From positions 3,520,001 through 3,584,000 of the forward strand of contig CAVOFT010000001.1 in NCBI GenBank assembly GCA_963695095.1: a DNA stretch of 64,000 nucleotides. The letters are read 5' to 3'. Positions 1 through 64,000 of the stretch are shown here, in pieces; positions within the stretch are counted from its first letter, which is position 1; each line of letters starts with the position of its first letter. Origin of the DNA: an uncultured bacterium (GTDB lineage Bacteria > Krumholzibacteriota > Krumholzibacteriia > JACNKJ01). The notes beneath the pieces were generated by a model, which was not told the DNA's origin, searched no databases, and worked only from the letters and a program-made list of their open reading frames with translations. The translations under genes and the position numbers were made by a program.

Positions 1-2
1 CG

Positions 3-344
3 GGCGTCTACCCCACCTCTTGCACCGGCTACGCCGCCACCGGGCCGGATGTCGTCTACTACGCGATCCTGGGCGAGGGCGGCCAGATCGACGCCTGCAT
101 CAACGGCACGCCCGATCTCGCGCTCTACCTGATCACCGACTGCGGCGATCCCGTGGGCAGCTGCGTGGCCGGTGACGACACGGGCAACCCCGAGTGCATC
201 AGCTACACGCACACGGGCACGGAGTCGACCTTCTACTACCTGATCGTGGACACCTACAGCGGCTGCGGCGTCGTGACCGTGACCATCGACCAGCTGGTGG
301 CCACCGAGGAGACCAGCTTCAGCAGCATCAAGAGCCTCTACTAG
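3..344 (+). CDS. 3' end of a secreted Cys-rich protein with C-terminal ATEETSFSSIKSLY tail (5'-partial)
   Basis: Frame of ORF 153..344 is open back to base 3 (GVYPTSCTGYAATGPDVVYY...); tail resembles the SWGQIKALY end of 22765..23340. Confidence 0.8.
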   Translation, partial: GVYPTSCTGYAATGPDVVYYAILGEGGQIDACINGTPDLALYLITDCGDPVGSCVAGDDTGNPECISYTHTGTESTFYYLIVDTYSGCGVVTVTIDQLVATEETSFSSIKSLY

Positions 345-371
345 CCGCACTTGATTTCCAGCCACGAGAGC

Positions 372-401
372 GGCCCCTCCTCTTCGGAGGAGGGGCCTTT
401 T
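372..401 (+). terminator. Rho-independent terminator
   Basis: GGCCCCTCCTC-TTCG-GAGGAGGGGCC perfect stem with UUCG loop, followed by TTTT. Confidence 0.85.
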
Positions 402-440
402 CATGCTAGAATCCAGGCGTCCCCAGCGCGGGAGGTCACC

Positions 441-2090
441 ATGCGCCGCTTGATGCTCGCTCTCATCGCCTGCTTGCTTGCCCTGCCCGCCTTCGCCGCC
501 GAGTTCACCCCCGGCGTGCTGCTGGCGATTGCCGAGGACCCGCAGGCCTTCATCGCCGATCCGGACGGCAGCCGCCCGGCCCCTGCCGATCCCGCGCTGG
601 TCGCCCTGCTCGCGGCGCAGGGGCTGACCCAGGTCGACTACCTCGTCGCCAAAGTCCCCGCGACGCTCAGCACGCGCGAGCGGCGCTACCTGCGCCTCAG
701 CGGCGCCGCGGACCTGGATGTTCTCGTCGCCCGCGAAGCGCTGGCCGCCAGCGGCGCCTTCCGCGCCGTCTCGCCGGACTGGGTCCTGCACTTCCTCGTC
801 TTGCCCAACGATCCGATGCTGAGCCAGCAGTGGCACATCGCCAACCCGACCGCGGGCATTCACCTGCCCGAGGCCTGGGACAGCGAGCAGGGCGACCCCG
901 CGAGCGTGATCGCCATCATCGACACGGGCATCGACTGGAGCCACCCGGACCTGGGGCCGAACATGTGGCAGAATCCGGACGAGACGCCCGGCAACGGCAT
1001 CGACGACGACGGCAACGGCTGGATCGATGACCGCTACGGCTGGGACTGCGGCGCGAACGACAGCGACCCGCGCCCCGAGGCCTACTTCGAGGGCGGCGTC
1101 GACGTGGGCTTTCACGGCAGCCACTGCGCGGGCATCGCCGCCGCCGCCACGGACAACGCCCTGGGCGTGGCCGGCGCCGGCTGGGATTGCCGCCTGATGG
1201 CGCTCAAGGTGGTGGGCGCGGGGCAGCCCTTCTCGGTGGCGGCCGTCACGATGGCCTTCAACTATGCCATCGCCGAAGGCGCCGACGTGATCTCGATGAG
1301 CTTCGGCGGCACGCTCACGGATTTCGGCTTCATGCAGGCGCTCGTCGACGACGCGAGCGCGGCCGGCATCGTCTGCGTGGCCGCCGCGGGCAACAACAAC
1401 ACCAGCGCGATGATGTACCCCGCCGCCCTGGACCGCGTGATCTCCGTGGCCGCCACGAACAGCGCCAACCAGCGCGCCTCCTTTTCGACCTATGGCGACT
1501 GGGTGGACCTCGCCGCGCCCGGCGAGCAGATCTGGTCGACGATCATGAGCAACTACCAGCTCGACTTCCTCACCGAGCTGCTCTTCATGCTGCTCTACGG
1601 CTACGACGGCGTGAACCCCTACATGTACAGCGACGGCACCTCCATGGCCTGCCCCCTCGTGGCCGGTGTGGTCGGCCTCGTCAAGAGCGCGGCGCCCTGG
1701 ATGGACCACGACGCCATGGTCCAGCACCTCATCGACACCGGCGATACCGTGGCCTACGACCAGCCCTGCGGCATCAAGGTGAACGCCGCCCAGGCGGTGG
1801 CCAGCCTCACCGCCGCCGGGACCGTGGCGACCGCCGGGCGCCTCGCCGCCTGGCCGAACCCCTTCAATCCCGCCGTGACCCTGCGCTTCACGCTCGCCGC
1901 GCCGGGCCACGCCCGCCTGGCGATCTACGACGCGGCCGGCCGGCGGGTGGCCCTGCTCATCGACGAGCTGCGCCCGGCGGGTGAGCAGCAGGTGACCTGG
2001 CGCGCGGAGGGCTTGCCCAGCGGCGTCTATCTGTCTCGCCTGGAGGGACCGGAGACGGCAAGTGCGGAGAAGCTCATCCTGCTCCGCTGA
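441..2090 (+). CDS. Secreted subtilisin-like S8 serine peptidase with FlgD-Ig/T9SS-like C-terminal domain
   Basis: GGAGG RBS before ATG 441; signal peptide; IIDTG, HGSHCAG, AAGN and GTSMA motifs; C-terminal WPNPFNP...GVYLSRL...KLILLR. Confidence 0.92.
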   Translation: MRRLMLALIACLLALPAFAAEFTPGVLLAIAEDPQAFIADPDGSRPAPADPALVALLAAQGLTQVDYLVAKVPATLSTRERRYLRLSGAADLDVLVAREALAASGAFRAVSPDWVLHFLVLPNDPMLSQQWHIANPTAGIHLPEAWDSEQGDPASVIAIIDTGIDWSHPDLGPNMWQNPDETPGNGIDDDGNGWIDDRYGWDCGANDSDPRPEAYFEGGVDVGFHGSHCAGIAAAATDNALGVAGAGWDCRLMALKVVGAGQPFSVAAVTMAFNYAIAEGADVISMSFGGTLTDFGFMQALVDDASAAGIVCVAAAGNNNTSAMMYPAALDRVISVAATNSANQRASFSTYGDWVDLAAPGEQIWSTIMSNYQLDFLTELLFMLLYGYDGVNPYMYSDGTSMACPLVAGVVGLVKSAAPWMDHDAMVQHLIDTGDTVAYDQPCGIKVNAAQAVASLTAAGTVATAGRLAAWPNPFNPAVTLRFTLAAPGHARLAIYDAAGRRVALLIDELRPAGEQQVTWRAEGLPSGVYLSRLEGPETASAEKLILLR

Positions 2091-2132
2091 GCCGCGCTTG
2101 CGGGTGACGGGTGCGGACGCTAGGCTGCGCCC

Positions 2133-2969
2133 ATGCCCGAGCTGCCCGAAGTCGAGTCCGTCGCCCGCAGCCTGCGCGCCGCCCTCCTGGGACGGCGCCT
2201 GGACGCCATCAGCGCGCGCTGGGCGGCCTGCATGAAGCCCTCGCCGGCGGCGGCGCGGCGAGCGCTCGTCGGCAAGCGGCTGCTCGCGGTGAGCCGGCAC
2301 GGCAAGTACCTCTTCCTGGACTTCGGCAGCCGCGCTAGCGCGCCTCCCGAGCGCCAGCTCCTGCTCCACCTGCGCATGACCGGGCAGCTCTTCACGGACC
2401 CCGCCTACCGGCCCGACAAGCACCTGCGCCTGCGGATGGATTTCGAGGGCCGGCCCGTCTTCTACCGCGACCAGCGCAAGTTCGGCGGCTTCACCCTGCT
2501 CGAGGGCCTGCCCGGGCGGGACGCCATCCCCCATGTCGGGCCGGACTGGCTGGTGATCCGTCGCGCAGTCTGGCAGGCGCGCCTGGCCGGCCGGCGGGCG
2601 CCGCTCAAGGCCCTGCTGCTGGACCAGGGGCTCGCCGCCGGGCTCGGCAACATCTACGCCGACGAGGCGCTCTTCCGGGCGGGGCTGCACCCGATGACGC
2701 CGGGGACGGCCCTCGACGAGGCCGATCGGCGCCGGCTCTACTCGGCTTGCCGGCAGGTGCTCCGCTCGGGCATCCGCCACGGCGGCACCACTTTCCTGGA
2801 CTTCGTGGACTTCGACGGCCGCCCGGGCAACTTCCGCGGCAAGCTGCGCGTCTACGGCCGGACCGGGGAGCCCTGCCGCACTTGCGGAACGCCCATTGCT
2901 AGGCTGAGGATTGCGGGGCGAGGCAGCCACTTCTGCCCCCTCTGCCAGCCGGATTCGGGTCGTGCATAA
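2133..2969 (+). CDS. mutM: Formamidopyrimidine-DNA glycosylase
   Basis: N-terminal MPELPEVE, HLRMTG, GLGNIYADE H2TH motif, C-terminal CxxC...CPLCQ zinc finger. Confidence 0.95.
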   Translation: MPELPEVESVARSLRAALLGRRLDAISARWAACMKPSPAAARRALVGKRLLAVSRHGKYLFLDFGSRASAPPERQLLLHLRMTGQLFTDPAYRPDKHLRLRMDFEGRPVFYRDQRKFGGFTLLEGLPGRDAIPHVGPDWLVIRRAVWQARLAGRRAPLKALLLDQGLAAGLGNIYADEALFRAGLHPMTPGTALDEADRRRLYSACRQVLRSGIRHGGTTFLDFVDFDGRPGNFRGKLRVYGRTGEPCRTCGTPIARLRIAGRGSHFCPLCQPDSGRA

Positions 2970-3122
2970 CGCTAAAGCGGGTAGAATCCCGCAATGCGGG
3001 ACGAAATGGGTAGCACGGATGCATAATTAGGTGGAGTTTTAGCTTAATTCTGACGATGGTAAGTGCTAGCCTTGAGTCCGTCCGATTCCGATCCCCACCC
3101 GAAACAAGAGAGCGATCCGCCG

Positions 3123-4568
3123 ATGGAGAAGACCATGCCTCGCCTGCGTGAGTTCTTGGAACTGCCCTACGACCAGCTCGAGGAGCTGAACCTCGCCTCG
3201 AAGGCCCTCCAGGAGAGCTGGGCGCCCATGGAGGAGGTCGAGGCCGAGCGCCGGCGCTACCTGGAAGGGGAAAAGCGCATCAAGGCCGTCACCGTGGCCT
3301 TCACGGATATCGAGGGCCGCTTCCACATGCTGGACTACGACAAGAAGTTCCTCCTCAAGTCCGACCAGCTCACCTTCGACGGCAGCTCGATTCGAGGCTT
3401 CACCAAGATCGCCGAGAGCGACCTGCGCCTGGGCATCGACTGGCGGGCCTTCTACTGGATGCCCGCCGACGTCTTCGGCCCCGGCAAGGTGCTGGTCTTC
3501 GGCCATGTGCTGGGCAAGGACGGCCAGCCCTACGAGGCGGACTTCCGCGGCCGCCTGCTCCAGCTCACCCAGGAGCTCTACTGGAAGAACGGCACCGTGG
3601 CCAACGTGTCGGCCGAGATCGAGGGCTTCCTCTTCCAGGGCCAGGACGCCGAGCGCCGCTACTACGACCAGGGCAAGTTCAAGCTGATCTCCACGGGCGG
3701 CTACTACCACAGCCTGCCCCAGGATCCCCTGCGCCAGTTCATGGACACCGCCGCCGAGGTGCAGCGGGCCATGGCCTTCGAGAACGAGAAGGACCACCCC
3801 GAGGTGGGCCCCTCGCAGTTCGAGATGAACTTCAAGTACGCGCCGGCGCTGATCGCCGCCGACCGCATCCAGCTCTACAAGCTGCTCTGCCGGCAGGTGG
3901 CCCAGGGCATGGGCATGACGGCCTGCTTCCTGCCCAAGCCGATCACGGGCATCAATGGTAGCGGCATGCACTGCAACATTTCGCTGGCGCGCGAAGGCGA
4001 GAACCTGTTCTGGGACGAGCGCGGCAAGCAGCAGATGTCCGCGACCGGCTGGAGCTTCATCCGGCGAGTCCTGCACAACGCCGAGGACATCTGCCTCGTG
4101 CTCAACGCGAGCGTCAACGCCTATCGCCGGCTCGATCCGCACTTCGAGGCGCCGAACGAGATCGCGGTGAGCCCCACGGACCGCAGCGCGATGATCCGCA
4201 TCCCCCTGGCCGGCAAGGCCGGTCAGCGCATCGAGGTGCGTTCGGTGGGGCCGGACGTGAATCCCTACATGGCCATCTACACGCTGCTGCGCACGGGCCT
4301 GGAGGGGCCCGAGCCCGATCCCAAGGCGCCCCAGCCCAAGCGCATCCGCAAGCGCACGCTGCCGGGGAACATCTACGAGGCGATGACCGCGCACCGTCGC
4401 AGCGCCTGGGTGCGCGAGGTGCTGGGCGGGGATTGCCAGCTGAAGTACCACGAGCTGAAGGAGGCCAGCGCCAACCGCTGCCCCCACGAGCTGGGCACGC
4501 GCATCAAGCGAGCCGAGATCATGTTCCACCACGAGGTGACCAACCAGATGCTCTGGAACACCTTCTAG
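3123..4568 (+). CDS. glnA: Glutamine synthetase family protein
   Basis: FDGSSIRGF, HPEVGPSQFE, PKPITGINGSGMHCNISL, NAYRRL and RIEVRS motifs. Confidence 0.85.
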   Translation: MEKTMPRLREFLELPYDQLEELNLASKALQESWAPMEEVEAERRRYLEGEKRIKAVTVAFTDIEGRFHMLDYDKKFLLKSDQLTFDGSSIRGFTKIAESDLRLGIDWRAFYWMPADVFGPGKVLVFGHVLGKDGQPYEADFRGRLLQLTQELYWKNGTVANVSAEIEGFLFQGQDAERRYYDQGKFKLISTGGYYHSLPQDPLRQFMDTAAEVQRAMAFENEKDHPEVGPSQFEMNFKYAPALIAADRIQLYKLLCRQVAQGMGMTACFLPKPITGINGSGMHCNISLAREGENLFWDERGKQQMSATGWSFIRRVLHNAEDICLVLNASVNAYRRLDPHFEAPNEIAVSPTDRSAMIRIPLAGKAGQRIEVRSVGPDVNPYMAIYTLLRTGLEGPEPDPKAPQPKRIRKRTLPGNIYEAMTAHRRSAWVREVLGGDCQLKYHELKEASANRCPHELGTRIKRAEIMFHHEVTNQMLWNTF

Positions 4569-4594
4569 GCTTCAACCGCAGCTATTCCGCTCGC

Positions 4595-4627
4595 GCCGGC
4601 GGTCCCCATGGGCCGCCGGCTTCTTCT
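4595..4627 (+). terminator. Probable terminator after glnA
   Basis: GCCGGCGGTCC-CCAT-GGGCCGCCGGC hairpin followed by TTCTTCT. Confidence 0.6.
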
Positions 4628-4641
4628 TGTCACGTGACAAG
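4626..4641. promoter_or_regulatory. Perfect 16-bp palindrome CTTGTCACGTGACAAG
   Basis: Self-complementary; lies just upstream of the HNH gene; function unknown. Confidence 0.55.
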
Positions 4642-4697
4642 TCCCTCCGAATGCCCCAGACTGGCCCCATGTCCGGAAGCCGTGGGACCGGGTAGCG

Positions 4698-5627
4698 ATG
4701 TCCGCAGGGTGGGATACCCGCGTCCGGCTGGCCGCTTTCGAGTGGCTCGAGCGCATGCTCGCCGTCCATGGCGACTTGCTCCCTCGTTCACTGCTGCTGT
4801 CGGGTTTCGAGATCGACGGGCAGCGGATCCCGCTGGTCAGCGCCGCGTTGGGAATCCACAAGCCGCGAGCGATGGAGTTGCCCCTTTCCATCCTCACCGC
4901 ACCCGAAGTCGAGGGGCGAGAGCGGCCCTACGACGACGACATCGACGCCCAGGGGCTCATCGGCTACCGGTACCGCGGCGATGCACAGCACATCCACCAT
5001 CGCGACAACGAGGGCCTCCGGCGCGTGATGCGAGACCGCTTGCCGCTAGTCTACTTCGTCGGCATCGTGCCCGGCCGGTATCAGCCGTTCTGGCCGGCCT
5101 ACGTCACTGGCGACGATGTGCGCGCGCTGCGATTCACGGTGGCGATCGACGACGGCGCGCTGGTCTCCGCGGCTGCGGGAGCGGCCGTCGTGGCCGAGGA
5201 TGCGGCCAGCGCCCGCCGCGCTTACATCACGACGGTGGCCCGCCGACGGATGCACCAGACCGCTTTCCGGCACCGCGTCCTCACGGCCTACCGCGAGCGC
5301 TGCACGATCTGCCGGCTGGGGCATTCGGAGCTGCTTGATGCCGCGCACATCATCCCGGATCGCGAGCCGGAGGGCCTGCCCCTGGTTCGCAATGGGCTGG
5401 CGCTCTGCAAGCTTCACCACGCCGCCTTCGATCAGCACATCCTGGGCATCACGCCGGACTACGAGATCAAGATCCGTCTTGATGTCCTGGAGGAGGAGGA
5501 TGGGCCGATGCTGGTACACGGCCTCCAGGGCTGGCAGGGGCGGCGGATCCACCCGCCCCGGCAATCAGAGCAGAGGCCAGGCCGCGACTTGCTCGAGGAG
5601 CGATTCCGCCGCTTCCTCTCCCGCTAG
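4698..5627 (+). CDS. HNH endonuclease, putative modification-dependent restriction enzyme
   Basis: C-terminal FRHRVLTAY..CTIC..LDAAHI..NGLALCKLHHAAFD (HNH_2 type); N-terminal PYDD..YRYRG..DNEGLR..PLVYF segment resembles an SRA/PUA-like reader. Confidence 0.8.
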   Translation: MSAGWDTRVRLAAFEWLERMLAVHGDLLPRSLLLSGFEIDGQRIPLVSAALGIHKPRAMELPLSILTAPEVEGRERPYDDDIDAQGLIGYRYRGDAQHIHHRDNEGLRRVMRDRLPLVYFVGIVPGRYQPFWPAYVTGDDVRALRFTVAIDDGALVSAAAGAAVVAEDAASARRAYITTVARRRMHQTAFRHRVLTAYRERCTICRLGHSELLDAAHIIPDREPEGLPLVRNGLALCKLHHAAFDQHILGITPDYEIKIRLDVLEEEDGPMLVHGLQGWQGRRIHPPRQSEQRPGRDLLEERFRRFLSR

Positions 5628-5639
5628 CTGCCCCGGCTC

Positions 5640-5653
5640 TGTACACGTGTACA
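5640..5653. promoter_or_regulatory. Perfect 14-bp palindrome TGTACACGTGTACA
   Basis: Self-complementary; starts 13 nt after the HNH stop codon; function unknown. Confidence 0.55.
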
Positions 5654-5751
5654 CCTCCCAGTAGCCGATTCCCGCCGCCGATTCGCCTTGCCCGGCCCGC
5701 CGGCGTCTCCTAGCATGGCGCCGCCGGGCCTCCACCCCGGCGCCCGCCGCC

Positions 5752-6720
5752 ATGGAGGCTCGCATGCATCTGGGAATCTGGGTCGGCTTCATCGTGCTGA
5801 TCATTGCGCTGCTCAGCCTCGACCTCGTGGTCGTGCACCGCCGCCATCGCGTGCCGACATTCAAGGAAGCCAGCCTCTGGAGCGCCTTCTGGATCTCCCT
5901 CGGCCTGGCCTTCAGCCTGGTCATCTACAAGCTCTACGCGATGGGCCTGGCGGGCGACGGCAGCATCGACCCGCGGGGCGCCGCCTTCTCCTACCTGACG
6001 GCCTACGTGGTCGAGGAGTCGCTGAGCGTCGACAACCTCTTCGTCTTCGCGCTCATCTTCTCGCGCTTCAGCGTGCCGCTGGAGCTGCAGCACCCGGTGC
6101 TCTTCTGGGGCATCCTCGGCGCGCTGATCCTGCGCGGCATCATGATCGGCGTCGGCGCGGTACTGCTGGCGCGCTTCGGCTGGATGACCTACGTCTTCGG
6201 TGGCTTCCTCATCTTCACCGCCGTGCGGCTGCTCCTCGCCCGCCGCGAGGAGATCCACCCCGAGGGCAACCCGCTGCTGCGCCTTGCGCGCCAGCTCTTT
6301 CCGATGACCGAGAGCTTCGAGGACCGCCACTTCTTCGTCCGCCGCGGCGGCAAGCTCTTCATGACGCCGCTCTTCGTGGTGCTGCTGCTGGTGGAGAGCA
6401 CGGATGTCGTCTTCGCCGTGGACTCGATCCCCGCCGTCTTCGCGGTGACGAACGAGCCGATCATCGTCTTCACCTCGAACGTCTTCGCGATCCTCGGCCT
6501 GCGCGCTCTCTTCACGGTGCTGGCGCGCGCGATCCACCGCTTCCGCCATCTCAAGACGAGCCTGGTCTTCCTGCTGGCCTATGTCGGCGTGAAGATGCTG
6601 CTGGCCAAGCACTACCACATCCCGGCCCCGATTTCCCTGCTGTTCATCGCCGGGATCCTGGCCGTGGGCGTGATCGCCTCGCTGCGCAGCGCGCCGGCAG
6701 ACGCGGAGCACGTGGCCTAG
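5752..6720 (+). CDS. TerC/Alx family membrane protein
   Basis: EESLSVDNLFVF, DVVFAVDSIPA and SNVFAILGLRAL motifs; multiple TM helices. Confidence 0.92.
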   Translation: MEARMHLGIWVGFIVLIIALLSLDLVVVHRRHRVPTFKEASLWSAFWISLGLAFSLVIYKLYAMGLAGDGSIDPRGAAFSYLTAYVVEESLSVDNLFVFALIFSRFSVPLELQHPVLFWGILGALILRGIMIGVGAVLLARFGWMTYVFGGFLIFTAVRLLLARREEIHPEGNPLLRLARQLFPMTESFEDRHFFVRRGGKLFMTPLFVVLLLVESTDVVFAVDSIPAVFAVTNEPIIVFTSNVFAILGLRALFTVLARAIHRFRHLKTSLVFLLAYVGVKMLLAKHYHIPAPISLLFIAGILAVGVIASLRSAPADAEHVA

Positions 6721-8006
6721 GCGGGCCTGCCCGCCGCCTCGCGTACCCAGCCCTCGGCGATCTTGCCGATGAGCTGCGTGGCCTTCTCCATCGTCTGCAG
6801 CGAGGCCCACTCGCGCACGCTGTGGTAGTTCTGCCCGCCGGTGAAGACGTTGGGCGTGAGGATGCCCATGTAGGAGAGCCGCGCGCCGTCCGTGCCGCCG
6901 CGGATGACGTCGAGCCGGGGCTCGGCGCCCACCGCGCGCGTGGCCTCCATGGCGATCGCCACGATGCGCGGGTTCTCGGCGAGCTTGGGCCCCATGTTGA
7001 GATAGCTCTCCTTCACCTCCAGCTCGATCTGGGTCTTCGGGAACTCCCGCCGCACCTCGTCGCGGATGCGCTCGAGGATGGCGATCTTCGCCTGCGACGC
7101 CGCCATGTCGAAGTCGCGGATGAGCAGGTGGAGGGTGCAGGTGTCGACCACGCCCTCGATGGCCCGCGGGTGCAGGTAGCCCTGGCGCTTCTCCGTGGTC
7201 TCGGGGCGCATGTCCGCGGGCAGTCGCTGGATGATGGCCGCCGGCGGCGTAGAGCGTGTTGACCATCACGTCCTTCGCAGTGCCCGGGTGCACGTTGTAG
7301 CCCTTGAGGCGGAAGGTGGCCGCGTGGGCGTTGAAGGTCTCGTTCTCGATCTTGCCCAGCTCCTCGCCGTCCAGCGTGTAGGCGATGCGGGCGCCGAAGC
7401 CCGCGACGTCGAACTTATCCGCGCCGCGGCCGATCTCCTCGTCGGGCGTGAAGCCGATGGCGATGTCGCCGTGGAGCAGCGCCGGGTTCTCGACGAAGCG
7501 CTGCACGGCCTCCATGATCTCGGCCACGCCGGCCTTGTCGTCGGCGCCCAGCAGCGTCGTGCCGTCGCTGGTGACGATGTCGTCGCCCAGGCACTTGGCG
7601 AGCACGGGCGAGTCCGCCGCGCGGATCACCTGCGCCGGGTCGCCGGGCAGCACGATGTCCCCGCCCGCGTAGGCGCGGTGCACCTGCGGCTTCACGTTCT
7701 CGCCCGGCGCGTCCGGGCTCGTGTCCATGTGCGCGATGAAGCCGACGGCCGGCACCTTGCCGTGCGGCGGCGTGCCCCGTGGGCAGATTGCTCGGGCAGG
7801 GTCGCGTAGACGTAGCCGTGCTCGTCCAGGCGGGGCGCAAGGCCCATGGCCGCGAGTTCGTCGCGCAGCATCCGCGCGAGGTCGAGCTGCCGGGCGCTGG
7901 AGGGACAGCTCTCCGAGGCCTCGTCCGAGGTGGTGTAGACCTGGCAGTAGCGGATGAAGCGTGCGAGCAGGCGTTCGGTCTCGGGCGCGCGGGGTGTGGC
8001 GGGCAT
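6717..8006 (-). CDS. pepT: Peptidase T (M20B), split by about 2 frameshifts
   Basis: LLARFIRY..DEHGYVYATLP / GFIAHMDTSPD, LGADDKAG, FTPDEEIGRG / IRGGTDGARLS..NYHS in three successive reading segments; GGAGG RBS. Confidence 0.88.
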
Positions 8007-8207
8007 GGCACCTCCTGGAACGCGCGAGTCTACCCGCTCTTCGGGCATCGGTCAACGAGACCGGTAGGCGCTCCATGCCCGCCGCAGCCTGCCGAAGCCG
8101 GCAGGCCAGCATCCGCTGGTCCGATTGGCAGAAGACCATCTGCCGTCTTCCCCGCGGTGCTCCGCGACGCGCCAAGGGCCGCCCGCTGCCGCGGTCTCCG
8201 GCACGCG

Positions 8208-8906
8208 CTAGGTCTCGGCCTCTTCGCCCACGTTGAGACTGACGTTCGTCAACCCCTCCAGCGCGGAGAGCTCGCTCACCAGGGCGCTGTATTGCTCGGC
8301 GTCGCGCATGACGATATGGAAGGTCAAGCGCAGGAATTCGCCGAAGCGCAGGGACTTGATGTTGAGCAGCTCGTGGCGCAGGAGGTAGCGCTTGAAGACA
8401 GGCAAGTAGCGGGAGCTCCCCTCGCTATCGTCGCTGGGGATGAGCTGGAAGCTGAGCAGGAACTCGTTGCGCGCTGTAGCGCCGTGCCGCGTCCAGTGCA
8501 GGATGTTGATGAAGAGACCCACCACGAGCGAACCCAGCACCGCGATCTTGAGATTGCCGCTGCCGGCAGCCATGCCGGCGCCCAGGGAGAAGAAAACGTA
8601 GGCCGTGTCGCGGGTGTCCTTGACCACCGTCCGGAAGCGGATGATGGACATCGCGCCTACCAGGCCGAAGGCCCGGGCAATGTTGGAGCCGATGACCATC
8701 ATCACCAAAGCCATGAGCATGGCCAGCATGACCAGCGTATTGACGAAGCTGAACGAGGTGCTCAAGGAGCGCTCCGTGCTTCGGTAGGCCCAGGCAATGA
8801 ACAGGCCCAGCAGGAAGGCAACGAAGAGGTTGAGGCCGATTTCCGCCGCCGTCCACGGTTCGGGGCGCATGGCGAGGCTCTGGAGCAGGTCGTCCTGGGG
8901 ATTCAC
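8208..8906 (-). CDS. DUF4956-like membrane protein (MgtC-like TM part plus ACT-like C-terminus)
   Basis: VMMVIGSNIARAFGLVGAMSIIRFRTVVKDTRDTAYVF signature; GTG start inferred. Confidence 0.85.
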   Translation of the reverse strand: MNPQDDLLQSLAMRPEPWTAAEIGLNLFVAFLLGLFIAWAYRSTERSLSTSFSFVNTLVMLAMLMALVMMVIGSNIARAFGLVGAMSIIRFRTVVKDTRDTAYVFFSLGAGMAAGSGNLKIAVLGSLVVGLFINILHWTRHGATARNEFLLSFQLIPSDDSEGSSRYLPVFKRYLLRHELLNIKSLRFGEFLRLTFHIVMRDAEQYSALVSELSALEGLTNVSLNVGEEAET

Positions 8907-8917
8907 GAGGCCCTCGG

Positions 8918-9715
8918 CTAGCGTGGGTGGGACTGCCAGGCGTCGATCCCATGGCAGTACTTGGAGTAGGATTGGCGGCGGAGGTCGAAGTCGCGAACCA
9001 GGCGAGCCATCCAACTCGGCATGCGCTGGTCGAACTTCAGCTCGAGGATGAAATGGCCATCCTCGAAGGCACGCAGCTCGCGCTCCGCAAAGAGCTGGTC
9101 CAGGCGGGGATCGATGAGACTGCGAAGCCTGAGATCGAAGGTCACGCGCGAATCCGGGTGATCGACGCCGACCATGGGCTCGCGCTCATAGCTCACCAGG
9201 ACCACCGGTCGCAGGTTGTTGGCGCGGACGTTGTAGCGAAAGCGCTGGATGACGCAACGCTTGGTGAAGGGCAGCGAGGCCTCCAGGCCGCTCCCGCCTG
9301 CCAGCGCCGGCAGCAGCTGGCTCGCGGGCAGTGACAGGCGTTCCTTGAAGCCGAGCCGGCCGTGCTTGCGCTTGATTTCGAAGAAAATCGGCGCATTGTC
9401 CGCGGGGCGTTCGTAGCCGCGGATGCGCAGCTTCTTGCGGACGCAGACGCTGTCCGCTTTCTCGTGATAGAAGACCAGATCCTCGCTATCGAAGTAGATG
9501 CTGCGCACCGTATAGCGTCGCTCCGGGCGGTTGAGCGCAAAGGGATCGGGCGCGACGCAGCCCACCAGCGCACGCCGAAGCTCGGGCACCATGGTCAGCG
9601 GCAGGCGGTACTTGTACTCGTAGCGATGGAAGCCTGCGGCGGGCGACGGAGCAGCGATGCGGTCGATCTGCGGACCGACAGCTTGCCCGGTGCCGGTTGC
9701 GCGATTCGCGCTCAT
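8918..9715 (-). CDS. VTC-domain polyphosphate polymerase-like protein (CYTH/TTM fold)
   Basis: RYEYKY, SIYFD, RKKLRIRGY, FFEIKRK, SYERE, RVTFD, ILELKF and SKYC motifs. Confidence 0.88.
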   Translation of the reverse strand: MSANRATGTGQAVGPQIDRIAAPSPAAGFHRYEYKYRLPLTMVPELRRALVGCVAPDPFALNRPERRYTVRSIYFDSEDLVFYHEKADSVCVRKKLRIRGYERPADNAPIFFEIKRKHGRLGFKERLSLPASQLLPALAGGSGLEASLPFTKRCVIQRFRYNVRANNLRPVVLVSYEREPMVGVDHPDSRVTFDLRLRSLIDPRLDQLFAERELRAFEDGHFILELKFDQRMPSWMARLVRDFDLRRQSYSKYCHGIDAWQSHPR

Positions 9716-10812
9716 GGGCCCAGTTCCCGGAACAGGGCCGACTGGAGCCCACGCCTGGCGCGGGTGAGCAGGGTGCTGCGCCCCACGCTGATGCGCGCGC
9801 GGCCTTGCATACCTGCTTCGAGGCGGCCGTCGACATCGGGCAGGAGACCCACAGCGCGAATATAAGGCCCGCGCTCGGTGGGAATGACATCCTGCTCCAC
9901 CCGCAGCAGAGTGCCATGGAAGACCTCGTTGCCCAATCCGGGAATCAAGGCGTGGATAGCTTGCCCTGACTCGAGCTCATCCGCGCGCCGCTGGGGCAGC
10001 AGCACGCTGGCCACGAAGCTATCCGTGGCCGCGACGCGCAGCAGAACGCCGGCTTCAGGATTCATCCGCAGCTCGCCCGCGATGGGCGACCGGATCGCCA
10101 GGCTGCTGTGAACGGCTTCCACCGCCTGGAGCTCGCGCTCCAGGGCAAGCAGGGCATCCTCGGCGCGGGCGATCTCCGTGGGGCGATCCCCGCTCTCGAG
10201 CACTTCGATCTCGGCCGCCGCAAGCAACAGGTCGAGCTGGAGGAGGTCGTGCCGCGCCTGGATCTCCTCCCACTCCTGGACGCTGATCCCGCCCTCCGCG
10301 AAGAGCGCCTGGCTGCGCGCGTAGTGCGCGGACTGCGACGCCAGTTCGGAGGCCGCTCGCTCCCGCTTCAAGTGGGCATGGCTCAATTCCGCTGGCTTGG
10401 CTCCGGCCCGCAGGCTCACCAGCCGGCCCCTGGCCTCTGCCAGCGCAGTACTGCGTTCCGCCAGCTCCAGGTCGAGATTGCTGGAGCTCAACTCCGCCAC
10501 GACGTCACCGGCTCGGACCCTGGCGCCGGGAAGCCCGGTGTCCCCGATGCCCAGCTCCAGCACCGCCTCCCGGGAGAACTGGTGAATGCGGCAACCCAGG
10601 ATGCGCCCAGCGAGGCGATCTTCGGTGCGCGCTTCGTAGGAGCCCACCCGACGCTCCAGGAGCGTCCAGGCCCGTACCGGCTCGAGGACGCAATAGCCCG
10701 AAACTCGCCCCTCCAGGGGAAGGTAGGCGCTGCACAGAATCACCAAACCCAGCGCACCGAGGATACCGAGCCAAAGGCTCAGGACGCGGCGCGGTCTAGG
10801 GACGAAAGACAT
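9712..10812 (-). CDS. HlyD/membrane-fusion-protein family periplasmic adaptor
   Basis: N-terminal TM; VRAGDVVAEL lipoyl half-motif; long coiled coil; IRSPIAG; LEAGMQGRARI; stop overlaps the VTC start (ATGA). Confidence 0.75.
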   Translation of the reverse strand: MSFVPRPRRVLSLWLGILGALGLVILCSAYLPLEGRVSGYCVLEPVRAWTLLERRVGSYEARTEDRLAGRILGCRIHQFSREAVLELGIGDTGLPGARVRAGDVVAELSSSNLDLELAERSTALAEARGRLVSLRAGAKPAELSHAHLKRERAASELASQSAHYARSQALFAEGGISVQEWEEIQARHDLLQLDLLLAAAEIEVLESGDRPTEIARAEDALLALERELQAVEAVHSSLAIRSPIAGELRMNPEAGVLLRVAATDSFVASVLLPQRRADELESGQAIHALIPGLGNEVFHGTLLRVEQDVIPTERGPYIRAVGLLPDVDGRLEAGMQGRARISVGRSTLLTRARRGLQSALFRELGP

Positions 10813-10944
10813 GGCCTCCTGCACCTCGAGAGGCAGCGCCGACAGCTGGGGGAGCCCCGAGGCGGCGTGAATGTGCTGAGCGACGGTTGGGGCGGGTGCA
10901 ATGCCCGCCCCGCTGTTTCGATTCGGTGCTGTGCCGTGCCGAGA

Positions 10945-11394
10945 TCATGGCCGGCCTTCGTGCGCCCCGGGCGCCCCGCTGGCACGAGGCTGGGGGGCTC
11001 GCGGTCCATGGCTGCGGCTGAATGCCTCGAATTTCGAGACCTGTTCGCCGATCAGCAAAGCCTTCACCGAGTTCTCCAGTTTCTTGCGCAGGGCGTCCAT
11101 CGCCTCGCGGCCGGGCCGCTGCCCAGTTCCAGCGCCGGCCATCAGCTGCTCGACCTCGGCGAAGTGCGCGAAGTGGAGCGCCGTGATCCGCACGCGCTGC
11201 TCCTCGCTCAGGGAGACCGCCGCGGCCATCTCGGTCATCATCCGCTCGATCTGCACGGAGTCGGGCGGCGCGGGGGGCTGCATCTCGCCACCCCCGGGCC
11301 TCTGTCCGCGGCTGCCCGCGGGAGCGCTCAGCGCGGCACCCGCCCACAGCAGGCAGAGGAGCAGCAGTGCGGTCGATTTGCTTGGGTTCTTCAT
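10945..11394 (-). CDS. Small secreted Spy/CpxP (LTXXQ)-like helical protein
   Basis: Signal peptide; LSEEQ and LIGEQ motifs; Gly/Pro/Arg-rich ends; AAGGAG RBS. Confidence 0.65.
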   Translation of the reverse strand: MKNPSKSTALLLLCLLWAGAALSAPAGSRGQRPGGGEMQPPAPPDSVQIERMMTEMAAAVSLSEEQRVRITALHFAHFAEVEQLMAGAGTGQRPGREAMDALRKKLENSVKALLIGEQVSKFEAFSRSHGPRAPQPRASGAPGAHEGRP

Positions 11395-11597
11395 GACCTT
11401 CTCCTTCGTCGACTTGCGTTGCGCAGGGGTGTCACTGCCTGACTGAACGCCTGGGCCTGCCATCCCTTTCGCTGGAGCTACTTGCACTCGCATCATCGAA
11501 AGCGGGCGAGTTGCTGCAGTCCCTCGCTGTGCGTGGCCATGGCGTAAGCACTTCCGGCAGAGGCGGGTCCTCGGCGTCGTCTCGCCGCCGTAGGTGG

Positions 11598-14070
11598 TCA
11601 GCGAAGCAGGATCAGTCTCCCTGTCCGGAGCTCGGCACCGAGGGAAAGTTGCGACAGGTAGACACCCGATGGCGCGGAGTCACCACTCCGGTCGCGCCCA
11701 TCCCAGACGACCTGGTACCGTCCGGCCGGTAGGGTCCTGTCGAGGAGGTTGGCGATCAGCCGGCCTTCCACGTCGTAGATCTCCAGGCCTACCCGGCCCG
11801 CGCTGGGAAGCTCGAAGGAGAGCGTCGTCTGCGGATTGAATGGATTGGGAAAGTTGGTCAGGAGGCGCAGCGCGGCAGGCGCAGATGCGGGTACGCTGGA
11901 CGAGCCGCTATTGCTCGCACCCGGCGTGGGCGTGGTGAAGAACGCCCAGCTGTCCCCGCCGTCACGGCTGCGACCCTCACTGACATTGCTGGTCTGCGCG
12001 CCGAAGGCGTAGCCGTCGATCGCCTCGTTACCCGCGGCGAGACGCCCGAACAGGCCGATCTCCTCGCCGTCGCCGCTCAGCTTGAAGTTCGCGTGCAGGG
12101 GGCCGTCCGACTCGTCGCTGTCGCACCAGACCAGGAGGAAGCCGCCGGCCGCGAGCAGCGTGTCGGGGAAGGCCCACTGTGTCGTGAGCGCGAGGTCGTC
12201 GGTCAGGAACAGACCGGCCATCTGGACCGCGTCGGGGCCGGGATTGTAGATCTCGACCCAGTCCTCGTACTCGCCGGCCTCGTCCTGGATGCCCGCGTCG
12301 TTCAGGGCCATGAACTCGTTGATCCACAGCGTGATCGACTCGGGCTCCTGCGGATTCTGGTTCTCGGCGCCGGGCGTGGCCAGGGACAGCATGGACCAGT
12401 CGCCCGTCGCCGTCGGGCCAGCGGCCCCAGCTGACGTCCGTGCCGAGTGCGGGGAAGGTGACCTGATCGATGATCACGGCGCCGTCGGTGAGGAAGACAT
12501 CCTCCCCATCGGTGTCGAGCTTGAAGGGAGCGTGCAGAGCGCCCTCGGCGGGCTCCTCGTCCGCCCATACGATCACGTACTCACCGGGGGCCAGGGACAT
12601 CGACGGGAACACGAAGTCGGGCGTTCCCTCCAGGTGATCGGTGAGGCCCAGGCCGCTCAGATCGAGGCTCATGCTGCCGGTATTGGCAATCTCGATCCAG
12701 TCCTCGTAGTCGCCGGCCCCGTCGGCGATCGTAGCGCCGTTGTCTGCCATCACCTCGTTCAGGACCAGGCCCGTCGGCGCGGTCCAGGTGCCGAGCAGCC
12801 CCTGCAGGTAGTTGTACCGGGAGGTGACGAAGGTCTGCAGGGCGGGGATCAGGCGGGGCGGCCCACCGACCGCTGCGTAGACGTTCGCGGTCATGCAGGC
12901 CTCGAACTGAGCCGGTGTGAACATCGTGTTGGGGTCGTCATACACAAAGGGTCGGATCATGTCCCGGAGCTCTGCCATGCGCGCGACGAGCGTGGCTGGA
13001 ACCGCCGCCGTGGACATCAGCTTCCGCATGTGCCCAAGATAGACGTCGACGTAAGCGTCCACTTGCCAGAGGCGCTCGGCCAGGGGGCGATTCGCGCCGG
13101 GCTGGGGATTGGTCCAGTAGGGGCTCAGCTGGTGCATCTGGGTCGTCGAGAGGTTGTACATGTTGAAGATGCCCCAGGACTCATTCTGGTCCCACTTGGT
13201 GAAAACGAAGCGGTCGTCCAGATCGCGGTGGTAGAAGTAGAAGTTGGCGCAGCGGCCGACGTAGCTATCCAGGTTGACCGTGTAGTTGTCGACGGCGAGC
13301 ATCGCGAGCGCGGAACTGACGTCGAGCCGGTTGTGCAGACTATCGGACAGCGCTGAGATGGGCGTGTTGTTGAGCTTGTCGACGAAATCCACGAGATCGG
13401 ACCAGTCGTTGGCCGTCTCGTTGGTCTTCAGCTCGTAGTCGTCGTAGTAGGCGGACTCGGCGGAACCTAGATACTCGAGAGTGCCCGCGGGCTCACCCTT
13501 CCACAGATTGCCGTCCTCGCCGGTGCCCCAGCGGCTCTCGATGAACTCCTGGTCCTGCTGCTCTACCAATAGGTAGAGGCCCCAGTAGCTGCCGTTGATG
13601 GTCAGGGCGGTATAGTTCGTGCGGCAGGTGGCCATGCCCAGGGCCTCGCAGAGTTCGTAGGTCGCTTTCTCCCGGACATAGCTCGGGTCGAGGAAGCAGT
13701 TGTTCAGGCTGAGCTTGTCCAGCCCCTCGAACTCCTGGCCCGTCACGAACTCGTCGATGTCCAGCTTGAATGACTTCTTGAGCCCGTAATAGCCCCAGTA
13801 GCTGCTGTTGCCCTTGAAGCGCACGCCAATGGTCTCGAGATGCGTCGACCCCCAGTCGAGGCTGGCCTCGAGGTAGGGCGGGTCGTCGAAGTTCTCGAAG
13901 TTGGTGGTCAGCTGCTGCCACCAATCGGGCTGAGCAAAAGTCAACTGGATCTCGTGGACCGCGTCCCCTTCGAACAGGGGATTCGACGCCGGGCTCAAGG
14001 CCCCGAGGGCGGCAGTCCCCGGAAGGAGCAATGCAATCGTGACGAGGATCGAGAGCTTGACCTGATTCAT
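11598..14070 (-). CDS. Secreted CotH kinase + two lamin-tail domains + FlgD-Ig C-terminal domain; 1-nt frameshift near 12404
   Basis: GVRFKGNSS, KKSFKLD, LNN..DPSYVRE, NLDSY and WDQNESWG; two (L/I)NE.MA.N..DW.E..N LTD repeats; FPNPFNP tail; extra G in GACGGGCGACTGG. Confidence 0.85.
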
Positions 14071-14121
14071 GGTGGGGTCCCCTGCTGGATCGGTGGATTC
14101 GAATTCGTCGGCTCGTTCGGC

Positions 14122-14721
14122 TCAACGAACGTGGACGCGAATCCTTTCGGACTTCTCGAGGGCTCTCGTGCGGCTAGGGCGGCGGCGGGCTCCCGTGGCG
14201 CGGCGGGGGGGGCCGCCCGGGCCGCGCTGCGGCCGGCCAGAGATCATGGGCTCCACGGTGGAGAACCTAAGCCGCTGCTCCGGCGTCAGCACGGCGCCTT
14301 CCGCCACCAGCATCACGGCGGAGAGGGAATCCATCCTGGCGCGGGCAGTCCCGACCGCCACGGCCAGCTGGCGAAACCCCTGCGGGTCGAACTCCGGTGC
14401 GGCGAAGGACGCCGCAAGTTCGCGGCCGGTCCGGGCCACGTCGGACTGGAGTTCGAGAAGCAGGGGGGCATGGGGCTCCAGCACCTCGCGAATGGCCTGC
14501 TGCTGCGTCACATCGAGGCCCAGGTGGCGGGTGATCCCCTGCAGGTGGATTTCCACGAACTGCTCGGGGCTAGGCGGAGGACCCTGGTCGGGGTGTCCGT
14601 CGCCCGGCAGTGGCGGCTGATCCTGGGAGTCACCCCAGCCATGGATGAGCGTTGTTGCGATCACGCCCACATTCAGGCCGACGGATAGGGCGAGCAGCAG
14701 GACGATGAGCCGTTTCGACAT
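14122..14721 (-). CDS. Spy/CpxP/ZraP-like periplasmic protein (heavy-metal-sensor family)
   Basis: LLLALSVGLNVG N-terminal anchor; LDVTQQQAIRE and LTPEQR motifs. Confidence 0.75.
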   Translation of the reverse strand: MSKRLIVLLLALSVGLNVGVIATTLIHGWGDSQDQPPLPGDGHPDQGPPPSPEQFVEIHLQGITRHLGLDVTQQQAIREVLEPHAPLLLELQSDVARTGRELAASFAAPEFDPQGFRQLAVAVGTARARMDSLSAVMLVAEGAVLTPEQRLRFSTVEPMISGRPQRGPGGPPRRATGARRRPSRTRALEKSERIRVHVR

Positions 14722-14732
14722 GGTTTGCCTCC

Positions 14733-15146
14733 TCAGTCCTGCCCGGACTGGTAGACGCCCAGCAGGGAGGAACTTGCGGCGCTGTCCCAGAGGGTCACGG
14801 TTTCCATCCAGGCCAGCTCGTTCCCGGCCTGCTTCTCGCCGAAGCGGACCGGCCCCAGCAGCACGCCGAGGAGGATGCCCGCTGCGCAGGCAGCAATCGC
14901 GTAGGCAGGCCTGAACCTCGATCCGTGCCTCTCTCCGGGCTGCACCCGCGGCCAGACTGCGCGGGCCAGCTTGGGGGCCGGAGTGCTGGCCAGGATTCCT
15001 GACAGGCGCTGCAGTTCGGCCAGTTCTGCTCGGCAGGTCTCGCAGCGCTCACAGTGCGAGGCAAGCTCCGCCGCGGTGACCGGATCCAGTTCGTCGTCAT
15101 GATAGGCCTGCAGCACCGGTCCGGCCGGATGCTTCGCCTTGCTCAT
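14733..15146 (-). CDS. zf-HC2 anti-sigma factor
   Basis: YHDDEL..HCERCETC (HxxxCxxC), single TM; start overlaps the sigma stop codon. Confidence 0.85.
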   Translation of the reverse strand: MSKAKHPAGPVLQAYHDDELDPVTAAELASHCERCETCRAELAELQRLSGILASTPAPKLARAVWPRVQPGERHGSRFRPAYAIAACAAGILLGVLLGPVRFGEKQAGNELAWMETVTLWDSAASSSLLGVYQSGQD

Positions 15147-15700
15147 TGCTCATTCCTCCAAGATACGAGGTCCTTTCTCAGCGCGTTCATCGCCCGGTGC
15201 AGCAGCATCTGCACTGAGGCGATCGAGGTCCCCATCGTCTCGGCGATCTCCTGGTAGCGCAAATCCTGGTACTGCTTCAGCACCAACGCCTGCCGCTGTC
15301 GTTCAGGCAGGCGCCCGATGGCCGCCTGCACACGGTCGCTCTCCTGCCGACCGGCGAGTTCGTCGAAGGCGTCCGGCCCCGATGCCGGCCTCTCGGCATG
15401 ATCCTCTGTCAGCGGCAGCCAGCGCAGGATCTTGCGGCGGCGCAGCCGGCTGCGCGCCTGGTTGCCCGCAATGCGGAAGAGCCAGCTCTGGAACTTCCCT
15501 TCGGGCTGATAGCCATCCGCAGCCTTGATCACGTTGACGAAGGTGTCCTGGCACAGGTCTTCAGCCTCCTCCGCCGAGCCGAGCATGCGCACCAAAAAGC
15601 CGAACACGGGCTGTTCCCAGCGCTCCACGAGAATCCGGAGAGCGTTCTCGTCGCCCGCACGATAGTCGCTCATCAGGGCGTCGTCGTTTCGGTCTGTCAT
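15143..15700 (-). CDS. ECF RNA polymerase sigma factor
   Basis: AEDLCQDTF, FQSWLFRIAGN and LPERQRQALVL..YQEIAE motifs. Confidence 0.92.
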   Translation of the reverse strand: MTDRNDDALMSDYRAGDENALRILVERWEQPVFGFLVRMLGSAEEAEDLCQDTFVNVIKAADGYQPEGKFQSWLFRIAGNQARSRLRRRKILRWLPLTEDHAERPASGPDAFDELAGRQESDRVQAAIGRLPERQRQALVLKQYQDLRYQEIAETMGTSIASVQMLLHRAMNALRKDLVSWRNEQ

Positions 15701-15767
15701 GCAGTCCGTTCTGCCCAACGCAGGGTGCGGCATTTTCTTTCGGGATATCTGCGGACGATTCGAGGCC

Positions 15768-15797
15768 AGAATAGGCAAGAGCGGCGGATGCTGTCAA
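15768..15797 (-). promoter_or_regulatory. Sigma70-type promoter for the ECF operon
   Basis: TTGACA-18nt-TATTCT on the minus strand, ~70 nt upstream of the sigma ATG. Confidence 0.55.
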
Positions 15798-15994
15798 AGC
15801 GGGGCGGAAGAAAAGCCCGAAAGGCCGAGAGTCTCCAGACGTTCTGCCGGACGATAGCAGACCATCGGAGAATCGGTGGATCGACCGGCAAGCTGGCTCG
15901 GATCGACCCGGATGAGGAGCGCTGCAATGGTCATCAGACGAATCGGCAGCTGCATCGGCTGATCTGGGTCCGTGTAAACCGAACACCTGCCTTC

Positions 15995-16683
15995 CAATCA
16001 GCAAGGCTCGCCAGTTGATGGGCTACAGCCGCGCCAAGTTCTACGAGATCCTCCGCAAATACCTAGCTTACGGTTCCCAGGGCCTGCTGGACATGCTGCC
16101 GGGTCCAAGACCCCCCACCCCAATCGCGTAACTCCCGAGGTCGATCAGGCCGTGCTCGAGCATGGCCTCCGGCATCCGAGCCACGGGCCAATGCGGGTCA
16201 GCCAGGAGCTGCGGCTCGAGGGTATTCACGTCAGCGGCAAGGGCGTCCGCAGCGTCTGGAGCCGACACAAGCTCCTGACGAAGCTTGATCGGCTGTTGCG
16301 CCTGGAGAAGACGATGCGTGAGCAGCGCCTCTAGCTGAGTGACGAGCAGATCCGCCTTCGTGGACACGCTCAAGGGCGTAGGCCGCATCTGCCTGCAGGC
16401 TGTTCCTGTAGCTGAAGGAGATCGAGCACAGCAGAACCTGGGTGCAGCGGCCCCAGAGCAACGGCTATGTGGAGCGCCTGCACCGGACGCTTCTCGATGA
16501 ACACTTCCGATGATGGGCCGCACCAGGGTCGAGGCATGGAGAGCCGGACGCCCTGGCAGGCTTTCAAGGATGGCCCGAAGCTGCGACCGAAGACGAAGGC
16601 TGTCAAGGAGGAGGTCGAGAAGGAGGCCGCCTAGAGAGCAACCCAAGCAGGTGCGACTGCCAGGTGATTTTGGACTCGGTACA
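15995..16683 (+). mobile_element. Degenerate IS481-family element (transposase pseudogene with right terminal repeat)
   Basis: ISKARQLMGYSRAKFYEI..HPSHGPMRVSQEL..GVRSVWSRH..; PQSNGYVERLHRTLLDEHF; stops, frameshifts and a core deletion; right end reads TGTACCGAGTCCAAAATCACCTGGCA on the minus strand. Confidence 0.8.
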
Positions 16684-16822
16684 GCCTAGCGGTACGTGTG
16701 GGGCATGAAGGCCCATCGAATCTTCGAGGCACTATTTCGTGCGAAGGTATTTTCGACCTCAGGAGTTTGGCCCGGCAAGAGTCGACGCCTTTTCTTCCAT
16801 CGCCCGATTCAGGAGTTTTGTC

Positions 16823-18238
16823 ATGAAAGGCCCCAAGAACAGCTCCATGCCGACCGTATTGGCGTCAGTCGTCCTTTTCCTGGCCCTAGCCTTCATGGCC
16901 GGCTGCAGCAATGACGACATCACCCAACCCACGACGGTTAATGACACCGTGGACGATACCGATTTCGAAGCCACAGACTGGACCAGCGCCACCCATAGCA
17001 AGGATGCGGACCTGAATTTCGACGAGGTGTTCGAGGACAATACCGTCAAGAGAATCGACATCGTCATCACCGCTGCGCGCTGGCAGACCATGCTGGACAA
17101 CATGACGGACCTGTACGGGGCATTCGGTACCCATGGGGGTATGCCGCTCGATTTCGACCAGGATCCGGTTTTCGTACCGGCCGAGGTGTTCTACAACGGT
17201 GTCGAGTGGTATCGGGTTGGTTTGCGCTTCAAGGGAAACTCCAGCTTGGTTTCAGCCTGGCAGAGAGGAATCTTGAAGCTGGCCTTCAAGCTCGATTTCG
17301 ACGAATTCGAGGATACTTACCCACAGATCGACAATCAGCGGTTCTACGGCTTCAAGAAGCTGAGCCTCAAGAACAACTACGACGACCAATCCATGCTGAG
17401 AGAAAAAGTCGCCGGTGATGTTTTCCGCAATGCCGGGTTGGCCGGATCTCATACGGCGTTCTACACCCTCTATGTCGATTTTGGGGAGGGACCCGTCTAT
17501 TTCGGCGTCTATACCCTGGTCGAAGAAGTCGACGACACCGTCCTGGAAACCCAGTTCGCGGATGACGGCGGCAACCTGTACAAGCCCGACGGTGACGGAG
17601 CCTCCTTCGAAGCTGGGACCTTCAGTCAAGACGTCTTTGTGAAGAAGACCAACGAGGTTGATTCCGACTGGTCGGACATCCAGGGCCTGTTCGACGCCTT
17701 GCACGACGACACCCGAACCCTGGACCCCGCGACCTGGCGCACCAACCTGGATGCTGTCCTTGATACCGAGGCCTTTCTCAAGTATCTGTCGGTCAACACC
17801 GTCATTCAGAACTGGGACACTTACGGGCGAATGACCCACAACTACTACCTCTACAACAATCCTGACACCGGCAAGCTGACCTGGATCAGCTGGGACAACA
17901 ACGAAGCCCTGGAAGAAGGAAAGCTGGGGGGATCCCTGGCCCTAGATTTCTCAGACCTGGAAAGCGGTCGGTGGCCCCTAATAGAGTACCTGTACGCGGA
18001 CGACGTCTATCGGTCCCGATACGACGCATTTGTTTCAGAGACCATCGATGGCGCCTTCAACACGAGTGCGATCCAGGCCACGTATGCGGCCTATGCATCG
18101 CTGATAGAACCGTATGCCACCACAGAGATCGCCGGGTATACCTTCCTCAACGGAGGCGGGGATTTTCATAGGGCCATTTCGGAGCTGAACCAGCACGCTC
18201 TCCAAAGAGCCTTGGCCGTAAGCAACTACCTGGACTAG
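16823..18238 (+). CDS. CotH kinase family lipoprotein
   Basis: MAGC lipobox; GLRFKGNSS, LKNNYDDQSMLRE, NWDTYG..HNYYLY and WDNNEA motifs. Confidence 0.88.
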   Translation: MKGPKNSSMPTVLASVVLFLALAFMAGCSNDDITQPTTVNDTVDDTDFEATDWTSATHSKDADLNFDEVFEDNTVKRIDIVITAARWQTMLDNMTDLYGAFGTHGGMPLDFDQDPVFVPAEVFYNGVEWYRVGLRFKGNSSLVSAWQRGILKLAFKLDFDEFEDTYPQIDNQRFYGFKKLSLKNNYDDQSMLREKVAGDVFRNAGLAGSHTAFYTLYVDFGEGPVYFGVYTLVEEVDDTVLETQFADDGGNLYKPDGDGASFEAGTFSQDVFVKKTNEVDSDWSDIQGLFDALHDDTRTLDPATWRTNLDAVLDTEAFLKYLSVNTVIQNWDTYGRMTHNYYLYNNPDTGKLTWISWDNNEALEEGKLGGSLALDFSDLESGRWPLIEYLYADDVYRSRYDAFVSETIDGAFNTSAIQATYAAYASLIEPYATTEIAGYTFLNGGGDFHRAISELNQHALQRALAVSNYLD

Positions 18239-18340
18239 TGAAAGCTCCATGCTTCAAGTTCAGCGGCAGCGCGAAAGGGAGAGCGGCGAAGCGGGGGGCT
18301 AACTTGGACCGGAATCACCGCAATCCGCAGGAGCTAGGAA

Positions 18341-18556
18341 ATGACCATAAGTAGCATAAATGGATGCATCGGTTGCGAGGAATGCGTGCAGTCTTGCCCA
18401 TGCGATGTCATTCAAATGGACAAGGCGACCGGCAAGGCGATGATTGCATATCCGGCCGATTGCCAGATCTGCCATCTGTGTCGGATGTACTGCCCGGTGG
18501 ACGCGATCACCATCTCGCCGGAGAAGTCCATCCCGGTCGCGGTTTCCTGGGGGTAG
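18341..18556 (+). CDS. 2x[4Fe-4S] ferredoxin (AprB-like)
   Basis: CIGCEECVQSCP and CQICHLCRMYCP. Confidence 0.9.
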   Translation: MTISSINGCIGCEECVQSCPCDVIQMDKATGKAMIAYPADCQICHLCRMYCPVDAITISPEKSIPVAVSWG

Positions 18557-18558
18557 TC

Positions 18559-19236
18559 ATGAAACCCAACGCAAGAGCCTTTGTCCTTGCCGCCGCCCTG
18601 GCGGTTTTCATCGGCCTGCCGCTGCTCCTTTACACGCTGGACGGCGTGCCCCGCCGGTCGTTCCTGAAAGAGGCGATATCGGTGCTGACCCTGCTGTCCT
18701 TCTCCCTGATGCTGGGCCAGTTCTTCCTCGCGCGCAGCAACGCGGCGCTCCTGGAACTGTTCAGGCCGCGCCAGATCCAGAAGGTACACAAGGTCATCGC
18801 CTACGGCGCGGTAGGCGTGTTCTCGGTGCATCCGTTCCTGATCGTGCTGCCGCGATACTTCGAGGCGGGGGTAAAGCCCGGAGATGCGCTGATCACCCTG
18901 TTGACCACCTTCGCCAGCCTCGGCGTCCTGCTAGGTATTGCCGCCTGGGGGTTGATGGTGGTGATGCTGGTCACGGCGATGTTCCGCATGGCGCTGGTCA
19001 AGCGCTTTTCCATCCACTATCGCCACTGGCGCTTCTTCCACAGCGGGCTGACGGTGACCTTCATTGCCATCGCCATGTGGCATGCGATTGAACTGGGGCG
19101 TCACACCGACGCCGCCATGGCCACGTTCATGATCACGCTCGCGGCGATCGGTGTGGCGATGCTGGCGCGTCTGTACTGGGCCGCACGACCGAAGACACCC
19201 ACACCTGCTGTGGTTTCTGAAGGAGCCAAGTCATGA
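18559..19236 (+). CDS. Ferric-reductase-like transmembrane (heme b) protein
   Basis: About 6 TM helices; His pairs in VHK..SVHP and WRFFH..MWH. Confidence 0.75.
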   Translation: MKPNARAFVLAAALAVFIGLPLLLYTLDGVPRRSFLKEAISVLTLLSFSLMLGQFFLARSNAALLELFRPRQIQKVHKVIAYGAVGVFSVHPFLIVLPRYFEAGVKPGDALITLLTTFASLGVLLGIAAWGLMVVMLVTAMFRMALVKRFSIHYRHWRFFHSGLTVTFIAIAMWHAIELGRHTDAAMATFMITLAAIGVAMLARLYWAARPKTPTPAVVSEGAKS

Positions 19237-20972
19237 CCCAATCACACGATGCATCCGCCCTCACGCGCCGCGAATTCCTGGCCATGTCGGGCAGCGTTGT
19301 CGGGCTTGCCTCGATGGGGCTGGCTGGCGCCTGGGCGAGGAACATGGTCGAACTGGATCCCAGCGCGATCACCAACACCGACCACGCGACCGATGTGCTC
19401 GTCATTGGCGGCGGCATGGCAGGGCTGTTCGCTGCGGTGAAGGCGCACGACGCCGGGGCCAGCGCGATGATCGTGTCCAAGGGACGGCTGGGATCCTCCG
19501 GCATGACTCCCTTCGCCAAGGGGTTCTTCCTCTATGATCCCGAGACCGAAGAGATTTCGGTGGACGAGTTTGTGGACACCGTATCCCGCTCGGCGCTTGG
19601 CACCAGCAATCCGGTCTACACTCGCCAACTGGCCGAGCATTCCCTGGATCGGGCGCGCGAGCTGCGCGAGTGGGGCTTCTTCGATCAGACCCTGGCGAAC
19701 CGGCCGTTCATGAAACCCATCACGGAACGGGACATCCCGCTGATCGAACGGGTGGTCATCACCCATCTGATCAAGGAAGACGGGAAGATCGCAGGTGCCG
19801 CCGGCTTCCGCCTGGACGCCGAGGAGACAATCACCATCCAAGCAAAGACGGTGATCCTGTGCACCGGGGCTGGCGGCTTCAAACCCAGTGGTTTTCCGGT
19901 CTGCGATCTGACCCACGACGGCACGATCATGGCCTATCAGATCGGTGCGAAGGTCACCGGCAAGGAATGGAACGACGGCCACGCCGGAAGGTCCGTCAAT
20001 CCCGCGGCCTGCTATGACGGCTGGGGCGACATGTTCGATCGCATCCCGGGCACGAACGGTGTCGAGGTCCACCATGATCTGGGTGTCGAGGCGAACTACC
20101 AGGCCTACGTGCTGGGAAACCCCGTTGGCGGGGGCCCGCCGGGCCGCGGCAACGGCAGCACCGTTGCCGGCGGCCCGACCACGCCGCAGGAATTCCAGCG
20201 TACGGGGCGCCCCGGCCCCGGGCCGGACGGCGAGGGCGGAGGCCCGCCTCCCGGCGGCGGCGCCCCGGGCGCGGACGCCATGCGAGGCCATTCCATGGGC
20301 GGAGCTTCCGCAGGCATGGCCATCCACAAGTCGGAAGGAGTGGTGCCAATCGATGATCGCTGTGCCTCCAACATCCCCGGCCTTTACGCGGCGGGCGATG
20401 CCCTGGGCAGCTACATGGCGGGCGCCATCTATACCCAGATCGGCTCGTCCCTGGCTGGATCCGCCGTGCAGGGCGCCATCGCGGGCGAAGCGGCAGCGGA
20501 ATTCGCCGCAACGGTGGCTGCGCCGACCATCCCCGACGCCAAACTGGCCGAAGTGATCGACGACATCCTCGCGCCCCTGAAACGCGAGGCCGGCTATGGG
20601 CCCGCATGGGTCACTCAGACGCTTCAGGGCGTGATGATCCCGAACTTCGTGCTCTACATCAAGAAAGAGCCGATCATGCTAGCCGCGCTTGCCTATATCG
20701 AGGAACTGCGCGACCACCACGCGCCGATGCTGCGCGCAGCCAACATGCATGAGCTGCGACTGGTGTTTGAGACCCGCAACATGATCCTGAGTGCCGAGAT
20801 GAAGCTGCGGGCGTCACTGATGCGCACCGAAAGCCGGTGCAGCCACTATCGGTTGGACTACCCGGACACGGACGATGAGAACTGGCGGGCCTGGATCAAC
20901 ATCCTCAAGGGCGCGGATGGCCGCATGCGACTCGAGAAGCAGGCCTTCGACAGCTGGCCCGACCGGGCTTAG
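19233..20972 (+). CDS. Tat-exported FAD-dependent oxidoreductase, SdhA/FrdA/AprA superfamily
   Basis: TRREFL Tat motif; DVLVIGGGMAG; IPGLYAAGD; RTESRCSHYRLDYP. Confidence 0.85.
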   Translation: MTQSHDASALTRREFLAMSGSVVGLASMGLAGAWARNMVELDPSAITNTDHATDVLVIGGGMAGLFAAVKAHDAGASAMIVSKGRLGSSGMTPFAKGFFLYDPETEEISVDEFVDTVSRSALGTSNPVYTRQLAEHSLDRARELREWGFFDQTLANRPFMKPITERDIPLIERVVITHLIKEDGKIAGAAGFRLDAEETITIQAKTVILCTGAGGFKPSGFPVCDLTHDGTIMAYQIGAKVTGKEWNDGHAGRSVNPAACYDGWGDMFDRIPGTNGVEVHHDLGVEANYQAYVLGNPVGGGPPGRGNGSTVAGGPTTPQEFQRTGRPGPGPDGEGGGPPPGGGAPGADAMRGHSMGGASAGMAIHKSEGVVPIDDRCASNIPGLYAAGDALGSYMAGAIYTQIGSSLAGSAVQGAIAGEAAAEFAATVAAPTIPDAKLAEVIDDILAPLKREAGYGPAWVTQTLQGVMIPNFVLYIKKEPIMLAALAYIEELRDHHAPMLRAANMHELRLVFETRNMILSAEMKLRASLMRTESRCSHYRLDYPDTDDENWRAWINILKGADGRMRLEKQAFDSWPDRA

Positions 20973-21071
20973 CTGCCGCGTTCATGTGCGGCCAGCAAGG
21001 AAACGCGTGTACGCCCGCTTCACTTCTGTTACCTTTCAAGCCCTTTCCCGAACCGGCCGGAACTGGCCCAT

Positions 21072-21755
21072 GTGTCCACCGATCACTCGCCAAAGGAGCC
21101 TATTGTGGAAAGCCCTGGCGTCAGACGGACCACCAACCTGATTCTGTTCCTCCTCGTGTTCGGATGTATGGGCCTCTTCGCGGGAGGCTGTGGAACTTCA
21201 CGGCTCGTAGAGCTTTGGAGCGATTCCGCGTATACCGCAGGTCCTTTGAACAGGATTCTGGTTATCTCCTTCCGACCGGATCCGGTCCAACGCCGGATTT
21301 CGGAGGATGCTTTCGTCGCGGCGCTCCAGAAGCGGAACGCGGTCGCGGTACCGTCTCACCAGCTCTTCCCCGAGGCAATTCCCGACACGACCGCTTTGCG
21401 TCAGAAGCTCGAGGAGGAACGCTTCGATGGGGTCCTCGTGCTCGTCAAGGCCGAGCGCGAGATGATCGAATCCCACGTGCCTGGCTACACGACCCGCGAT
21501 GAGGTCACCACGTTCGATACTCGATGGAATAAGTACGTGACTCACCGCGAGACGGTTCAACATGAGGGGTATACGGAAACGGTCATGTCGATACGGATAC
21601 AGACCGACCTTCTGCTGGCGCAGGAAGGGGGACGACTGCTCTGGTCGGGGACGAGCGAAACGATCGACCCAACCTCCCGTCAGCAGGTGAGGGAAACCGT
21701 TGCGGAACTCGTTGCCAGAGAACTACAGAGACAGAAGTTGATCCCGGCGGAGTAG
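21072..21755 (+). CDS. Hypothetical lipoprotein (DUF4136-like)
   Basis: AGGC lipobox; RRISEDAF and LLWSGTSETIDP; start codon uncertain. Confidence 0.65.
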   Translation: MSTDHSPKEPIVESPGVRRTTNLILFLLVFGCMGLFAGGCGTSRLVELWSDSAYTAGPLNRILVISFRPDPVQRRISEDAFVAALQKRNAVAVPSHQLFPEAIPDTTALRQKLEEERFDGVLVLVKAEREMIESHVPGYTTRDEVTTFDTRWNKYVTHRETVQHEGYTETVMSIRIQTDLLLAQEGGRLLWSGTSETIDPTSRQQVRETVAELVARELQRQKLIPAE

Positions 21756-21892
21756 TGAACCTGCCTCCCTGTCCCGCAGATTCCGTCGGCCTTGGCCCAG
21801 ATCAGGCTAAGACCTTCTCGTCATGGTGAGATCGGGAGACGGAACCGCCCCGGGATTGCCGTCGACTCCACGTTCTCGAGCAGATGGAGTTA

Positions 21893-21908
21893 TGGCACGG
21901 CCTAAGCA
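21893..21908 (+). promoter_or_regulatory. Possible sigma54 -24/-12 promoter
   Basis: TGGCACGGCCTAAGCA (TGGCAC with exact GG-N10-GC spacing). Confidence 0.4.
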
Positions 21909-22103
21909 ATAGCCCCGGGAGCTGCGAGAGCGGGCGATCCGCCCGATCCGATTTTTGCGGTTACTTGCTCCTTATCGCAACTCCTCTCCAGATAGGTGCT
22001 GCGATGACCATTTGAATCAGGGCAGTGCGCATCGATTCGTTTCGCTGGGCTCGTGTGTTCTCAGCTCACCCGCGCCAGGACGCGCCGCCAAGGGAGGATC
22101 TGC

Positions 22104-22547
22104 ATGCCGGAAGCACTGCGCGTTGTCGCCCGATTCAGCGATGGCAGCATCCTCAAGGGCAACACCTGGGATTTCAATCCCACTGGCCGGATGTTCCACC
22201 TCTTCCCGATCGGCAGCACCGAGGCCTGCGAGGTCCAGTGCGACCAGCTCAAGGCGCTCTTCTTCGTCAAGACCTTCGAGGGGGACCGGGAGCGGCCCAA
22301 GCTCAAGGGCTTCCTCGCGGCTCCGTCCGAGACCTCCAAGGGCAAGAAGGTGGCGGTCCTGTTTCGGGATGGTGAGCTCGAGTGCGGCTACTCGTTGACC
22401 TACAACCCGAACCGCAGCGGGTTCTTCCTCTTCCCGGCGGACAACGCCAGCAACAACATCCGCGTCTTCGTCATCGTGGCGGCCGCAGCGGAGATCAAGG
22501 CTGGTCCGGCGGCCGATGCCCTCGCGGAGCGGGTGCTCGCGAGCTAG
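22104..22547 (+). CDS. Hypothetical protein with internal duplication (DUF6982-like)
   Basis: GGAGG RBS; VVARFSDGSILKG / VAVLFRDGELECG repeated halves; LKALFFVK; GFFLFPAD..NN. Confidence 0.7.
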   Translation: MPEALRVVARFSDGSILKGNTWDFNPTGRMFHLFPIGSTEACEVQCDQLKALFFVKTFEGDRERPKLKGFLAAPSETSKGKKVAVLFRDGELECGYSLTYNPNRSGFFLFPADNASNNIRVFVIVAAAAEIKAGPAADALAERVLAS

Positions 22548-22608
22548 GCGGGCGCGACCAGGGACCCTGCCGCTCCCTAGGCCATGAGGACTTGGCTGGC
22601 GAGCCGCG

Positions 22609-22637
22609 TTGCCTGCTGGCGATTGATCTGCTAATAT
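22609..22637 (+). promoter_or_regulatory. Sigma70-type promoter
   Basis: TTGCCT-17nt-TAATAT with extended TGn, upstream of 22765. Confidence 0.5.
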
Positions 22638-22764
22638 TATCGTGTTCGCCGGACGCCGGATGGGGAGAGCGCCTTCCCCCGCATCCGGTGCCCTCCAGTA
22701 CTGCAGAGGATGTGATTCGGGAAATGGGCGGGTGTCGACTCCAAGCGGCACGAGGAGTGGCAAC

Positions 22765-23340
22765 ATGAAGCGACTCGCGATTGCCTTCCTGATTCTGCTC
22801 GCGGCTGGGGATGCCACCGCCCAGTGGTACCCGCTCATTGGAATCTACGGCAGCGAGGCCGGAGTCACCTGCGAACTGGACATGGACCCGTACGTCCAGG
22901 CCACCGCCTACCTCCTCGCGGTCCTGCCCGACGACATGCCCGGGATCACGGCTTGCGAGTTCCGCATCGACAACCTGCCGACGCCGGAAATGGCGCTCAT
23001 CTTCTACGACTGGAATACGCCGCTGGTCATCGGCAGCGCGGGCTACGGCATCGCCCTCGCCTTCTCCCCGCCCCTGATCGGCCGTGCGGTCCCCCTGGGC
23101 TCGATCTCCCTTTATCCGCTGCTCAACATCCCGGACGATTGGCGACTGACCATCGAGCCCAGCTACAGCAGCGGCCAGCTCCTCGTCGTCGACCTGAGCT
23201 ACGAAGAGATCCCCGCCAACGGCGACTTTCTCACCCTCAATTGCACGGGGGCCATTTTCTGGGGCTGCAATTGCCTGTTTCCCTGGTGGACCACGGCCGT
23301 GCAGGAGAACTCCTGGGGTCAGATCAAGGCCCTCTACTAG
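22765..23340 (+). CDS. Secreted protein with C-terminal TAVQENSWGQIKALY tail
   Basis: GAGGAG RBS; signal peptide MKRLAIAFLILLAAGDATA; beta-rich body. Confidence 0.8.
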   Translation: MKRLAIAFLILLAAGDATAQWYPLIGIYGSEAGVTCELDMDPYVQATAYLLAVLPDDMPGITACEFRIDNLPTPEMALIFYDWNTPLVIGSAGYGIALAFSPPLIGRAVPLGSISLYPLLNIPDDWRLTIEPSYSSGQLLVVDLSYEEIPANGDFLTLNCTGAIFWGCNCLFPWWTTAVQENSWGQIKALY

Positions 23341-23455
23341 CTGCCGCGATCAGTCAGATTTCGCAGCGCGGTGTAGAGGGCTCTGCTCATGCCGCCGCGG
23401 GCGCCCTCCCGGCCTGCGGCCGCCTGTGCTATCTTGGGCGCCGGAGGTAGCCACA

Positions 23456-24094
23456 ATGGAGCCCACGCGCGTCATCGTCGCCATGACCGGCGCCAGCGCC
23501 ACGCCCTACGCCTGGCGCCTGCTCGGCCTGCTCGCTGAGGCCGGCGTGGGCGTCGAGCTGATGCTGAGCGAGAACATCGACGCCCTCTGCCGCGTGGAGC
23601 TGGGCACGAGCGCCGCGGACGAACTGGCCAAGGTCTACGGCCGCCCGCTCGCCGCCGGCGAAACCCTGGGCAAGGCCGCCGACGGCGGGCCGCTCCTGCG
23701 TCGCCACGGACTCCAAGACTTCGCCGCCGCGGCCGCCAGCGGCAGCGGGCAGGACGTGCCCATGGCCATCGTGCCCTGCTCGACGGGCACGCTGGGCCGC
23801 ATCGCGGGCGGCATCAGCGACAACCTCATCACCCGCGCCGCGGACGTCTGCCTCAAGGAGCGCCGCCGCCTGGTGCTCGTGCCCCGCGAGACGCCGCTCT
23901 CCGCCATCCACCTGGAGAACATGCTGTGCCTGACCCGGGCGGGCGCGGTGATCCTGCCCGCCAGCCCCGGCTTCTACCAGGGCAGCGAGCGCGTGGATCA
24001 GCTCGTGGACTTCGTCGTCGCCCGGATCCTGGGGCAGCTCGGCCTGCGCCGGCTCTCGCCGCAGGCCGGCTGGGGCGAGGAGCCGCCGGCGTGA
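23456..24094 (+). CDS. ubiX: Flavin prenyltransferase
   Basis: VAMTGASA, ASGS, PCSTGTLGRIA, RAADVCLKERRRLVLVPRETP and PASPGFY. Confidence 0.93.
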   Translation: MEPTRVIVAMTGASATPYAWRLLGLLAEAGVGVELMLSENIDALCRVELGTSAADELAKVYGRPLAAGETLGKAADGGPLLRRHGLQDFAAAAASGSGQDVPMAIVPCSTGTLGRIAGGISDNLITRAADVCLKERRRLVLVPRETPLSAIHLENMLCLTRAGAVILPASPGFYQGSERVDQLVDFVVARILGQLGLRRLSPQAGWGEEPPA

Positions 24095-24999
24095 GCGCGC
24101 CCGCCGCCACCCGCGAAGCCCCCCGCGGCTTCCTCGGCCGCCTCGGCGCCGTGCTCGCCATGATCGCCTTCCCGCACACGCTCTTCGCCCTGCCCTTCGC
24201 CCTCTTCGGCACCATGCTCGCCGCCCGCGAGGCCTTGCCCCCCGGCTGGCCGGGCTGGCGCGCTCTGCTGCTCATCCTCGGCTGCATGGTGACCGCCCGC
24301 AGCGCGGCCATGGCCTACAACCGCCTCGTGGACCAGCGCCTGGACGCCGACAACCCCCGCACGGCGGGCCGCCATCTGCCGGCGGGGCTTCTCAGCCGCG
24401 CCTGGGTGGGCGCCTTCGTCGTCGTGAACGCGGCGCTGTTCATGGCCCTCGCCACCTTGCTCGGGCCTCTGCCCGGGCGGCTCGCACCCCTGGCCCTGCT
24501 GTGGTTGCTCGGCTACTCGCACGCCAAGCGCTTCACGGTGGCCAGCCACTTCTGGCTGGGCCTCTCGCTGGCCATCGCGCCCATCGGCGCCTGGGTCGCC
24601 GTGCGCGGCACGCTCGCCGGCGCGCCCTGGCTGCTCGCCCTCGCCGTGCTGCTCTGGGTGGCGGGCTTCGACCTCATCTACGCCCTGCAAGACGCCGCCT
24701 TCGACCGCGAGCGCGGCCTGCATTCGCTCGCCGCGCGCCTCGGCCCGGCGGGCACCCTGCGCCTGGCCGCGCTCTGCCACCTCGGGATGCTCGTCGCCCT
24801 CGCCCTGCTCGGCGTCCAGCAGGGGCTCAGGCTTCCCTTCGGGGTCGGCCTGGCCCTGGCCGCGATCTTGCTGTTCTGGGAGCACCGCGTGGTGCGCGGG
24901 GGCGATCTCGCCCGCATCGACCTGGCCTTCTTCCGCATCAACAGCTGGATCGGCGTGCTGATCTTCCTGGCCGGGGGCCTGGCCATCCTGCTCGGCTGA
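24091..24999 (+). CDS. ubiA: UbiA-family polyprenyltransferase (MqnP-like)
   Basis: HTLFALPFA, ARSAAMAYNRLVD..D..NPRT and GFDLIYALQD; GTGA overlap with ubiX. Confidence 0.88.
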   Translation: MSAPAATREAPRGFLGRLGAVLAMIAFPHTLFALPFALFGTMLAAREALPPGWPGWRALLLILGCMVTARSAAMAYNRLVDQRLDADNPRTAGRHLPAGLLSRAWVGAFVVVNAALFMALATLLGPLPGRLAPLALLWLLGYSHAKRFTVASHFWLGLSLAIAPIGAWVAVRGTLAGAPWLLALAVLLWVAGFDLIYALQDAAFDRERGLHSLAARLGPAGTLRLAALCHLGMLVALALLGVQQGLRLPFGVGLALAAILLFWEHRVVRGGDLARIDLAFFRINSWIGVLIFLAGGLAILLG

Positions 25000-25127
25000 G
25001 GCGCGCGCGGGCCGCAAGCGAGGCCCTGCCGGGCCGCGTCCGCACGCGGGAATCTGCGCTTGCCGGATCGGGCGGGCCTGCCTATCCTGGCGCCTCACGC
25101 CCGGGCAAACACGCGCAAGGAGGCTTC

Positions 25128-25991
25128 ATGCACAGGCTTCGCATCGGTGTGATCTCGTTCGTCAACACGCTGCCGCTCACGCGCGGCCTCGAGCGCGATC
25201 ACAGCCCCGATGTCGAGCTGGTCTATGCAAGCCCCAGCGCGCTGGCCGACCGCCTGCGCTACGGTGAACTCGACGCCGCCCTCATTCCCGCCGTCGAGTT
25301 CTTTCGCGGTGTCGGCGCCGGCGTGGTGCCCGGGCTCTGCATCGGCAGCCGCGGCGCGGTGGAGAGCATTCGCCTCCTCAGCAAGAAGCCCCTGGCCGAG
25401 CTGGACGCCGTGCTCGTCGACCAGGCCAGCCGCACCAGCGTGGCCATGCTGCGCCTGCTGCTCGATCGCGTGCATCGCGTGAACCCGGACTTCTTCAGCT
25501 TCCGGCCGAATCCCGCGCGGCCCTTCGTCGGCCCCGACGGCGAGGAGGCCCCGGCCGCGCTGCTCATCGGCGACGCTGCCATGGAGCTGAACCCCCAGGG
25601 CGCGGCCCTCGACGTGGACCTCGGCGCCTGGTGGCAGTCCAGCTTTCAGCGCCCCTTCGTCTACGCGCTCTGGGTGACGCGCGCGGCGCCGGACACGCCC
25701 GACTTCGAGCGCCTGGCGGAACTGCTCCAGGCCAGCGCCGAGCGCGGCCGCCGCGAGCTGCCGCTGATCTGCGAGGAAGTGGCCGAGGCGCGGCGCTGGA
25801 CGGAGACGCGCGTGCACGAGTACCTCACGCGCTCCATCCACCACCAGCTCGACGAGGAGGCCCTGGCCGGCCTCGCCCGCTTCCGCGAGCTCTGCGTGGA
25901 GAGCTATCTCTGCCCCGATCGGCCCGAGGTACTGGCGAGCCTGACCGCCTTGCGCGGCGAGCCCCTGCGCACGAGCGGCCTCGGCGCCTGA
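25128..25991 (+). CDS. mqnA: Chorismate dehydratase (futalosine pathway)
   Basis: IGVISFVNTLPL, GAVESI, SRTSVAML, LLIGDAA and PFVYALW. Confidence 0.88.
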   Translation: MHRLRIGVISFVNTLPLTRGLERDHSPDVELVYASPSALADRLRYGELDAALIPAVEFFRGVGAGVVPGLCIGSRGAVESIRLLSKKPLAELDAVLVDQASRTSVAMLRLLLDRVHRVNPDFFSFRPNPARPFVGPDGEEAPAALLIGDAAMELNPQGAALDVDLGAWWQSSFQRPFVYALWVTRAAPDTPDFERLAELLQASAERGRRELPLICEEVAEARRWTETRVHEYLTRSIHHQLDEEALAGLARFRELCVESYLCPDRPEVLASLTALRGEPLRTSGLGA

Positions 25992-25996
25992 TCCCC

Positions 25997-27394
25997 ATGG
26001 CCGAAGCGCCCTGGTTGCGCTGCCGCCTGCCCGGCTTCGCGCCGGAGGCGATCGCGGAGCGCCAGGCGCTTGATCCCGACAGCGTCGACCTCTATCGCGC
26101 CGGGCTCATCCTGCCGGTCACCGCGCCGCCGATTGCCGACGGCGCTCTCGCCGTGCGGGCGGGCCGCCTCCTCGCCCTCGGCCCTGCCCGCGCAATCCTC
26201 GCCGCCCACCCCGGCGCGCGGCTCGTGGCGGAGCTGCCGGGCGCGGTCCTCATGCCGGGCCTCGTCAACGCGCACTGCCACCTCGCGCTCAGCTTCGCCC
26301 AGGGCGTAATCCCCCCCACGCGCGACTTCGTCGCCTGGATCCAGCGCCTCCTGCCTCTGCGTCGAAGCTGGACGGAGACGGAGTGGCGGCTGTCCCTGCT
26401 CGCCGGCCTCGGCGAGACCCTGCGCGGCGGCTGCACGCTGATCGGCGAGATCGCCACCGAGACCGAGGAGGCCACGGGCGACGTGCTCGCCGAGCTGGCA
26501 GCGCCCCTGCGCATTCGCGCCTTTCACGAGGCGCTGGGCTGGCTGCCCGCCCAGCGCGAGGCGGCCCTCGCGCGACTCGCCGCGCGCCTGGCGGCGCCGG
26601 GGCCGCGGCTGGCGCCGCCCGCCGAGCTCGCCCCCGGCATCAGCCCGCACGCGCCCTACAGCAGCCATCCTGCCCTCTACCGCGAGCTCTTCGCGCTGGC
26701 GCGCGAGCGCGGCCTGCCGCTCTCCACGCATCTGGCCGAGACCGAGGACGAGCGCCGCTGCGAGCGCGAGCACGCCGGGTCTCTCGCCGCGTTGCGCGAG
26801 CGCCTGGGCTGGCTGGCCGAGGGGCCGCGCCTGTGGAACGGGGGAGCGAGTGTCGTCGACTGGCTTCTGGATGCAGCGCCGGTGCCGGCGCTGCAGATCG
26901 TCCACGGCACCTGGCTCGACGAGGAGGAGATCGCGCGGCTCGCGGCCCGGCCCGAGATCAGCGTGGCCTACTGCCCGGGCTCGGTGGCCTGGTTCCATGG
27001 CGGCGAGGACGCGCATCCCGTCCTCGCCATGCTCGCGGCCGGGCTTCCCGTCGCGCTCGGCACGGACTCGCTGGCCAGCAGCCCCACGCTGAACCTGCCG
27101 CTCACCTGCACGCTCGCGAGGCGCGCGCACCCCGAACTCACGCCCGGGCAGCTCTTGTGGATGGTCACGCGGGCGGGAGCCCTGGGCCTCGGCTTCCCGG
27201 AGCACGGCGAGCTGCGCGCGGGCGGCCCGGCGGACTTCGTGGCCTTCGACCTGCCGGGGCGGCGGCGGACGGCGACCCCTGGCGTGGCCGAGGCCGTCGA
27301 GGGAGCGCTGCTCTCGGGCTATCAGGTGCCGGGGCTGTCCGTGATCGGCGGCCTCGCGCACGCCTTCGCCGCCATCAAGCCCTTCCCGGTCTAG
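25997..27394 (+). CDS. Amidohydrolase, probable aminodeoxyfutalosine deaminase
   Basis: PGLVNAHCHL, SPHAPYS, THLAET and ALGTDSLAS; directly follows mqnA. Confidence 0.75.
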   Translation: MAEAPWLRCRLPGFAPEAIAERQALDPDSVDLYRAGLILPVTAPPIADGALAVRAGRLLALGPARAILAAHPGARLVAELPGAVLMPGLVNAHCHLALSFAQGVIPPTRDFVAWIQRLLPLRRSWTETEWRLSLLAGLGETLRGGCTLIGEIATETEEATGDVLAELAAPLRIRAFHEALGWLPAQREAALARLAARLAAPGPRLAPPAELAPGISPHAPYSSHPALYRELFALARERGLPLSTHLAETEDERRCEREHAGSLAALRERLGWLAEGPRLWNGGASVVDWLLDAAPVPALQIVHGTWLDEEEIARLAARPEISVAYCPGSVAWFHGGEDAHPVLAMLAAGLPVALGTDSLASSPTLNLPLTCTLARRAHPELTPGQLLWMVTRAGALGLGFPEHGELRAGGPADFVAFDLPGRRRTATPGVAEAVEGALLSGYQVPGLSVIGGLAHAFAAIKPFPV

Positions 27395-28632
27395 TCGGTG
27401 AGGCCGCGCCCCTCGACGCAGAGCGTCTCGATGAGATCCAGCTCGCGGGCGACGCGCGCGTCCCAGGAGTCGAAGCCGGCGGCGCTGCGGCGCGCACCCG
27501 TGGCCAGGCGCGCGCGCAGGGCCTCGTCCTCGAGGACCGCGCGCAGGGCGGCGAGCAGGGCCGCGTCGTCCCCGGGCGGCACGAGGCGGCCGTTGGCGCC
27601 ATCCACCACCATCTCGCCCGTGCCGGCCACGTCGGTGGCCACGACCGGGCAGCCCATCACCATGGCCTCGCAGGTGGGGATGGACCCGTTGGAGTAGGTG
27701 TTCAGCGTGAGGAAGCAGTCCGCGGCGGCGAAGAGCGGCGGCACGGCGTCGTGGGCCACGGCGCCCAGGAAGAGGACGCGCTCGGCTTCCACCAGGCCGG
27801 CGGCCGCGCGGCGCATCCAGGCCTCGTCCTCGCCGCTGCCGGCGATCAGCACGCGCAGGGGACGCCGGCACTCGGCGAGCAGGCGCGGCAGGATGCGCAT
27901 GAGCTGGCGGGTGCCCTTGAAGGGGGACAGCCGCGCGAGGAAGAGCAGAACGGCCTCGTCCGGCGCCGCGCCCAGTTGCGCCCGCTCGCCCTCGCGATCG
28001 AGGGCCAGCTCGCCCCACTCGGTGTGAATGCCGTTGAGCAGGTAGACGATGCGTCCGGCCGGCACGCCCGCCGCGAGGGCGGCCTCGCGCCCGCGCGTGC
28101 CGTCGTTGAGGATGACGAGCCGGTCCACCGGGCGCGTGAGGCCGTAGAGGGTCTCCCAGTTCTTGTAGCGATACTTGAGGCGCGGCCACTGGTCGAAGAA
28201 GCCGGCCGTGTAGACGCCGAAGTGCTTGACCACGCTCGGAATCCCCAGCTCGCGCCCGATGGCTTCCGCCGCGCGCGCACCGTGGTAGCTGAAGCCGAGC
28301 ACCAACTGAGGTTTCACGGTGCGAGCAACCCTCAGCGCGCGGCGGACCACCGGACCGCAGTACCAGCCCATCCAGAGCAGGCGCCTCAGCGGCGTGGGCA
28401 GCCAGCGCGTGCTGCGGGTGATGTCGGGAAAGGGGTGCAGCAGGAGGCGCGGGTGTCGCTCGCCCGCGTCGAAGTTGCCGCCGGCCGGCAGCACGAAGTG
28501 CAGTTCGTGGCCCGCGGCGAGCGCCCGGCGCACGAACTCGGCGTCGTCGCTGACCCCGGCCTTGCCGGGCATCGACCAGAAGTCCGCCCAGGGCGTGACG
28601 ATGAGGATGCGGCGGGGCTGCCTCGGCTGCAT
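27391..28632 (-). CDS. Glycosyltransferase family 4
   Basis: LFLARL..FKG and EAMVMGCPVVATDVAGTGEMV..NGRLV. Confidence 0.9.
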   Translation of the reverse strand: MQPRQPRRILIVTPWADFWSMPGKAGVSDDAEFVRRALAAGHELHFVLPAGGNFDAGERHPRLLLHPFPDITRSTRWLPTPLRRLLWMGWYCGPVVRRALRVARTVKPQLVLGFSYHGARAAEAIGRELGIPSVVKHFGVYTAGFFDQWPRLKYRYKNWETLYGLTRPVDRLVILNDGTRGREAALAAGVPAGRIVYLLNGIHTEWGELALDREGERAQLGAAPDEAVLLFLARLSPFKGTRQLMRILPRLLAECRRPLRVLIAGSGEDEAWMRRAAAGLVEAERVLFLGAVAHDAVPPLFAAADCFLTLNTYSNGSIPTCEAMVMGCPVVATDVAGTGEMVVDGANGRLVPPGDDAALLAALRAVLEDEALRARLATGARRSAAGFDSWDARVARELDLIETLCVEGRGLTD

Positions 28633-28711
28633 GGGGCGAGCCTAGCATGCGGGCGGCCGGCCGGGAAGCGGGGCTTGTGGCCGCCGTGGCGCTTGCGCTA
28701 GCCTGCGAGGC

Positions 28712-29215
28712 ATGCCCACGCGCCGCGACGCCTTGCTCTGGCCGCTCGCCCTCCTGGCCATCTTCGCAGGCGGCACGCTGCTCTTCGCGCTGCTGTGGAT
28801 GCCGATCTGGCTGCGTCCCTTCGGCTGGACCCTGCAGCGCACGGCCCTGGCCGGCCTGGTGCTCGCGCTGATTCCGCTCACCTATGGCCGGCGGCGGGCG
28901 GACGAGGCGGCGCGGCTGAGCAGGGCGAGCCGCTGCCTGCTGCGTCCCCCCGGCTGGCCGGCCCTGGCCGCGAGTAGCCTTGCCGCCACCCTGCTCGCCA
29001 CGGGCGCGCAGCTCCTGCTCATCCGCAGGAATCCGGATCTCTATCTGGCGCAGTACTGGCGGGAGGAGATCTGGGCGCTCTGGCTGCTCATGCTGCCGGC
29101 CAGCGCCCTGGGCCTGAGCGGACACGCGCTCTGGGTGCACCTGCGGGCGGATGGGTTGCGCGGCGCGCCGGAACAGCCCCCGGCCGAGGCGGCACCCGAG
29201 GAGCCGCCACGCTAG
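28712..29215 (+). CDS. Hypothetical membrane protein (4 TM)
   Basis: Four hydrophobic segments; host-like codon usage; fills the gap between genes. Confidence 0.6.
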   Translation: MPTRRDALLWPLALLAIFAGGTLLFALLWMPIWLRPFGWTLQRTALAGLVLALIPLTYGRRRADEAARLSRASRCLLRPPGWPALAASSLAATLLATGAQLLLIRRNPDLYLAQYWREEIWALWLLMLPASALGLSGHALWVHLRADGLRGAPEQPPAEAAPEEPPR

Positions 29216-29224
29216 CGGGGCCGG

Positions 29225-29932
29225 CTAGCCCAGGCCCAGCCAGTCGTCGACGAGGAAGATCACCCGGCCGATCAGGATCGACACGCGGCCCATGATCGTG
29301 TAGCCGAAGGCGGCGCCGAAGGACACCATCAGGAACCAGATGCCCACCCGCCCGACGCCGCCCACAACACCCTTGTGCTCGGCCGAGAAGAAGAAGTAGA
29401 CGAGCACGGCCAGCACCCCGACCACGAAGACGAGGCTGGAGATCCACTCGCCCGTGCTCACGGCCTGCGTTTGCGCCTCCACCCAGATCGGCAGTCGCTC
29501 CGGGATGAAGCGCCAGAAGCTGCGGATGGTGTCGGCCGACTGCGGCAGCACCTCGCCCTGCAGCTTCTGCATCATGTTCAGGCCCGTGTAGTAGCCCACG
29601 TAGACGGCCAGCGCGAAGCGGCTCACCCAGGCGATCTTGGGGATGTAGCGCGTGTAGAGGATGAGCGCGAGCAGGAAGGGCACGACGAGCAGCCACTGCT
29701 GCGTCGTGTGCACCGGGTAGCGCTCGGGGCTGTAGGCCGGTCCGGCGTGGAAGAGCGGCGCGATCAGGTTGGGCACGAAGGTGTTCTTGAAGGTCAGGTT
29801 GATGTAGTAGCCCATGCTGATGCCGGCGAAGGCGCTTTCCGCAAACCGGAAGAAGGGGTTGTCCTTGTAGAGGAAGCTCAAGATGAAGAGCGTGAAGAGC
29901 GCTCCGACCCAGACCCAGACTTCGGTGGACAT
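29225..29932 (-). CDS. Uncharacterised polytopic membrane protein (gene 4 of the DUF6754-type operon)
   Basis: GGAG RBS; SFLYKDNPFFRFAE..G..GY; YFFFS; GIWFLMVSFGAAFGYTIMGR. Confidence 0.8.
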   Translation of the reverse strand: MSTEVWVWVGALFTLFILSFLYKDNPFFRFAESAFAGISMGYYINLTFKNTFVPNLIAPLFHAGPAYSPERYPVHTTQQWLLVVPFLLALILYTRYIPKIAWVSRFALAVYVGYYTGLNMMQKLQGEVLPQSADTIRSFWRFIPERLPIWVEAQTQAVSTGEWISSLVFVVGVLAVLVYFFFSAEHKGVVGGVGRVGIWFLMVSFGAAFGYTIMGRVSILIGRVIFLVDDWLGLG

Positions 29933-29940
29933 AAGCTCCC

Positions 29941-30849
29941 CTACTGCCGACCGCGCTGACGCCGCTCCACGAGGAAGCCGACGTTGCCGATGATGATGAA
30001 GAGCGTGATGATCGAGTAGACGATGGACTGCACGTCCCAGCCCTTGCCGGCGTTGTAGACGTCGGCGGCGGTCGCCGTCGCGACCCGGGGGTGCTTCTGC
30101 TCGACCAGGTACTCGTACTCCGCGGCGCCCTTGAGCCCGGGCAGGAGCGCGAACATCTGCCCCGCCTTGTAGTAGGCGAAGTACTTGGGCGCGCTCACCG
30201 CCGTGCAGCCCACCGCCACGGGCGTGCCGTACTGGGCGTTGACCAGATTCGCCCACCACTCGCCGATGATGCCGGTGGCGAAGCTCATGACGAAGGCGAC
30301 GTCATCGTAGCCCTGCACCGTGTTGGACAGCTCGTACTCGGTGACCGACGCCTGGAAGTACTCCTGGGGGAACACCGCGTGGACGTTCTCGCCCATCTGC
30401 CGCATCGTGGCCTGGCCGCCGTCCTTGTAGCCCAGGTAGACGAAGTCCTTGCCGTAGAACTTGCCGGGGAAGGCCGTGCTCTCGAGCTTGCCCGTCGCCG
30501 GGTCGATGTCGCCCACCGCGCGCTGCAATTCCTCGAGCCCCTCGGTCACGCCGCCCAGCGGATAGAGCGCGATGCAGATCACCTTGATGTCCCGCGCCAT
30601 GCAGTGCCGGATGAAGGTGTCGGCCATCGGGTCGTTCTCGGGGCCCGTCGAGGGGCCGTAGTCGAAGGAGGCGAGCACGATCGAGCCCGCCGGCAGGCTC
30701 TCGACGCGATCGTAGAGGTCCTGCACGGACTGGGCGACATTCACCGGCAGGTTGAGCGGCGCCAGGATGGGAATCACCGCGGCGAGGCCGACGAGGAGGA
30801 AGAGCCAGCGCCGGTCGAGGTTCATCAAGCGCTGGAAGAGATCAGTCAC
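29941..30849 (-). CDS. Uncharacterised membrane-anchored alpha/beta protein (gene 3)
   Basis: N- and C-terminal TM; DYGPS..PE; YGKDFVYLGY; GCTAVSAP..YYKAGQ..L.GLKGAAEYE. Confidence 0.8.
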   Translation of the reverse strand: MTDLFQRLMNLDRRWLFLLVGLAAVIPILAPLNLPVNVAQSVQDLYDRVESLPAGSIVLASFDYGPSTGPENDPMADTFIRHCMARDIKVICIALYPLGGVTEGLEELQRAVGDIDPATGKLESTAFPGKFYGKDFVYLGYKDGGQATMRQMGENVHAVFPQEYFQASVTEYELSNTVQGYDDVAFVMSFATGIIGEWWANLVNAQYGTPVAVGCTAVSAPKYFAYYKAGQMFALLPGLKGAAEYEYLVEQKHPRVATATAADVYNAGKGWDVQSIVYSIITLFIIIGNVGFLVERRQRGRQ

Positions 30850-30850
30850 G

Positions 30851-31537
30851 CTACTCTCCCTTCTGCAGGCCGAGGTAGGAGCGCTCGATGCCGATCAGGA
30901 TGCGCAGGGCCATCGAGGCCGCGCCCAGCGCCGCCCCGATGATGATGCCGCGCTGCGCCGCCGCGTTGGGAATGTTCAGGGTCCACTGGGTGAGATCGGG
31001 CAGGAAGGGCAAGACGCGCACCACGTAGGGGTTGACGCCCAGCATGATGAGAAGCGCGGCCGCCAGCAGGATGCCCGCCTCCAGGTTGCGCACGCGGAAG
31101 GCGCGGAAGGCGGCCGAGGCCACGTAGAAGGCGAGCAGGCTGAACATCGTCGCCTGCAGCGGCTTGAAGCCGGCCTCGACGATCCAGTTGTAGGCGGCGT
31201 GCGCGTACCAGGCCGTGTTCTCCACGCGCGCGAAGGCGTCCCAGAGGCCGAAGACGGCGGTGACGATGAGCGCGGTCAGGAAGACCCCGGCGTAGGGCCA
31301 GCCCTGGCTGCGATTGGAGATCTTCTTGAGATTGACCTGGAACACGTTGACGACGCCGAGCAGGAGCGCGCCCGCGGCGAGGATCACCATCCACTGCTCG
31401 AAGGTGTCGCTGACCTGCACGACGCCGTTGCCGCCGGGATCGTCCCTGAGCACCGCCGGCGATCTGAAGAAGAAGGACAGGATCGGCAACATGCCGGCGA
31501 TGAAGGTGAGCAGGAGCGGGAGTCGCTTCTTGAACAT
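30851..31537 (-). CDS. Uncharacterised polytopic membrane protein (gene 2)
   Basis: PLQATMFSLLAFYVASAAFRAFR; PNAAAQRGIIIGAALG..LRILIGIE. Confidence 0.8.
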   Translation of the reverse strand: MFKKRLPLLLTFIAGMLPILSFFFRSPAVLRDDPGGNGVVQVSDTFEQWMVILAAGALLLGVVNVFQVNLKKISNRSQGWPYAGVFLTALIVTAVFGLWDAFARVENTAWYAHAAYNWIVEAGFKPLQATMFSLLAFYVASAAFRAFRVRNLEAGILLAAALLIMLGVNPYVVRVLPFLPDLTQWTLNIPNAAAQRGIIIGAALGAASMALRILIGIERSYLGLQKGE

Positions 31538-31547
31538 GCTGTCCTCT

Positions 31548-32423
31548 CTACTGCGGCATCAGCCAATCTTGCATCGCGAAGTTGCTCGTGAAGGTGACGA
31601 TCAGGATGCCGACGACGATCCACACGAGCAGGATCAACTTGACGAAGTCCTGGCCCTTGACGCTGCCCAGCATGATCGGCTCGCGCGAGAGATAGGCGCT
31701 GGCCGCGTAGAGCTCCTCACCGATCAGGGTGTAGTCGCAGGTGACGACGAAGAAGGGGATCTGGGCCACCTCGGCCGTGCCCGCGATCTGGATCGCGCCC
31801 GTCGACTGTCCGGCCTCGGCCAGCAGCAGGCTCTCGGCATAGAAGGAGCCGATCAGGAAGTTCGCCGCCGGCTTCTCGCGCACCATGATCCCCGACACCG
31901 CGGCGGTGTAGGCGAACTGGTCGTAGGTGACGTAGTGCACCATCTCGTCGCTGAAGAGATCCGGCCGGCCCGCCTCCAGGTAGGCCTCCTTCACCGTCTC
32001 GCGGGCGGCGGCGTAGGTGAGCGGGTCCTTGTTGGGCACGTCCAGGGGCGTGCCGTACTCGGCCGTGTGCTTGGCGACGTGCTTGAGCACGGCGAGCGAG
32101 GCCAGGGTCTGCACCTCGTCGATGGACATGATGCCCGGCACGTAGAGCACCTTGCGCCCCAGCTCGGTGGCGCGGCCGATGGCCTCCTCGACCGCGTTGA
32201 GACCGGCGATGCGGCGCACGTAGAGCGAGTGGCCCGTCCGCGCCATGTGAATGCTGACCAGGATCACGATCGTGAAGACGGCGAACAGGACGAGCGCGGC
32301 GAGATTCTCCATCCGGAGGCCCCAGCCCCCGCCGGGCTCCTGGGCCGCTGCCGGCCCCGCGCGCAGGACGAGCAGCAAGAGGGCGGCGCCCAGCGGCGCC
32401 AGACGGCTGCGGTGTCTGTCCAT
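31548..32423 (-). CDS. DUF6754-like membrane protein (gene 1)
   Basis: RRIAGLNAVEEAIGRATELG; QFAY..G...RE; AESLLLAE; QIAGT; CDYTLIGEELYAASAYLS. Confidence 0.8.
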   Translation of the reverse strand: MDRHRSRLAPLGAALLLLVLRAGPAAAQEPGGGWGLRMENLAALVLFAVFTIVILVSIHMARTGHSLYVRRIAGLNAVEEAIGRATELGRKVLYVPGIMSIDEVQTLASLAVLKHVAKHTAEYGTPLDVPNKDPLTYAAARETVKEAYLEAGRPDLFSDEMVHYVTYDQFAYTAAVSGIMVREKPAANFLIGSFYAESLLLAEAGQSTGAIQIAGTAEVAQIPFFVVTCDYTLIGEELYAASAYLSREPIMLGSVKGQDFVKLILLVWIVVGILIVTFTSNFAMQDWLMPQ

Positions 32424-32555
32424 GGAACTCCCTCGAGGTGGCGGGGACCGTGAACGATGGGCGGCGCGATGGCGCTGCCGCCGAATCCTAGCCGCGCGGC
32501 AGTGCCCGGGGCAAGGGAAACCAGGCCCCAAGGCCGGGAATCGCCGAGGTGTTGC

Positions 32556-33647
32556 TTAGTCCATGGCCGCCGGCAGCGCCTCGGCGAAGACGGCCAGTTC
32601 CGCAGGCGTGCCCACGCTGACGCGGAAGAGATCGGGAAAGCCGAAGGCCGCCAGCGGTCGCACCACGACGCCGCGCTCGAGCAGCCGGCGGCAGAGGCGC
32701 GCACAGCGCTCGGCATCCCCGACCGCCACGGCCAGGAAGTTCGTGTGGCTGGGCAGCGCCTCGAGACCTGCGGCGGCGAGCGTCGCCCGCAGCGTCTCGA
32801 GGCCGGCCGCCGTCCCCTGCACCGTGCGGCGGAGGAAGTCCTCGTCTTCGAGTGCGGCCAGTCCCGCCACCTGGGCGAGATGGCTGGGCTCGAAGGGCAG
32901 CTTGACCTTGAGCAGGTTGCCCACCAGCTCGTCGTGGGCGAAGCCGTAGCCGATGCGCAGGCCGGCGAGGCCGTAGGCCTTCGAGAAGGTGCGCAGGGTG
33001 ATCACGTTGTCGTAGCGATAGGTCATCGAGTCCGGGAAGGAGGGCTCGGCGGCCGTGAACTCGAAGTAGGCCTCGTCATAGATGACCAGGCAGCGATCCG
33101 GCACCTTGGCCATGAAGGCGTCGAACTCGGCGCGGGTGAAGATGGTCCCCGTCGGATTGTCCGGGTTGGCCAGGTAGATGATCTTCGTGTACTCGCTCAC
33201 CCGCTCGCCCATGGCCGCCAGGTCGTAGCGGTGATCCGGCCGCCGCGGCACCAGGGTCAGCTTGTTGCCGCTCGCGCGGGCCAGCACCATGAAGCCGATG
33301 AAGGTGTTCTCGGCGGTGAGGATCTCGTCCTCGTCGCAGAGGAAGGTGCGCATCACGGTGGCCATGATGCCCTCGCTGCCGCTGCCCACGGCCACGTTCT
33401 CGAGTCGAACGGAGAAGCGGGCGGCCAGGGCCTCGCGCAGGGCGCGGGCCGTCATGTCCGGGTAGCGGTGCAGTTCCCCGACCGCGTCGGCGATGGCCGC
33501 CAGCGCCTTGGGCGAGGGCCCCCAGGGGTTCTCGTTGCTGGCCAGCTTGACGATGCGCTCCAGGCCCAGCTCCCGCCGCACCTCGGCGATGGGCTTTCCG
33601 GGCGAGTAGGGCTCGAGCTCCTTGATGGACTGGGGCACCAGCGGCAT
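32556..33647 (-). CDS. hisC: Histidinol-phosphate aminotransferase
   Basis: YSPGKP, KLASNENP, NPDNPTG, DEAY and RTFSKAYGLAGLRIGY. Confidence 0.93.
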   Translation of the reverse strand: MPLVPQSIKELEPYSPGKPIAEVRRELGLERIVKLASNENPWGPSPKALAAIADAVGELHRYPDMTARALREALAARFSVRLENVAVGSGSEGIMATVMRTFLCDEDEILTAENTFIGFMVLARASGNKLTLVPRRPDHRYDLAAMGERVSEYTKIIYLANPDNPTGTIFTRAEFDAFMAKVPDRCLVIYDEAYFEFTAAEPSFPDSMTYRYDNVITLRTFSKAYGLAGLRIGYGFAHDELVGNLLKVKLPFEPSHLAQVAGLAALEDEDFLRRTVQGTAAGLETLRATLAAAGLEALPSHTNFLAVAVGDAERCARLCRRLLERGVVVRPLAAFGFPDLFRVSVGTPAELAVFAEALPAAMD

Positions 33648-33814
33648 GGGTGGTCTCCGGGGCGGGGGACAGGCCCGGCGGGCGTCGCCGCGGACCGCCG
33701 GCAGCTTAGCCGCTGCCCGTTCGAGCGGCAAGCCCGGTGGCTACATCGGGGTTTCGCGTCTACACTTGACCTGAGGGCCCCCCGGCCCGCTACCCCAGAC
33801 AGGCGAGGGATGGC

Positions 33815-34261
33815 ATGCACGCGGAGAAACTACGTTTCGCCGAACTGTGGAGAGAGGCGGCGGTGTGGGGTTCGGTGATCCAGATCCGCGGCGAGAGCGT
33901 GCTCTTCAAGCCCCGGACCGCCACCCAGGCCCTGTGGCTCTTCCTGGACGGCAGCGGCCCACCGCCGGCCGTGGGAGAGACGCAACTCGTTATCAATCCA
34001 GCAGTTTTCGAATGCAAGCGGATAATCCCCCGCCACGGCGATGCGGTGAAGGTGCCCTGCCTGGACCTGCACAAGGACGAGCTGGAGCGCGCCCGCGGCC
34101 GTTTCACCCGCCTGGCCGAGGGCGAACAGACCTTCGTGCTGGACGTCGGCTTCCCGCTCGTCGTCAGCGTGCTTCAGGATTGCCAGGAGCTTCGCCGCGC
34201 CCGCCCGGGCGAAATCCTGGAAATGGACTTCGCCCCTCCGGCCCAGGGCCACCGACTCTGA
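33815..34261 (+). CDS. Hypothetical protein
   Basis: 148-aa ORF divergent from hisC, GC3-biased codons, no recognised motif. Confidence 0.55.
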   Translation: MHAEKLRFAELWREAAVWGSVIQIRGESVLFKPRTATQALWLFLDGSGPPPAVGETQLVINPAVFECKRIIPRHGDAVKVPCLDLHKDELERARGRFTRLAEGEQTFVLDVGFPLVVSVLQDCQELRRARPGEILEMDFAPPAQGHRL

Positions 34262-34456
34262 GCGATCCCCCCCGCGGGCGATGGATTCCCGGCGGGGCGG
34301 GCGCTGTGGAGTTGCTGCGCGCGAAATCCTGTACATGCTTGACATTTAAGCAGTTGTCTAGTTTCCATTGGCTTCCGGGACCTGGGCGTGCTATTCTTTC
34401 TCCACGCCTGTCACTCCGCTCGTCTCCGGCCACTCCCTGCTTGGAGGTTCTCTCTC

Positions 34457-36058
34457 ATGCTTAGTCTTTCGCGTCTGACGAAGACCGGCCTGCTGCTCGG
34501 CCTTCTGCTCGCGGCAGCAGCGCCCAGCCTCGCGGCCAGCGAGACCCCCTACCTCGATCAGAGTGCCTCCGCCATGATCGAAAACGCCGTTGCCCAGGTG
34601 GTCTTCAACGACCTCCGCAGCCTCATCGGCGAGGACGCGGCGATCGCCTGCATCGAGGCCGCCGACCGCAGCTACTGCCTGGCGCCCGACACCCCGCCGG
34701 AGGTGGCCGAGGAACTGCTGCGCAAGCTGCCCACCTGGATCGATTCCGACGGCGGCCGCTACATCCGCCAGGACCGCTGGAGCAGCACGGCCAGCGGCTA
34801 CTCGGGGATCCTGGGCGACCCGATCATTCTCAGCTACAGCTTCGTGCCCGACGGCACCTGGATTCCCGGTGAAAGCCAGGGCAGCACCCTGTTCTCGACC
34901 TTCGACGCCCAGTTCGGCGACACCGAAACCTGGAAGCAGAAGTTCCGCGATTCCTTCGCCCGCTGGGCCACCTTCATCGGCGTCACCTACGTCGAAGAGC
35001 CCACTGACGACGGCGCCGCCTTCCCGAACAGCATCGGCATCCTGGGTGTGCGCGGCGACACGCGCGTCGCGGCGGCTAACATCGATGGCGGCAGCAACGT
35101 GCTCGCCTACACCTGGTACCCGGGCTCCGGTGGCGACATGGTCTTCGACACCAGCGAGTACTGGGCGAGCCCGACGAACAACTACCGCTTCGTCCGCAAC
35201 GTCGTCATGCACGAGCACGGCCACTGCCTGGGTCTCGGTCACTGCGTGGCCAGCAACCATCAGTTGATGGAGGCCTACCTCGACCTGAGCATCGACGGCC
35301 CCCAGGACGACGACATCCGCGGCGGCATGCGCAACTACGGCGACTACCTGGAGAAGAACAGCCTCGTCGCCGAGGCCACCGACTGGGGCCTCGTGCCCGC
35401 GGGCGCCTTCGCGCAGGAGAACGTCTCCCTGACCGCCTCCAACGACAACGACTACTTCAAGTTCACCATCGATAGCCCGCGGCTGCTGGACGTGACCCTC
35501 TCGCCCATCGGCTCCTACTACGTGCTCGAGGGCGTGGACATCAACACCGACCAGATCATGGACCTGGGCTTCGAGCTGCGCAGCGGTGACGGCTCGACGA
35601 TCCTCACCACCATCAATGACGGGGGCATGGGCGCCGCCGAGACGCTCGTCGACTACAGCTTGACGCCGGGCGACTACTGGCTGCGCGTGCGCCGCTTCGT
35701 GGGCAACGACACGCAGCGCTATCGCCTCGGTGTCAACCTGGAGGCCGTGGCGACGGCCGTCGGCGAGGCCGGCGTGCCGGCTCAGGGCCTGGCGCTGAGC
35801 GTCTACCCCACGCCCTTCAACCCGAAGACGACGGCGCGCTTCTTCGTGCGCGAGGCAGGCAGCGTCAGCCTCGAGATCTTCAACGTGCAGGGTCGCCGGA
35901 TCCAGGCCTTCGCGATGGAGGCGGCCGGCGGCGAGTGGTTGCAGGTGACCTGGAACGGCCGGGACGAGGCCGGAACCCCGGCGCCCAGCGGCCTCTACTT
36001 CCTGCGCGCGGCGAGCGGCAGCGAGAGCGAGACCGTTCGCGCCCTGCTTCTCAAGTAA
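34457..36058 (+). CDS. Secreted matrixin (M10-like metzincin) protease + PPC-like domain + FlgD-Ig C-terminal domain
   Basis: Signal peptide; HEHGHCLGLGH with QLME Met-turn; DNDYFKF; YPTPFNP..GLYFLR. Confidence 0.88.
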   Translation: MLSLSRLTKTGLLLGLLLAAAAPSLAASETPYLDQSASAMIENAVAQVVFNDLRSLIGEDAAIACIEAADRSYCLAPDTPPEVAEELLRKLPTWIDSDGGRYIRQDRWSSTASGYSGILGDPIILSYSFVPDGTWIPGESQGSTLFSTFDAQFGDTETWKQKFRDSFARWATFIGVTYVEEPTDDGAAFPNSIGILGVRGDTRVAAANIDGGSNVLAYTWYPGSGGDMVFDTSEYWASPTNNYRFVRNVVMHEHGHCLGLGHCVASNHQLMEAYLDLSIDGPQDDDIRGGMRNYGDYLEKNSLVAEATDWGLVPAGAFAQENVSLTASNDNDYFKFTIDSPRLLDVTLSPIGSYYVLEGVDINTDQIMDLGFELRSGDGSTILTTINDGGMGAAETLVDYSLTPGDYWLRVRRFVGNDTQRYRLGVNLEAVATAVGEAGVPAQGLALSVYPTPFNPKTTARFFVREAGSVSLEIFNVQGRRIQAFAMEAAGGEWLQVTWNGRDEAGTPAPSGLYFLRAASGSESETVRALLLK

Positions 36059-36085
36059 GGCCTTTGCTTCATCGCGCTCCTCCCC

Positions 36086-36116
36086 AGCGGGGGCCTCGCT
36101 CGAGGCCCCCGCTTTT
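36086..36116 (+). terminator. Rho-independent terminator
   Basis: AGCGGGGGCCTC-GCTC-GAGGCCCCCGCT followed by TTT. Confidence 0.8.
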
Positions 36117-36160
36117 CATCTTCATGCCACCAGCCGTCTCTCGGGTAGCCCGTCGGGGCT

Positions 36161-36188
36161 CTTCATGGGATCTTTACGCGGTCTTGTT
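36161..36188 (+). promoter_or_regulatory. Pho-box-like 11-bp direct repeats upstream of phoB
   Basis: CTTCAT (36161), CTTTAC (36172), CTTGTT (36183). Confidence 0.6.
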
Positions 36189-36236
36189 GGATCTGGCATA
36201 CCTTTGAGCGCCGAACTCCTGACCGGGAGGACGCCC

Positions 36237-36935
36237 ATGTCCAAGCCCAAGGTTCTCGTTGTCGAAGACGAAGCCGACATCCTCGAGATCATCGCCTACA
36301 ATCTGAGCCGTGAGGGTTATCGGGTCCTCAGCAGCCGGGACGGCGAGGAGGCGCTGGACCTCGCCCGCAGCGAGGAGCCCGATCTCATCCTCCTCGATCT
36401 GATGTTGCCCGGCATGGACGGCATCGAGGTCTGCCGCCAGCTCAAGGACGAGCCGCGCGGCGCCGATCTACCCATCATCATGGTCACCGCCAAGGGCGAG
36501 GAGAGCGACGTGGTGCTCGGACTCGGCGTGGGCGCCGACGACTACATCGTCAAGCCCTTCAGCCCGCGCGAGCTGGTGGCCCGCGTCAAAGCCGTGCTTC
36601 GCCGCGGGCCGCTCAAGGAGAAGCCGGGCGCGGCGGGCGAGCGGATCGAGCGCGAGGGAGTGGCCATCGATGCCGGCAAGTTCCAGGTGCGCGTGGACGG
36701 GGAGGCGGTGCCCATCACGGCCACCGAGTTCCGTCTGCTCCACTACCTGGCGCGCCATCCGGGGCGGGTCTTCACCCGCAACCAGTTGCTCGCGCGCGTG
36801 ATCGGCGATGATGCGATCGTGATCGACCGCAACATCGACGTGCACGTGCGCTCCCTGCGCAAGAAGCTGGGACCCCACCACGAGCTGATCGAGACGCAAC
36901 GCGGCGTGGGCTACCGCTTCAAGGACAGCGACTGA
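36237..36935 (+). CDS. phoB: PhoB/PhoP-type response regulator
   Basis: VVEDE, LLDLMLP, KPF; winged helix RNIDVHV..RGVGY; precedes phoR and pst genes. Confidence 0.88.
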   Translation: MSKPKVLVVEDEADILEIIAYNLSREGYRVLSSRDGEEALDLARSEEPDLILLDLMLPGMDGIEVCRQLKDEPRGADLPIIMVTAKGEESDVVLGLGVGADDYIVKPFSPRELVARVKAVLRRGPLKEKPGAAGERIEREGVAIDAGKFQVRVDGEAVPITATEFRLLHYLARHPGRVFTRNQLLARVIGDDAIVIDRNIDVHVRSLRKKLGPHHELIETQRGVGYRFKDSD

Positions 36936-36939
36936 GGGC

Positions 36940-38718
36940 ATGCACCGCCGCACCTTTCTCTGGCAGCTCTACCTGGCCTTCAGTCTGGTGATCTTCCTGG
37001 CAACGGCGAGCATCCAGATCTTCAGCGCGCGCCGCATCGAGGCCAACGGCCGCACCGCCCTCGAAGAATCCCTGCGCGCCCGCGCCTTGCTCCTGGCCGA
37101 CCTCGCGCGGCCCGGTCTGGCCGGCGAGTCCGTGGACAGCCTGCAGGCGGCCCTCGTCCGCCTGGGCCGGGAAACCGAAACGCGCTTCACCGTGATCGCG
37201 CCCGACGGCCGCGTTCTTGCGGAGAGCCACGAGGATCCCGAGCGCATGGACAACCATGCCGGCCGCCCCGAGCTGCTGGACGCCCGCCAACGCGGCAGCG
37301 GCCAGGCCTCCCGCCGGAGCGACACCCTCGGCAGCGAGATGCTCTACTACGCCCTCGCCGTGCGGGATGCGGGCGGCAGTCTCGTCGGCTATGCCCGGGC
37401 CGGCATGCCCGTGGCGGCCGTCGACGCCCACCTCGCCCAGCTCCGCCGCGGCGTGCGCCTGGGCGCCGCGATCGCGGGGCTCGCCGCGCTGCTGCTCGGT
37501 TGGGCCATCGTCCACTACCTGACGCAGCCGCTGAACGAGATCCGCGGCGCCCTGCAGGCCTTCAGCGCGGGGGATTTCTCGCGCCGCCTGCATCTGCGCG
37601 GGGGCGGCGAGTTCGGCGAGCTGGCCCGCGTGCTCAACGGCATGGCCCGCGAGCTCCAGCTGCGCATCGAGCGCATCAGCGAGGAGCGCAACCGGCTGGA
37701 GGCCATCCTCGCCGGCATGGTCGAGGGCGTGATCGCCGTGGATCGCCAGGAGCGCATCCTCCACCTCAACCAGGGCGCCGCCCGCCTCCTCGAGGTGGAG
37801 CGCGCCAGCTCGATCGGCCGCCCGGCCTGGGAGGTGGCGCGGGTGCCGGCGGTGAGCGAGGCCCTGGCCCGCTGCCTCCAAGAGCAGCGCGAAGTGGAGA
37901 TGGAGATCCGCCGCACCGGCGAGGACGGCAAGGAGCGCATCATCGAACTCTACGGGTCGCCGCTGGCGGGCGACGGCAGCCCCGGCGGAGCCGTGCTCGT
38001 TCTGCATGAGGTAACCGAGCTGCGCCGGCTCGAGCACATTCGGCGCGATTTCGTGGCCAACGTCTCCCACGAGCTGAAGACTCCGCTTACCGTGATCCGG
38101 GGCATCGTCGAGACGATGCAGGACGACCCGGCAATGACCGAGGAAACTCGCAGGCGCTTCCTCGCCAAGATGAAGAGCCAGTCCGACTACCTCTCGGCCC
38201 AGGTGAGCGATCTGCTCGCCCTGTCCCGCCTCGAAGGCCCCCGGGATCTGCTCGAGCGGGCGCCGCTGGACCTGGCCGCCCTGGCGCGCGAGATGGCCGC
38301 GGGGCGAGCGCCGGTGGCTGAGGGCCGCGGCATTGCCCTGGCGCTCGAGCTGCCGCCGGCGGGCCTGGTCGTGAGCGGCGACCGGCGCGCGCTGGAACAG
38401 GCCCTGGGCAATCTGCTCGACAACGCCCTCCAGTACACGCCGGCTGGCGGCCGCGTCAGCCTGCGCATTGCCGCTCGCGAAGACCGCGTGCTCTGCGAGG
38501 TGGCGGACTCGGGCATCGGCATCGCGCCCGAGCACCAGGAGCGCATCTTCGAGCGCTTCTACCGGGTGGACAAGGCGCGCTCCCGCGAGCAGGGCGGCAC
38601 CGGCCTCGGCCTGGCCATCGTCAAGCACGTGGCCCTGGCCCACGGGGGCGGCATCACGCTGAGGAGCACACCCGGTCAGGGCAGCGTCTTCACGCTGTCC
38701 TTGCCCCGCAGCGCCTGA
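36940..38718 (+). CDS. phoR: Phosphate-regulon sensor histidine kinase (HAMP-PAS-HisKA-HATPase)
   Basis: [52 protein letters not shown]. Confidence 0.9.
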
Positions 38719-38750
38719 AGCGGCCCGCAAATCGGAGCGGGGTCCCGCAA

Positions 38751-38778
38751 ATTCACCCGTCCTTCATCCCGGCTTTAC
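38751..38778 (+). promoter_or_regulatory. Pho-box-like 11-bp direct repeats upstream of pstS
   Basis: ATTCAC (38751), CTTCAT (38762), CTTTAC (38773). Confidence 0.7.
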
Positions 38779-38856
38779 AGAGCCGGCGCACATTGGCTCA
38801 GCGCGACGCGCGCGCCCCCGCGGCGCCTCTCCTCCCCTCCGACCAGGAGAACGATC

Positions 38857-39862
<1,006 letters not shown>

Positions 39863-39864
39863 CC

Positions 39865-40796
39865 GTGCCGGCCGGCGCTGCGCAGGCGGCGGTGCGCGCC
39901 GATTTCAAACGGCCGCGCCGCTGGGGGGAAGAAGGCATCCGGGGCCTGCTGCTCCTGTGCGCCTTCGTGTCCGTCCTCACCACGCTGGGCATCATCCTGA
40001 CGCTCAGCGCGGAGACCTTCGGCTTCCTGCGCAAGGTGCCGGTGCTCGAGTTCCTCTTCGGCACCCGCTGGTCGCCGCTGCTCGCGCCGCGCAGCTTCGG
40101 CGTGCTGCCGCTCGTGGGCGGCACCTTCATGATCGTGGTCGGCTCGGCGCTCATCGCCATTCCCGTGGGCCTGGGCAGCGCCATCTACCTCAGCGAGTAC
40201 GCCTCCGAGCGCGTGCGCAGGCTCGTCAAGCCGGTGCTGGAGATCCTGGCCGGCATCCCGACGGTGGTCTACGGCTACTTCGCGCTCACCTCGGTGACGC
40301 CGCTGCTGAAGGCGCTCATCCCCGACACCGCAGGTCTTCAACGCGGCCAGCGCGGCCATCGTCGTCGGCATCATGATCCTGCCCATGGTGGCCTCGCTCT
40401 GCGACGACGCCCTCGCGCGCCGTGCCGAACTCGCTGCGCCAGGCCGGGCTACGCGCTGGGCGCCACGCACCTCGAGGTCTCCACGCAGGTCGTCGTGCCG
40501 GCGCGCGCTGTCCGGCATCCTCGCCGTCGTTCGTGCTCGCCGCCTCGCGCGCCATCGGCGAGACGATGGCCGTCACCCTCGCGGCGGGCGCGACGCCGAA
40601 CCTCACCCTCAATCCGCTGGAGAGCATCCAGACGATGACGGCCTACATCGTCCAGGTCAGCCTGGGCGACACGCCGGCGGGCGGCGTCGAGTACCAGACG
40701 ATCTTCGCCGTCGGCGCCCTGCTCTTCGTCATCACGCTGGGCATGAACGTGCTCTCGCACCGGATCATGAAGCGCTTCCGCGAGGTCTACGAGTGA
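39865..40796 (+). CDS. pstC: Phosphate ABC transporter permease (frameshifted)
   Basis: [23 protein letters not shown] and [10 protein letters not shown]. Confidence 0.88.
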
Positions 40797-41666
40797 GCGG
40801 CGCCTGGCAGCCCCTGCCCACCCTGGGCCGCCGCCACCGGCGGGCGGCCCTCGCCCGCCGCGGGTTCGCCCTGCTCACCTGGCTGGGCGTGGCCCTGCTC
40901 GCCGTGCTGCTCTGCGCGTCGGCCGCCAGGGCTTCGCCTGGCTGGACTGGGACTTCCTCACCAGCTTCCCCTCGCGCTTCCCGGATCGAGCGGGCGTGCT
41001 CAGCCGCGCTGTCCGGCACGCTCTGGCTGATCGGCCTCACGGCGCTCATCTCCGTGCCCATCGGCGTCGCGGCGGCCATCTACCTGGAGGAGTTCTCGCG
41101 GCCGGGGCCGCCTGCGCAGCGTCATCGAGGTGAACATCGCCAACCTGGCCGGCGTGCCGTCGATCGTCTACGGCATCCTCGGCCTCGCCTTCTTCGTGCG
41201 CGGGCTCGGCCTCGGCCGCAGCGTGCTGGCCGGCGCCCTCACGATGAGCCTGCTCATCCTGCCCGTCATCATCATCGCCTCGCGCGAGTCGCTCAAGGCC
41301 GTGCCGCAGTCCTTGCGCCAGGGGGCGATGGCCCTCGGCGCCACGCGCTGGCAGGCGGTCCGCCACCACGTGCTGCCCAGCGCCCTGCCCGGCATCCTGA
41401 CGGGAGTCATCCTCTCGCTCTCGCGCGCGATCGGCGAGACGGCGCCGCTGATCATGATCGGCGCCCTCACCTACATCGCCTTCACGCCGGATGGTCCGAT
41501 GGACGACTTCACGGCACTGCCCATCCAGATCTACAACTGGGCGTCGCGGCCGCAGAAGGACTTCCACGGCCTGGCCGCCGCGGGCATCCTCGTGCTGCTC
41601 GCCGTCCTGCTCTTGATGAACGCGGCCGCCGTGGCCATCCGCTATCGCTCCCAGAGGAAATCCTGA
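40793..41666 (+). CDS. pstA: Phosphate ABC transporter permease (frameshifted)
   Basis: [24 protein letters not shown] and [10 protein letters not shown]. Confidence 0.88.
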
Positions 41667-42541
41667 TGCGCAGCGCCGCGACGAGGCCGACGATGGATAG
41701 CTCGCCCAAGCCGCAGCCCCCGGTTTCTCCCCTGCCGGCGGCGTCCGCCGCGGCCTTCCGAGCCCGGCCGCGAGAGCGCCCCTGCCCGATCTGATCCTCG
41801 AGACGAAGGCGCTGAGCATCTTCTACGGCGACAACGAAGCCGTGAAGCGCGTGAACCTTCCGGTTCACCTGCGCTCGATCACGGCCATCATCGGCCCGTC
41901 GGGCTGCGGCAAGAGCACGCTGCTGCGCGCCTTCAACCGCATGAACGAGTTCCTGGCCGAGGTGCGCATGGAGGGCGAGGTGCTCTACCGCGGGCGCAAC
42001 CTCTACGCCCCGGACGTGGACCCGGTGGAGGTGCGCGCGCGCATCGGCATGGTCTTCCAGAAGCCGAACCCGTTTCCGAAGACCATCTACCAGAACGTGG
42101 CCTGGGCACCGGCGCTGAACGGCATCGCCAGCAGGCGCGAGCTGCCGGAGCTGGTCGAGACCAGCCTGCGCCAGGCGAATCTCTGGGACGAGGTGAAGGA
42201 CCGCCTCGACGCTTCCGGCCTCTCACTCTCGGGCGGCCAGCAGCAGCGCCTCTGCATCGCCCGCGCGCTGGCCATGAAGCCGGAGATCATCCTCATGGAC
42301 GAGCCCGCCTCGGCGCTCGATCCCATCTCCACGGCGCGCATCGAGGACCTGCTCTTCGAGCTGAAGGAGCGCTACACCATCGTCATCGTGACGCACAACA
42401 TGCAGCAGGCGGCGCGCGTCTCGGACTACACGGCCTTCATGGACCTCGGGCGTGATGGTCGAGTTCGGCGAGACCGATCAGGTCTTCACCCGCCCGCGCG
42501 AGAAGCGCACCGAGGACTACGTCACCGGCCGTTTCGGCTGA
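41666..42541 (+). CDS. pstB: Phosphate ABC transporter ATPase (frameshifted near both ends)
   Basis: [45 protein letters not shown]; terminal EDYVTGRFG in a shifted frame. Confidence 0.92.
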
Positions 42542-42551
42542 GGAGAGGCAC

Positions 42552-43241
42552 ATGGGCAAGCATCTGCATCGCGATCTCGAACTGCTGAGCAAGGACATCC
42601 TCACGCTCGGCGCGCGGGTGGAGGAGAGCCTCGACCTCGCCGTGCGCGCGCTCGTCGACCGCCGCGAGGATCTCGCCGATGCGCGTCCGCGAAGGCGATC
42701 GACGATCATCGATCGCGAGGAGGTGGAGGTCGAGGAGGACTGCCTCAAGATCCTGGCCCTGCACCAGCCGGTGGCGGCGGACCTGCGCTTCGTGATCACG
42801 GCGCTCAAGGTGAACAACGACCTCGAGCGCATGGGCGACCTCGCCGTCAGCGTCGCCTCCCGCGCCCGCTGGCTGGCGCGCCGGGAGCCGCTGGATGTCG
42901 CCGCAGAGGCCATCAAGGGCATCGCCTTGAACGTGCGCAGCATGGTGCACATGGGCATCACCTGCCTCGTCGAGCGCGATCCGCTCATGGCCCGCCAGGT
43001 CTGCGCCATGGATGACGAGGTGGACCGCGATCACCGCCAGATGTACACGATCCTGCAGGACCTCATGAAGGCCGACCCGCGGACGGTCAAGCGCGCCGTG
43101 CAGACCCTCTCCGCCTCCCGCCAGCTCGAGCGCGTCGGCGACCTGGCGACGAACATCGCCGAGGATGTGGTGTTCATGGTGGAGGGCGAGGTCATTCGCC
43201 ACGGGCGCGAGCAGCTCGGCGAGGGCGACGAGTCGGGCTAG
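42552..43241 (+). CDS. phoU: Phosphate signalling protein
   Basis: [15 protein letters not shown] and [15 protein letters not shown]. Confidence 0.93.
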
Positions 43242-43362
43242 GCGCCAAGCCCGTGAGCGGCCCCGTGGCCACGGCGACACTGGCTCAGTGCAGGGCCAGC
43301 CACGCCGGGACTCGGCGGCAGATGCAGCATGTCGATCACGGGCTAGTGGATGCCGAGAACCT

Positions 43363-43974
43363 TCACGCGACCTCGGCCCCGGCCGGCGCCGCCGGCGACG
43401 GCTCCCCTTCCGGCGCGCCGTACAGCTGCTCGTAGACGGCCTGGACGACAGCCAGCGCGTAGGGCGCGGTGACGACGAGGCCGAGCAGGAGCGCCAGCAC
43501 CCCCAGCCAGACCAGCACCGTGAGCAGGCCGGTCAGCACGAGCAGCATCAGCCATTCGCGGGCGAAGAGCAGGCGGCAAGCGCGGAAGGCGGCCGTGGCG
43601 TCCAGGCCCTGCTGCACCATGAGCGGCATGAAGAGCAGGAAGAGGGCGTTGACGGCGAAGGCCACGGCCGCCGCGAGGAAGGGCATCCAGCCCACGAGCA
43701 GCAGCGCCAGCACCTGGGCGCCGAGCCAGACGAGGCCGCCCATGAGGAAGCGCTCGAAGCTGTTGAAGGGGGCGAAGAGGTCGGCAAGCAGTGGCCTCTC
43801 GCCGCGGGCAAGGCGGCCGAGGACGAAGAAGCTGCCCGCCACCATCATGGGCGCCAGGAAGACGGTCAGGGAGAGCAGGGCCCCGACCAGCAGGATGCCG
43901 ACCAGCCGCAGGGGATCTTCGGTGAAGAGCGCCCACCCGCGCGCCAGCGCGGGCAGCAGTTCGATGCGGGGCAT
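43363..43974 (-). CDS. Hypothetical integral membrane protein
   Basis: AGGAGG RBS; multiple TM helices. Confidence 0.7.
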   Translation of the reverse strand: MPRIELLPALARGWALFTEDPLRLVGILLVGALLSLTVFLAPMMVAGSFFVLGRLARGERPLLADLFAPFNSFERFLMGGLVWLGAQVLALLLVGWMPFLAAAVAFAVNALFLLFMPLMVQQGLDATAAFRACRLLFAREWLMLLVLTGLLTVLVWLGVLALLLGLVVTAPYALAVVQAVYEQLYGAPEGEPSPAAPAGAEVA

Positions 43975-44094
43975 CTCCCCTCCTTTGCGGCTGGCACGCT
44001 AGCACCGGGGCCGGGGAGGGTCAACCGGAGAGGGCTGGACCGCCGCCACCGGGCCTGCTAGTGCTTGTGGCCTGCCCGCTCCGGAGGATGGCCC

Positions 44095-45402
44095 GTGACC
44101 GCTCGGCTCCTGCTGCGCCAGGCTGCGCTCTTTCTCGCCATCTGGATTGCCGGCATCGCCGCCGTGTACCTCGGCAAGCAGATCGTCAGCTTCAACGCGC
44201 CCTTCTTCTGGCCGATGAGCATCTTCAAGCTGCGCTGGCCGGCCCCGCTCCAGTGGCTGGCGCTGGGCGCGGCGGCGACGCTTTGCCTGCTCGCCCTGCG
44301 TCTGGAGATCTGGCGACGGGGGCGCCTGGCCATCATCCTCGCCGGCAGCCTGCTGGTGATCGTCGGCACCCTCGGCCAGGGCTGGGAGGGCGGCTTTGCC
44401 CAGCCCGTCGCCGGCATCTACGGCGGCGAGGCGCTGCAGTACTACCACGCGGCGATGGAGCTGGAGGGTCCCGGCCAGGCGCTGCACGAGTTCAACGCGC
44501 TGCAGCCCTCGCTGCGCAATCACTCGGCCACCCACCCGCCCGGCGCGCTGCTCGTTTTCTGGGCCCTGGCGAAGATGCTTAAGCAGCCGGCCCTGATCGG
44601 CCTGGCGCTGGGCATCCTCTCGCTCCTCTTCAGCGGCTTCTTTCTCCACGCCTTCCTGGCGCGCTTCCTGCCGCCGGCGCGGGCGGCCCTGGCCCTCTGG
44701 CTCTTCTTCCTGTTGCCGGCCGTGCAGATCTACTACGTCGCCAGCCTGGACGCGCTGATCGCGGGCTGCTTCCTCGGCTGCCTGGCCTGCTTCGATCCCC
44801 GGCGCGGCTGGCTGCGCCTGCTGCCGGCGCTGGCCTTTCTGCTGCTGTCGGCCTGGCTCACCTTCGCCTTCGTCTACTTGCTGCCGGTGATCGCCTGGAT
44901 CGAGCTGCGCACGCGGCGCTCGCTGCTGCGCAGCAGCGCGCTGGGCCTCGGCGCAGTGCTGGCCCTGGTCGCCCTCAAGCCGCTCGTCGGACTCGACTAC
45001 TTCGGCGCCTTCTTCACCGCCACGCGGCTGGACAACCCCGCGGGCTGGCCGCCCCTCGTCGAGCCCCTGTCCTACGTCGCGACGCGGATCGAGAACGTGG
45101 CCGAGATCCTGCTCTTCCTGGGGCCCTTCGCCATCGCCCTGGCCTGGCGGAGCTGGCGGACCGGGCAGGGCGAGTGGCGGGAGTGGACGCTGGGCGCCCT
45201 GCTCAGCCTGGCGGCCGTCTTCCTCAGCGCCGCCTACAAGACCGGCGAGACGGCGCGCGCCTGCATCTTCGTGCTCCCGGCGCTCCTGCTGCCGCTCGCG
45301 GCCGCCCCCGAGCTGGCGGAGGCGCGCACGGTCCGCCGCCTCAGCCTGCTGCTCGCCGCGCAGGCGCTGGCCATGCAGGCCTTCGGGAACTACTTCTGGT
45401 AG
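44095..45402 (+). CDS. Polytopic membrane protein, GT-C glycosyltransferase-like
   Basis: More than 10 TM helices; THPPG loop; GETAR near the C-terminus. Confidence 0.6.
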   Translation: MTARLLLRQAALFLAIWIAGIAAVYLGKQIVSFNAPFFWPMSIFKLRWPAPLQWLALGAAATLCLLALRLEIWRRGRLAIILAGSLLVIVGTLGQGWEGGFAQPVAGIYGGEALQYYHAAMELEGPGQALHEFNALQPSLRNHSATHPPGALLVFWALAKMLKQPALIGLALGILSLLFSGFFLHAFLARFLPPARAALALWLFFLLPAVQIYYVASLDALIAGCFLGCLACFDPRRGWLRLLPALAFLLLSAWLTFAFVYLLPVIAWIELRTRRSLLRSSALGLGAVLALVALKPLVGLDYFGAFFTATRLDNPAGWPPLVEPLSYVATRIENVAEILLFLGPFAIALAWRSWRTGQGEWREWTLGALLSLAAVFLSAAYKTGETARACIFVLPALLLPLAAAPELAEARTVRRLSLLLAAQALAMQAFGNYFW

Positions 45403-46757
45403 GAGGGCGCGGGGTGCTCCCCGGTCGAATCTTGGCCCGGAGGCGAGGCGAACCCGCGTGTACTCAGGGCGCCGATGAGGCCGAAGGTCAGCCAGACGAG
45501 GTGATCGTACATGTGCGGGTTGAAAAAGGTATCCACGACCTTCACGAAGACGACGACTCCGCAGGCGGTCGCAGCCACCCGCGCGGCAGGGCTGAGCGGA
45601 AGTCTCCGCATGCGACGCAACTCGCGAAAGACGGCGAAGTAGGGCAGGCAGTAGAGCAGGAGGCCGATCAGGCCGCCGTCCGCCAGCAAGGTGACGACGA
45701 GCGTGTGGCTCATCAGCGTCCCCGAATGATAGACCATGTCGTGCGAGGCCAGAGGATACCAGTGCTCGCCGACCAGCGATGCGTAGGAGTAGAAGCCGCC
45801 GCCCCAGAGCCAGTGCATGCCCGCTGCCCAGATCTGCAGGCCGCTGAGCGCCAGGTACCAGCGGAACCGGCTCGAGTAGTCCTGCTCGAGTGCAGTGAAG
45901 CTGAGGGCGCGATTCAGAAGGACGCGGCCGTAGGGCGTCGCGATCGCAAGGTAGAGGACGCCTGCCAGCCCGACTCCAAAGAACCACTTCGTGTAGGGCC
46001 GCAGCCGCGGATTGCGCCAGAAGGCCAGCATTCCCAAGACCAGCATGAGCCAGGCGCTGCGCGAGTAACTGAGCAAGATCGCCCCCACGGCGACGGCGAG
46101 CACGGCCAGGATGCCGACTTTCGCCGGCCAGCGGAAGTGCGGCACGGCTAGCGCCGCTACCATGAAGAGCGACAGCACCGCGAGAAAGCCGCCCATGCTG
46201 TTTGCATCCCAGAAGGTGCCCAGGGCGCGAACGGATCCGGCATCGGGACCCTGCTTCTGCACGAAGGAAACGCCGGCCATGGTCAGGGCATTCAGGGTCT
46301 GCAGCTGGGCGGCGACGCCGACCACCAGCGCCGTGCCTACGACCGCGATCAGCAGGGCCAGCAGATGCCACTGCTCCTCGATCAGATTCGCGACGATGAC
46401 CGCGAAGATCCAGAGTACCGATAGGCGAAGCACGAAGAAGCCTGCCTTCGGCAAGTCTGCGCTATAGAAGCTCGACAGCCCGGCGAAGATCATGAAGGGC
46501 AAGAACCAGAGCAGGTGCCGGGGAATGCGCAGGCGCCGGTCATTGATGGCCATGTGCACGCCGAAGGCGAGGATGATCACCACTTTGAGCAAATTGTTCG
46601 CAGTGAACAGCGTGCCCTCGATGCGGCCATAGAAATCGAGGCTGACCGTGTAGATGCTGAAGGCCACCAGCAGGGCCGGCTGGCGCAGGGCAAGGAGGCC
46701 GGCGGCGAGCCCGAGGCAGGCCAATCCAGTCCATAGCGCTAGCTGGCCCATGTCCAT
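45390..46757 (-). CDS. O-antigen ligase/polymerase (Wzy_C) family protein
   Basis: RALGTFWDAN, LSYSRSAW and SHT..LLADGGLIG. Confidence 0.8.
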   Translation of the reverse strand: MDMGQLALWTGLACLGLAAGLLALRQPALLVAFSIYTVSLDFYGRIEGTLFTANNLLKVVIILAFGVHMAINDRRLRIPRHLLWFLPFMIFAGLSSFYSADLPKAGFFVLRLSVLWIFAVIVANLIEEQWHLLALLIAVVGTALVVGVAAQLQTLNALTMAGVSFVQKQGPDAGSVRALGTFWDANSMGGFLAVLSLFMVAALAVPHFRWPAKVGILAVLAVAVGAILLSYSRSAWLMLVLGMLAFWRNPRLRPYTKWFFGVGLAGVLYLAIATPYGRVLLNRALSFTALEQDYSSRFRWYLALSGLQIWAAGMHWLWGGGFYSYASLVGEHWYPLASHDMVYHSGTLMSHTLVVTLLADGGLIGLLLYCLPYFAVFRELRRMRRLPLSPAARVAATACGVVVFVKVVDTFFNPHMYDHLVWLTFGLIGALSTRGFASPPGQDSTGEHPAPSYQK

Positions 46758-47950
46758 CAGGTATCGCGCAGGAGTAGTTGCAGGCCACTGCGCGCTGAAC
46801 CGCCGCCGAGTCGGCTCAGCGCATCGATGAAGAGCGCCGCTGACGACGCGGTGATCATGCTGATCAGGCCGACCAGCATGATTGTGAGGCGCTTGCGCGG
46901 CCAGGTCGGCTCGGCGGCAGCGATGGGTCGATCCAGGATCGTCAGCGTCTGAGCGTCCAGGATGGCTTCCAGGCGCGCAGCTTCTTGCGCCTCCCGCAAA
47001 CTGATCTCCAGGGATTCCAGCAGCGTGAGCTCCCGCTTCAGACGGTCCCGGCCCATCCCGGCCAGCTCGCTGCGACCTGGCGAGGGCAACCGGCCACTCT
47101 GGGCATTGCTCACGGTATCGAAGTCCGCCAGGAAGCCCTCATAGACGGCGATCTCCGCCGCCAAGGCCTGACGCTCCGTGCTGGCCGGCCGTTGATCCTG
47201 TGCCAGTCGATCTCGCTGCATCCTCAGATCCAGTAGTCGCGTCTGTAGCGGCTGCAGGAAGGCGTAGGCGATGTCCCGCTCCAGCTCCGGATCGGCGACG
47301 CCGCTGGCTGCCACCTGCCCGGCCAACCGGGCGCGGGCCTGCGCCAGGTCTACCTGCAGTTCCTGCAGACGGGCTGCGAAGAAGGCGACCCTCTGGTTGG
47401 CGTACTCGTGGATGCGATCGAGATTGGCGGCATTCGTTTCCCACAGGTAGCTCTCGGCGATGCGGGCACTCATCGCGGGATCGCGAGTCGACACGGTGAC
47501 GATCAGCACTTGCAGCTGCAGCGATAGCGAGAAATGCGTGGCCTGAGTCAGCTTTGCCATGGCCCGCTGTTCGGCCCCGACCGCCCCCACAGACCCTGCC
47601 GCGACGCCGAAGAACTCGGCCAGATTCAGCGTCCGCACAATCTCGCGACGCACTCGATCGCTCACCATGAGCTCGAGGTTCGTGCTGTTGCGCGTGGTGA
47701 CATCTCCAAACCTGAAGGCGCTGCGGAAGGCGCCACGCTCCAGGATGGGCATCTTGGCCGCAACCTCGCCGGTCTGCTCAGGCAGGATCGAGGCGTGGCT
47801 CTCGTAGCGGGGGGGAATCAGGAACTGCACCACGAGCGCCGCGAGCGCGACCGCCAGCAGCACGGGCCAGAGAATCCAGGCTGCATGGCGGCGGAACACG
47901 TTGAGGAGGTCGAGCAGCGAGTAGTCGAGCGCTGGCCGCGGGGAAATCAT
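46757..47950 (-). CDS. Wzz/GumC-like polysaccharide chain-length determinant
   Basis: Two terminal TMs, YESHASILP, coiled coil, ILDRPI..PTWPRK. Confidence 0.78.
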   Translation of the reverse strand: MISPRPALDYSLLDLLNVFRRHAAWILWPVLLAVALAALVVQFLIPPRYESHASILPEQTGEVAAKMPILERGAFRSAFRFGDVTTRNSTNLELMVSDRVRREIVRTLNLAEFFGVAAGSVGAVGAEQRAMAKLTQATHFSLSLQLQVLIVTVSTRDPAMSARIAESYLWETNAANLDRIHEYANQRVAFFAARLQELQVDLAQARARLAGQVAASGVADPELERDIAYAFLQPLQTRLLDLRMQRDRLAQDQRPASTERQALAAEIAVYEGFLADFDTVSNAQSGRLPSPGRSELAGMGRDRLKRELTLLESLEISLREAQEAARLEAILDAQTLTILDRPIAAAEPTWPRKRLTIMLVGLISMITASSAALFIDALSRLGGGSARSGLQLLLRDT

Positions 47951-47969
47951 GGTACGCTCTCGCTGGGGT

Positions 47970-48806
47970 TCATGGTCGAGCGGGCATCGTACCCGCCTTC
48001 ATCGCTGCAACGAATTCGCTCAGCTCAGCGCCGAGCGCGGCGAGGTCGAGACCGCGCGGGGCCCCCGCGTGCCGGGCGATGATCTCCACCGCCGCGCTGC
48101 CGCTGATGGCGCCGGAAGCGCCGGCGGCGATGGCCTGCCGCACCTGCTCGGGCCGGCCGATGCCGAAGCCGAGCAGGGTGGGAATCGCGCTGGCGCGCCG
48201 GATGCGCCGGAGCAGGGGGGCCGCCGTGCCGGCCAGGCTGGCGTCCTTGCCGGTGACGCCCGTGCGGCTGACGACATAGAGGTAGGGCCCGCCCGCGGCC
48301 GCGATGGCCGCCAGGCGATCGGCGCGCGTGAGCGGCGTCACCATGGACACCAGCCCCAGGCCAGCGGCCGCCGCCGCCGCGCGGAAAGGCGCCGCCTCTT
48401 CCAGGGGCAGATCCGCGATCAGCACGCTGTCCGCGCCCGCGGCCGCCAGGCGCCGGCAGAAGGCCGCCGCGCCCGGCTTCTGCACCAGGTTGGCGTAGGT
48501 CAGGAGCCCGATCGGGATCTCCGCGTGGCGAGCCCGGAAGGCGGCCAGGATCTCGAGGGCGACCTCCGGCGTCACGCCTGCCCGCAGGGCTCGCAGGTCG
48601 GCGCCCTGGATGGCCGGACCGTCGGCCACCGGGTCGCTGAAGGGAATGCCGAGTTCGAGCAGGTCGGCGCCGCCGGCCACGAAGGCCTCGAGCACGGCCA
48701 GGCTGGTGGCGGGGTCGGGGTCGCCCAGCACCGTGAAGGGCACGAAGGCGCCCTCGCGGCGCGCGGCAAGCGATTGAAACACTTTCGCATAGCGTTCACC
48801 AGCCAT
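47970..48806 (-). CDS. trpA: Tryptophan synthase alpha chain
   Basis: EGAFVPF..GDP, LELGIPFSDPVADGPAIQ, YVVSRTGVTG, GFGI and GAISGSA. Confidence 0.95.
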   Translation of the reverse strand: MAGERYAKVFQSLAARREGAFVPFTVLGDPDPATSLAVLEAFVAGGADLLELGIPFSDPVADGPAIQGADLRALRAGVTPEVALEILAAFRARHAEIPIGLLTYANLVQKPGAAAFCRRLAAAGADSVLIADLPLEEAAPFRAAAAAAGLGLVSMVTPLTRADRLAAIAAAGGPYLYVVSRTGVTGKDASLAGTAAPLLRRIRRASAIPTLLGFGIGRPEQVRQAIAAGASGAISGSAAVEIIARHAGAPRGLDLAALGAELSEFVAAMKAGTMPARP

Positions 48807-48866
48807 GGCGCCTACTCTAGCCGCAGGCAAAGGGATCATCAAGTGCGATCCGGGAGCCGCGGCCGA

Positions 48867-49687
48867 ATGCGCAAGTACGCTATCCTGATTGGTCTGCTCA
48901 TGGTAGGCGCGCTGGGGTGGCGGCTGGGTGGCCTTGGCTACAACCTGCCAGTCTGCGCCAATGTCGATGAGCGGACGGCCTTGAGCGTGCTGCTGCGCTT
49001 GAGCCCGCAGGATCCCAATCCGCACTTCTTCAACTACCCCTCATTCTACTTCTACTCGACCTGGCTTCTGACCCGCCCCTTCTGGGCCCTCGCCGATCCC
49101 CTGCTGCTGGGCCGCATCGTGAACCTGCTCGTCGGTCTCGCCCTCGGCCCGGCGGCCTTCTTCCTCGCCTGGCAGCTCTATCGCTCCCGGCTCGCCGGCG
49201 TCATTGCTGCGGCCGCCACCCTGGCGAGCAGCACCTTGACCCGCAATGCGGGCTACCTCGCCACGGATCCGCTGCTGGCGCTGCTGCTCCTGCTTGGCGC
49301 TGGGCTTCTGGCAGGCCTGACGCGCACGTCGCGCCGCTCCCCCTGGGTCGCCGCCATGCTCTGCCTGGGCCTGGCGCTGGGGACGAAGTACACGGCATTT
49401 CTCATGGTGGCCGCCTACTGGCTCTGGGCGCTCTTGCCCCGGGAGGCCTCGGCGCCCGGGAACTCTTAGCAAGCGGCCACGAGCGCCGCTCCACTCGCTG
49501 GCTGCCGGCGCTTGTGCTCCTGCTCGCGGGCACGCTCTGCGCCGGACTTGCCCTGGCGTGGCCGGAGCAGCAGTTGCTCGCTCGCCTGGGCACGGCAACC
49601 AAGGTCGATTCCGCTCTGGACGTTGCAGACTTGGCCTGGCTCTCCGGGTTGCGCGCGAAGACCGCCTGCTCGCCGCGTTCCTGGTGA
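48867..49687 (+). pseudogene. ArnT/GT39-like membrane glycosyltransferase, frameshifted near 49460 and 3'-truncated
   Basis: VDE..NPHFFNYPSFYFY; GLALGTKY; continues after a shift in a G-run (ELLASGHERR..LPALVLLL) and then runs into the opposite-strand gene. Confidence 0.65.
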
Positions 49688-50822
49688 TCGCCTCTCTCGC
49701 CCAGCGCCCGAGACGGCGCTGCTCCTGGGTAGCGCCGAAGGCCAGGCGCAGGGCATCCGGATGCAGGAGCGGATTGTGGATCCTGATCTGCGAGAGGCTC
49801 GTGGCGATGTTCGCTCCCGCCCAGTAGCGCAGGTGCAGGCGCAGGTATGCGAAGTCGAGCCGGTCGCGCTTGCGGCGCAAGCGGCGCTGGGCGCCCGCGC
49901 GCGCGGCCAGCGCCGAGGCCCGGTGTGCAGGCTCCTTGCGCAGCGCCTCGGCCCAGTCCCCGCGCAGGAGCTGCAGCGGCACGGGCTTCTGGTACATCCG
50001 CGAGGTCACCAAGCGCGACCAGTCGGGGTCGCGATCCTCGTCGAGCCCGACGGGATCCTGGAGCCACCAGAAGTCCCGGTAGAGCTCACCGCCCAGCCCA
50101 CCCACCGAGACCTCGTAGGCTCCCCTGTTTTCCTGGAGCCTCAGCAGCCGGGCCGCCAGGCGCGGATGCACGCAGCCGTTGGCGGCTTCGAGTGCCGGTT
50201 GCCAGACGTCGACAGCATCTGCCGCCTCGCTGCGATCGTGCATGAGCTCGACGCCCAGCCGCTTCGCCAGCCGCCGCGCAATCGTGGGATCGGGCGTGCC
50301 CGGCTCACCGGTGACCGTGGCGGTGAACTCGATCCCTGCGGCCTTGAGCGACAGCGCTACCAGCCGCGAGTCCAGGCCACCAGTGAGATCACAGATCACG
50401 CGCCAGCCCCGCAGGGGAGCCACCGCAATCTGGAGGGTATCCAAGAGCATTGCTGTCGAGGGCGCGGGGGACTCCCGCCAGAGCTCATCCTCATCGGGCG
50501 TTCTCACCTGGAGTTCGCCGACTTCCTGCGCCACCCATGCTCCCGGCGGCAGGGCCAGGATGCGGGGATGGATGGCACCATCGTAGAAGACCCCGTTGCT
50601 CAGAAACGAGGCACACACTGCAGGATCGGGGAGCAGGCCATTGTGCTTGGCTAGCGCGAGCGGCGAAGGCGACACCTGCGCTGTGCCTGACAGGGCGTAG
50701 AGCGGCACGCAGGCATTGGAGTCAAGTTGCCATGCACTCCCACCTTGGGCTCTGTCTTCCCGAATCAGGAAGTGGGTCAGTGATCGCGAAAGCGCATCCC
50801 CCCAGGCTTCATGATTTAGCAT
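49670..50822 (-). CDS. Asparagine-synthase-like protein, apparently 3'-truncated
   Basis: CDLTGGLDSRLV PP-loop, GGLGGELYRDFWW, NPLL; plausible protein sequence is lost after AITRNAA. Confidence 0.7.
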
Positions 50823-51941
50823 GGCTCAGCTCGCCGTAGAGGACGACCAGCCGCTCCAGCTCGCGCTCCCAGTTGAAGCGCTCGGCGACGGCCGCCCGCC
50901 CGCGCTCGCCCATGGCGCGGGCCTGCTCGGGATGCGCGTCCAGCCAGCGAATCGCCTGCACCACGGCCGCGTTGTCGGCCGGGTCCACGCAGAGGCCGCA
51001 GCCAACGCCCTCGACGAGCGCCTTCCACACGGGGAAGTCCGCGCAGAGCACGGGAATCCCCGCGCCCATGTACTCGAAGAACTTGGTCAGCTCCTTGCGG
51101 CGATAGTGCTCCGTGGGCGGGAAGAGGGCGAGGCCGGCCGTCCAGCCACCTTCGCTGTACTGCGCGAGGATGCGCTCGTAGGGCAGGTGCTCGCCCGCCC
51201 CCTCGATGTGCAGCCGCTTCGCGTTCTCGCCGGCCAGCGCGCGCAGCTCCGCAGCCCAGGTCGGCTTGCACCAACCGACCAGGTGCACTTCGACCTCCGG
51301 CAGCAGGTTCACCAGGTTCGCGTGCACGGCGCCGCCGCGATCCCGCCAATGGCCCCCCGTGTAGAGCAGGCGGATGCGCCCCGGCGCGGGCGGCGGCTGC
51401 AGACCCGCGGGCAGGCTGTCCAGGCGCGGGTAGTTGAGCACGAGGGTGCCGCGCGGGAAGCGGTCGGCGTAGTAGCGCTCCGCCAGCACGCAGCAGAAGG
51501 CGCGTGCGGCGAGCCGTTCAAAGCCATCGAAGAGCCCGCCGAAGAGTCGGCCGAGCAGGCGCGAAACGCGCGGCGACAGATAGTGCTTCTGGTAGAGCGA
51601 GCTGACGTTGTCCTCGTGGATGTCGTAAACCACGCGCTTGCCGAGCAGGCGCAGCCAGAGCCCGGCGGGGATCAGCTCCGGATCGTGGATGTGATAGATG
51701 TCCGGGTCGAGCCGCCGGGCCGCGGCGAGCACGCGCCAGGGCGCGACGAGCATGCGCGCGAGCCGCCCCCGGGGGCGCCGCAGGCCGACGATCGCCACGC
51801 CGTCGCGGTCACCGCTCTCGGCGCCTGCGCAGATCAGCGTGACGGCGACGTCTCGCTCGGCGAGCCCGCGACATTCCTTGTGAAAGACTCGGGCGTCGTA
51901 GGGCGCGTGCACGCTGGTGAGATGCGCGACCCGCAGCGGCT

Positions 51942-51945
<4 letters not shown>
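50809..51945 (-). CDS. Glycosyltransferase family 4
   Basis: [27 protein letters not shown] and [16 protein letters not shown] overlap with trpB. Confidence 0.9.
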
Positions 51946-53156
<1,211 letters not shown>

Positions 53157-53199
53157 GCTGCCTCCTCGCACGGGTGCGGGCAGCATAGCCGAAGGCGCC

Positions 53200-53380
53200 G
53201 CGGCCGACAACGGCGGCGGCATGGGCCTCCGGGCCGGCGGGCGCGATGGCGTCGCCGTAGGCGTAGTTCGGCGTATCCACGCCGCTCACCCAGTGCATGT
53301 GCTCGCCGTAGTCGATGCACTGCGCCTGAAGCGGCGCCGCCGCCATGAGCAGCCGCAAGCAGCGCCAGGAACAACTTCAG
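53200..53380 (-). pseudogene. 5' relic of a secreted LVIVD-repeat-like protein
   Basis: Purine-rich RBS, broken signal peptide, then [26 protein letters not shown], ending before trpB. Confidence 0.45.
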
Positions 53381-53479
53381 CGCGCCCCCTCTCGTGCCCG
53401 CCCATCCCCGTGTGGCCGGCCAACGGCCACGCATTGGTTTCGCTGATCTCATCAATCATGACACAAAGGGGCGGCGCGC

Positions 53480-56107
53480 TCAGCGCAGCAGCACGGCCTT
53501 GCGCTGGGCACTCGCGCCAGGGGCACGCAGGCGCAGGAAGTAGACCCCCGCCGGCGCCGCCGCGCCGGCGGCATCGCGGCCGTCCCAGCTGACCTCGCCC
53601 GCATCGAGATCCACGGCGAGCCGCTGCACGCGCCGGCCACGCACATCGAAGACCTCGAGCCATGCGCGCTCACCCGCGCGCCGTGAGCCCGCGCGCGCAG
53701 CCACACCTTCGATCGCGAAGCGCAACGGCGCGCGCCCGGCTGCCGGCCCAACGAACCGCAGGGAGGGCGGCCAGTCCGCGATGTCCGGCTGCTGGTAGTC
53801 CGGGTGCGCCAGGCTGGTCACGAAATCCCCGTGCCGCTCGAAGCCCACCTGCTGCAGGCCGGCGATCACGGCGACAGCGCCCGGCGCATAGGCCTTGAAG
53901 ACCAGGTCCGGCGAGGACAGGCGGAGCAGTGCCCCGTCCCAGACCGCCGTGCCCGCGGGCTCCAGGCCGATGAGCAGGCGCCCCTCCCCGCGCAGGCGCC
54001 TGCCCTGGATCAGCGCCGTGCGCAGCGCGCCGGCTTCCTTCTCGATCACGCCCCAGGCGCCCGCGCCCTCGAGGCGCTCGCCCGTGGCCGGGATCGCCAG
54101 CGGCGCCGTCCCCGTGCTCACGAGGATCCGCCGCTCGCGCGCGCCGAGCGTGGTCAGCAGGCGCAGGCCCTCGGCATGGCGCTCGGTGCTGCTGGCGGGC
54201 AGCGCCGCGCCCGGCGCCACCGGCGTGAGTTGCCACAGGAAGTGGAAGTGATCGGTCGTCTGGCTGACGTAGAAGAGCTGCGTGTTGGGATCCGGGTTGC
54301 CGTTGTCGAAGGCCGAGACGCTGGTGCCCAGCCCCGCCCGCGGCGGGTCGTGCAGGAACATCCGCAGCAGGCCGCTCTCCCCGGCAATTCGCCACTGGCC
54401 GCCGCCGATCTCGCTGAGCGCAAGCCCCTCGTCGAAGTGCAGTCGCCAGCGCCAGTAGTGCCAGCCCGCGTCGGCCTTGATCAGATCATCGCGCAGGAAG
54501 AGCTCGGGCAACTCGCCCGCCTCCGCGTCGCCCGGAAAGACGAGCAGCGTGCGCGAGGCGCGCTGCATCGGGTTGCCGCCGTCGTAGCCCCAGGACCAGT
54601 CCCAGCCCGGCCAGGGCACGTCCGGATCGTTGAAGGGCGAATGCGTCGTGTAGGCCGCGGCCATGTCCACGTTGAGCGCGGAGAGAAAGGGCGACTCGAT
54701 CCAGGCCGCGAGCGCCCCGTCCGTGCCGACGCTCGATCCCGCGTTGTGCTGCCCGAGTCCGTCGGCCGTGGGCAGGTTGTGGGCCTGCGTCTGCCTGGCC
54801 GCGGCGCCGGCCCCGTTGTCGAGCGCGAAGCCGTGCCCGAAGGCCCGCAGCGTGAACTGGCCGACGTCCTCCTGCGCGTGGCCGCCCATGAAGCGGCTGC
54901 CTTCCAGCGTGAGCAGGAAGCTCGTGGCGGGATCCGCGCCCGGCCAGCCGAGCCGGTGCACGTAGAGCCCGCCGTCGGGGAAGTAGCGCCAGGGGGGCAG
55001 CACGGGCGCGTACTCGGGACCGCTGGTATGCCAGAGCAGGGTGGCCACGGGATCGCTGTCGTGGCCGAAGTCGTGGCCCAGCGCGCCCGAGCTGCGCGCG
55101 AGCAGCCAGCGCGCGAAGGCCGGCTGCGGCCCGCGCAGGGTCGCCCATTCGAGCAGGCTGTGATGCCGCGCGAGGATGTAGTCCGCCGTGTTGCTCTCGT
55201 TGCGATTGAGCGTAGCGCCCCCACCCGCTGGCAGCATCTGGTAGGCCAGCCATTCGAGCAACTGCTGCGCCCGCGCGGCTTCCCCGCCCTCTTCGCCCTC
55301 GAGACGGCGCAGCGCCTCCCAGGTGGGCAGGAGCGTGCGCATCGACCAGGCCAGGTAGGTGATGCCCTCGCGATAGCTCCCGTCCGCGCCGAAGAGATCC
55401 CGCCAGGCCTTGGCCAGCAGGACTTCGCCCGTGGCCCGCGCCTGGAACACCAGCGGCTCCTCGGGCAGGTCCTTCTCGAGCAGCAATGACGCCAGCACGA
55501 GCTGGGCGCCCAGGGTCACGCTCTTGTTGCTGAGCAGCGGATTGTAGAGGAAGACGAGAAAGTCCGGGTCCGTGCACATCGCCTGCAGGTAGACGAGGAT
55601 CTCGTCCACGATCGCCTGTCGCTCGGCCTCGCTGGCGCTGCCGAAGGCGCAGTCGTAGCCCCAGACCAGATCGTGCAGGCGCAGCGCCGGGCCGAGCACG
55701 CCGAGCCCGGCATCCGGCTCAGGTCCCGCGTTCGCGCCCAGCCAGGCCAGCGCGGCCTCCAGGGCCGCCGCGGCCTGCCCGGCTAGCGGCGGCTCGGCGA
55801 GCTGGGCGACGAGCGAAAGCTCCTCAATGCACTGGAAGCCCCAGTAGCCATCGGCGAGCAAGAGACTCTCGGGCGGAACGGCGACCAGGCTCTCCGCCAC
55901 GGCCAGGGTCGCCTGCCAGACCTCCGCGCGGCGCGCATCGCCCGCGATCTCCCCGAGCAGCGCGGGGCGCCCGGCGGCATCGAAGAGCAGTTGCGGATGG
56001 TGCTCTTCATGCGGCGGCAGCGCCCGGACAGGAGGCGGGGCTGCCGCGCCCAGGAAGAGGGCAGCGAGTGCAAAGGTTCGAAGCAGCTGACAGACGGGCA
56101 CGGTCAC
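53480..56107 (-). CDS. Secreted heparinase II/III-like protein with FlgD-Ig C-terminal domain
   Basis: Signal peptide; DGSYREGITY; GHAQEDVGQF; TQAHN; WRLH; WDGRD..GVYFLRL; start uncertain. Confidence 0.75.
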   Translation of the reverse strand: MTVPVCQLLRTFALAALFLGAAAPPPVRALPPHEEHHPQLLFDAAGRPALLGEIAGDARRAEVWQATLAVAESLVAVPPESLLLADGYWGFQCIEELSLVAQLAEPPLAGQAAAALEAALAWLGANAGPEPDAGLGVLGPALRLHDLVWGYDCAFGSASEAERQAIVDEILVYLQAMCTDPDFLVFLYNPLLSNKSVTLGAQLVLASLLLEKDLPEEPLVFQARATGEVLLAKAWRDLFGADGSYREGITYLAWSMRTLLPTWEALRRLEGEEGGEAARAQQLLEWLAYQMLPAGGGATLNRNESNTADYILARHHSLLEWATLRGPQPAFARWLLARSSGALGHDFGHDSDPVATLLWHTSGPEYAPVLPPWRYFPDGGLYVHRLGWPGADPATSFLLTLEGSRFMGGHAQEDVGQFTLRAFGHGFALDNGAGAAARQTQAHNLPTADGLGQHNAGSSVGTDGALAAWIESPFLSALNVDMAAAYTTHSPFNDPDVPWPGWDWSWGYDGGNPMQRASRTLLVFPGDAEAGELPELFLRDDLIKADAGWHYWRWRLHFDEGLALSEIGGGQWRIAGESGLLRMFLHDPPRAGLGTSVSAFDNGNPDPNTQLFYVSQTTDHFHFLWQLTPVAPGAALPASSTERHAEGLRLLTTLGARERRILVSTGTAPLAIPATGERLEGAGAWGVIEKEAGALRTALIQGRRLRGEGRLLIGLEPAGTAVWDGALLRLSSPDLVFKAYAPGAVAVIAGLQQVGFERHGDFVTSLAHPDYQQPDIADWPPSLRFVGPAAGRAPLRFAIEGVAARAGSRRAGERAWLEVFDVRGRRVQRLAVDLDAGEVSWDGRDAAGAAAPAGVYFLRLRAPGASAQRKAVLLR

Positions 56108-56459
56108 TCCGGACTGACCAGGGTATCGGGGACACTCCTCAATGATAGCGGATCGCCGCCCGGTACCGCGAGCCGCCGTGGAACTCCTTGCCCGCGAAGC
56201 GCTTGAAGGCCGGCGTGGGCGGCCCGCAGGCGCCCCGATTTCCCTTGACCCTGGCCGCATCGTCCCGCTTAGTTTGACTCTTGCCCCCGCAGCGGACCCG
56301 AAACTCGCAGGGGTCCGCCTCGTTCACTGGCCCGTTTGCCGGAGGGGCATTCCCCTGCCTTTGCCTGCGGCGGTCGCTCATACGAGCGGGCGAGCGCATG
56401 CGCAGGCGCCGTTTCCCCGCTTGCGCTCGATGCCCAGGGGTTCTCAGCAAGGAGTCACG

Positions 56460-57218
56460 ATGCCGTTCATCGCACAGGGTTCGGGAGGCGTCCTCGGGGA
56501 CCTCGGCAATCTTATCGCGGGCACCACGCTGCTCGGCAAGTTCGTGCTCGTCATCCTCTTTGTCATGTCGGTCATCTCCTGGGCGCTGATGGTCGAGCGC
56601 GGGCGGCGCCTCGGCCGCGCGGCGCGCAGCAACGGCCGCTTCTGGGAGCAGTTCCTGCCCGCCCGCGAGGACGCCGGCGCCCTGCGCCGCCTCGGCGCCT
56701 GGGCCGAGCAGCGCGGCGAGTCGCCGCTGGCGGTGGTCTATCAGTACTTCAGCCGCGAGATCCTGCCCGGCGCCTTCGGCCAGGCCACCTCCGCCGAGCG
56801 CCTGCGCACGCTCGGCGAAGTGCTCGCCCGCGGCGTGGATCGCGTGGCCACGGCCGAGATGGGCAAGCTCGAGCGCGGCATGAGCTGGCTGGCCACCTTC
56901 ACCTCGACGGCGCCCTTCATCGGCCTCCTCGGCACGGTCTACGGCATCCTCACCAGCTTCCTCGAGATCGGCCGCCAGGGCTCGGCCTCGCTGGACGCCG
57001 TGGGCCCGGGCATCGCCGAGTCGCTGGTGGCCACAGTGGCCGGCCTGGGCGTGGCCATTCCGGCGGCCGTGGCCTACAACTACTTCATCGGCAAGCTCAA
57101 GCAGCAGGACGCCGAGCTGCAGGCCCTGGGCGCGCACCTCGGCGACCTGCTCGCCCGCGAGGACCTGCGCGTCGAGACCGCCCCGGCCCCGCCGCCGGCG
57201 GCGAGGGCGCTCTCATGA
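56460..57218 (+). CDS. tolQ: TolQ (MotA/TolQ/ExbB family)
   Basis: [38 protein letters not shown]. Confidence 0.9.
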
Positions 57219-57646
57219 GCGGCGCCACCCAGACCTTCACCCGCGGCGGCCGCCACTACGGCAGCCTGGCCGAGATCAACGTCACGCCGCTGGTGGACGT
57301 GATGCTCGTGCTGCTGATCATCTTCATGCTGACGGCGCCCTTCATCGCCGGTGGCGTGGAAGTGAACCTGCCCCACACGCAGACCACGGCCAAGGCGAGC
57401 GTGGAGGGCGTGGTGATCACCGTGGACAAGCAGCGGCGCGTCTACCTCGACGAGACCCCGATCCAGCTCGCCGAGCTGAAGGACATTCTCGCCGAGATCC
57501 GGCCCGCGGGCGATGTGAGGCCGGTCTACCTGCGCAGCGACCAGGAGGTGCCCTACGGCTTCGTGGTGCGCGTGATGGGCACGATCAAGGAGGCCGGCGT
57601 CGCCGGCCTCAGTCTGGTGGTCGACCCCGACGACGAGGTCGAATAG
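57215..57646 (+). CDS. tolR: TolR (ExbD family)
   Basis: [29 protein letters not shown]. Confidence 0.9.
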
Positions 57647-57661
57647 AGAGGCGCCGCGGCC

Positions 57662-58470
57662 GTGAAGCCCGCTCATCTCATCGCGTCCTTCTTCGGCCAC
57701 CTGGTCCTCCTGGTGTTGCTCGGCATGGCCTCCACCCTGCTCAAGCAGACGCCCCCGCCGCCGCCCGACACCATCCGCATCAGCTTCGGCCAGCTGCCGC
57801 GCAGCGGCGGCAGCAAGCGCCGCGAGACGCGCGCTCCCCAGATCAGGCCGGCGCCGCCGGCCAGGGAGGAGAGCAAGGCGGCGGCGCCCATCGCCAAGCC
57901 GAAGGAGACGCCGAAGCCCAAGGATACGCCCAAGGCGACGACGGAGACTCCCAAGCCTCCCGCGGCCAAGCCGGCCGAGGCCGTGAAGCCGGTGACGAAG
58001 AGCGAGGCCGCCCAGGCGCCCGAGAAGGTCGTGCCCGCGCCGGCCCGGGTCTGCCCGAGGGCGCGGGCACGGCGCCGGCCGGCGCCAAGGAGGCCGCCCC
58101 CGCGCCAGGCGGCGCGGCGGAGGCGGGCCCGGGGCCCGAATCCCTGGGCGGCGGCGCCAGCGTGCAAGCGTGGGGTGACTTGGGGGCCGGCGATTCCTAT
58201 CTTGGTCTCGTGCAGAGCAAGATCGGCCGGCGCTGGCAGCCGAGCGCGGCGAGTACGCAGGGACGGGCCGTCCTGGAGGCCATCGTCAGCTTCAGGATCG
58301 GCGCGAACGGCGAGATCCTGGAGCCGACGATCTTCCAGGCGAGCGGGCTCTCGGTCTACGACCGCGAGGCCCTGCGCGCGGTGGTCGAGGCGAATCCCCT
58401 GCCGCCTCCGCCCCTGCGCTTTCGCGCGGCAGGTCTCAAGATCCAGTTCAGCTTCACCTACCGCCGGTGA
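57662..58470 (+). CDS. tolA: TolA/TonB-like protein (frameshift near 58038)
   Basis: S-x3-H TM motif; Lys/Pro/Ala-rich linker; C-terminal YL..V..KI.RRW..SG...D..ALRAV..P.P.PP; position between tolR and tolB. Confidence 0.8.
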
Positions 58471-58487
58471 GCGCGATCGGGGAGGGC

Positions 58488-59876
58488 ATGGTCAGGCAGC
58501 AGATGCAGACTGGAGGCAGCCGCCCGCGGTTCCGCAGGTGGCTCGCGCGCGCCCTCGCCGCGCTGGCCGTTCTCCTGCTCGCCCTACCGGCGAGCGCCCA
58601 GGGCGGCGGCGAGCCGGGGCCGGGGGATGTGATCCGTCTCGGCGTGGAACGCAGCTCGGTGCCGCGCCTGCGGGTGAAGCTGCTGCCCCTGGAGGTGCTG
58701 ACCAGCGCCCCCGGCGCCGCCGAGGCGGCCACCGCGATGGCCGGTCGCCTGGCCCGGGACCTTCATTACAGCGGCCTCATCGAGATCGTCCTGCCGCTGC
58801 CGCCAGGGGTCCCCTCGCCCTACAGCAACGGCCGCGGGCCGCGGACCCAGGAGGGCGGCGCCCCCGAGTTCGGGATCACCCTGCGCCTGGAAACCGCACC
58901 GGGGGCCGGGCTCGTCTGGGTGGCACGCCTGGTCGAGCCCGGCGGCGGCTTCCGCGTGAGCAAGCGCTACACGGTGGAACTGCCTGATTTCGCGCGCTCC
59001 GTGCACCATTTCGCCGACGAAGTGATCATGCAGCTCACGGGCGAGCAGGGCATCGCCCAGACGCGCGTGCTCTTCAGCCGCGGCAAGGGCGACGAGCGCG
59101 AGCTCTACGTGGTGGACTATGATGGCGAGAACCTGCGCCAGGTCACCCGCAACGGCAGCCTGAACCTGACCCCGCGCTGGTCGCCGGACGGCAGCAAGGT
59201 GGCCTACACCTCCTATCATGGCGGCCGCCAGCGCCTGATGCTGCTGGCCAGCGCCACCGGCCAGAGCAGCCGCGTGGGCGACTTCCAGGGCCTGAACCTG
59301 GGCCCCGCCTGGTCGCCCGACGGCAGCGAACTGGCCGTAACGCTTTCTCGTGACGGCAATTCCGAAATCTACCGGCTGAAGCCCGATGGTGCGGTCGTCC
59401 AGCGCCTCAGCTTCGAGCCCTCCATCGAGTGCAGCCCCTGCTGGGACCCCAGCGGCCAGCAGATCGCCTACACCAGCGACCGCACGGGCAGCCCGCAGCT
59501 CTACGTGATGGACAAGGTGGGCGCGAACCGCCGGCGCATCACCTTCGAGGGCAGCTACAACGAGAGCGCGGCCTGGTCGCCGCGGGGCGACCGGATCGCC
59601 TACGTCAGCCGCCACGAGAAGCGCTTCACCATCTTCGTGCTGGCGCCCGACGGCAGCGAGCGTCAGCAGGTGACCGTCGCCCAGGATCGCGACAATGAAG
59701 ATCCCTCCTGGGCCCCCGACGGACGACACTTGGTTGTCAGCAGCAACAGAACAGGGTATACCAATCTCTGGGTCATCGACGTCGACTCAGGGGAGGCCCG
59801 CCCCCTAACGCGGGGCAAGGGCGATGACACGGGTCCCTGCTGGAGCGGCGCGCCGGGGGCCGCTCGGGGCAACTAG
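58488..59876 (+). CDS. tolB: TolB beta-propeller protein
   Basis: VHHFADE..TGEQGIAQT; repeated P.WSPDG PD40 repeats. Confidence 0.9.
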   Translation: MVRQQMQTGGSRPRFRRWLARALAALAVLLLALPASAQGGGEPGPGDVIRLGVERSSVPRLRVKLLPLEVLTSAPGAAEAATAMAGRLARDLHYSGLIEIVLPLPPGVPSPYSNGRGPRTQEGGAPEFGITLRLETAPGAGLVWVARLVEPGGGFRVSKRYTVELPDFARSVHHFADEVIMQLTGEQGIAQTRVLFSRGKGDERELYVVDYDGENLRQVTRNGSLNLTPRWSPDGSKVAYTSYHGGRQRLMLLASATGQSSRVGDFQGLNLGPAWSPDGSELAVTLSRDGNSEIYRLKPDGAVVQRLSFEPSIECSPCWDPSGQQIAYTSDRTGSPQLYVMDKVGANRRRITFEGSYNESAAWSPRGDRIAYVSRHEKRFTIFVLAPDGSERQQVTVAQDRDNEDPSWAPDGRHLVVSSNRTGYTNLWVIDVDSGEARPLTRGKGDDTGPCWSGAPGAARGN

Positions 59877-59937
59877 GAGGGGGGCCAATGGCGACGACCG
59901 GCGTTGAAAGTAGAGACCCAATAACAAGGAGTTTGCG

Positions 59938-60513
59938 ATGAATGGAAGAATGATGCGCAGCCACCAGCAGCGGGGCGCGTTCACGCTGGCAGTTCTGGCC
60001 GCATTGAGCCTCCTGCTCGTGCTCGGTCTGGGTGGCTGTGGCAAGAAGCAGCAGCAGGCGGACATCAGCAGCATGCCGAGCGATATCTCGAGCGAGGAGC
60101 CGATCGCGGTTGCCGACAACGACATCCCCGTGGCCCAGCCTGCCGCCGAGCCCACCGATGTCATCACCGGTGACATGGGCCTCAAGCCCGTCTTCTTCGA
60201 CTTCGACAAGCACGAGCTGACGGCCCAGGCCCGCGAGACCCTCAACGCCAGCGGCCGCATTCTCAAAGAGCTCAAGACCATGCGCGTGACGATCGAGGGC
60301 CACTGCGACGAGCGCGGCACCACCCAGTACAACCTGGCGCTCGGTGAGAAGCGCGCGCGCGCGGCGATGAGCTACCTGGCGAGCCTTGGCATCGAGAGCG
60401 GCCGCATGGAGATCGTCTCCTACGGCAAGGAGCGCCCCTTCATGATGGGCCACGACGAAGCGTCCTGGGCCCAGAATCGTCGCGCCCACTTCGTGCCGCG
60501 CGCCGCAAAGTGA
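59938..60513 (+). CDS. pal: Peptidoglycan-associated lipoprotein
   Basis: LGGC lipobox; FFDFDK; IEGHCDERGT..YNLALGEKRA; SYGKERP; NRRA. Confidence 0.95.
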   Translation: MNGRMMRSHQQRGAFTLAVLAALSLLLVLGLGGCGKKQQQADISSMPSDISSEEPIAVADNDIPVAQPAAEPTDVITGDMGLKPVFFDFDKHELTAQARETLNASGRILKELKTMRVTIEGHCDERGTTQYNLALGEKRARAAMSYLASLGIESGRMEIVSYGKERPFMMGHDEASWAQNRRAHFVPRAAK

Positions 60514-61475
60514 TCGCTGTGGCTTCGCCCCTAGCGGCTTTTCGTGCCGGCGCGCGCGTCTTGCGCGCCGGCCTTTTCGCCCTGCTGCTCCTGGCGCCCC
60601 TGGCCTCCGGCTGCGCCTACCTGAGCGGCAAGGCCGAGCTGCAGGTGAACGAGATCGCCCAGGAAACCCGCGTGCTGCGCGGCCAGCAGCGGGATCTCAC
60701 GGATGAGGTCGGGCGCATCCGCAGCCTGCTCGAGAGCGAGGGAATGGTGGGCGACGAGGAGCGCGCAGCGCTGCTCTCCCGCCTGGACGCCCTCGAGCGC
60801 GCGGTGATCCAGATGACGGCGCGCGGCGAGGAGCAGGAGGCCATGCTGAAGCGCATGGCTGCGACCCTGGACCAGCTCGCGCGCCAGGCCAGCTTCGCCC
60901 CCGGGGGCGCCACTGCCGGACCCGCGCCGGGAACGGCGCCGGGAACCGTGGCGACCACGCCGGGCGCAGCGCCCGGCGCCGAGACGCCTCCCCCGCAGGC
61001 CACGGCGCCTGCCGCAGCGACACCGGCGGCTCCGGCCCCGGCTGCCGCCGCGAGCGCCGATTCGGGCCGCGCTCAGCCCGTCGAGGAGGGCTCCACGGAG
61101 CTGGCCATCTACGATGCGGCCCGCGGCGACTTCGCCCGCGGCAACTACGCGCTCGCCCGCGACGGCTTCGACGAGCTGCTCCGCCGCTTCCCGCGCAGCA
61201 GTCTCGCCGACAATGCCGCCTACTGGCTGGCCGAAAGCTTCTACGCCGAGGCGAAGTACCTGCAGGCCCTGGAGCGCTACGAGGAGATCCTGATCGCCTA
61301 TCCCGAGGGCGACGTGCGCCCGGCCGCCCTGCTCAAGACCGGCTACTGCCGCCTCGAGCTGGGCTTCCCCGACGAGGCCGCTCGCTCTTTCGAGCGCGTG
61401 ACGCTGCTCTTCCCCGAGAGCAACGAGGCGGCCATCGCCCAGCACAAGCTCAGCAGCATCCCGCGACCGCGCTAG
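60510..61475 (+). CDS. cpoB: Tol-pal associated TPR protein (YbgF/CpoB)
   Basis: ASGC lipobox, coiled coil, TPRs with LADNAAYWLAE and ALLKTG. Confidence 0.85.
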   Translation: MIAVASPLAAFRAGARVLRAGLFALLLLAPLASGCAYLSGKAELQVNEIAQETRVLRGQQRDLTDEVGRIRSLLESEGMVGDEERAALLSRLDALERAVIQMTARGEEQEAMLKRMAATLDQLARQASFAPGGATAGPAPGTAPGTVATTPGAAPGAETPPPQATAPAAATPAAPAPAAAASADSGRAQPVEEGSTELAIYDAARGDFARGNYALARDGFDELLRRFPRSSLADNAAYWLAESFYAEAKYLQALERYEEILIAYPEGDVRPAALLKTGYCRLELGFPDEAARSFERVTLLFPESNEAAIAQHKLSSIPRPR

Positions 61476-61506
61476 CGGTGCCGCGGCTAGCGCAGCGCGG
61501 CCCTCA

Positions 61507-62892
61507 TCAGCGCAGCGCCGCGAAGAGCGCTGCGAGCTTCGCGCGGTCCTTGCGGCCCGGGGCGGACTCCACGCCGCTGGCCAGATCGAGCGCGAAGGGC
61601 AGCAGCGCCGCCGCCTCGGCAATGTTCGCCGGGTTCAATCCTCCCGCCAGGATCACCTGCCGACCGAAGCGCTCCGCGTCCTGCGCGAGCAGGTCCGCGA
61701 GCAGCGCGTAGTCGAAGCGCCGGCCCGTGCCGCCCACCTGTCCCGCGACCTTCGTATCGAGCAGGATGTAGTCGGCGACGCTATCCGGCAGCACCACGGG
61801 CTCGCTGCCCACCGGCAGCACGCGCGTCACGAAGGTCTCGGGCAGGCGGCCCTTGACCCACTGCACATCCTTCTCGCTGTAGCCGCCGTGCAGCTGGAGG
61901 CCATGCAGGTTGCAGCGCCGGGCGATGGCTGCGACCTCTTCCAGCCGCCGCTCGACGAAGACGCCCACCTTGACGCCGGCCAGTCCGCGCACGAGGGTCT
62001 CCAGGTTCTCCGGCTCGAGGTGCCGCGGGCTGCCCTCGTGGAGGATGAAGCCGAGCCAGCTCGCGCCCGCATCGAGGGCGGCCTCGGCGTCGGCGCGGCT
62101 GGTGATGCCGCAGATCTTAACGCGCCCGTAGACCAGCTCCTTCACCTTGGCCGCCATGTCCGGCGCGGCCAGGATGCTGCTGCCGATGAGGAAGGCGTCC
62201 ACCTGGGGCGCGAGCCGGCGCAGCTCGGCGTGGTGGGCGAAGCCCGACTCGCTCACGCGCAGCAGGCCCGACGGCACGCGCGGCGCAAGGCGCTCGGTGA
62301 CGGTCAGGTCCGTGCGCAGGGTATCGAGGTCGCGGTTGTTGATGCCGACGATCTGGGCCCCCGCCGCGAGCGCCCGCTCGAGTTCGGCCTCGTCGTGCAC
62401 TTCCACCAGGGCGGCCATGCCCAGCTCGGCGGCGGCGGCGCGCAGCTCGACGAGTTGCGCCTGCTCCAGCGCCGCCACGATGAGCAGCACGGCGTCCGCC
62501 CCCAGCCAGCGTGATTCGGTCACCTGGTAGGGATCGATGGTGAAGTCCTTGCGCAGCAGGGGCCGCGTCGTGAGCGCGCGGGCGCGGCGCAAATCCTCCG
62601 CGCTGCCGCCGAAGAAGCGCTCGTCGGTGAGCACGCTGATGCAGTCGGCGTGGCGCTCGTAGAGGGCGAGCAGCTCGTCGAGATCGAGATCGGGGCGAAT
62701 CGCTCCCCGGCTCGGGCTCGCCTTCTTGACTTCGAGGATGTAGCGCCGCCCCGGCGCCGCCAGCGCGGCACGGAAGTCACGCGTGCTCGGCGCCAGCTCG
62801 GCGGCGAAGCTGGAGAGCGGCCGCTCGCGCTTGGCGATCGCAAGCTCTTCGCGCTTCGCGGCCAGGATGCGCTGCAGCACGGACTCGCTCAC
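61507..62892 (-). CDS. trpCF: Bifunctional indole-3-glycerol-phosphate synthase / phosphoribosylanthranilate isomerase
   Basis: EVKKASPSRG, LRKDF, GINNRDL and SESG, followed in frame by VKICGIT, LQLHG, GGTGRRF and LAGGL; GTGA overlap with trpD. Confidence 0.93.
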   Translation of the reverse strand: MSESVLQRILAAKREELAIAKRERPLSSFAAELAPSTRDFRAALAAPGRRYILEVKKASPSRGAIRPDLDLDELLALYERHADCISVLTDERFFGGSAEDLRRARALTTRPLLRKDFTIDPYQVTESRWLGADAVLLIVAALEQAQLVELRAAAAELGMAALVEVHDEAELERALAAGAQIVGINNRDLDTLRTDLTVTERLAPRVPSGLLRVSESGFAHHAELRRLAPQVDAFLIGSSILAAPDMAAKVKELVYGRVKICGITSRADAEAALDAGASWLGFILHEGSPRHLEPENLETLVRGLAGVKVGVFVERRLEEVAAIARRCNLHGLQLHGGYSEKDVQWVKGRLPETFVTRVLPVGSEPVVLPDSVADYILLDTKVAGQVGGTGRRFDYALLADLLAQDAERFGRQVILAGGLNPANIAEAAALLPFALDLASGVESAPGRKDRAKLAALFAALR

Positions 62893-63908
62893 TTCAGATC
62901 CCGACTGGCTTCGACCCAGCGCTCGAGCAGGCGCAGGGGCTCGCCGGCGGCCATCAGTTCCAGGGCGCGCCGGGCGGCGGCGGCCCAGTCGTCCTCGGCG
63001 CCGGTGAGCACGAGGCCGGCCGCGGCGTTGATCGCCACCGCGCGCGCGCGCGGCCCGCGGTCCTTGCCGCCCAGCACCTCGCGCAGGATGGACGCGTTCT
63101 CCTCGGCGCTGCCCCCCGTCAGGTCGGCCGCGGCGGCGGGCGCGAGGCCGATGGCCTCGGGATCGACTTCCAGCCCGCGCAGGCCGCCGCCCTCGACGGC
63201 GATGATGCGACTCGGCCCGTGCAGGGCCAGCTCGTCCATGCCCGAACCGTGGATGACGAAGGCCCGCTCGCTGCCCATGTCGAGCAGGGCCTGGGCCATG
63301 GGCTCGAGCAGGGCCTCGCTGTAGACCCCGAGCACCTGCGCGTAGGGTCTCAGCGGATTGCTGAGCGGCCCGATCAGGTTGAAGAGCGTGCGCGTCGCCA
63401 GGGCCTGGCGCACGGGCATCACCGCCTTCATCGCCGGGTGGTAGCGCGGCGCGAAGAGAAAGCAGATGCCCAGCTCGTCGAGCAGCTTGCCATTGGCCGC
63501 GGGGCTCAGCTCGATGCGCAGGCCGAGGGCTTCCAGCACATCGGCACTGCCCGCGCGGCTGGAGACGGCGCGGTTGCCGTGCTTGGCCACGGGCTGGCCG
63601 GCCGCCGCCAGCACCAGGGCCGCCGCCGTGGAGATGTTGAAGCTGTGCTGGCCGTCGCCGCCCGTGCCGCAGGTGTCCATCACACGCTCGCGGACCGTGG
63701 GGACGGCAACGGCGGCATCCTGCAGGGCGCGCGCGGCGCCGCCGATCTCGGCGGGCGTCTCGCCCTTGATCTTGAGCGCGATGAGAATGCCGGCGATCTG
63801 CGCCGGCTCGAGGGCGCCACTCATGATCTCGCCGACGACGAGCCGCGTTTCGGCGAAGGTGAGGTCCTGCGCTTCGTAGAGCTTCTTCAGGATGAGCGCA
63901 TGACTCAC
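62889..63908 (-). CDS. trpD: Anthranilate phosphoribosyltransferase
   Basis: DTCGTGGDG..FNIST, KHGNRAVSS, RTLFNLIGPLSNP and GMDE. Confidence 0.95.
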   Translation of the reverse strand: MSHALILKKLYEAQDLTFAETRLVVGEIMSGALEPAQIAGILIALKIKGETPAEIGGAARALQDAAVAVPTVRERVMDTCGTGGDGQHSFNISTAAALVLAAAGQPVAKHGNRAVSSRAGSADVLEALGLRIELSPAANGKLLDELGICFLFAPRYHPAMKAVMPVRQALATRTLFNLIGPLSNPLRPYAQVLGVYSEALLEPMAQALLDMGSERAFVIHGSGMDELALHGPSRIIAVEGGGLRGLEVDPEAIGLAPAAAADLTGGSAEENASILREVLGGKDRGPRARAVAINAAAGLVLTGAEDDWAAAARRALELMAAGEPLRLLERWVEASRDLK

Positions 63909-64000
63909 GCAGGCCTCCACGCGGCGGGGGGGGCTGGGGTGGGCAGCGATGGGCCACACTGCGGTGGCGCTCGGCGCCGTGGGCGATTTACACCAAGGGG

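Follow-up and report, generated by a model that had tools for sequence, protein, structure and literature searches.

What function could join a polyphosphate (polyP) polymerase-like enzyme, a membrane protein, a periplasmic adaptor and a secreted kinase-fold protein in one locus headed by an ECF sigma factor? The question arises from a window of 64,000 nucleotides of an uncultured Krumholzibacteriota bacterium, in which eight minus-strand genes follow each other in the order sigma, anti-sigma, Spy-like, cotH, Spy-like, adaptor, VTC and DUF4956 (Table 1). A sequence-only reading had given this order, and it holds, as do the 4-nt overlaps at ATGA (sigma/anti-sigma and adaptor/VTC) and the 11-nt spacing between VTC and DUF4956, which starts with GTG at 8906. 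The same reading called the block an operon. Co-orientation and the overlaps agree with this, but gaps of 203 nt 3' of cotH and 132 nt 3' of the 10945-11394 gene, together with internal promoters, mean that the eight genes are not transcribed as one tightly coupled unit. Pfam searches recovered the families that had been named, although the CotH, LTD and FlgD_ig domains do not lie in one open frame, the break being near 12400. Of the two Spy-like labels, the first is borne out by its Metal_resist match, and the second is less secure: the profile of this 149-aa protein, which has orthologues in loci L156, L160 and L092, matches one LTXXQ/Metal_resist protein at 8e-5.

Table 1. Features of the locus, numbered from the first nucleotide of the window.
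Feature	Position	Strand	Basis
Genomic island flanked by pepT and a UbiX-type flavoprotein gene, holding the whole module	8065..23420	.	Congener comparison
DUF4956 membrane protein, five predicted helices and C-terminal ACT-fold domain, 232 aa	8208..8906	-	Pfam 4e-15
Cytoplasmic VTC (TTM-fold) protein with Vtc4 polymerase active site, 265 aa	8918..9715	-	Pfam VTC E 2e-38
Periplasmic adaptor (membrane fusion protein), N-terminal membrane anchor, 366 aa	9712..10812	-	Family profile
Small secreted helical protein, weakly Spy-like, 149 aa	10945..11394	-	No Pfam/NCBIfam match
ECF-type promoter motif heading small secreted protein-adaptor-VTC-DUF4956 unit	11443..11470	-	24.2 bits, rank 2
Secreted CotH kinase-fold protein, two lamin-tail domains, C-terminal FlgD/T9SS-type sorting tail	11598..14070	-	Pfam: CotH 2e-58, LTD twice, FlgD_ig 6e-9
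ECF-type promoter motif upstream of cotH	14121..14148	-	23.4 bits, rank 3
Periplasmic PF13801 (Spy/ZraP/CnrX-like) protein	14122..14721	-	Metal_resist 4e-12 (Pfam)
Zinc-finger (HxxxCxxC) anti-sigma factor, 137 aa	14733..15146	-	zf-HC2 4e-4 (Pfam)
ECF sigma factor, 185 aa	15143..15700	-	Pfam Sigma70_r2/r4_2
ECF-type promoter motif 5' of sigma gene	15714..15741	-	29.3 bits, genome rank 1
Sigma70-type promoter-like site TTGACA-18-TATTCT, upstream of ECF gene	15768..15797	-	Consensus match only
Decayed IS481-family transposase remnant	15900..16620	+	tblastn matches to IS481 transposases; stops, frame changes
Variant ECF-type promoter motif upstream of second cotH	16743..16770	+	18.2 bits, rank 4
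Second CotH, without sorting tail, 471 aa	16823..18238	+	Pfam CotH 2e-66
Ferric-reductase-like membrane protein and FAD oxidoreductase	18364..20972	+	Travel with module in L154, L155

The chemistry of the locus turns on the VTC protein. Its structure model (pLDDT 89.8) was compared with the Vtc4 structure 3g3q and superposes with Z 21.1 and an rmsd of 3.0 A over 236 residues, while the best TTM hydrolase or cyclase reaches Z 13.7. In Vtc4, residues K200, R264, R266, K281, Y359, R361, E426, S457 and K458 are required for synthesis (bioRxiv 2023.01.27.525886). These nine align with K35, R97, R99, K115, Y176, R178, E225, S251 and K252 of the VTC protein, and the nine positions are kept in 97-99 of 99 VTC sequences. 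The inactive Vtc2 and Vtc3 are without K458. The Vtc4 exit-path residues R196, K294, R373 and K428 are also kept. The protein is a stand-alone domain with no SPX, no three-helix membrane domain and no hydrophobic segment, and it is the single VTC match in the genome, with no Vtc2/3-like inactive partner. The complete Vtc4-type active site suggests that it is a polyP polymerase; in the literature found, no activity is reported for any bacterial VTC protein.

It is also conceivable, though unlikely, that VTC hydrolyses or transfers nucleotides or short polyP, or makes a small ligand for the ACT domain of DUF4956, and that DUF4956 works in the manner of MgtC and regulates or releases ATP or phosphate, with CotH using ATP like its Bacillus counterpart. 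Residue E33, a hydrolase-type metal ligand that is invariant (99/99) where Vtc4 has T198, favors this, as do two cautions of PMC4641920: the Lys458 equivalent occurs in a hydrolase too, and AtTTM3 is non-polymerising despite a similar tunnel. The three glutamates that form metal site 2 of the hydrolases (PMC4641920) argue the other way, since two of these positions are basic here as in Vtc4 (R31 and K227, mapped to AtTTM3 E2/E4/E171 by motif and not by superposition), as do the retained exit path and a fold much nearer to Vtc4 than to any hydrolase. The TTM/CYTH signature is altered as well, with R-x-E-x-K instead of ExExK and E-x-K in place of E-x-E.

The membrane protein lends this alternative further weight. 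Its architecture of membrane helices plus ACT domain is MgtC-like, it matches MgtC families below their cut-offs (Pfam 1e-4, 22.6 bits against 31.4; NCBIfam 4e-7, 29.7 against 214), and its C-terminal part is folded like the ACT domain of MgtC (Z 8.0 with 2lqj), a protein that is a regulator in the cited literature. Fold searches with the DUF4956 model were filled by ACT-domain matches, and the membrane part was barely sampled. The yeast pore has Lys/Arg rings; by comparison, basic residues are few in the DUF4956 helices. An R[FY]R motif is present in 118/118 DUF4956 matches (duplicates included), and DUF4956 accompanies VTC in all 23 VTC-positive genomes among the 61 examined.

The adaptor sequence itself gives only a weak HlyD_D23 match (0.008, Pfam), but the profile of its family finds MacA at E 3e-20 and also ZneB, EmrA and AcrA. 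Among 98 related loci, DUF4956 is found in 92 and the adaptor in 85, where it directly precedes VTC, and the stable core is adaptor-VTC-DUF4956. No full-length match to the adaptor was found in 38 VTC-negative genomes, and it belongs to a VTC-dedicated subfamily. The absence of an ABC or RND partner, remarked on earlier, extends further: the island holds no ABC, MFS, RND or TolC gene, and none adjoins the adaptor in related loci. A scan of 103 loci found no TolC beside the adaptor (one weak match lies at a locus edge), and about seven TolC-type genes are present elsewhere in the genome. Two distinct adaptor families in fact occur beside VTC-DUF4956, in two VTC clades, placed either ahead of VTC or behind DUF4956. 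Of 128 genomes, 10 gave a match to the second family, all of them VTC-positive and 8 of them training rows; in that clade, 2/8 aligned loci (L156, L161) have a MacAB-type set following the adaptor.

In our preferred reading, surface CotH would use what the cassette makes. The main cotH is split over two frames (12028-14070 and 11598-12392) by a frameshift in the assembly and may be a pseudogene here. The gene is intact in the related locus L058, with 79% identity on one side of the break and 66% on the other, and a third cotH of the genome is also whole across CotH-LTD-LTD-FlgD. The main CotH scores 199 bits, above the Pfam cut-off, and keeps the catalytic D268, N276, W293 and D294. The N-x-D and W-D aspartates of Bacillus CotH (5jd9), which are spaced 23 residues apart there like D228/D251, are the counterparts of D268 and D294 in the alignment. 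In an alignment of 54 sequences, D294 and N276 are each kept in 54/54, D268 in 43/54 and W293 in 47/54. Bacillus CotH holds adenine between Tyr142 and Trp245; the Tyr position is W190 or K191 here, depending on the alignment, and the Trp is kept as W293, which fits the use of ATP and counts against our preferred reading and for the hydrolase alternative.

A signal peptide, a pair of lamin-tail domains and a sorting tail place the action of the main CotH outside the cytoplasm; the genome contains homologues of SprA and PorV as well as 148 FlgD-type matches. We know of no phosphoryl donor for secreted CotH kinases outside the cytoplasm. The predicted co-occurrence of CotH with VTC was borne out (34/36 VTC-positive against 19/92 VTC-negative genomes), also within one family (15/15 against 17/43); B. 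subtilis, a control genome, has CotH and no VTC match. CotH has a Pfam-recognised sorting tail at 37/38 adaptor loci compared with 2/16 adaptor-less loci, a link that comes down to about three tree changes and two independent pairs and is not significant.

Alternatively, polyP could itself be the final product, a polyanion at the surface or in the periplasm to which metal or cations bind during stress, with CotH anchoring, trimming or recycling it and transferring no phosphoryl groups to other substrates. We consider this rather improbable. It would suit the recurrence of EF-hand and ferric-reductase-like genes nearby, the Na/Pi transporter and Ppx genes that flank the cassette in L032, L035 and L038, and the 32/51 well-flanked adaptor loci without a nearby cotH. 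It is harder to reconcile with the retained CotH catalytic residues and with the adaptor-less versions, which lie among glycan-synthesis genes with beta-helix CotHs and point to a glycan acceptor.

The layout of the regulatory genes also bears on this. In ECF281 (formerly in ECF20), a zinc-finger anti-sigma factor stands at +1 and a heavy-metal resistance protein at +2 (PMC7826278), and the trio here, with its PF13801 protein at +2, resembles that group in layout, a further point for a metal-binding end product. This subfamily (64-77% identity) differs in being tied to cotH and to a GAAAG-N16-CGTT promoter; the main text and one supplement of PMC7826278 mention neither CotH nor polyphosphate. 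The anti-sigma factor has one membrane helix by hydropathy, an NCBIfam anti-sigma match of 4e-7 that is below cut-off, and an HCExCxxC motif kept across 11 aligned sequences. The PF13801 protein is probably its sensor partner. A slip in a C-run may have caused its final ~20 residues to be misread, given that orthologues have 179-183 aa and that the present frame overruns the cotH promoter.

The suggested ECF linkage was supported by a shared promoter motif that is new in this analysis. Sites from relatives, 22 in all, went into a matrix with which the whole genome was scored, and all four top matches fall inside the island, which makes sigma, cotH, the adaptor-VTC-DUF4956 unit and the second cotH look like one regulon. 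The sigma gene is probably autoregulated through this motif. The second cotH, just beyond the eight genes and on the opposite strand, is a probable member too; its promoter scores barely above an unrelated genome site at 18.0 bits. Its product has a lipoprotein-type signal (read from the sequence) and is 53-84% identical to CotHs at VTC loci L154, L160, L161, L163 and L164. Two sigma70-type sites were found in the region against 0.6 expected (consensus match only), and a TTGAC box is found again ahead of the orthologous ECF genes.

Only a minority of VTC loci, in restricted lineages, have the ECF part added to them. The halves of the module differ in closest relatives, the cassette having 72% DNA identity to the same-family L035 and the ECF-cotH part 70-80% to other families; ECF-anti-PF13801-cotH exists in G110, G112 and G121, fragmented assemblies that gave no match to VTC or DUF4956; and a search for PPK1 in the present genome, which is 93.5% complete, found none. 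These three observations would suit two separate modules on one island without a direct functional link, the cassette being a membrane-tethered cytoplasmic polyP synthase, yet such an arrangement is very improbable because the ECF-cotH part adjoins VTC-DUF4956 of other clades in L154, L157, L158 and L160 (ECFs 73-77% identical), the matrix finds a site directly 5' of VTC in L161 with no preceding ECF or cotH gene, VTC and PPK1 are not mutually exclusive (8/36 versus 32/92, p 0.21), and a cytoplasmic synthase needs no adaptor.

The explanation that we prefer, tentatively and at less than even confidence, is an envelope-stress regulon that couples polyP synthesis to the membrane and exports the polymer to a surface CotH. 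The PF13801 protein and the anti-sigma factor would sense a signal and free the ECF, which would transcribe its own gene, the two cotH genes and the adaptor-VTC-DUF4956 unit, as the computed promoters suggest. VTC would then polymerise polyP from cytoplasmic ATP at a DUF4956 oligomer, whose conserved basic RFR loop may take up the chain and pass it through the inner membrane. The adaptor would then bridge the periplasm and lead the polymer to an outer-membrane channel whose gene lies elsewhere. The sorting tail would take CotH beyond the outer membrane, where it could use polyP, directly or via polyP-made ATP, to phosphorylate surface proteins or glycans. The Vtc4-like fold and catalytic residues, the co-occurrence of DUF4956 and CotH, the promoter matches, the two adaptor families beside VTC-DUF4956 and the adaptor loci with sorting-tail CotH favor surface polyP. 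Against it stand E33, the few basic helix residues and MgtC likeness of DUF4956, the lack of an adjoining TolC, CotH in 19 VTC-negative genomes, ECF-cotH without VTC, the frameshifted main cotH, the non-significant tail/adaptor link and the outcome of a polymerase deletion in S. intermedius. Of the polyP system first proposed, the Vtc4-type active site, CotH co-occurrence, dedicated adaptor and ECF control are supported by computation; polyP synthesis, a VTC-DUF4956 channel, export and the use of polyP by CotH are still proposals, and DUF4956 is MgtC-like and not recognisably Vtc1-like. A more doubtful claim is that of a split bacterial VTC machine, in which a TTM polymerase would feed an MgtC-like channel and then a pump-less adaptor leading outside, with CotH-family enzymes using polyP instead of ATP; the adaptor step, part of the same doubtful joint reading, would belong to two-membrane cells whose CotH reaches the surface.

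The claim that this combination is without precedent has to be softened, since cotH, a polyP polymerase and DUF4956 are in print for pel loci, without a mechanism (PMC7112168). The pel accessory loci hold the same three families, co-oriented (PMC7112168; PMC12345266; C. perfringens NELoc-2, PMC2879425), and in the Gram-positive loci CotH is secreted and DUF4956 is described as MgtC-type helices plus ACT. For example, SIR_1592-1594 of S. intermedius were deleted gene by gene; aggregation in one medium fell when cotH or the DUF4956-type gene was lost, an effect not reported for the polymerase deletion (PMC12345266). The present locus is in contrast a two-membrane version: it includes a periplasmic adaptor, its CotH bears an outer-membrane sorting tail, it has its own ECF regulon, and no pelDEADAFG, DUF4832 or other glycan-synthesis gene was found among the island proteins scanned. 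With the yeast VTC complex (Vtc4/Vtc3/Vtc1; 3g3q, 8i6v, 7ytj) it shares the Vtc4-closest TTM fold, the nine catalytic residues and a constant membrane-protein neighbor, but it has no SPX or fused membrane domain, has Glu for T198 and has an MgtC-like, ACT-bearing partner. Bacillus CotH shares the kinase-fold domain (E 1e-15 single, 2e-55 profile), both catalytic Asp and the adenine-stacking Trp, but not the signal peptide, lamin-tail domains or sorting tail. The adaptor is homologous to MacA/EmrA/AcrA of the MacAB-TolC, EmrAB-TolC and AcrAB-TolC pumps, with membrane anchor and hairpin, whereas DUF4956 is the sole inner-membrane partner in its unit.

Two reviews, in the portions available, treat VTC polymerases as eukaryotic (PMC10657179, PMC12526157), and a 2026 preprint, whose organism is said to be without a VTC4 homologue, calls the making and release of extracellular polyP by bacteria open (PMC13484657). 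Surface delivery of polyP, if true, would be an undescribed route, a polymerisation-driven form of secretion and an energy supply for a widespread extracellular kinase class. The module offers a small soluble enzyme and a three-gene cassette for testing extracellular polyP and the CotH-donor question, and the promoter motif defines a regulon to examine.

The 15-kb island is absent from two congeners: in G002 the flanks are separated by 85 bp, and in G001 by 8.6 kb of different content. Its GC3 is 0.74-0.90, compared with 0.92-0.95 in three flanking genes. In L154 and L155, the ferric-reductase/FAD pair lies downstream of the same ECF-type promoter motif.

The ECF sigma gene and the seven genes that follow it, down to the DUF4956 gene, make up a real, conserved system without a published function. 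It represents a new two-membrane, ECF-controlled version of a gene set already in print. All eight are present in the order read from the sequence alone (sigma, anti-sigma, Spy-like PF13801 protein, cotH, small secreted protein, adaptor, VTC, DUF4956), with the overlaps at ATGA and the gap of 11 nt likewise as stated. The CotH-LTD-LTD-FlgD architecture claimed for cotH was found as domains and not as a single gene, since the frame is split in two. The break is likely an assembly indel because pepT is also in pieces and one more gene was seen split in a frameshift survey (37 orthologue matches, 3 of them on one split gene); alternatively, this main cotH may be a pseudogene. Intact single-frame versions occur in the related locus L058 and in the third cotH of the genome, which is 35-40% identical to the broken one.

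Features of the locus and its surroundings (window positions unless prefixed G000:C1, the genome of the window)
Feature	Position	Strand	Remark
HNH_2 endonuclease gene	4698-5627	+	between glutamine synthetase and TerC genes
pepT-like peptidase gene	6717-8048	-	in three frames: 7692-8048, middle part in ORF 5710-8175, 6717-7211
Island	8065-23420		
Eight-gene module	15700 to 8208	-	
Frame break in cotH	near 12400	-	
Second cotH	16823-18238	+	
Response regulator, PAS histidine kinase, PBP_like_2 binding protein genes	36165-39539	+	~20 kb from island
Third CotH-LTD-LTD-FlgD gene, intact	G000:C1:3587898-3590393	-	just outside the window

The sequence-only reading knew of no characterised pathway of such composition. 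A trio of cotH, polyP polymerase and DUF4956 is in print beside pel genes (PMC7112168), and VTC and CotH genes are listed in a C. perfringens locus (PMC2879425). According to PMC12345266, mutants with cotH, polymerase or DUF4956-type deletions all still make Pel; in one medium, deleting cotH or the DUF4956-type gene lowered aggregation to less than half, and no such effect is reported there for the polymerase deletion. The accessible parts of these three papers offer no mechanism. Our literature search, with subscription literature mostly outside its coverage, likewise returned no paper on the trio's mechanism, the adaptor version, the ECF link or bacterial VTC activity. The authors of PMC12345266 saw the trio only at pel loci; this is contradicted here, as it does occur elsewhere, in other phyla.

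The bacterial VTC is a predicted polyP polymerase. A profile of 119 homologues was needed to find PDB matches, a single-sequence search giving nothing significant, and these were yeast Vtc proteins only (best, Vtc4, E 5e-19). The structural model scores Z 21.1 against Vtc4, about 20 against Vtc2/3 and at most 13.7 against TTM hydrolases or cyclases. Nine Vtc4 residues reported as required (bioRxiv 2023.01.27.525886), K200, R264, R266, K281, Y359, R361, E426, S457 and K458, correspond to K35, R97, R99, K115, Y176, R178, E225, S251 and K252 here, as counted along an alignment with full-length Vtc4, and are conserved in 97-99 of 99 sequences. Hydrolases are told from the polymerase by an acidic patch, and a similar tunnel is no guarantee of polymerase activity (PMC4641920). 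Two of the three hydrolase site-2 positions are basic in VTC, but E33, a glutamate that Vtc4 lacks, is invariant. Thus, polymerase activity is likely for this protein. VTC as a replacement for PPK1 was considered and dropped, there being no significant mutual exclusion in genomes; the whole genome has no PPK1 match and three PPK2 matches. VTC relatives were not found in viral contigs.

In the DUF4956 model, five helices are accompanied by a domain of the ACT fold; 118/118 hits, duplicates included, have an R[FY]R motif. A sequence search of PDB gave nothing significant; fold searches with the whole model, membrane helices and ACT domain together, returned ACT-fold proteins only and no VTC membrane chain. 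There are weak MgtC matches, below the cut-off. Together with E33, they speak for a hydrolase or MgtC-type regulatory role for VTC/DUF4956; set beside the fold scores and the two basic site-2 positions, such a role is rather unlikely.

Gene neighborhoods were compared in 98 distinct VTC loci (103 fetched minus 5 duplicates), a set that leans to the window's VTC clade because 80 are the best of 348 matches. The adaptor lies directly 5' of VTC in 85, DUF4956 is found in 92, with 4 of the 6 loci that lack it lying at contig ends, and cotH is inside the locus in 43. The adaptor family profile matches MacA, ZneB, EmrA and AcrA. The claim that the adaptor has no ABC or RND partner held in related loci, where no pump or TolC was found beside it (Pfam on 90 of 219 called neighbor proteins and on 63 in a second scan; TolC profile). 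TolC was rejected as a fourth core gene, being absent beside the adaptor-VTC-DUF4956 cassette in the window's clade; in L161, one TolC follows a TetR gene at a distance of ~10 kb. A second VTC clade has a different adaptor family, placed after DUF4956 and followed in L156 and L161 by a MacAB-type set. A divergent clade (L160, L163, L164) has DUF4956 last, then DUF2490 where the adaptor would stand. Ppx/GppA phosphatase and Na/Pi cotransporter-PhoU genes adjoin the cassette divergently in three same-family loci (L032, L035, L038), and PLD-like genes lie directly 5' of it in L033, L042, L057 and L059.

Among 61 relatives, DUF4956 is present in 23/23 VTC-positive genomes and, without VTC, in one more that is 77% complete. 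The expected co-occurrence with CotH was borne out in 128 genomes of the phylum: 34/36 VTC-positive genomes have CotH versus 19/92 VTC-negative ones (131 versus 26 matches), although any p value is inflated by kinship among genomes, and the dependence has exceptions. A complete cotH is present in 54 loci. A sorting tail (Por_Secre_tail or FlgD_ig in Pfam) is carried by CotH in 37 of the 38 with an adaptor (38 by a purpose-built profile) and in 2 of the 16 without, which mostly have N-terminally anchored beta-helix CotHs amid glycan genes. The whole genome has SprA and PorV homologues and 148 FlgD-type tail matches, which suggest that the phylum has a T9SS-like export system; the tail is thus plausibly a signal for passage beyond the outer membrane. 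This pattern fits a need for the adaptor when the consumer, CotH, is outside; on a tree of 53 rows it amounts to about 3 changes, and a test by independent pairs gives no significance. The best reading, a tentative one, is that polyP synthesis is coupled to the membrane and that the product is delivered to CotH at the cell surface. That exported polyP is itself the end product is unlikely; loci without cotH would suit it, and the conserved catalytic residues of CotH would not. The idea that secreted CotH has lost the adenine-stacking Tyr was dropped since the alignment is ambiguous (residues of Nguyen et al. 2016 second-hand via bioRxiv 469122). His occupies the first catalytic Asp position in 7/54 CotH domains (alignment A4).

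The ECF-anti-sigma-PF13801 trio has the gene layout given for ECF281 in PMC7826278. Its close ECF subfamily occurs in 16/128 genomes and shares a stretch with VTC-DUF4956 in 4 of 20 later-collected stretches (L154, L157, L158, L160), which rules out a link unique to the window's genome. It also stands beside cotH without VTC in three genomes (G110, G112, G121), and trios with a more distant sigma (39-57% identity) are found in the absence of VTC. No full trio of the close subfamily was found in the 98 earlier loci; partial cases are L072 (ECF and Spy-like genes) and L058 (a PF13801-like gene at a contig end).

A promoter motif, GAAAG-N16-CGTT, is common to 22/27 regions upstream of sigma and cotH orthologues in relatives. 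An earlier pattern had been written after the sites were seen, and the number of chance hits estimated for it therefore gives no independent test; the better one is a scan of 3.64 Mb with a matrix of those 22 sites, from which the window was excluded, although its seed rule came from an alignment that included it. Seven matches reached the 12-bit cut-off. The four best lie upstream of the sigma gene, of the small gene at the head of the cassette, of cotH and of the second cotH, with the last of these (18.2 bits) barely above an unrelated fifth (18.0); none of the genome-wide matches belongs to the third cotH. A site directly precedes VTC in L161. L032-L051 (20 loci) have only two 12-bit matches, away from the cassette; 18 of these loci are from genomes scored for the close ECF subfamily, none with it. 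Other apparent regulon members by motif (L154, L158, L160) are Lcl_C (DUF1566) proteins, a ferric-reductase-like/FAD oxidoreductase pair, and a CotH-LTD gene followed by an arylsulfotransferase-like gene.

The island is missing at the same site in the congener G002 and replaced in the congener G001; neither has VTC, DUF4956 or CotH matches. The cassette DNA is 72% identical to that of L035, from the same family and its sister on a quick VTC tree. The ECF-cotH part, like the second cotH and the oxidoreductase genes, instead resembles loci of other families (67-83% identity), and an IS481 remnant lies between the sigma gene and the second cotH. Because their closest relatives differ, the operon is a hybrid in which an adaptor-type cassette is joined to an ECF-cotH module that accompanies other VTC clades elsewhere. 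L058 has the same join. A chance joining of modules, to which such a history might point, is very unlikely. The only repeats found in the island are the duplicated LTD and the cotH pair. Beside the island, the gene we take to be pepT by name is probably in three frames through assembly indels, its last piece matching Peptidase_M20 (Pfam), and the response regulator, kinase and binding protein genes presumably form a phoBR-pstS set.
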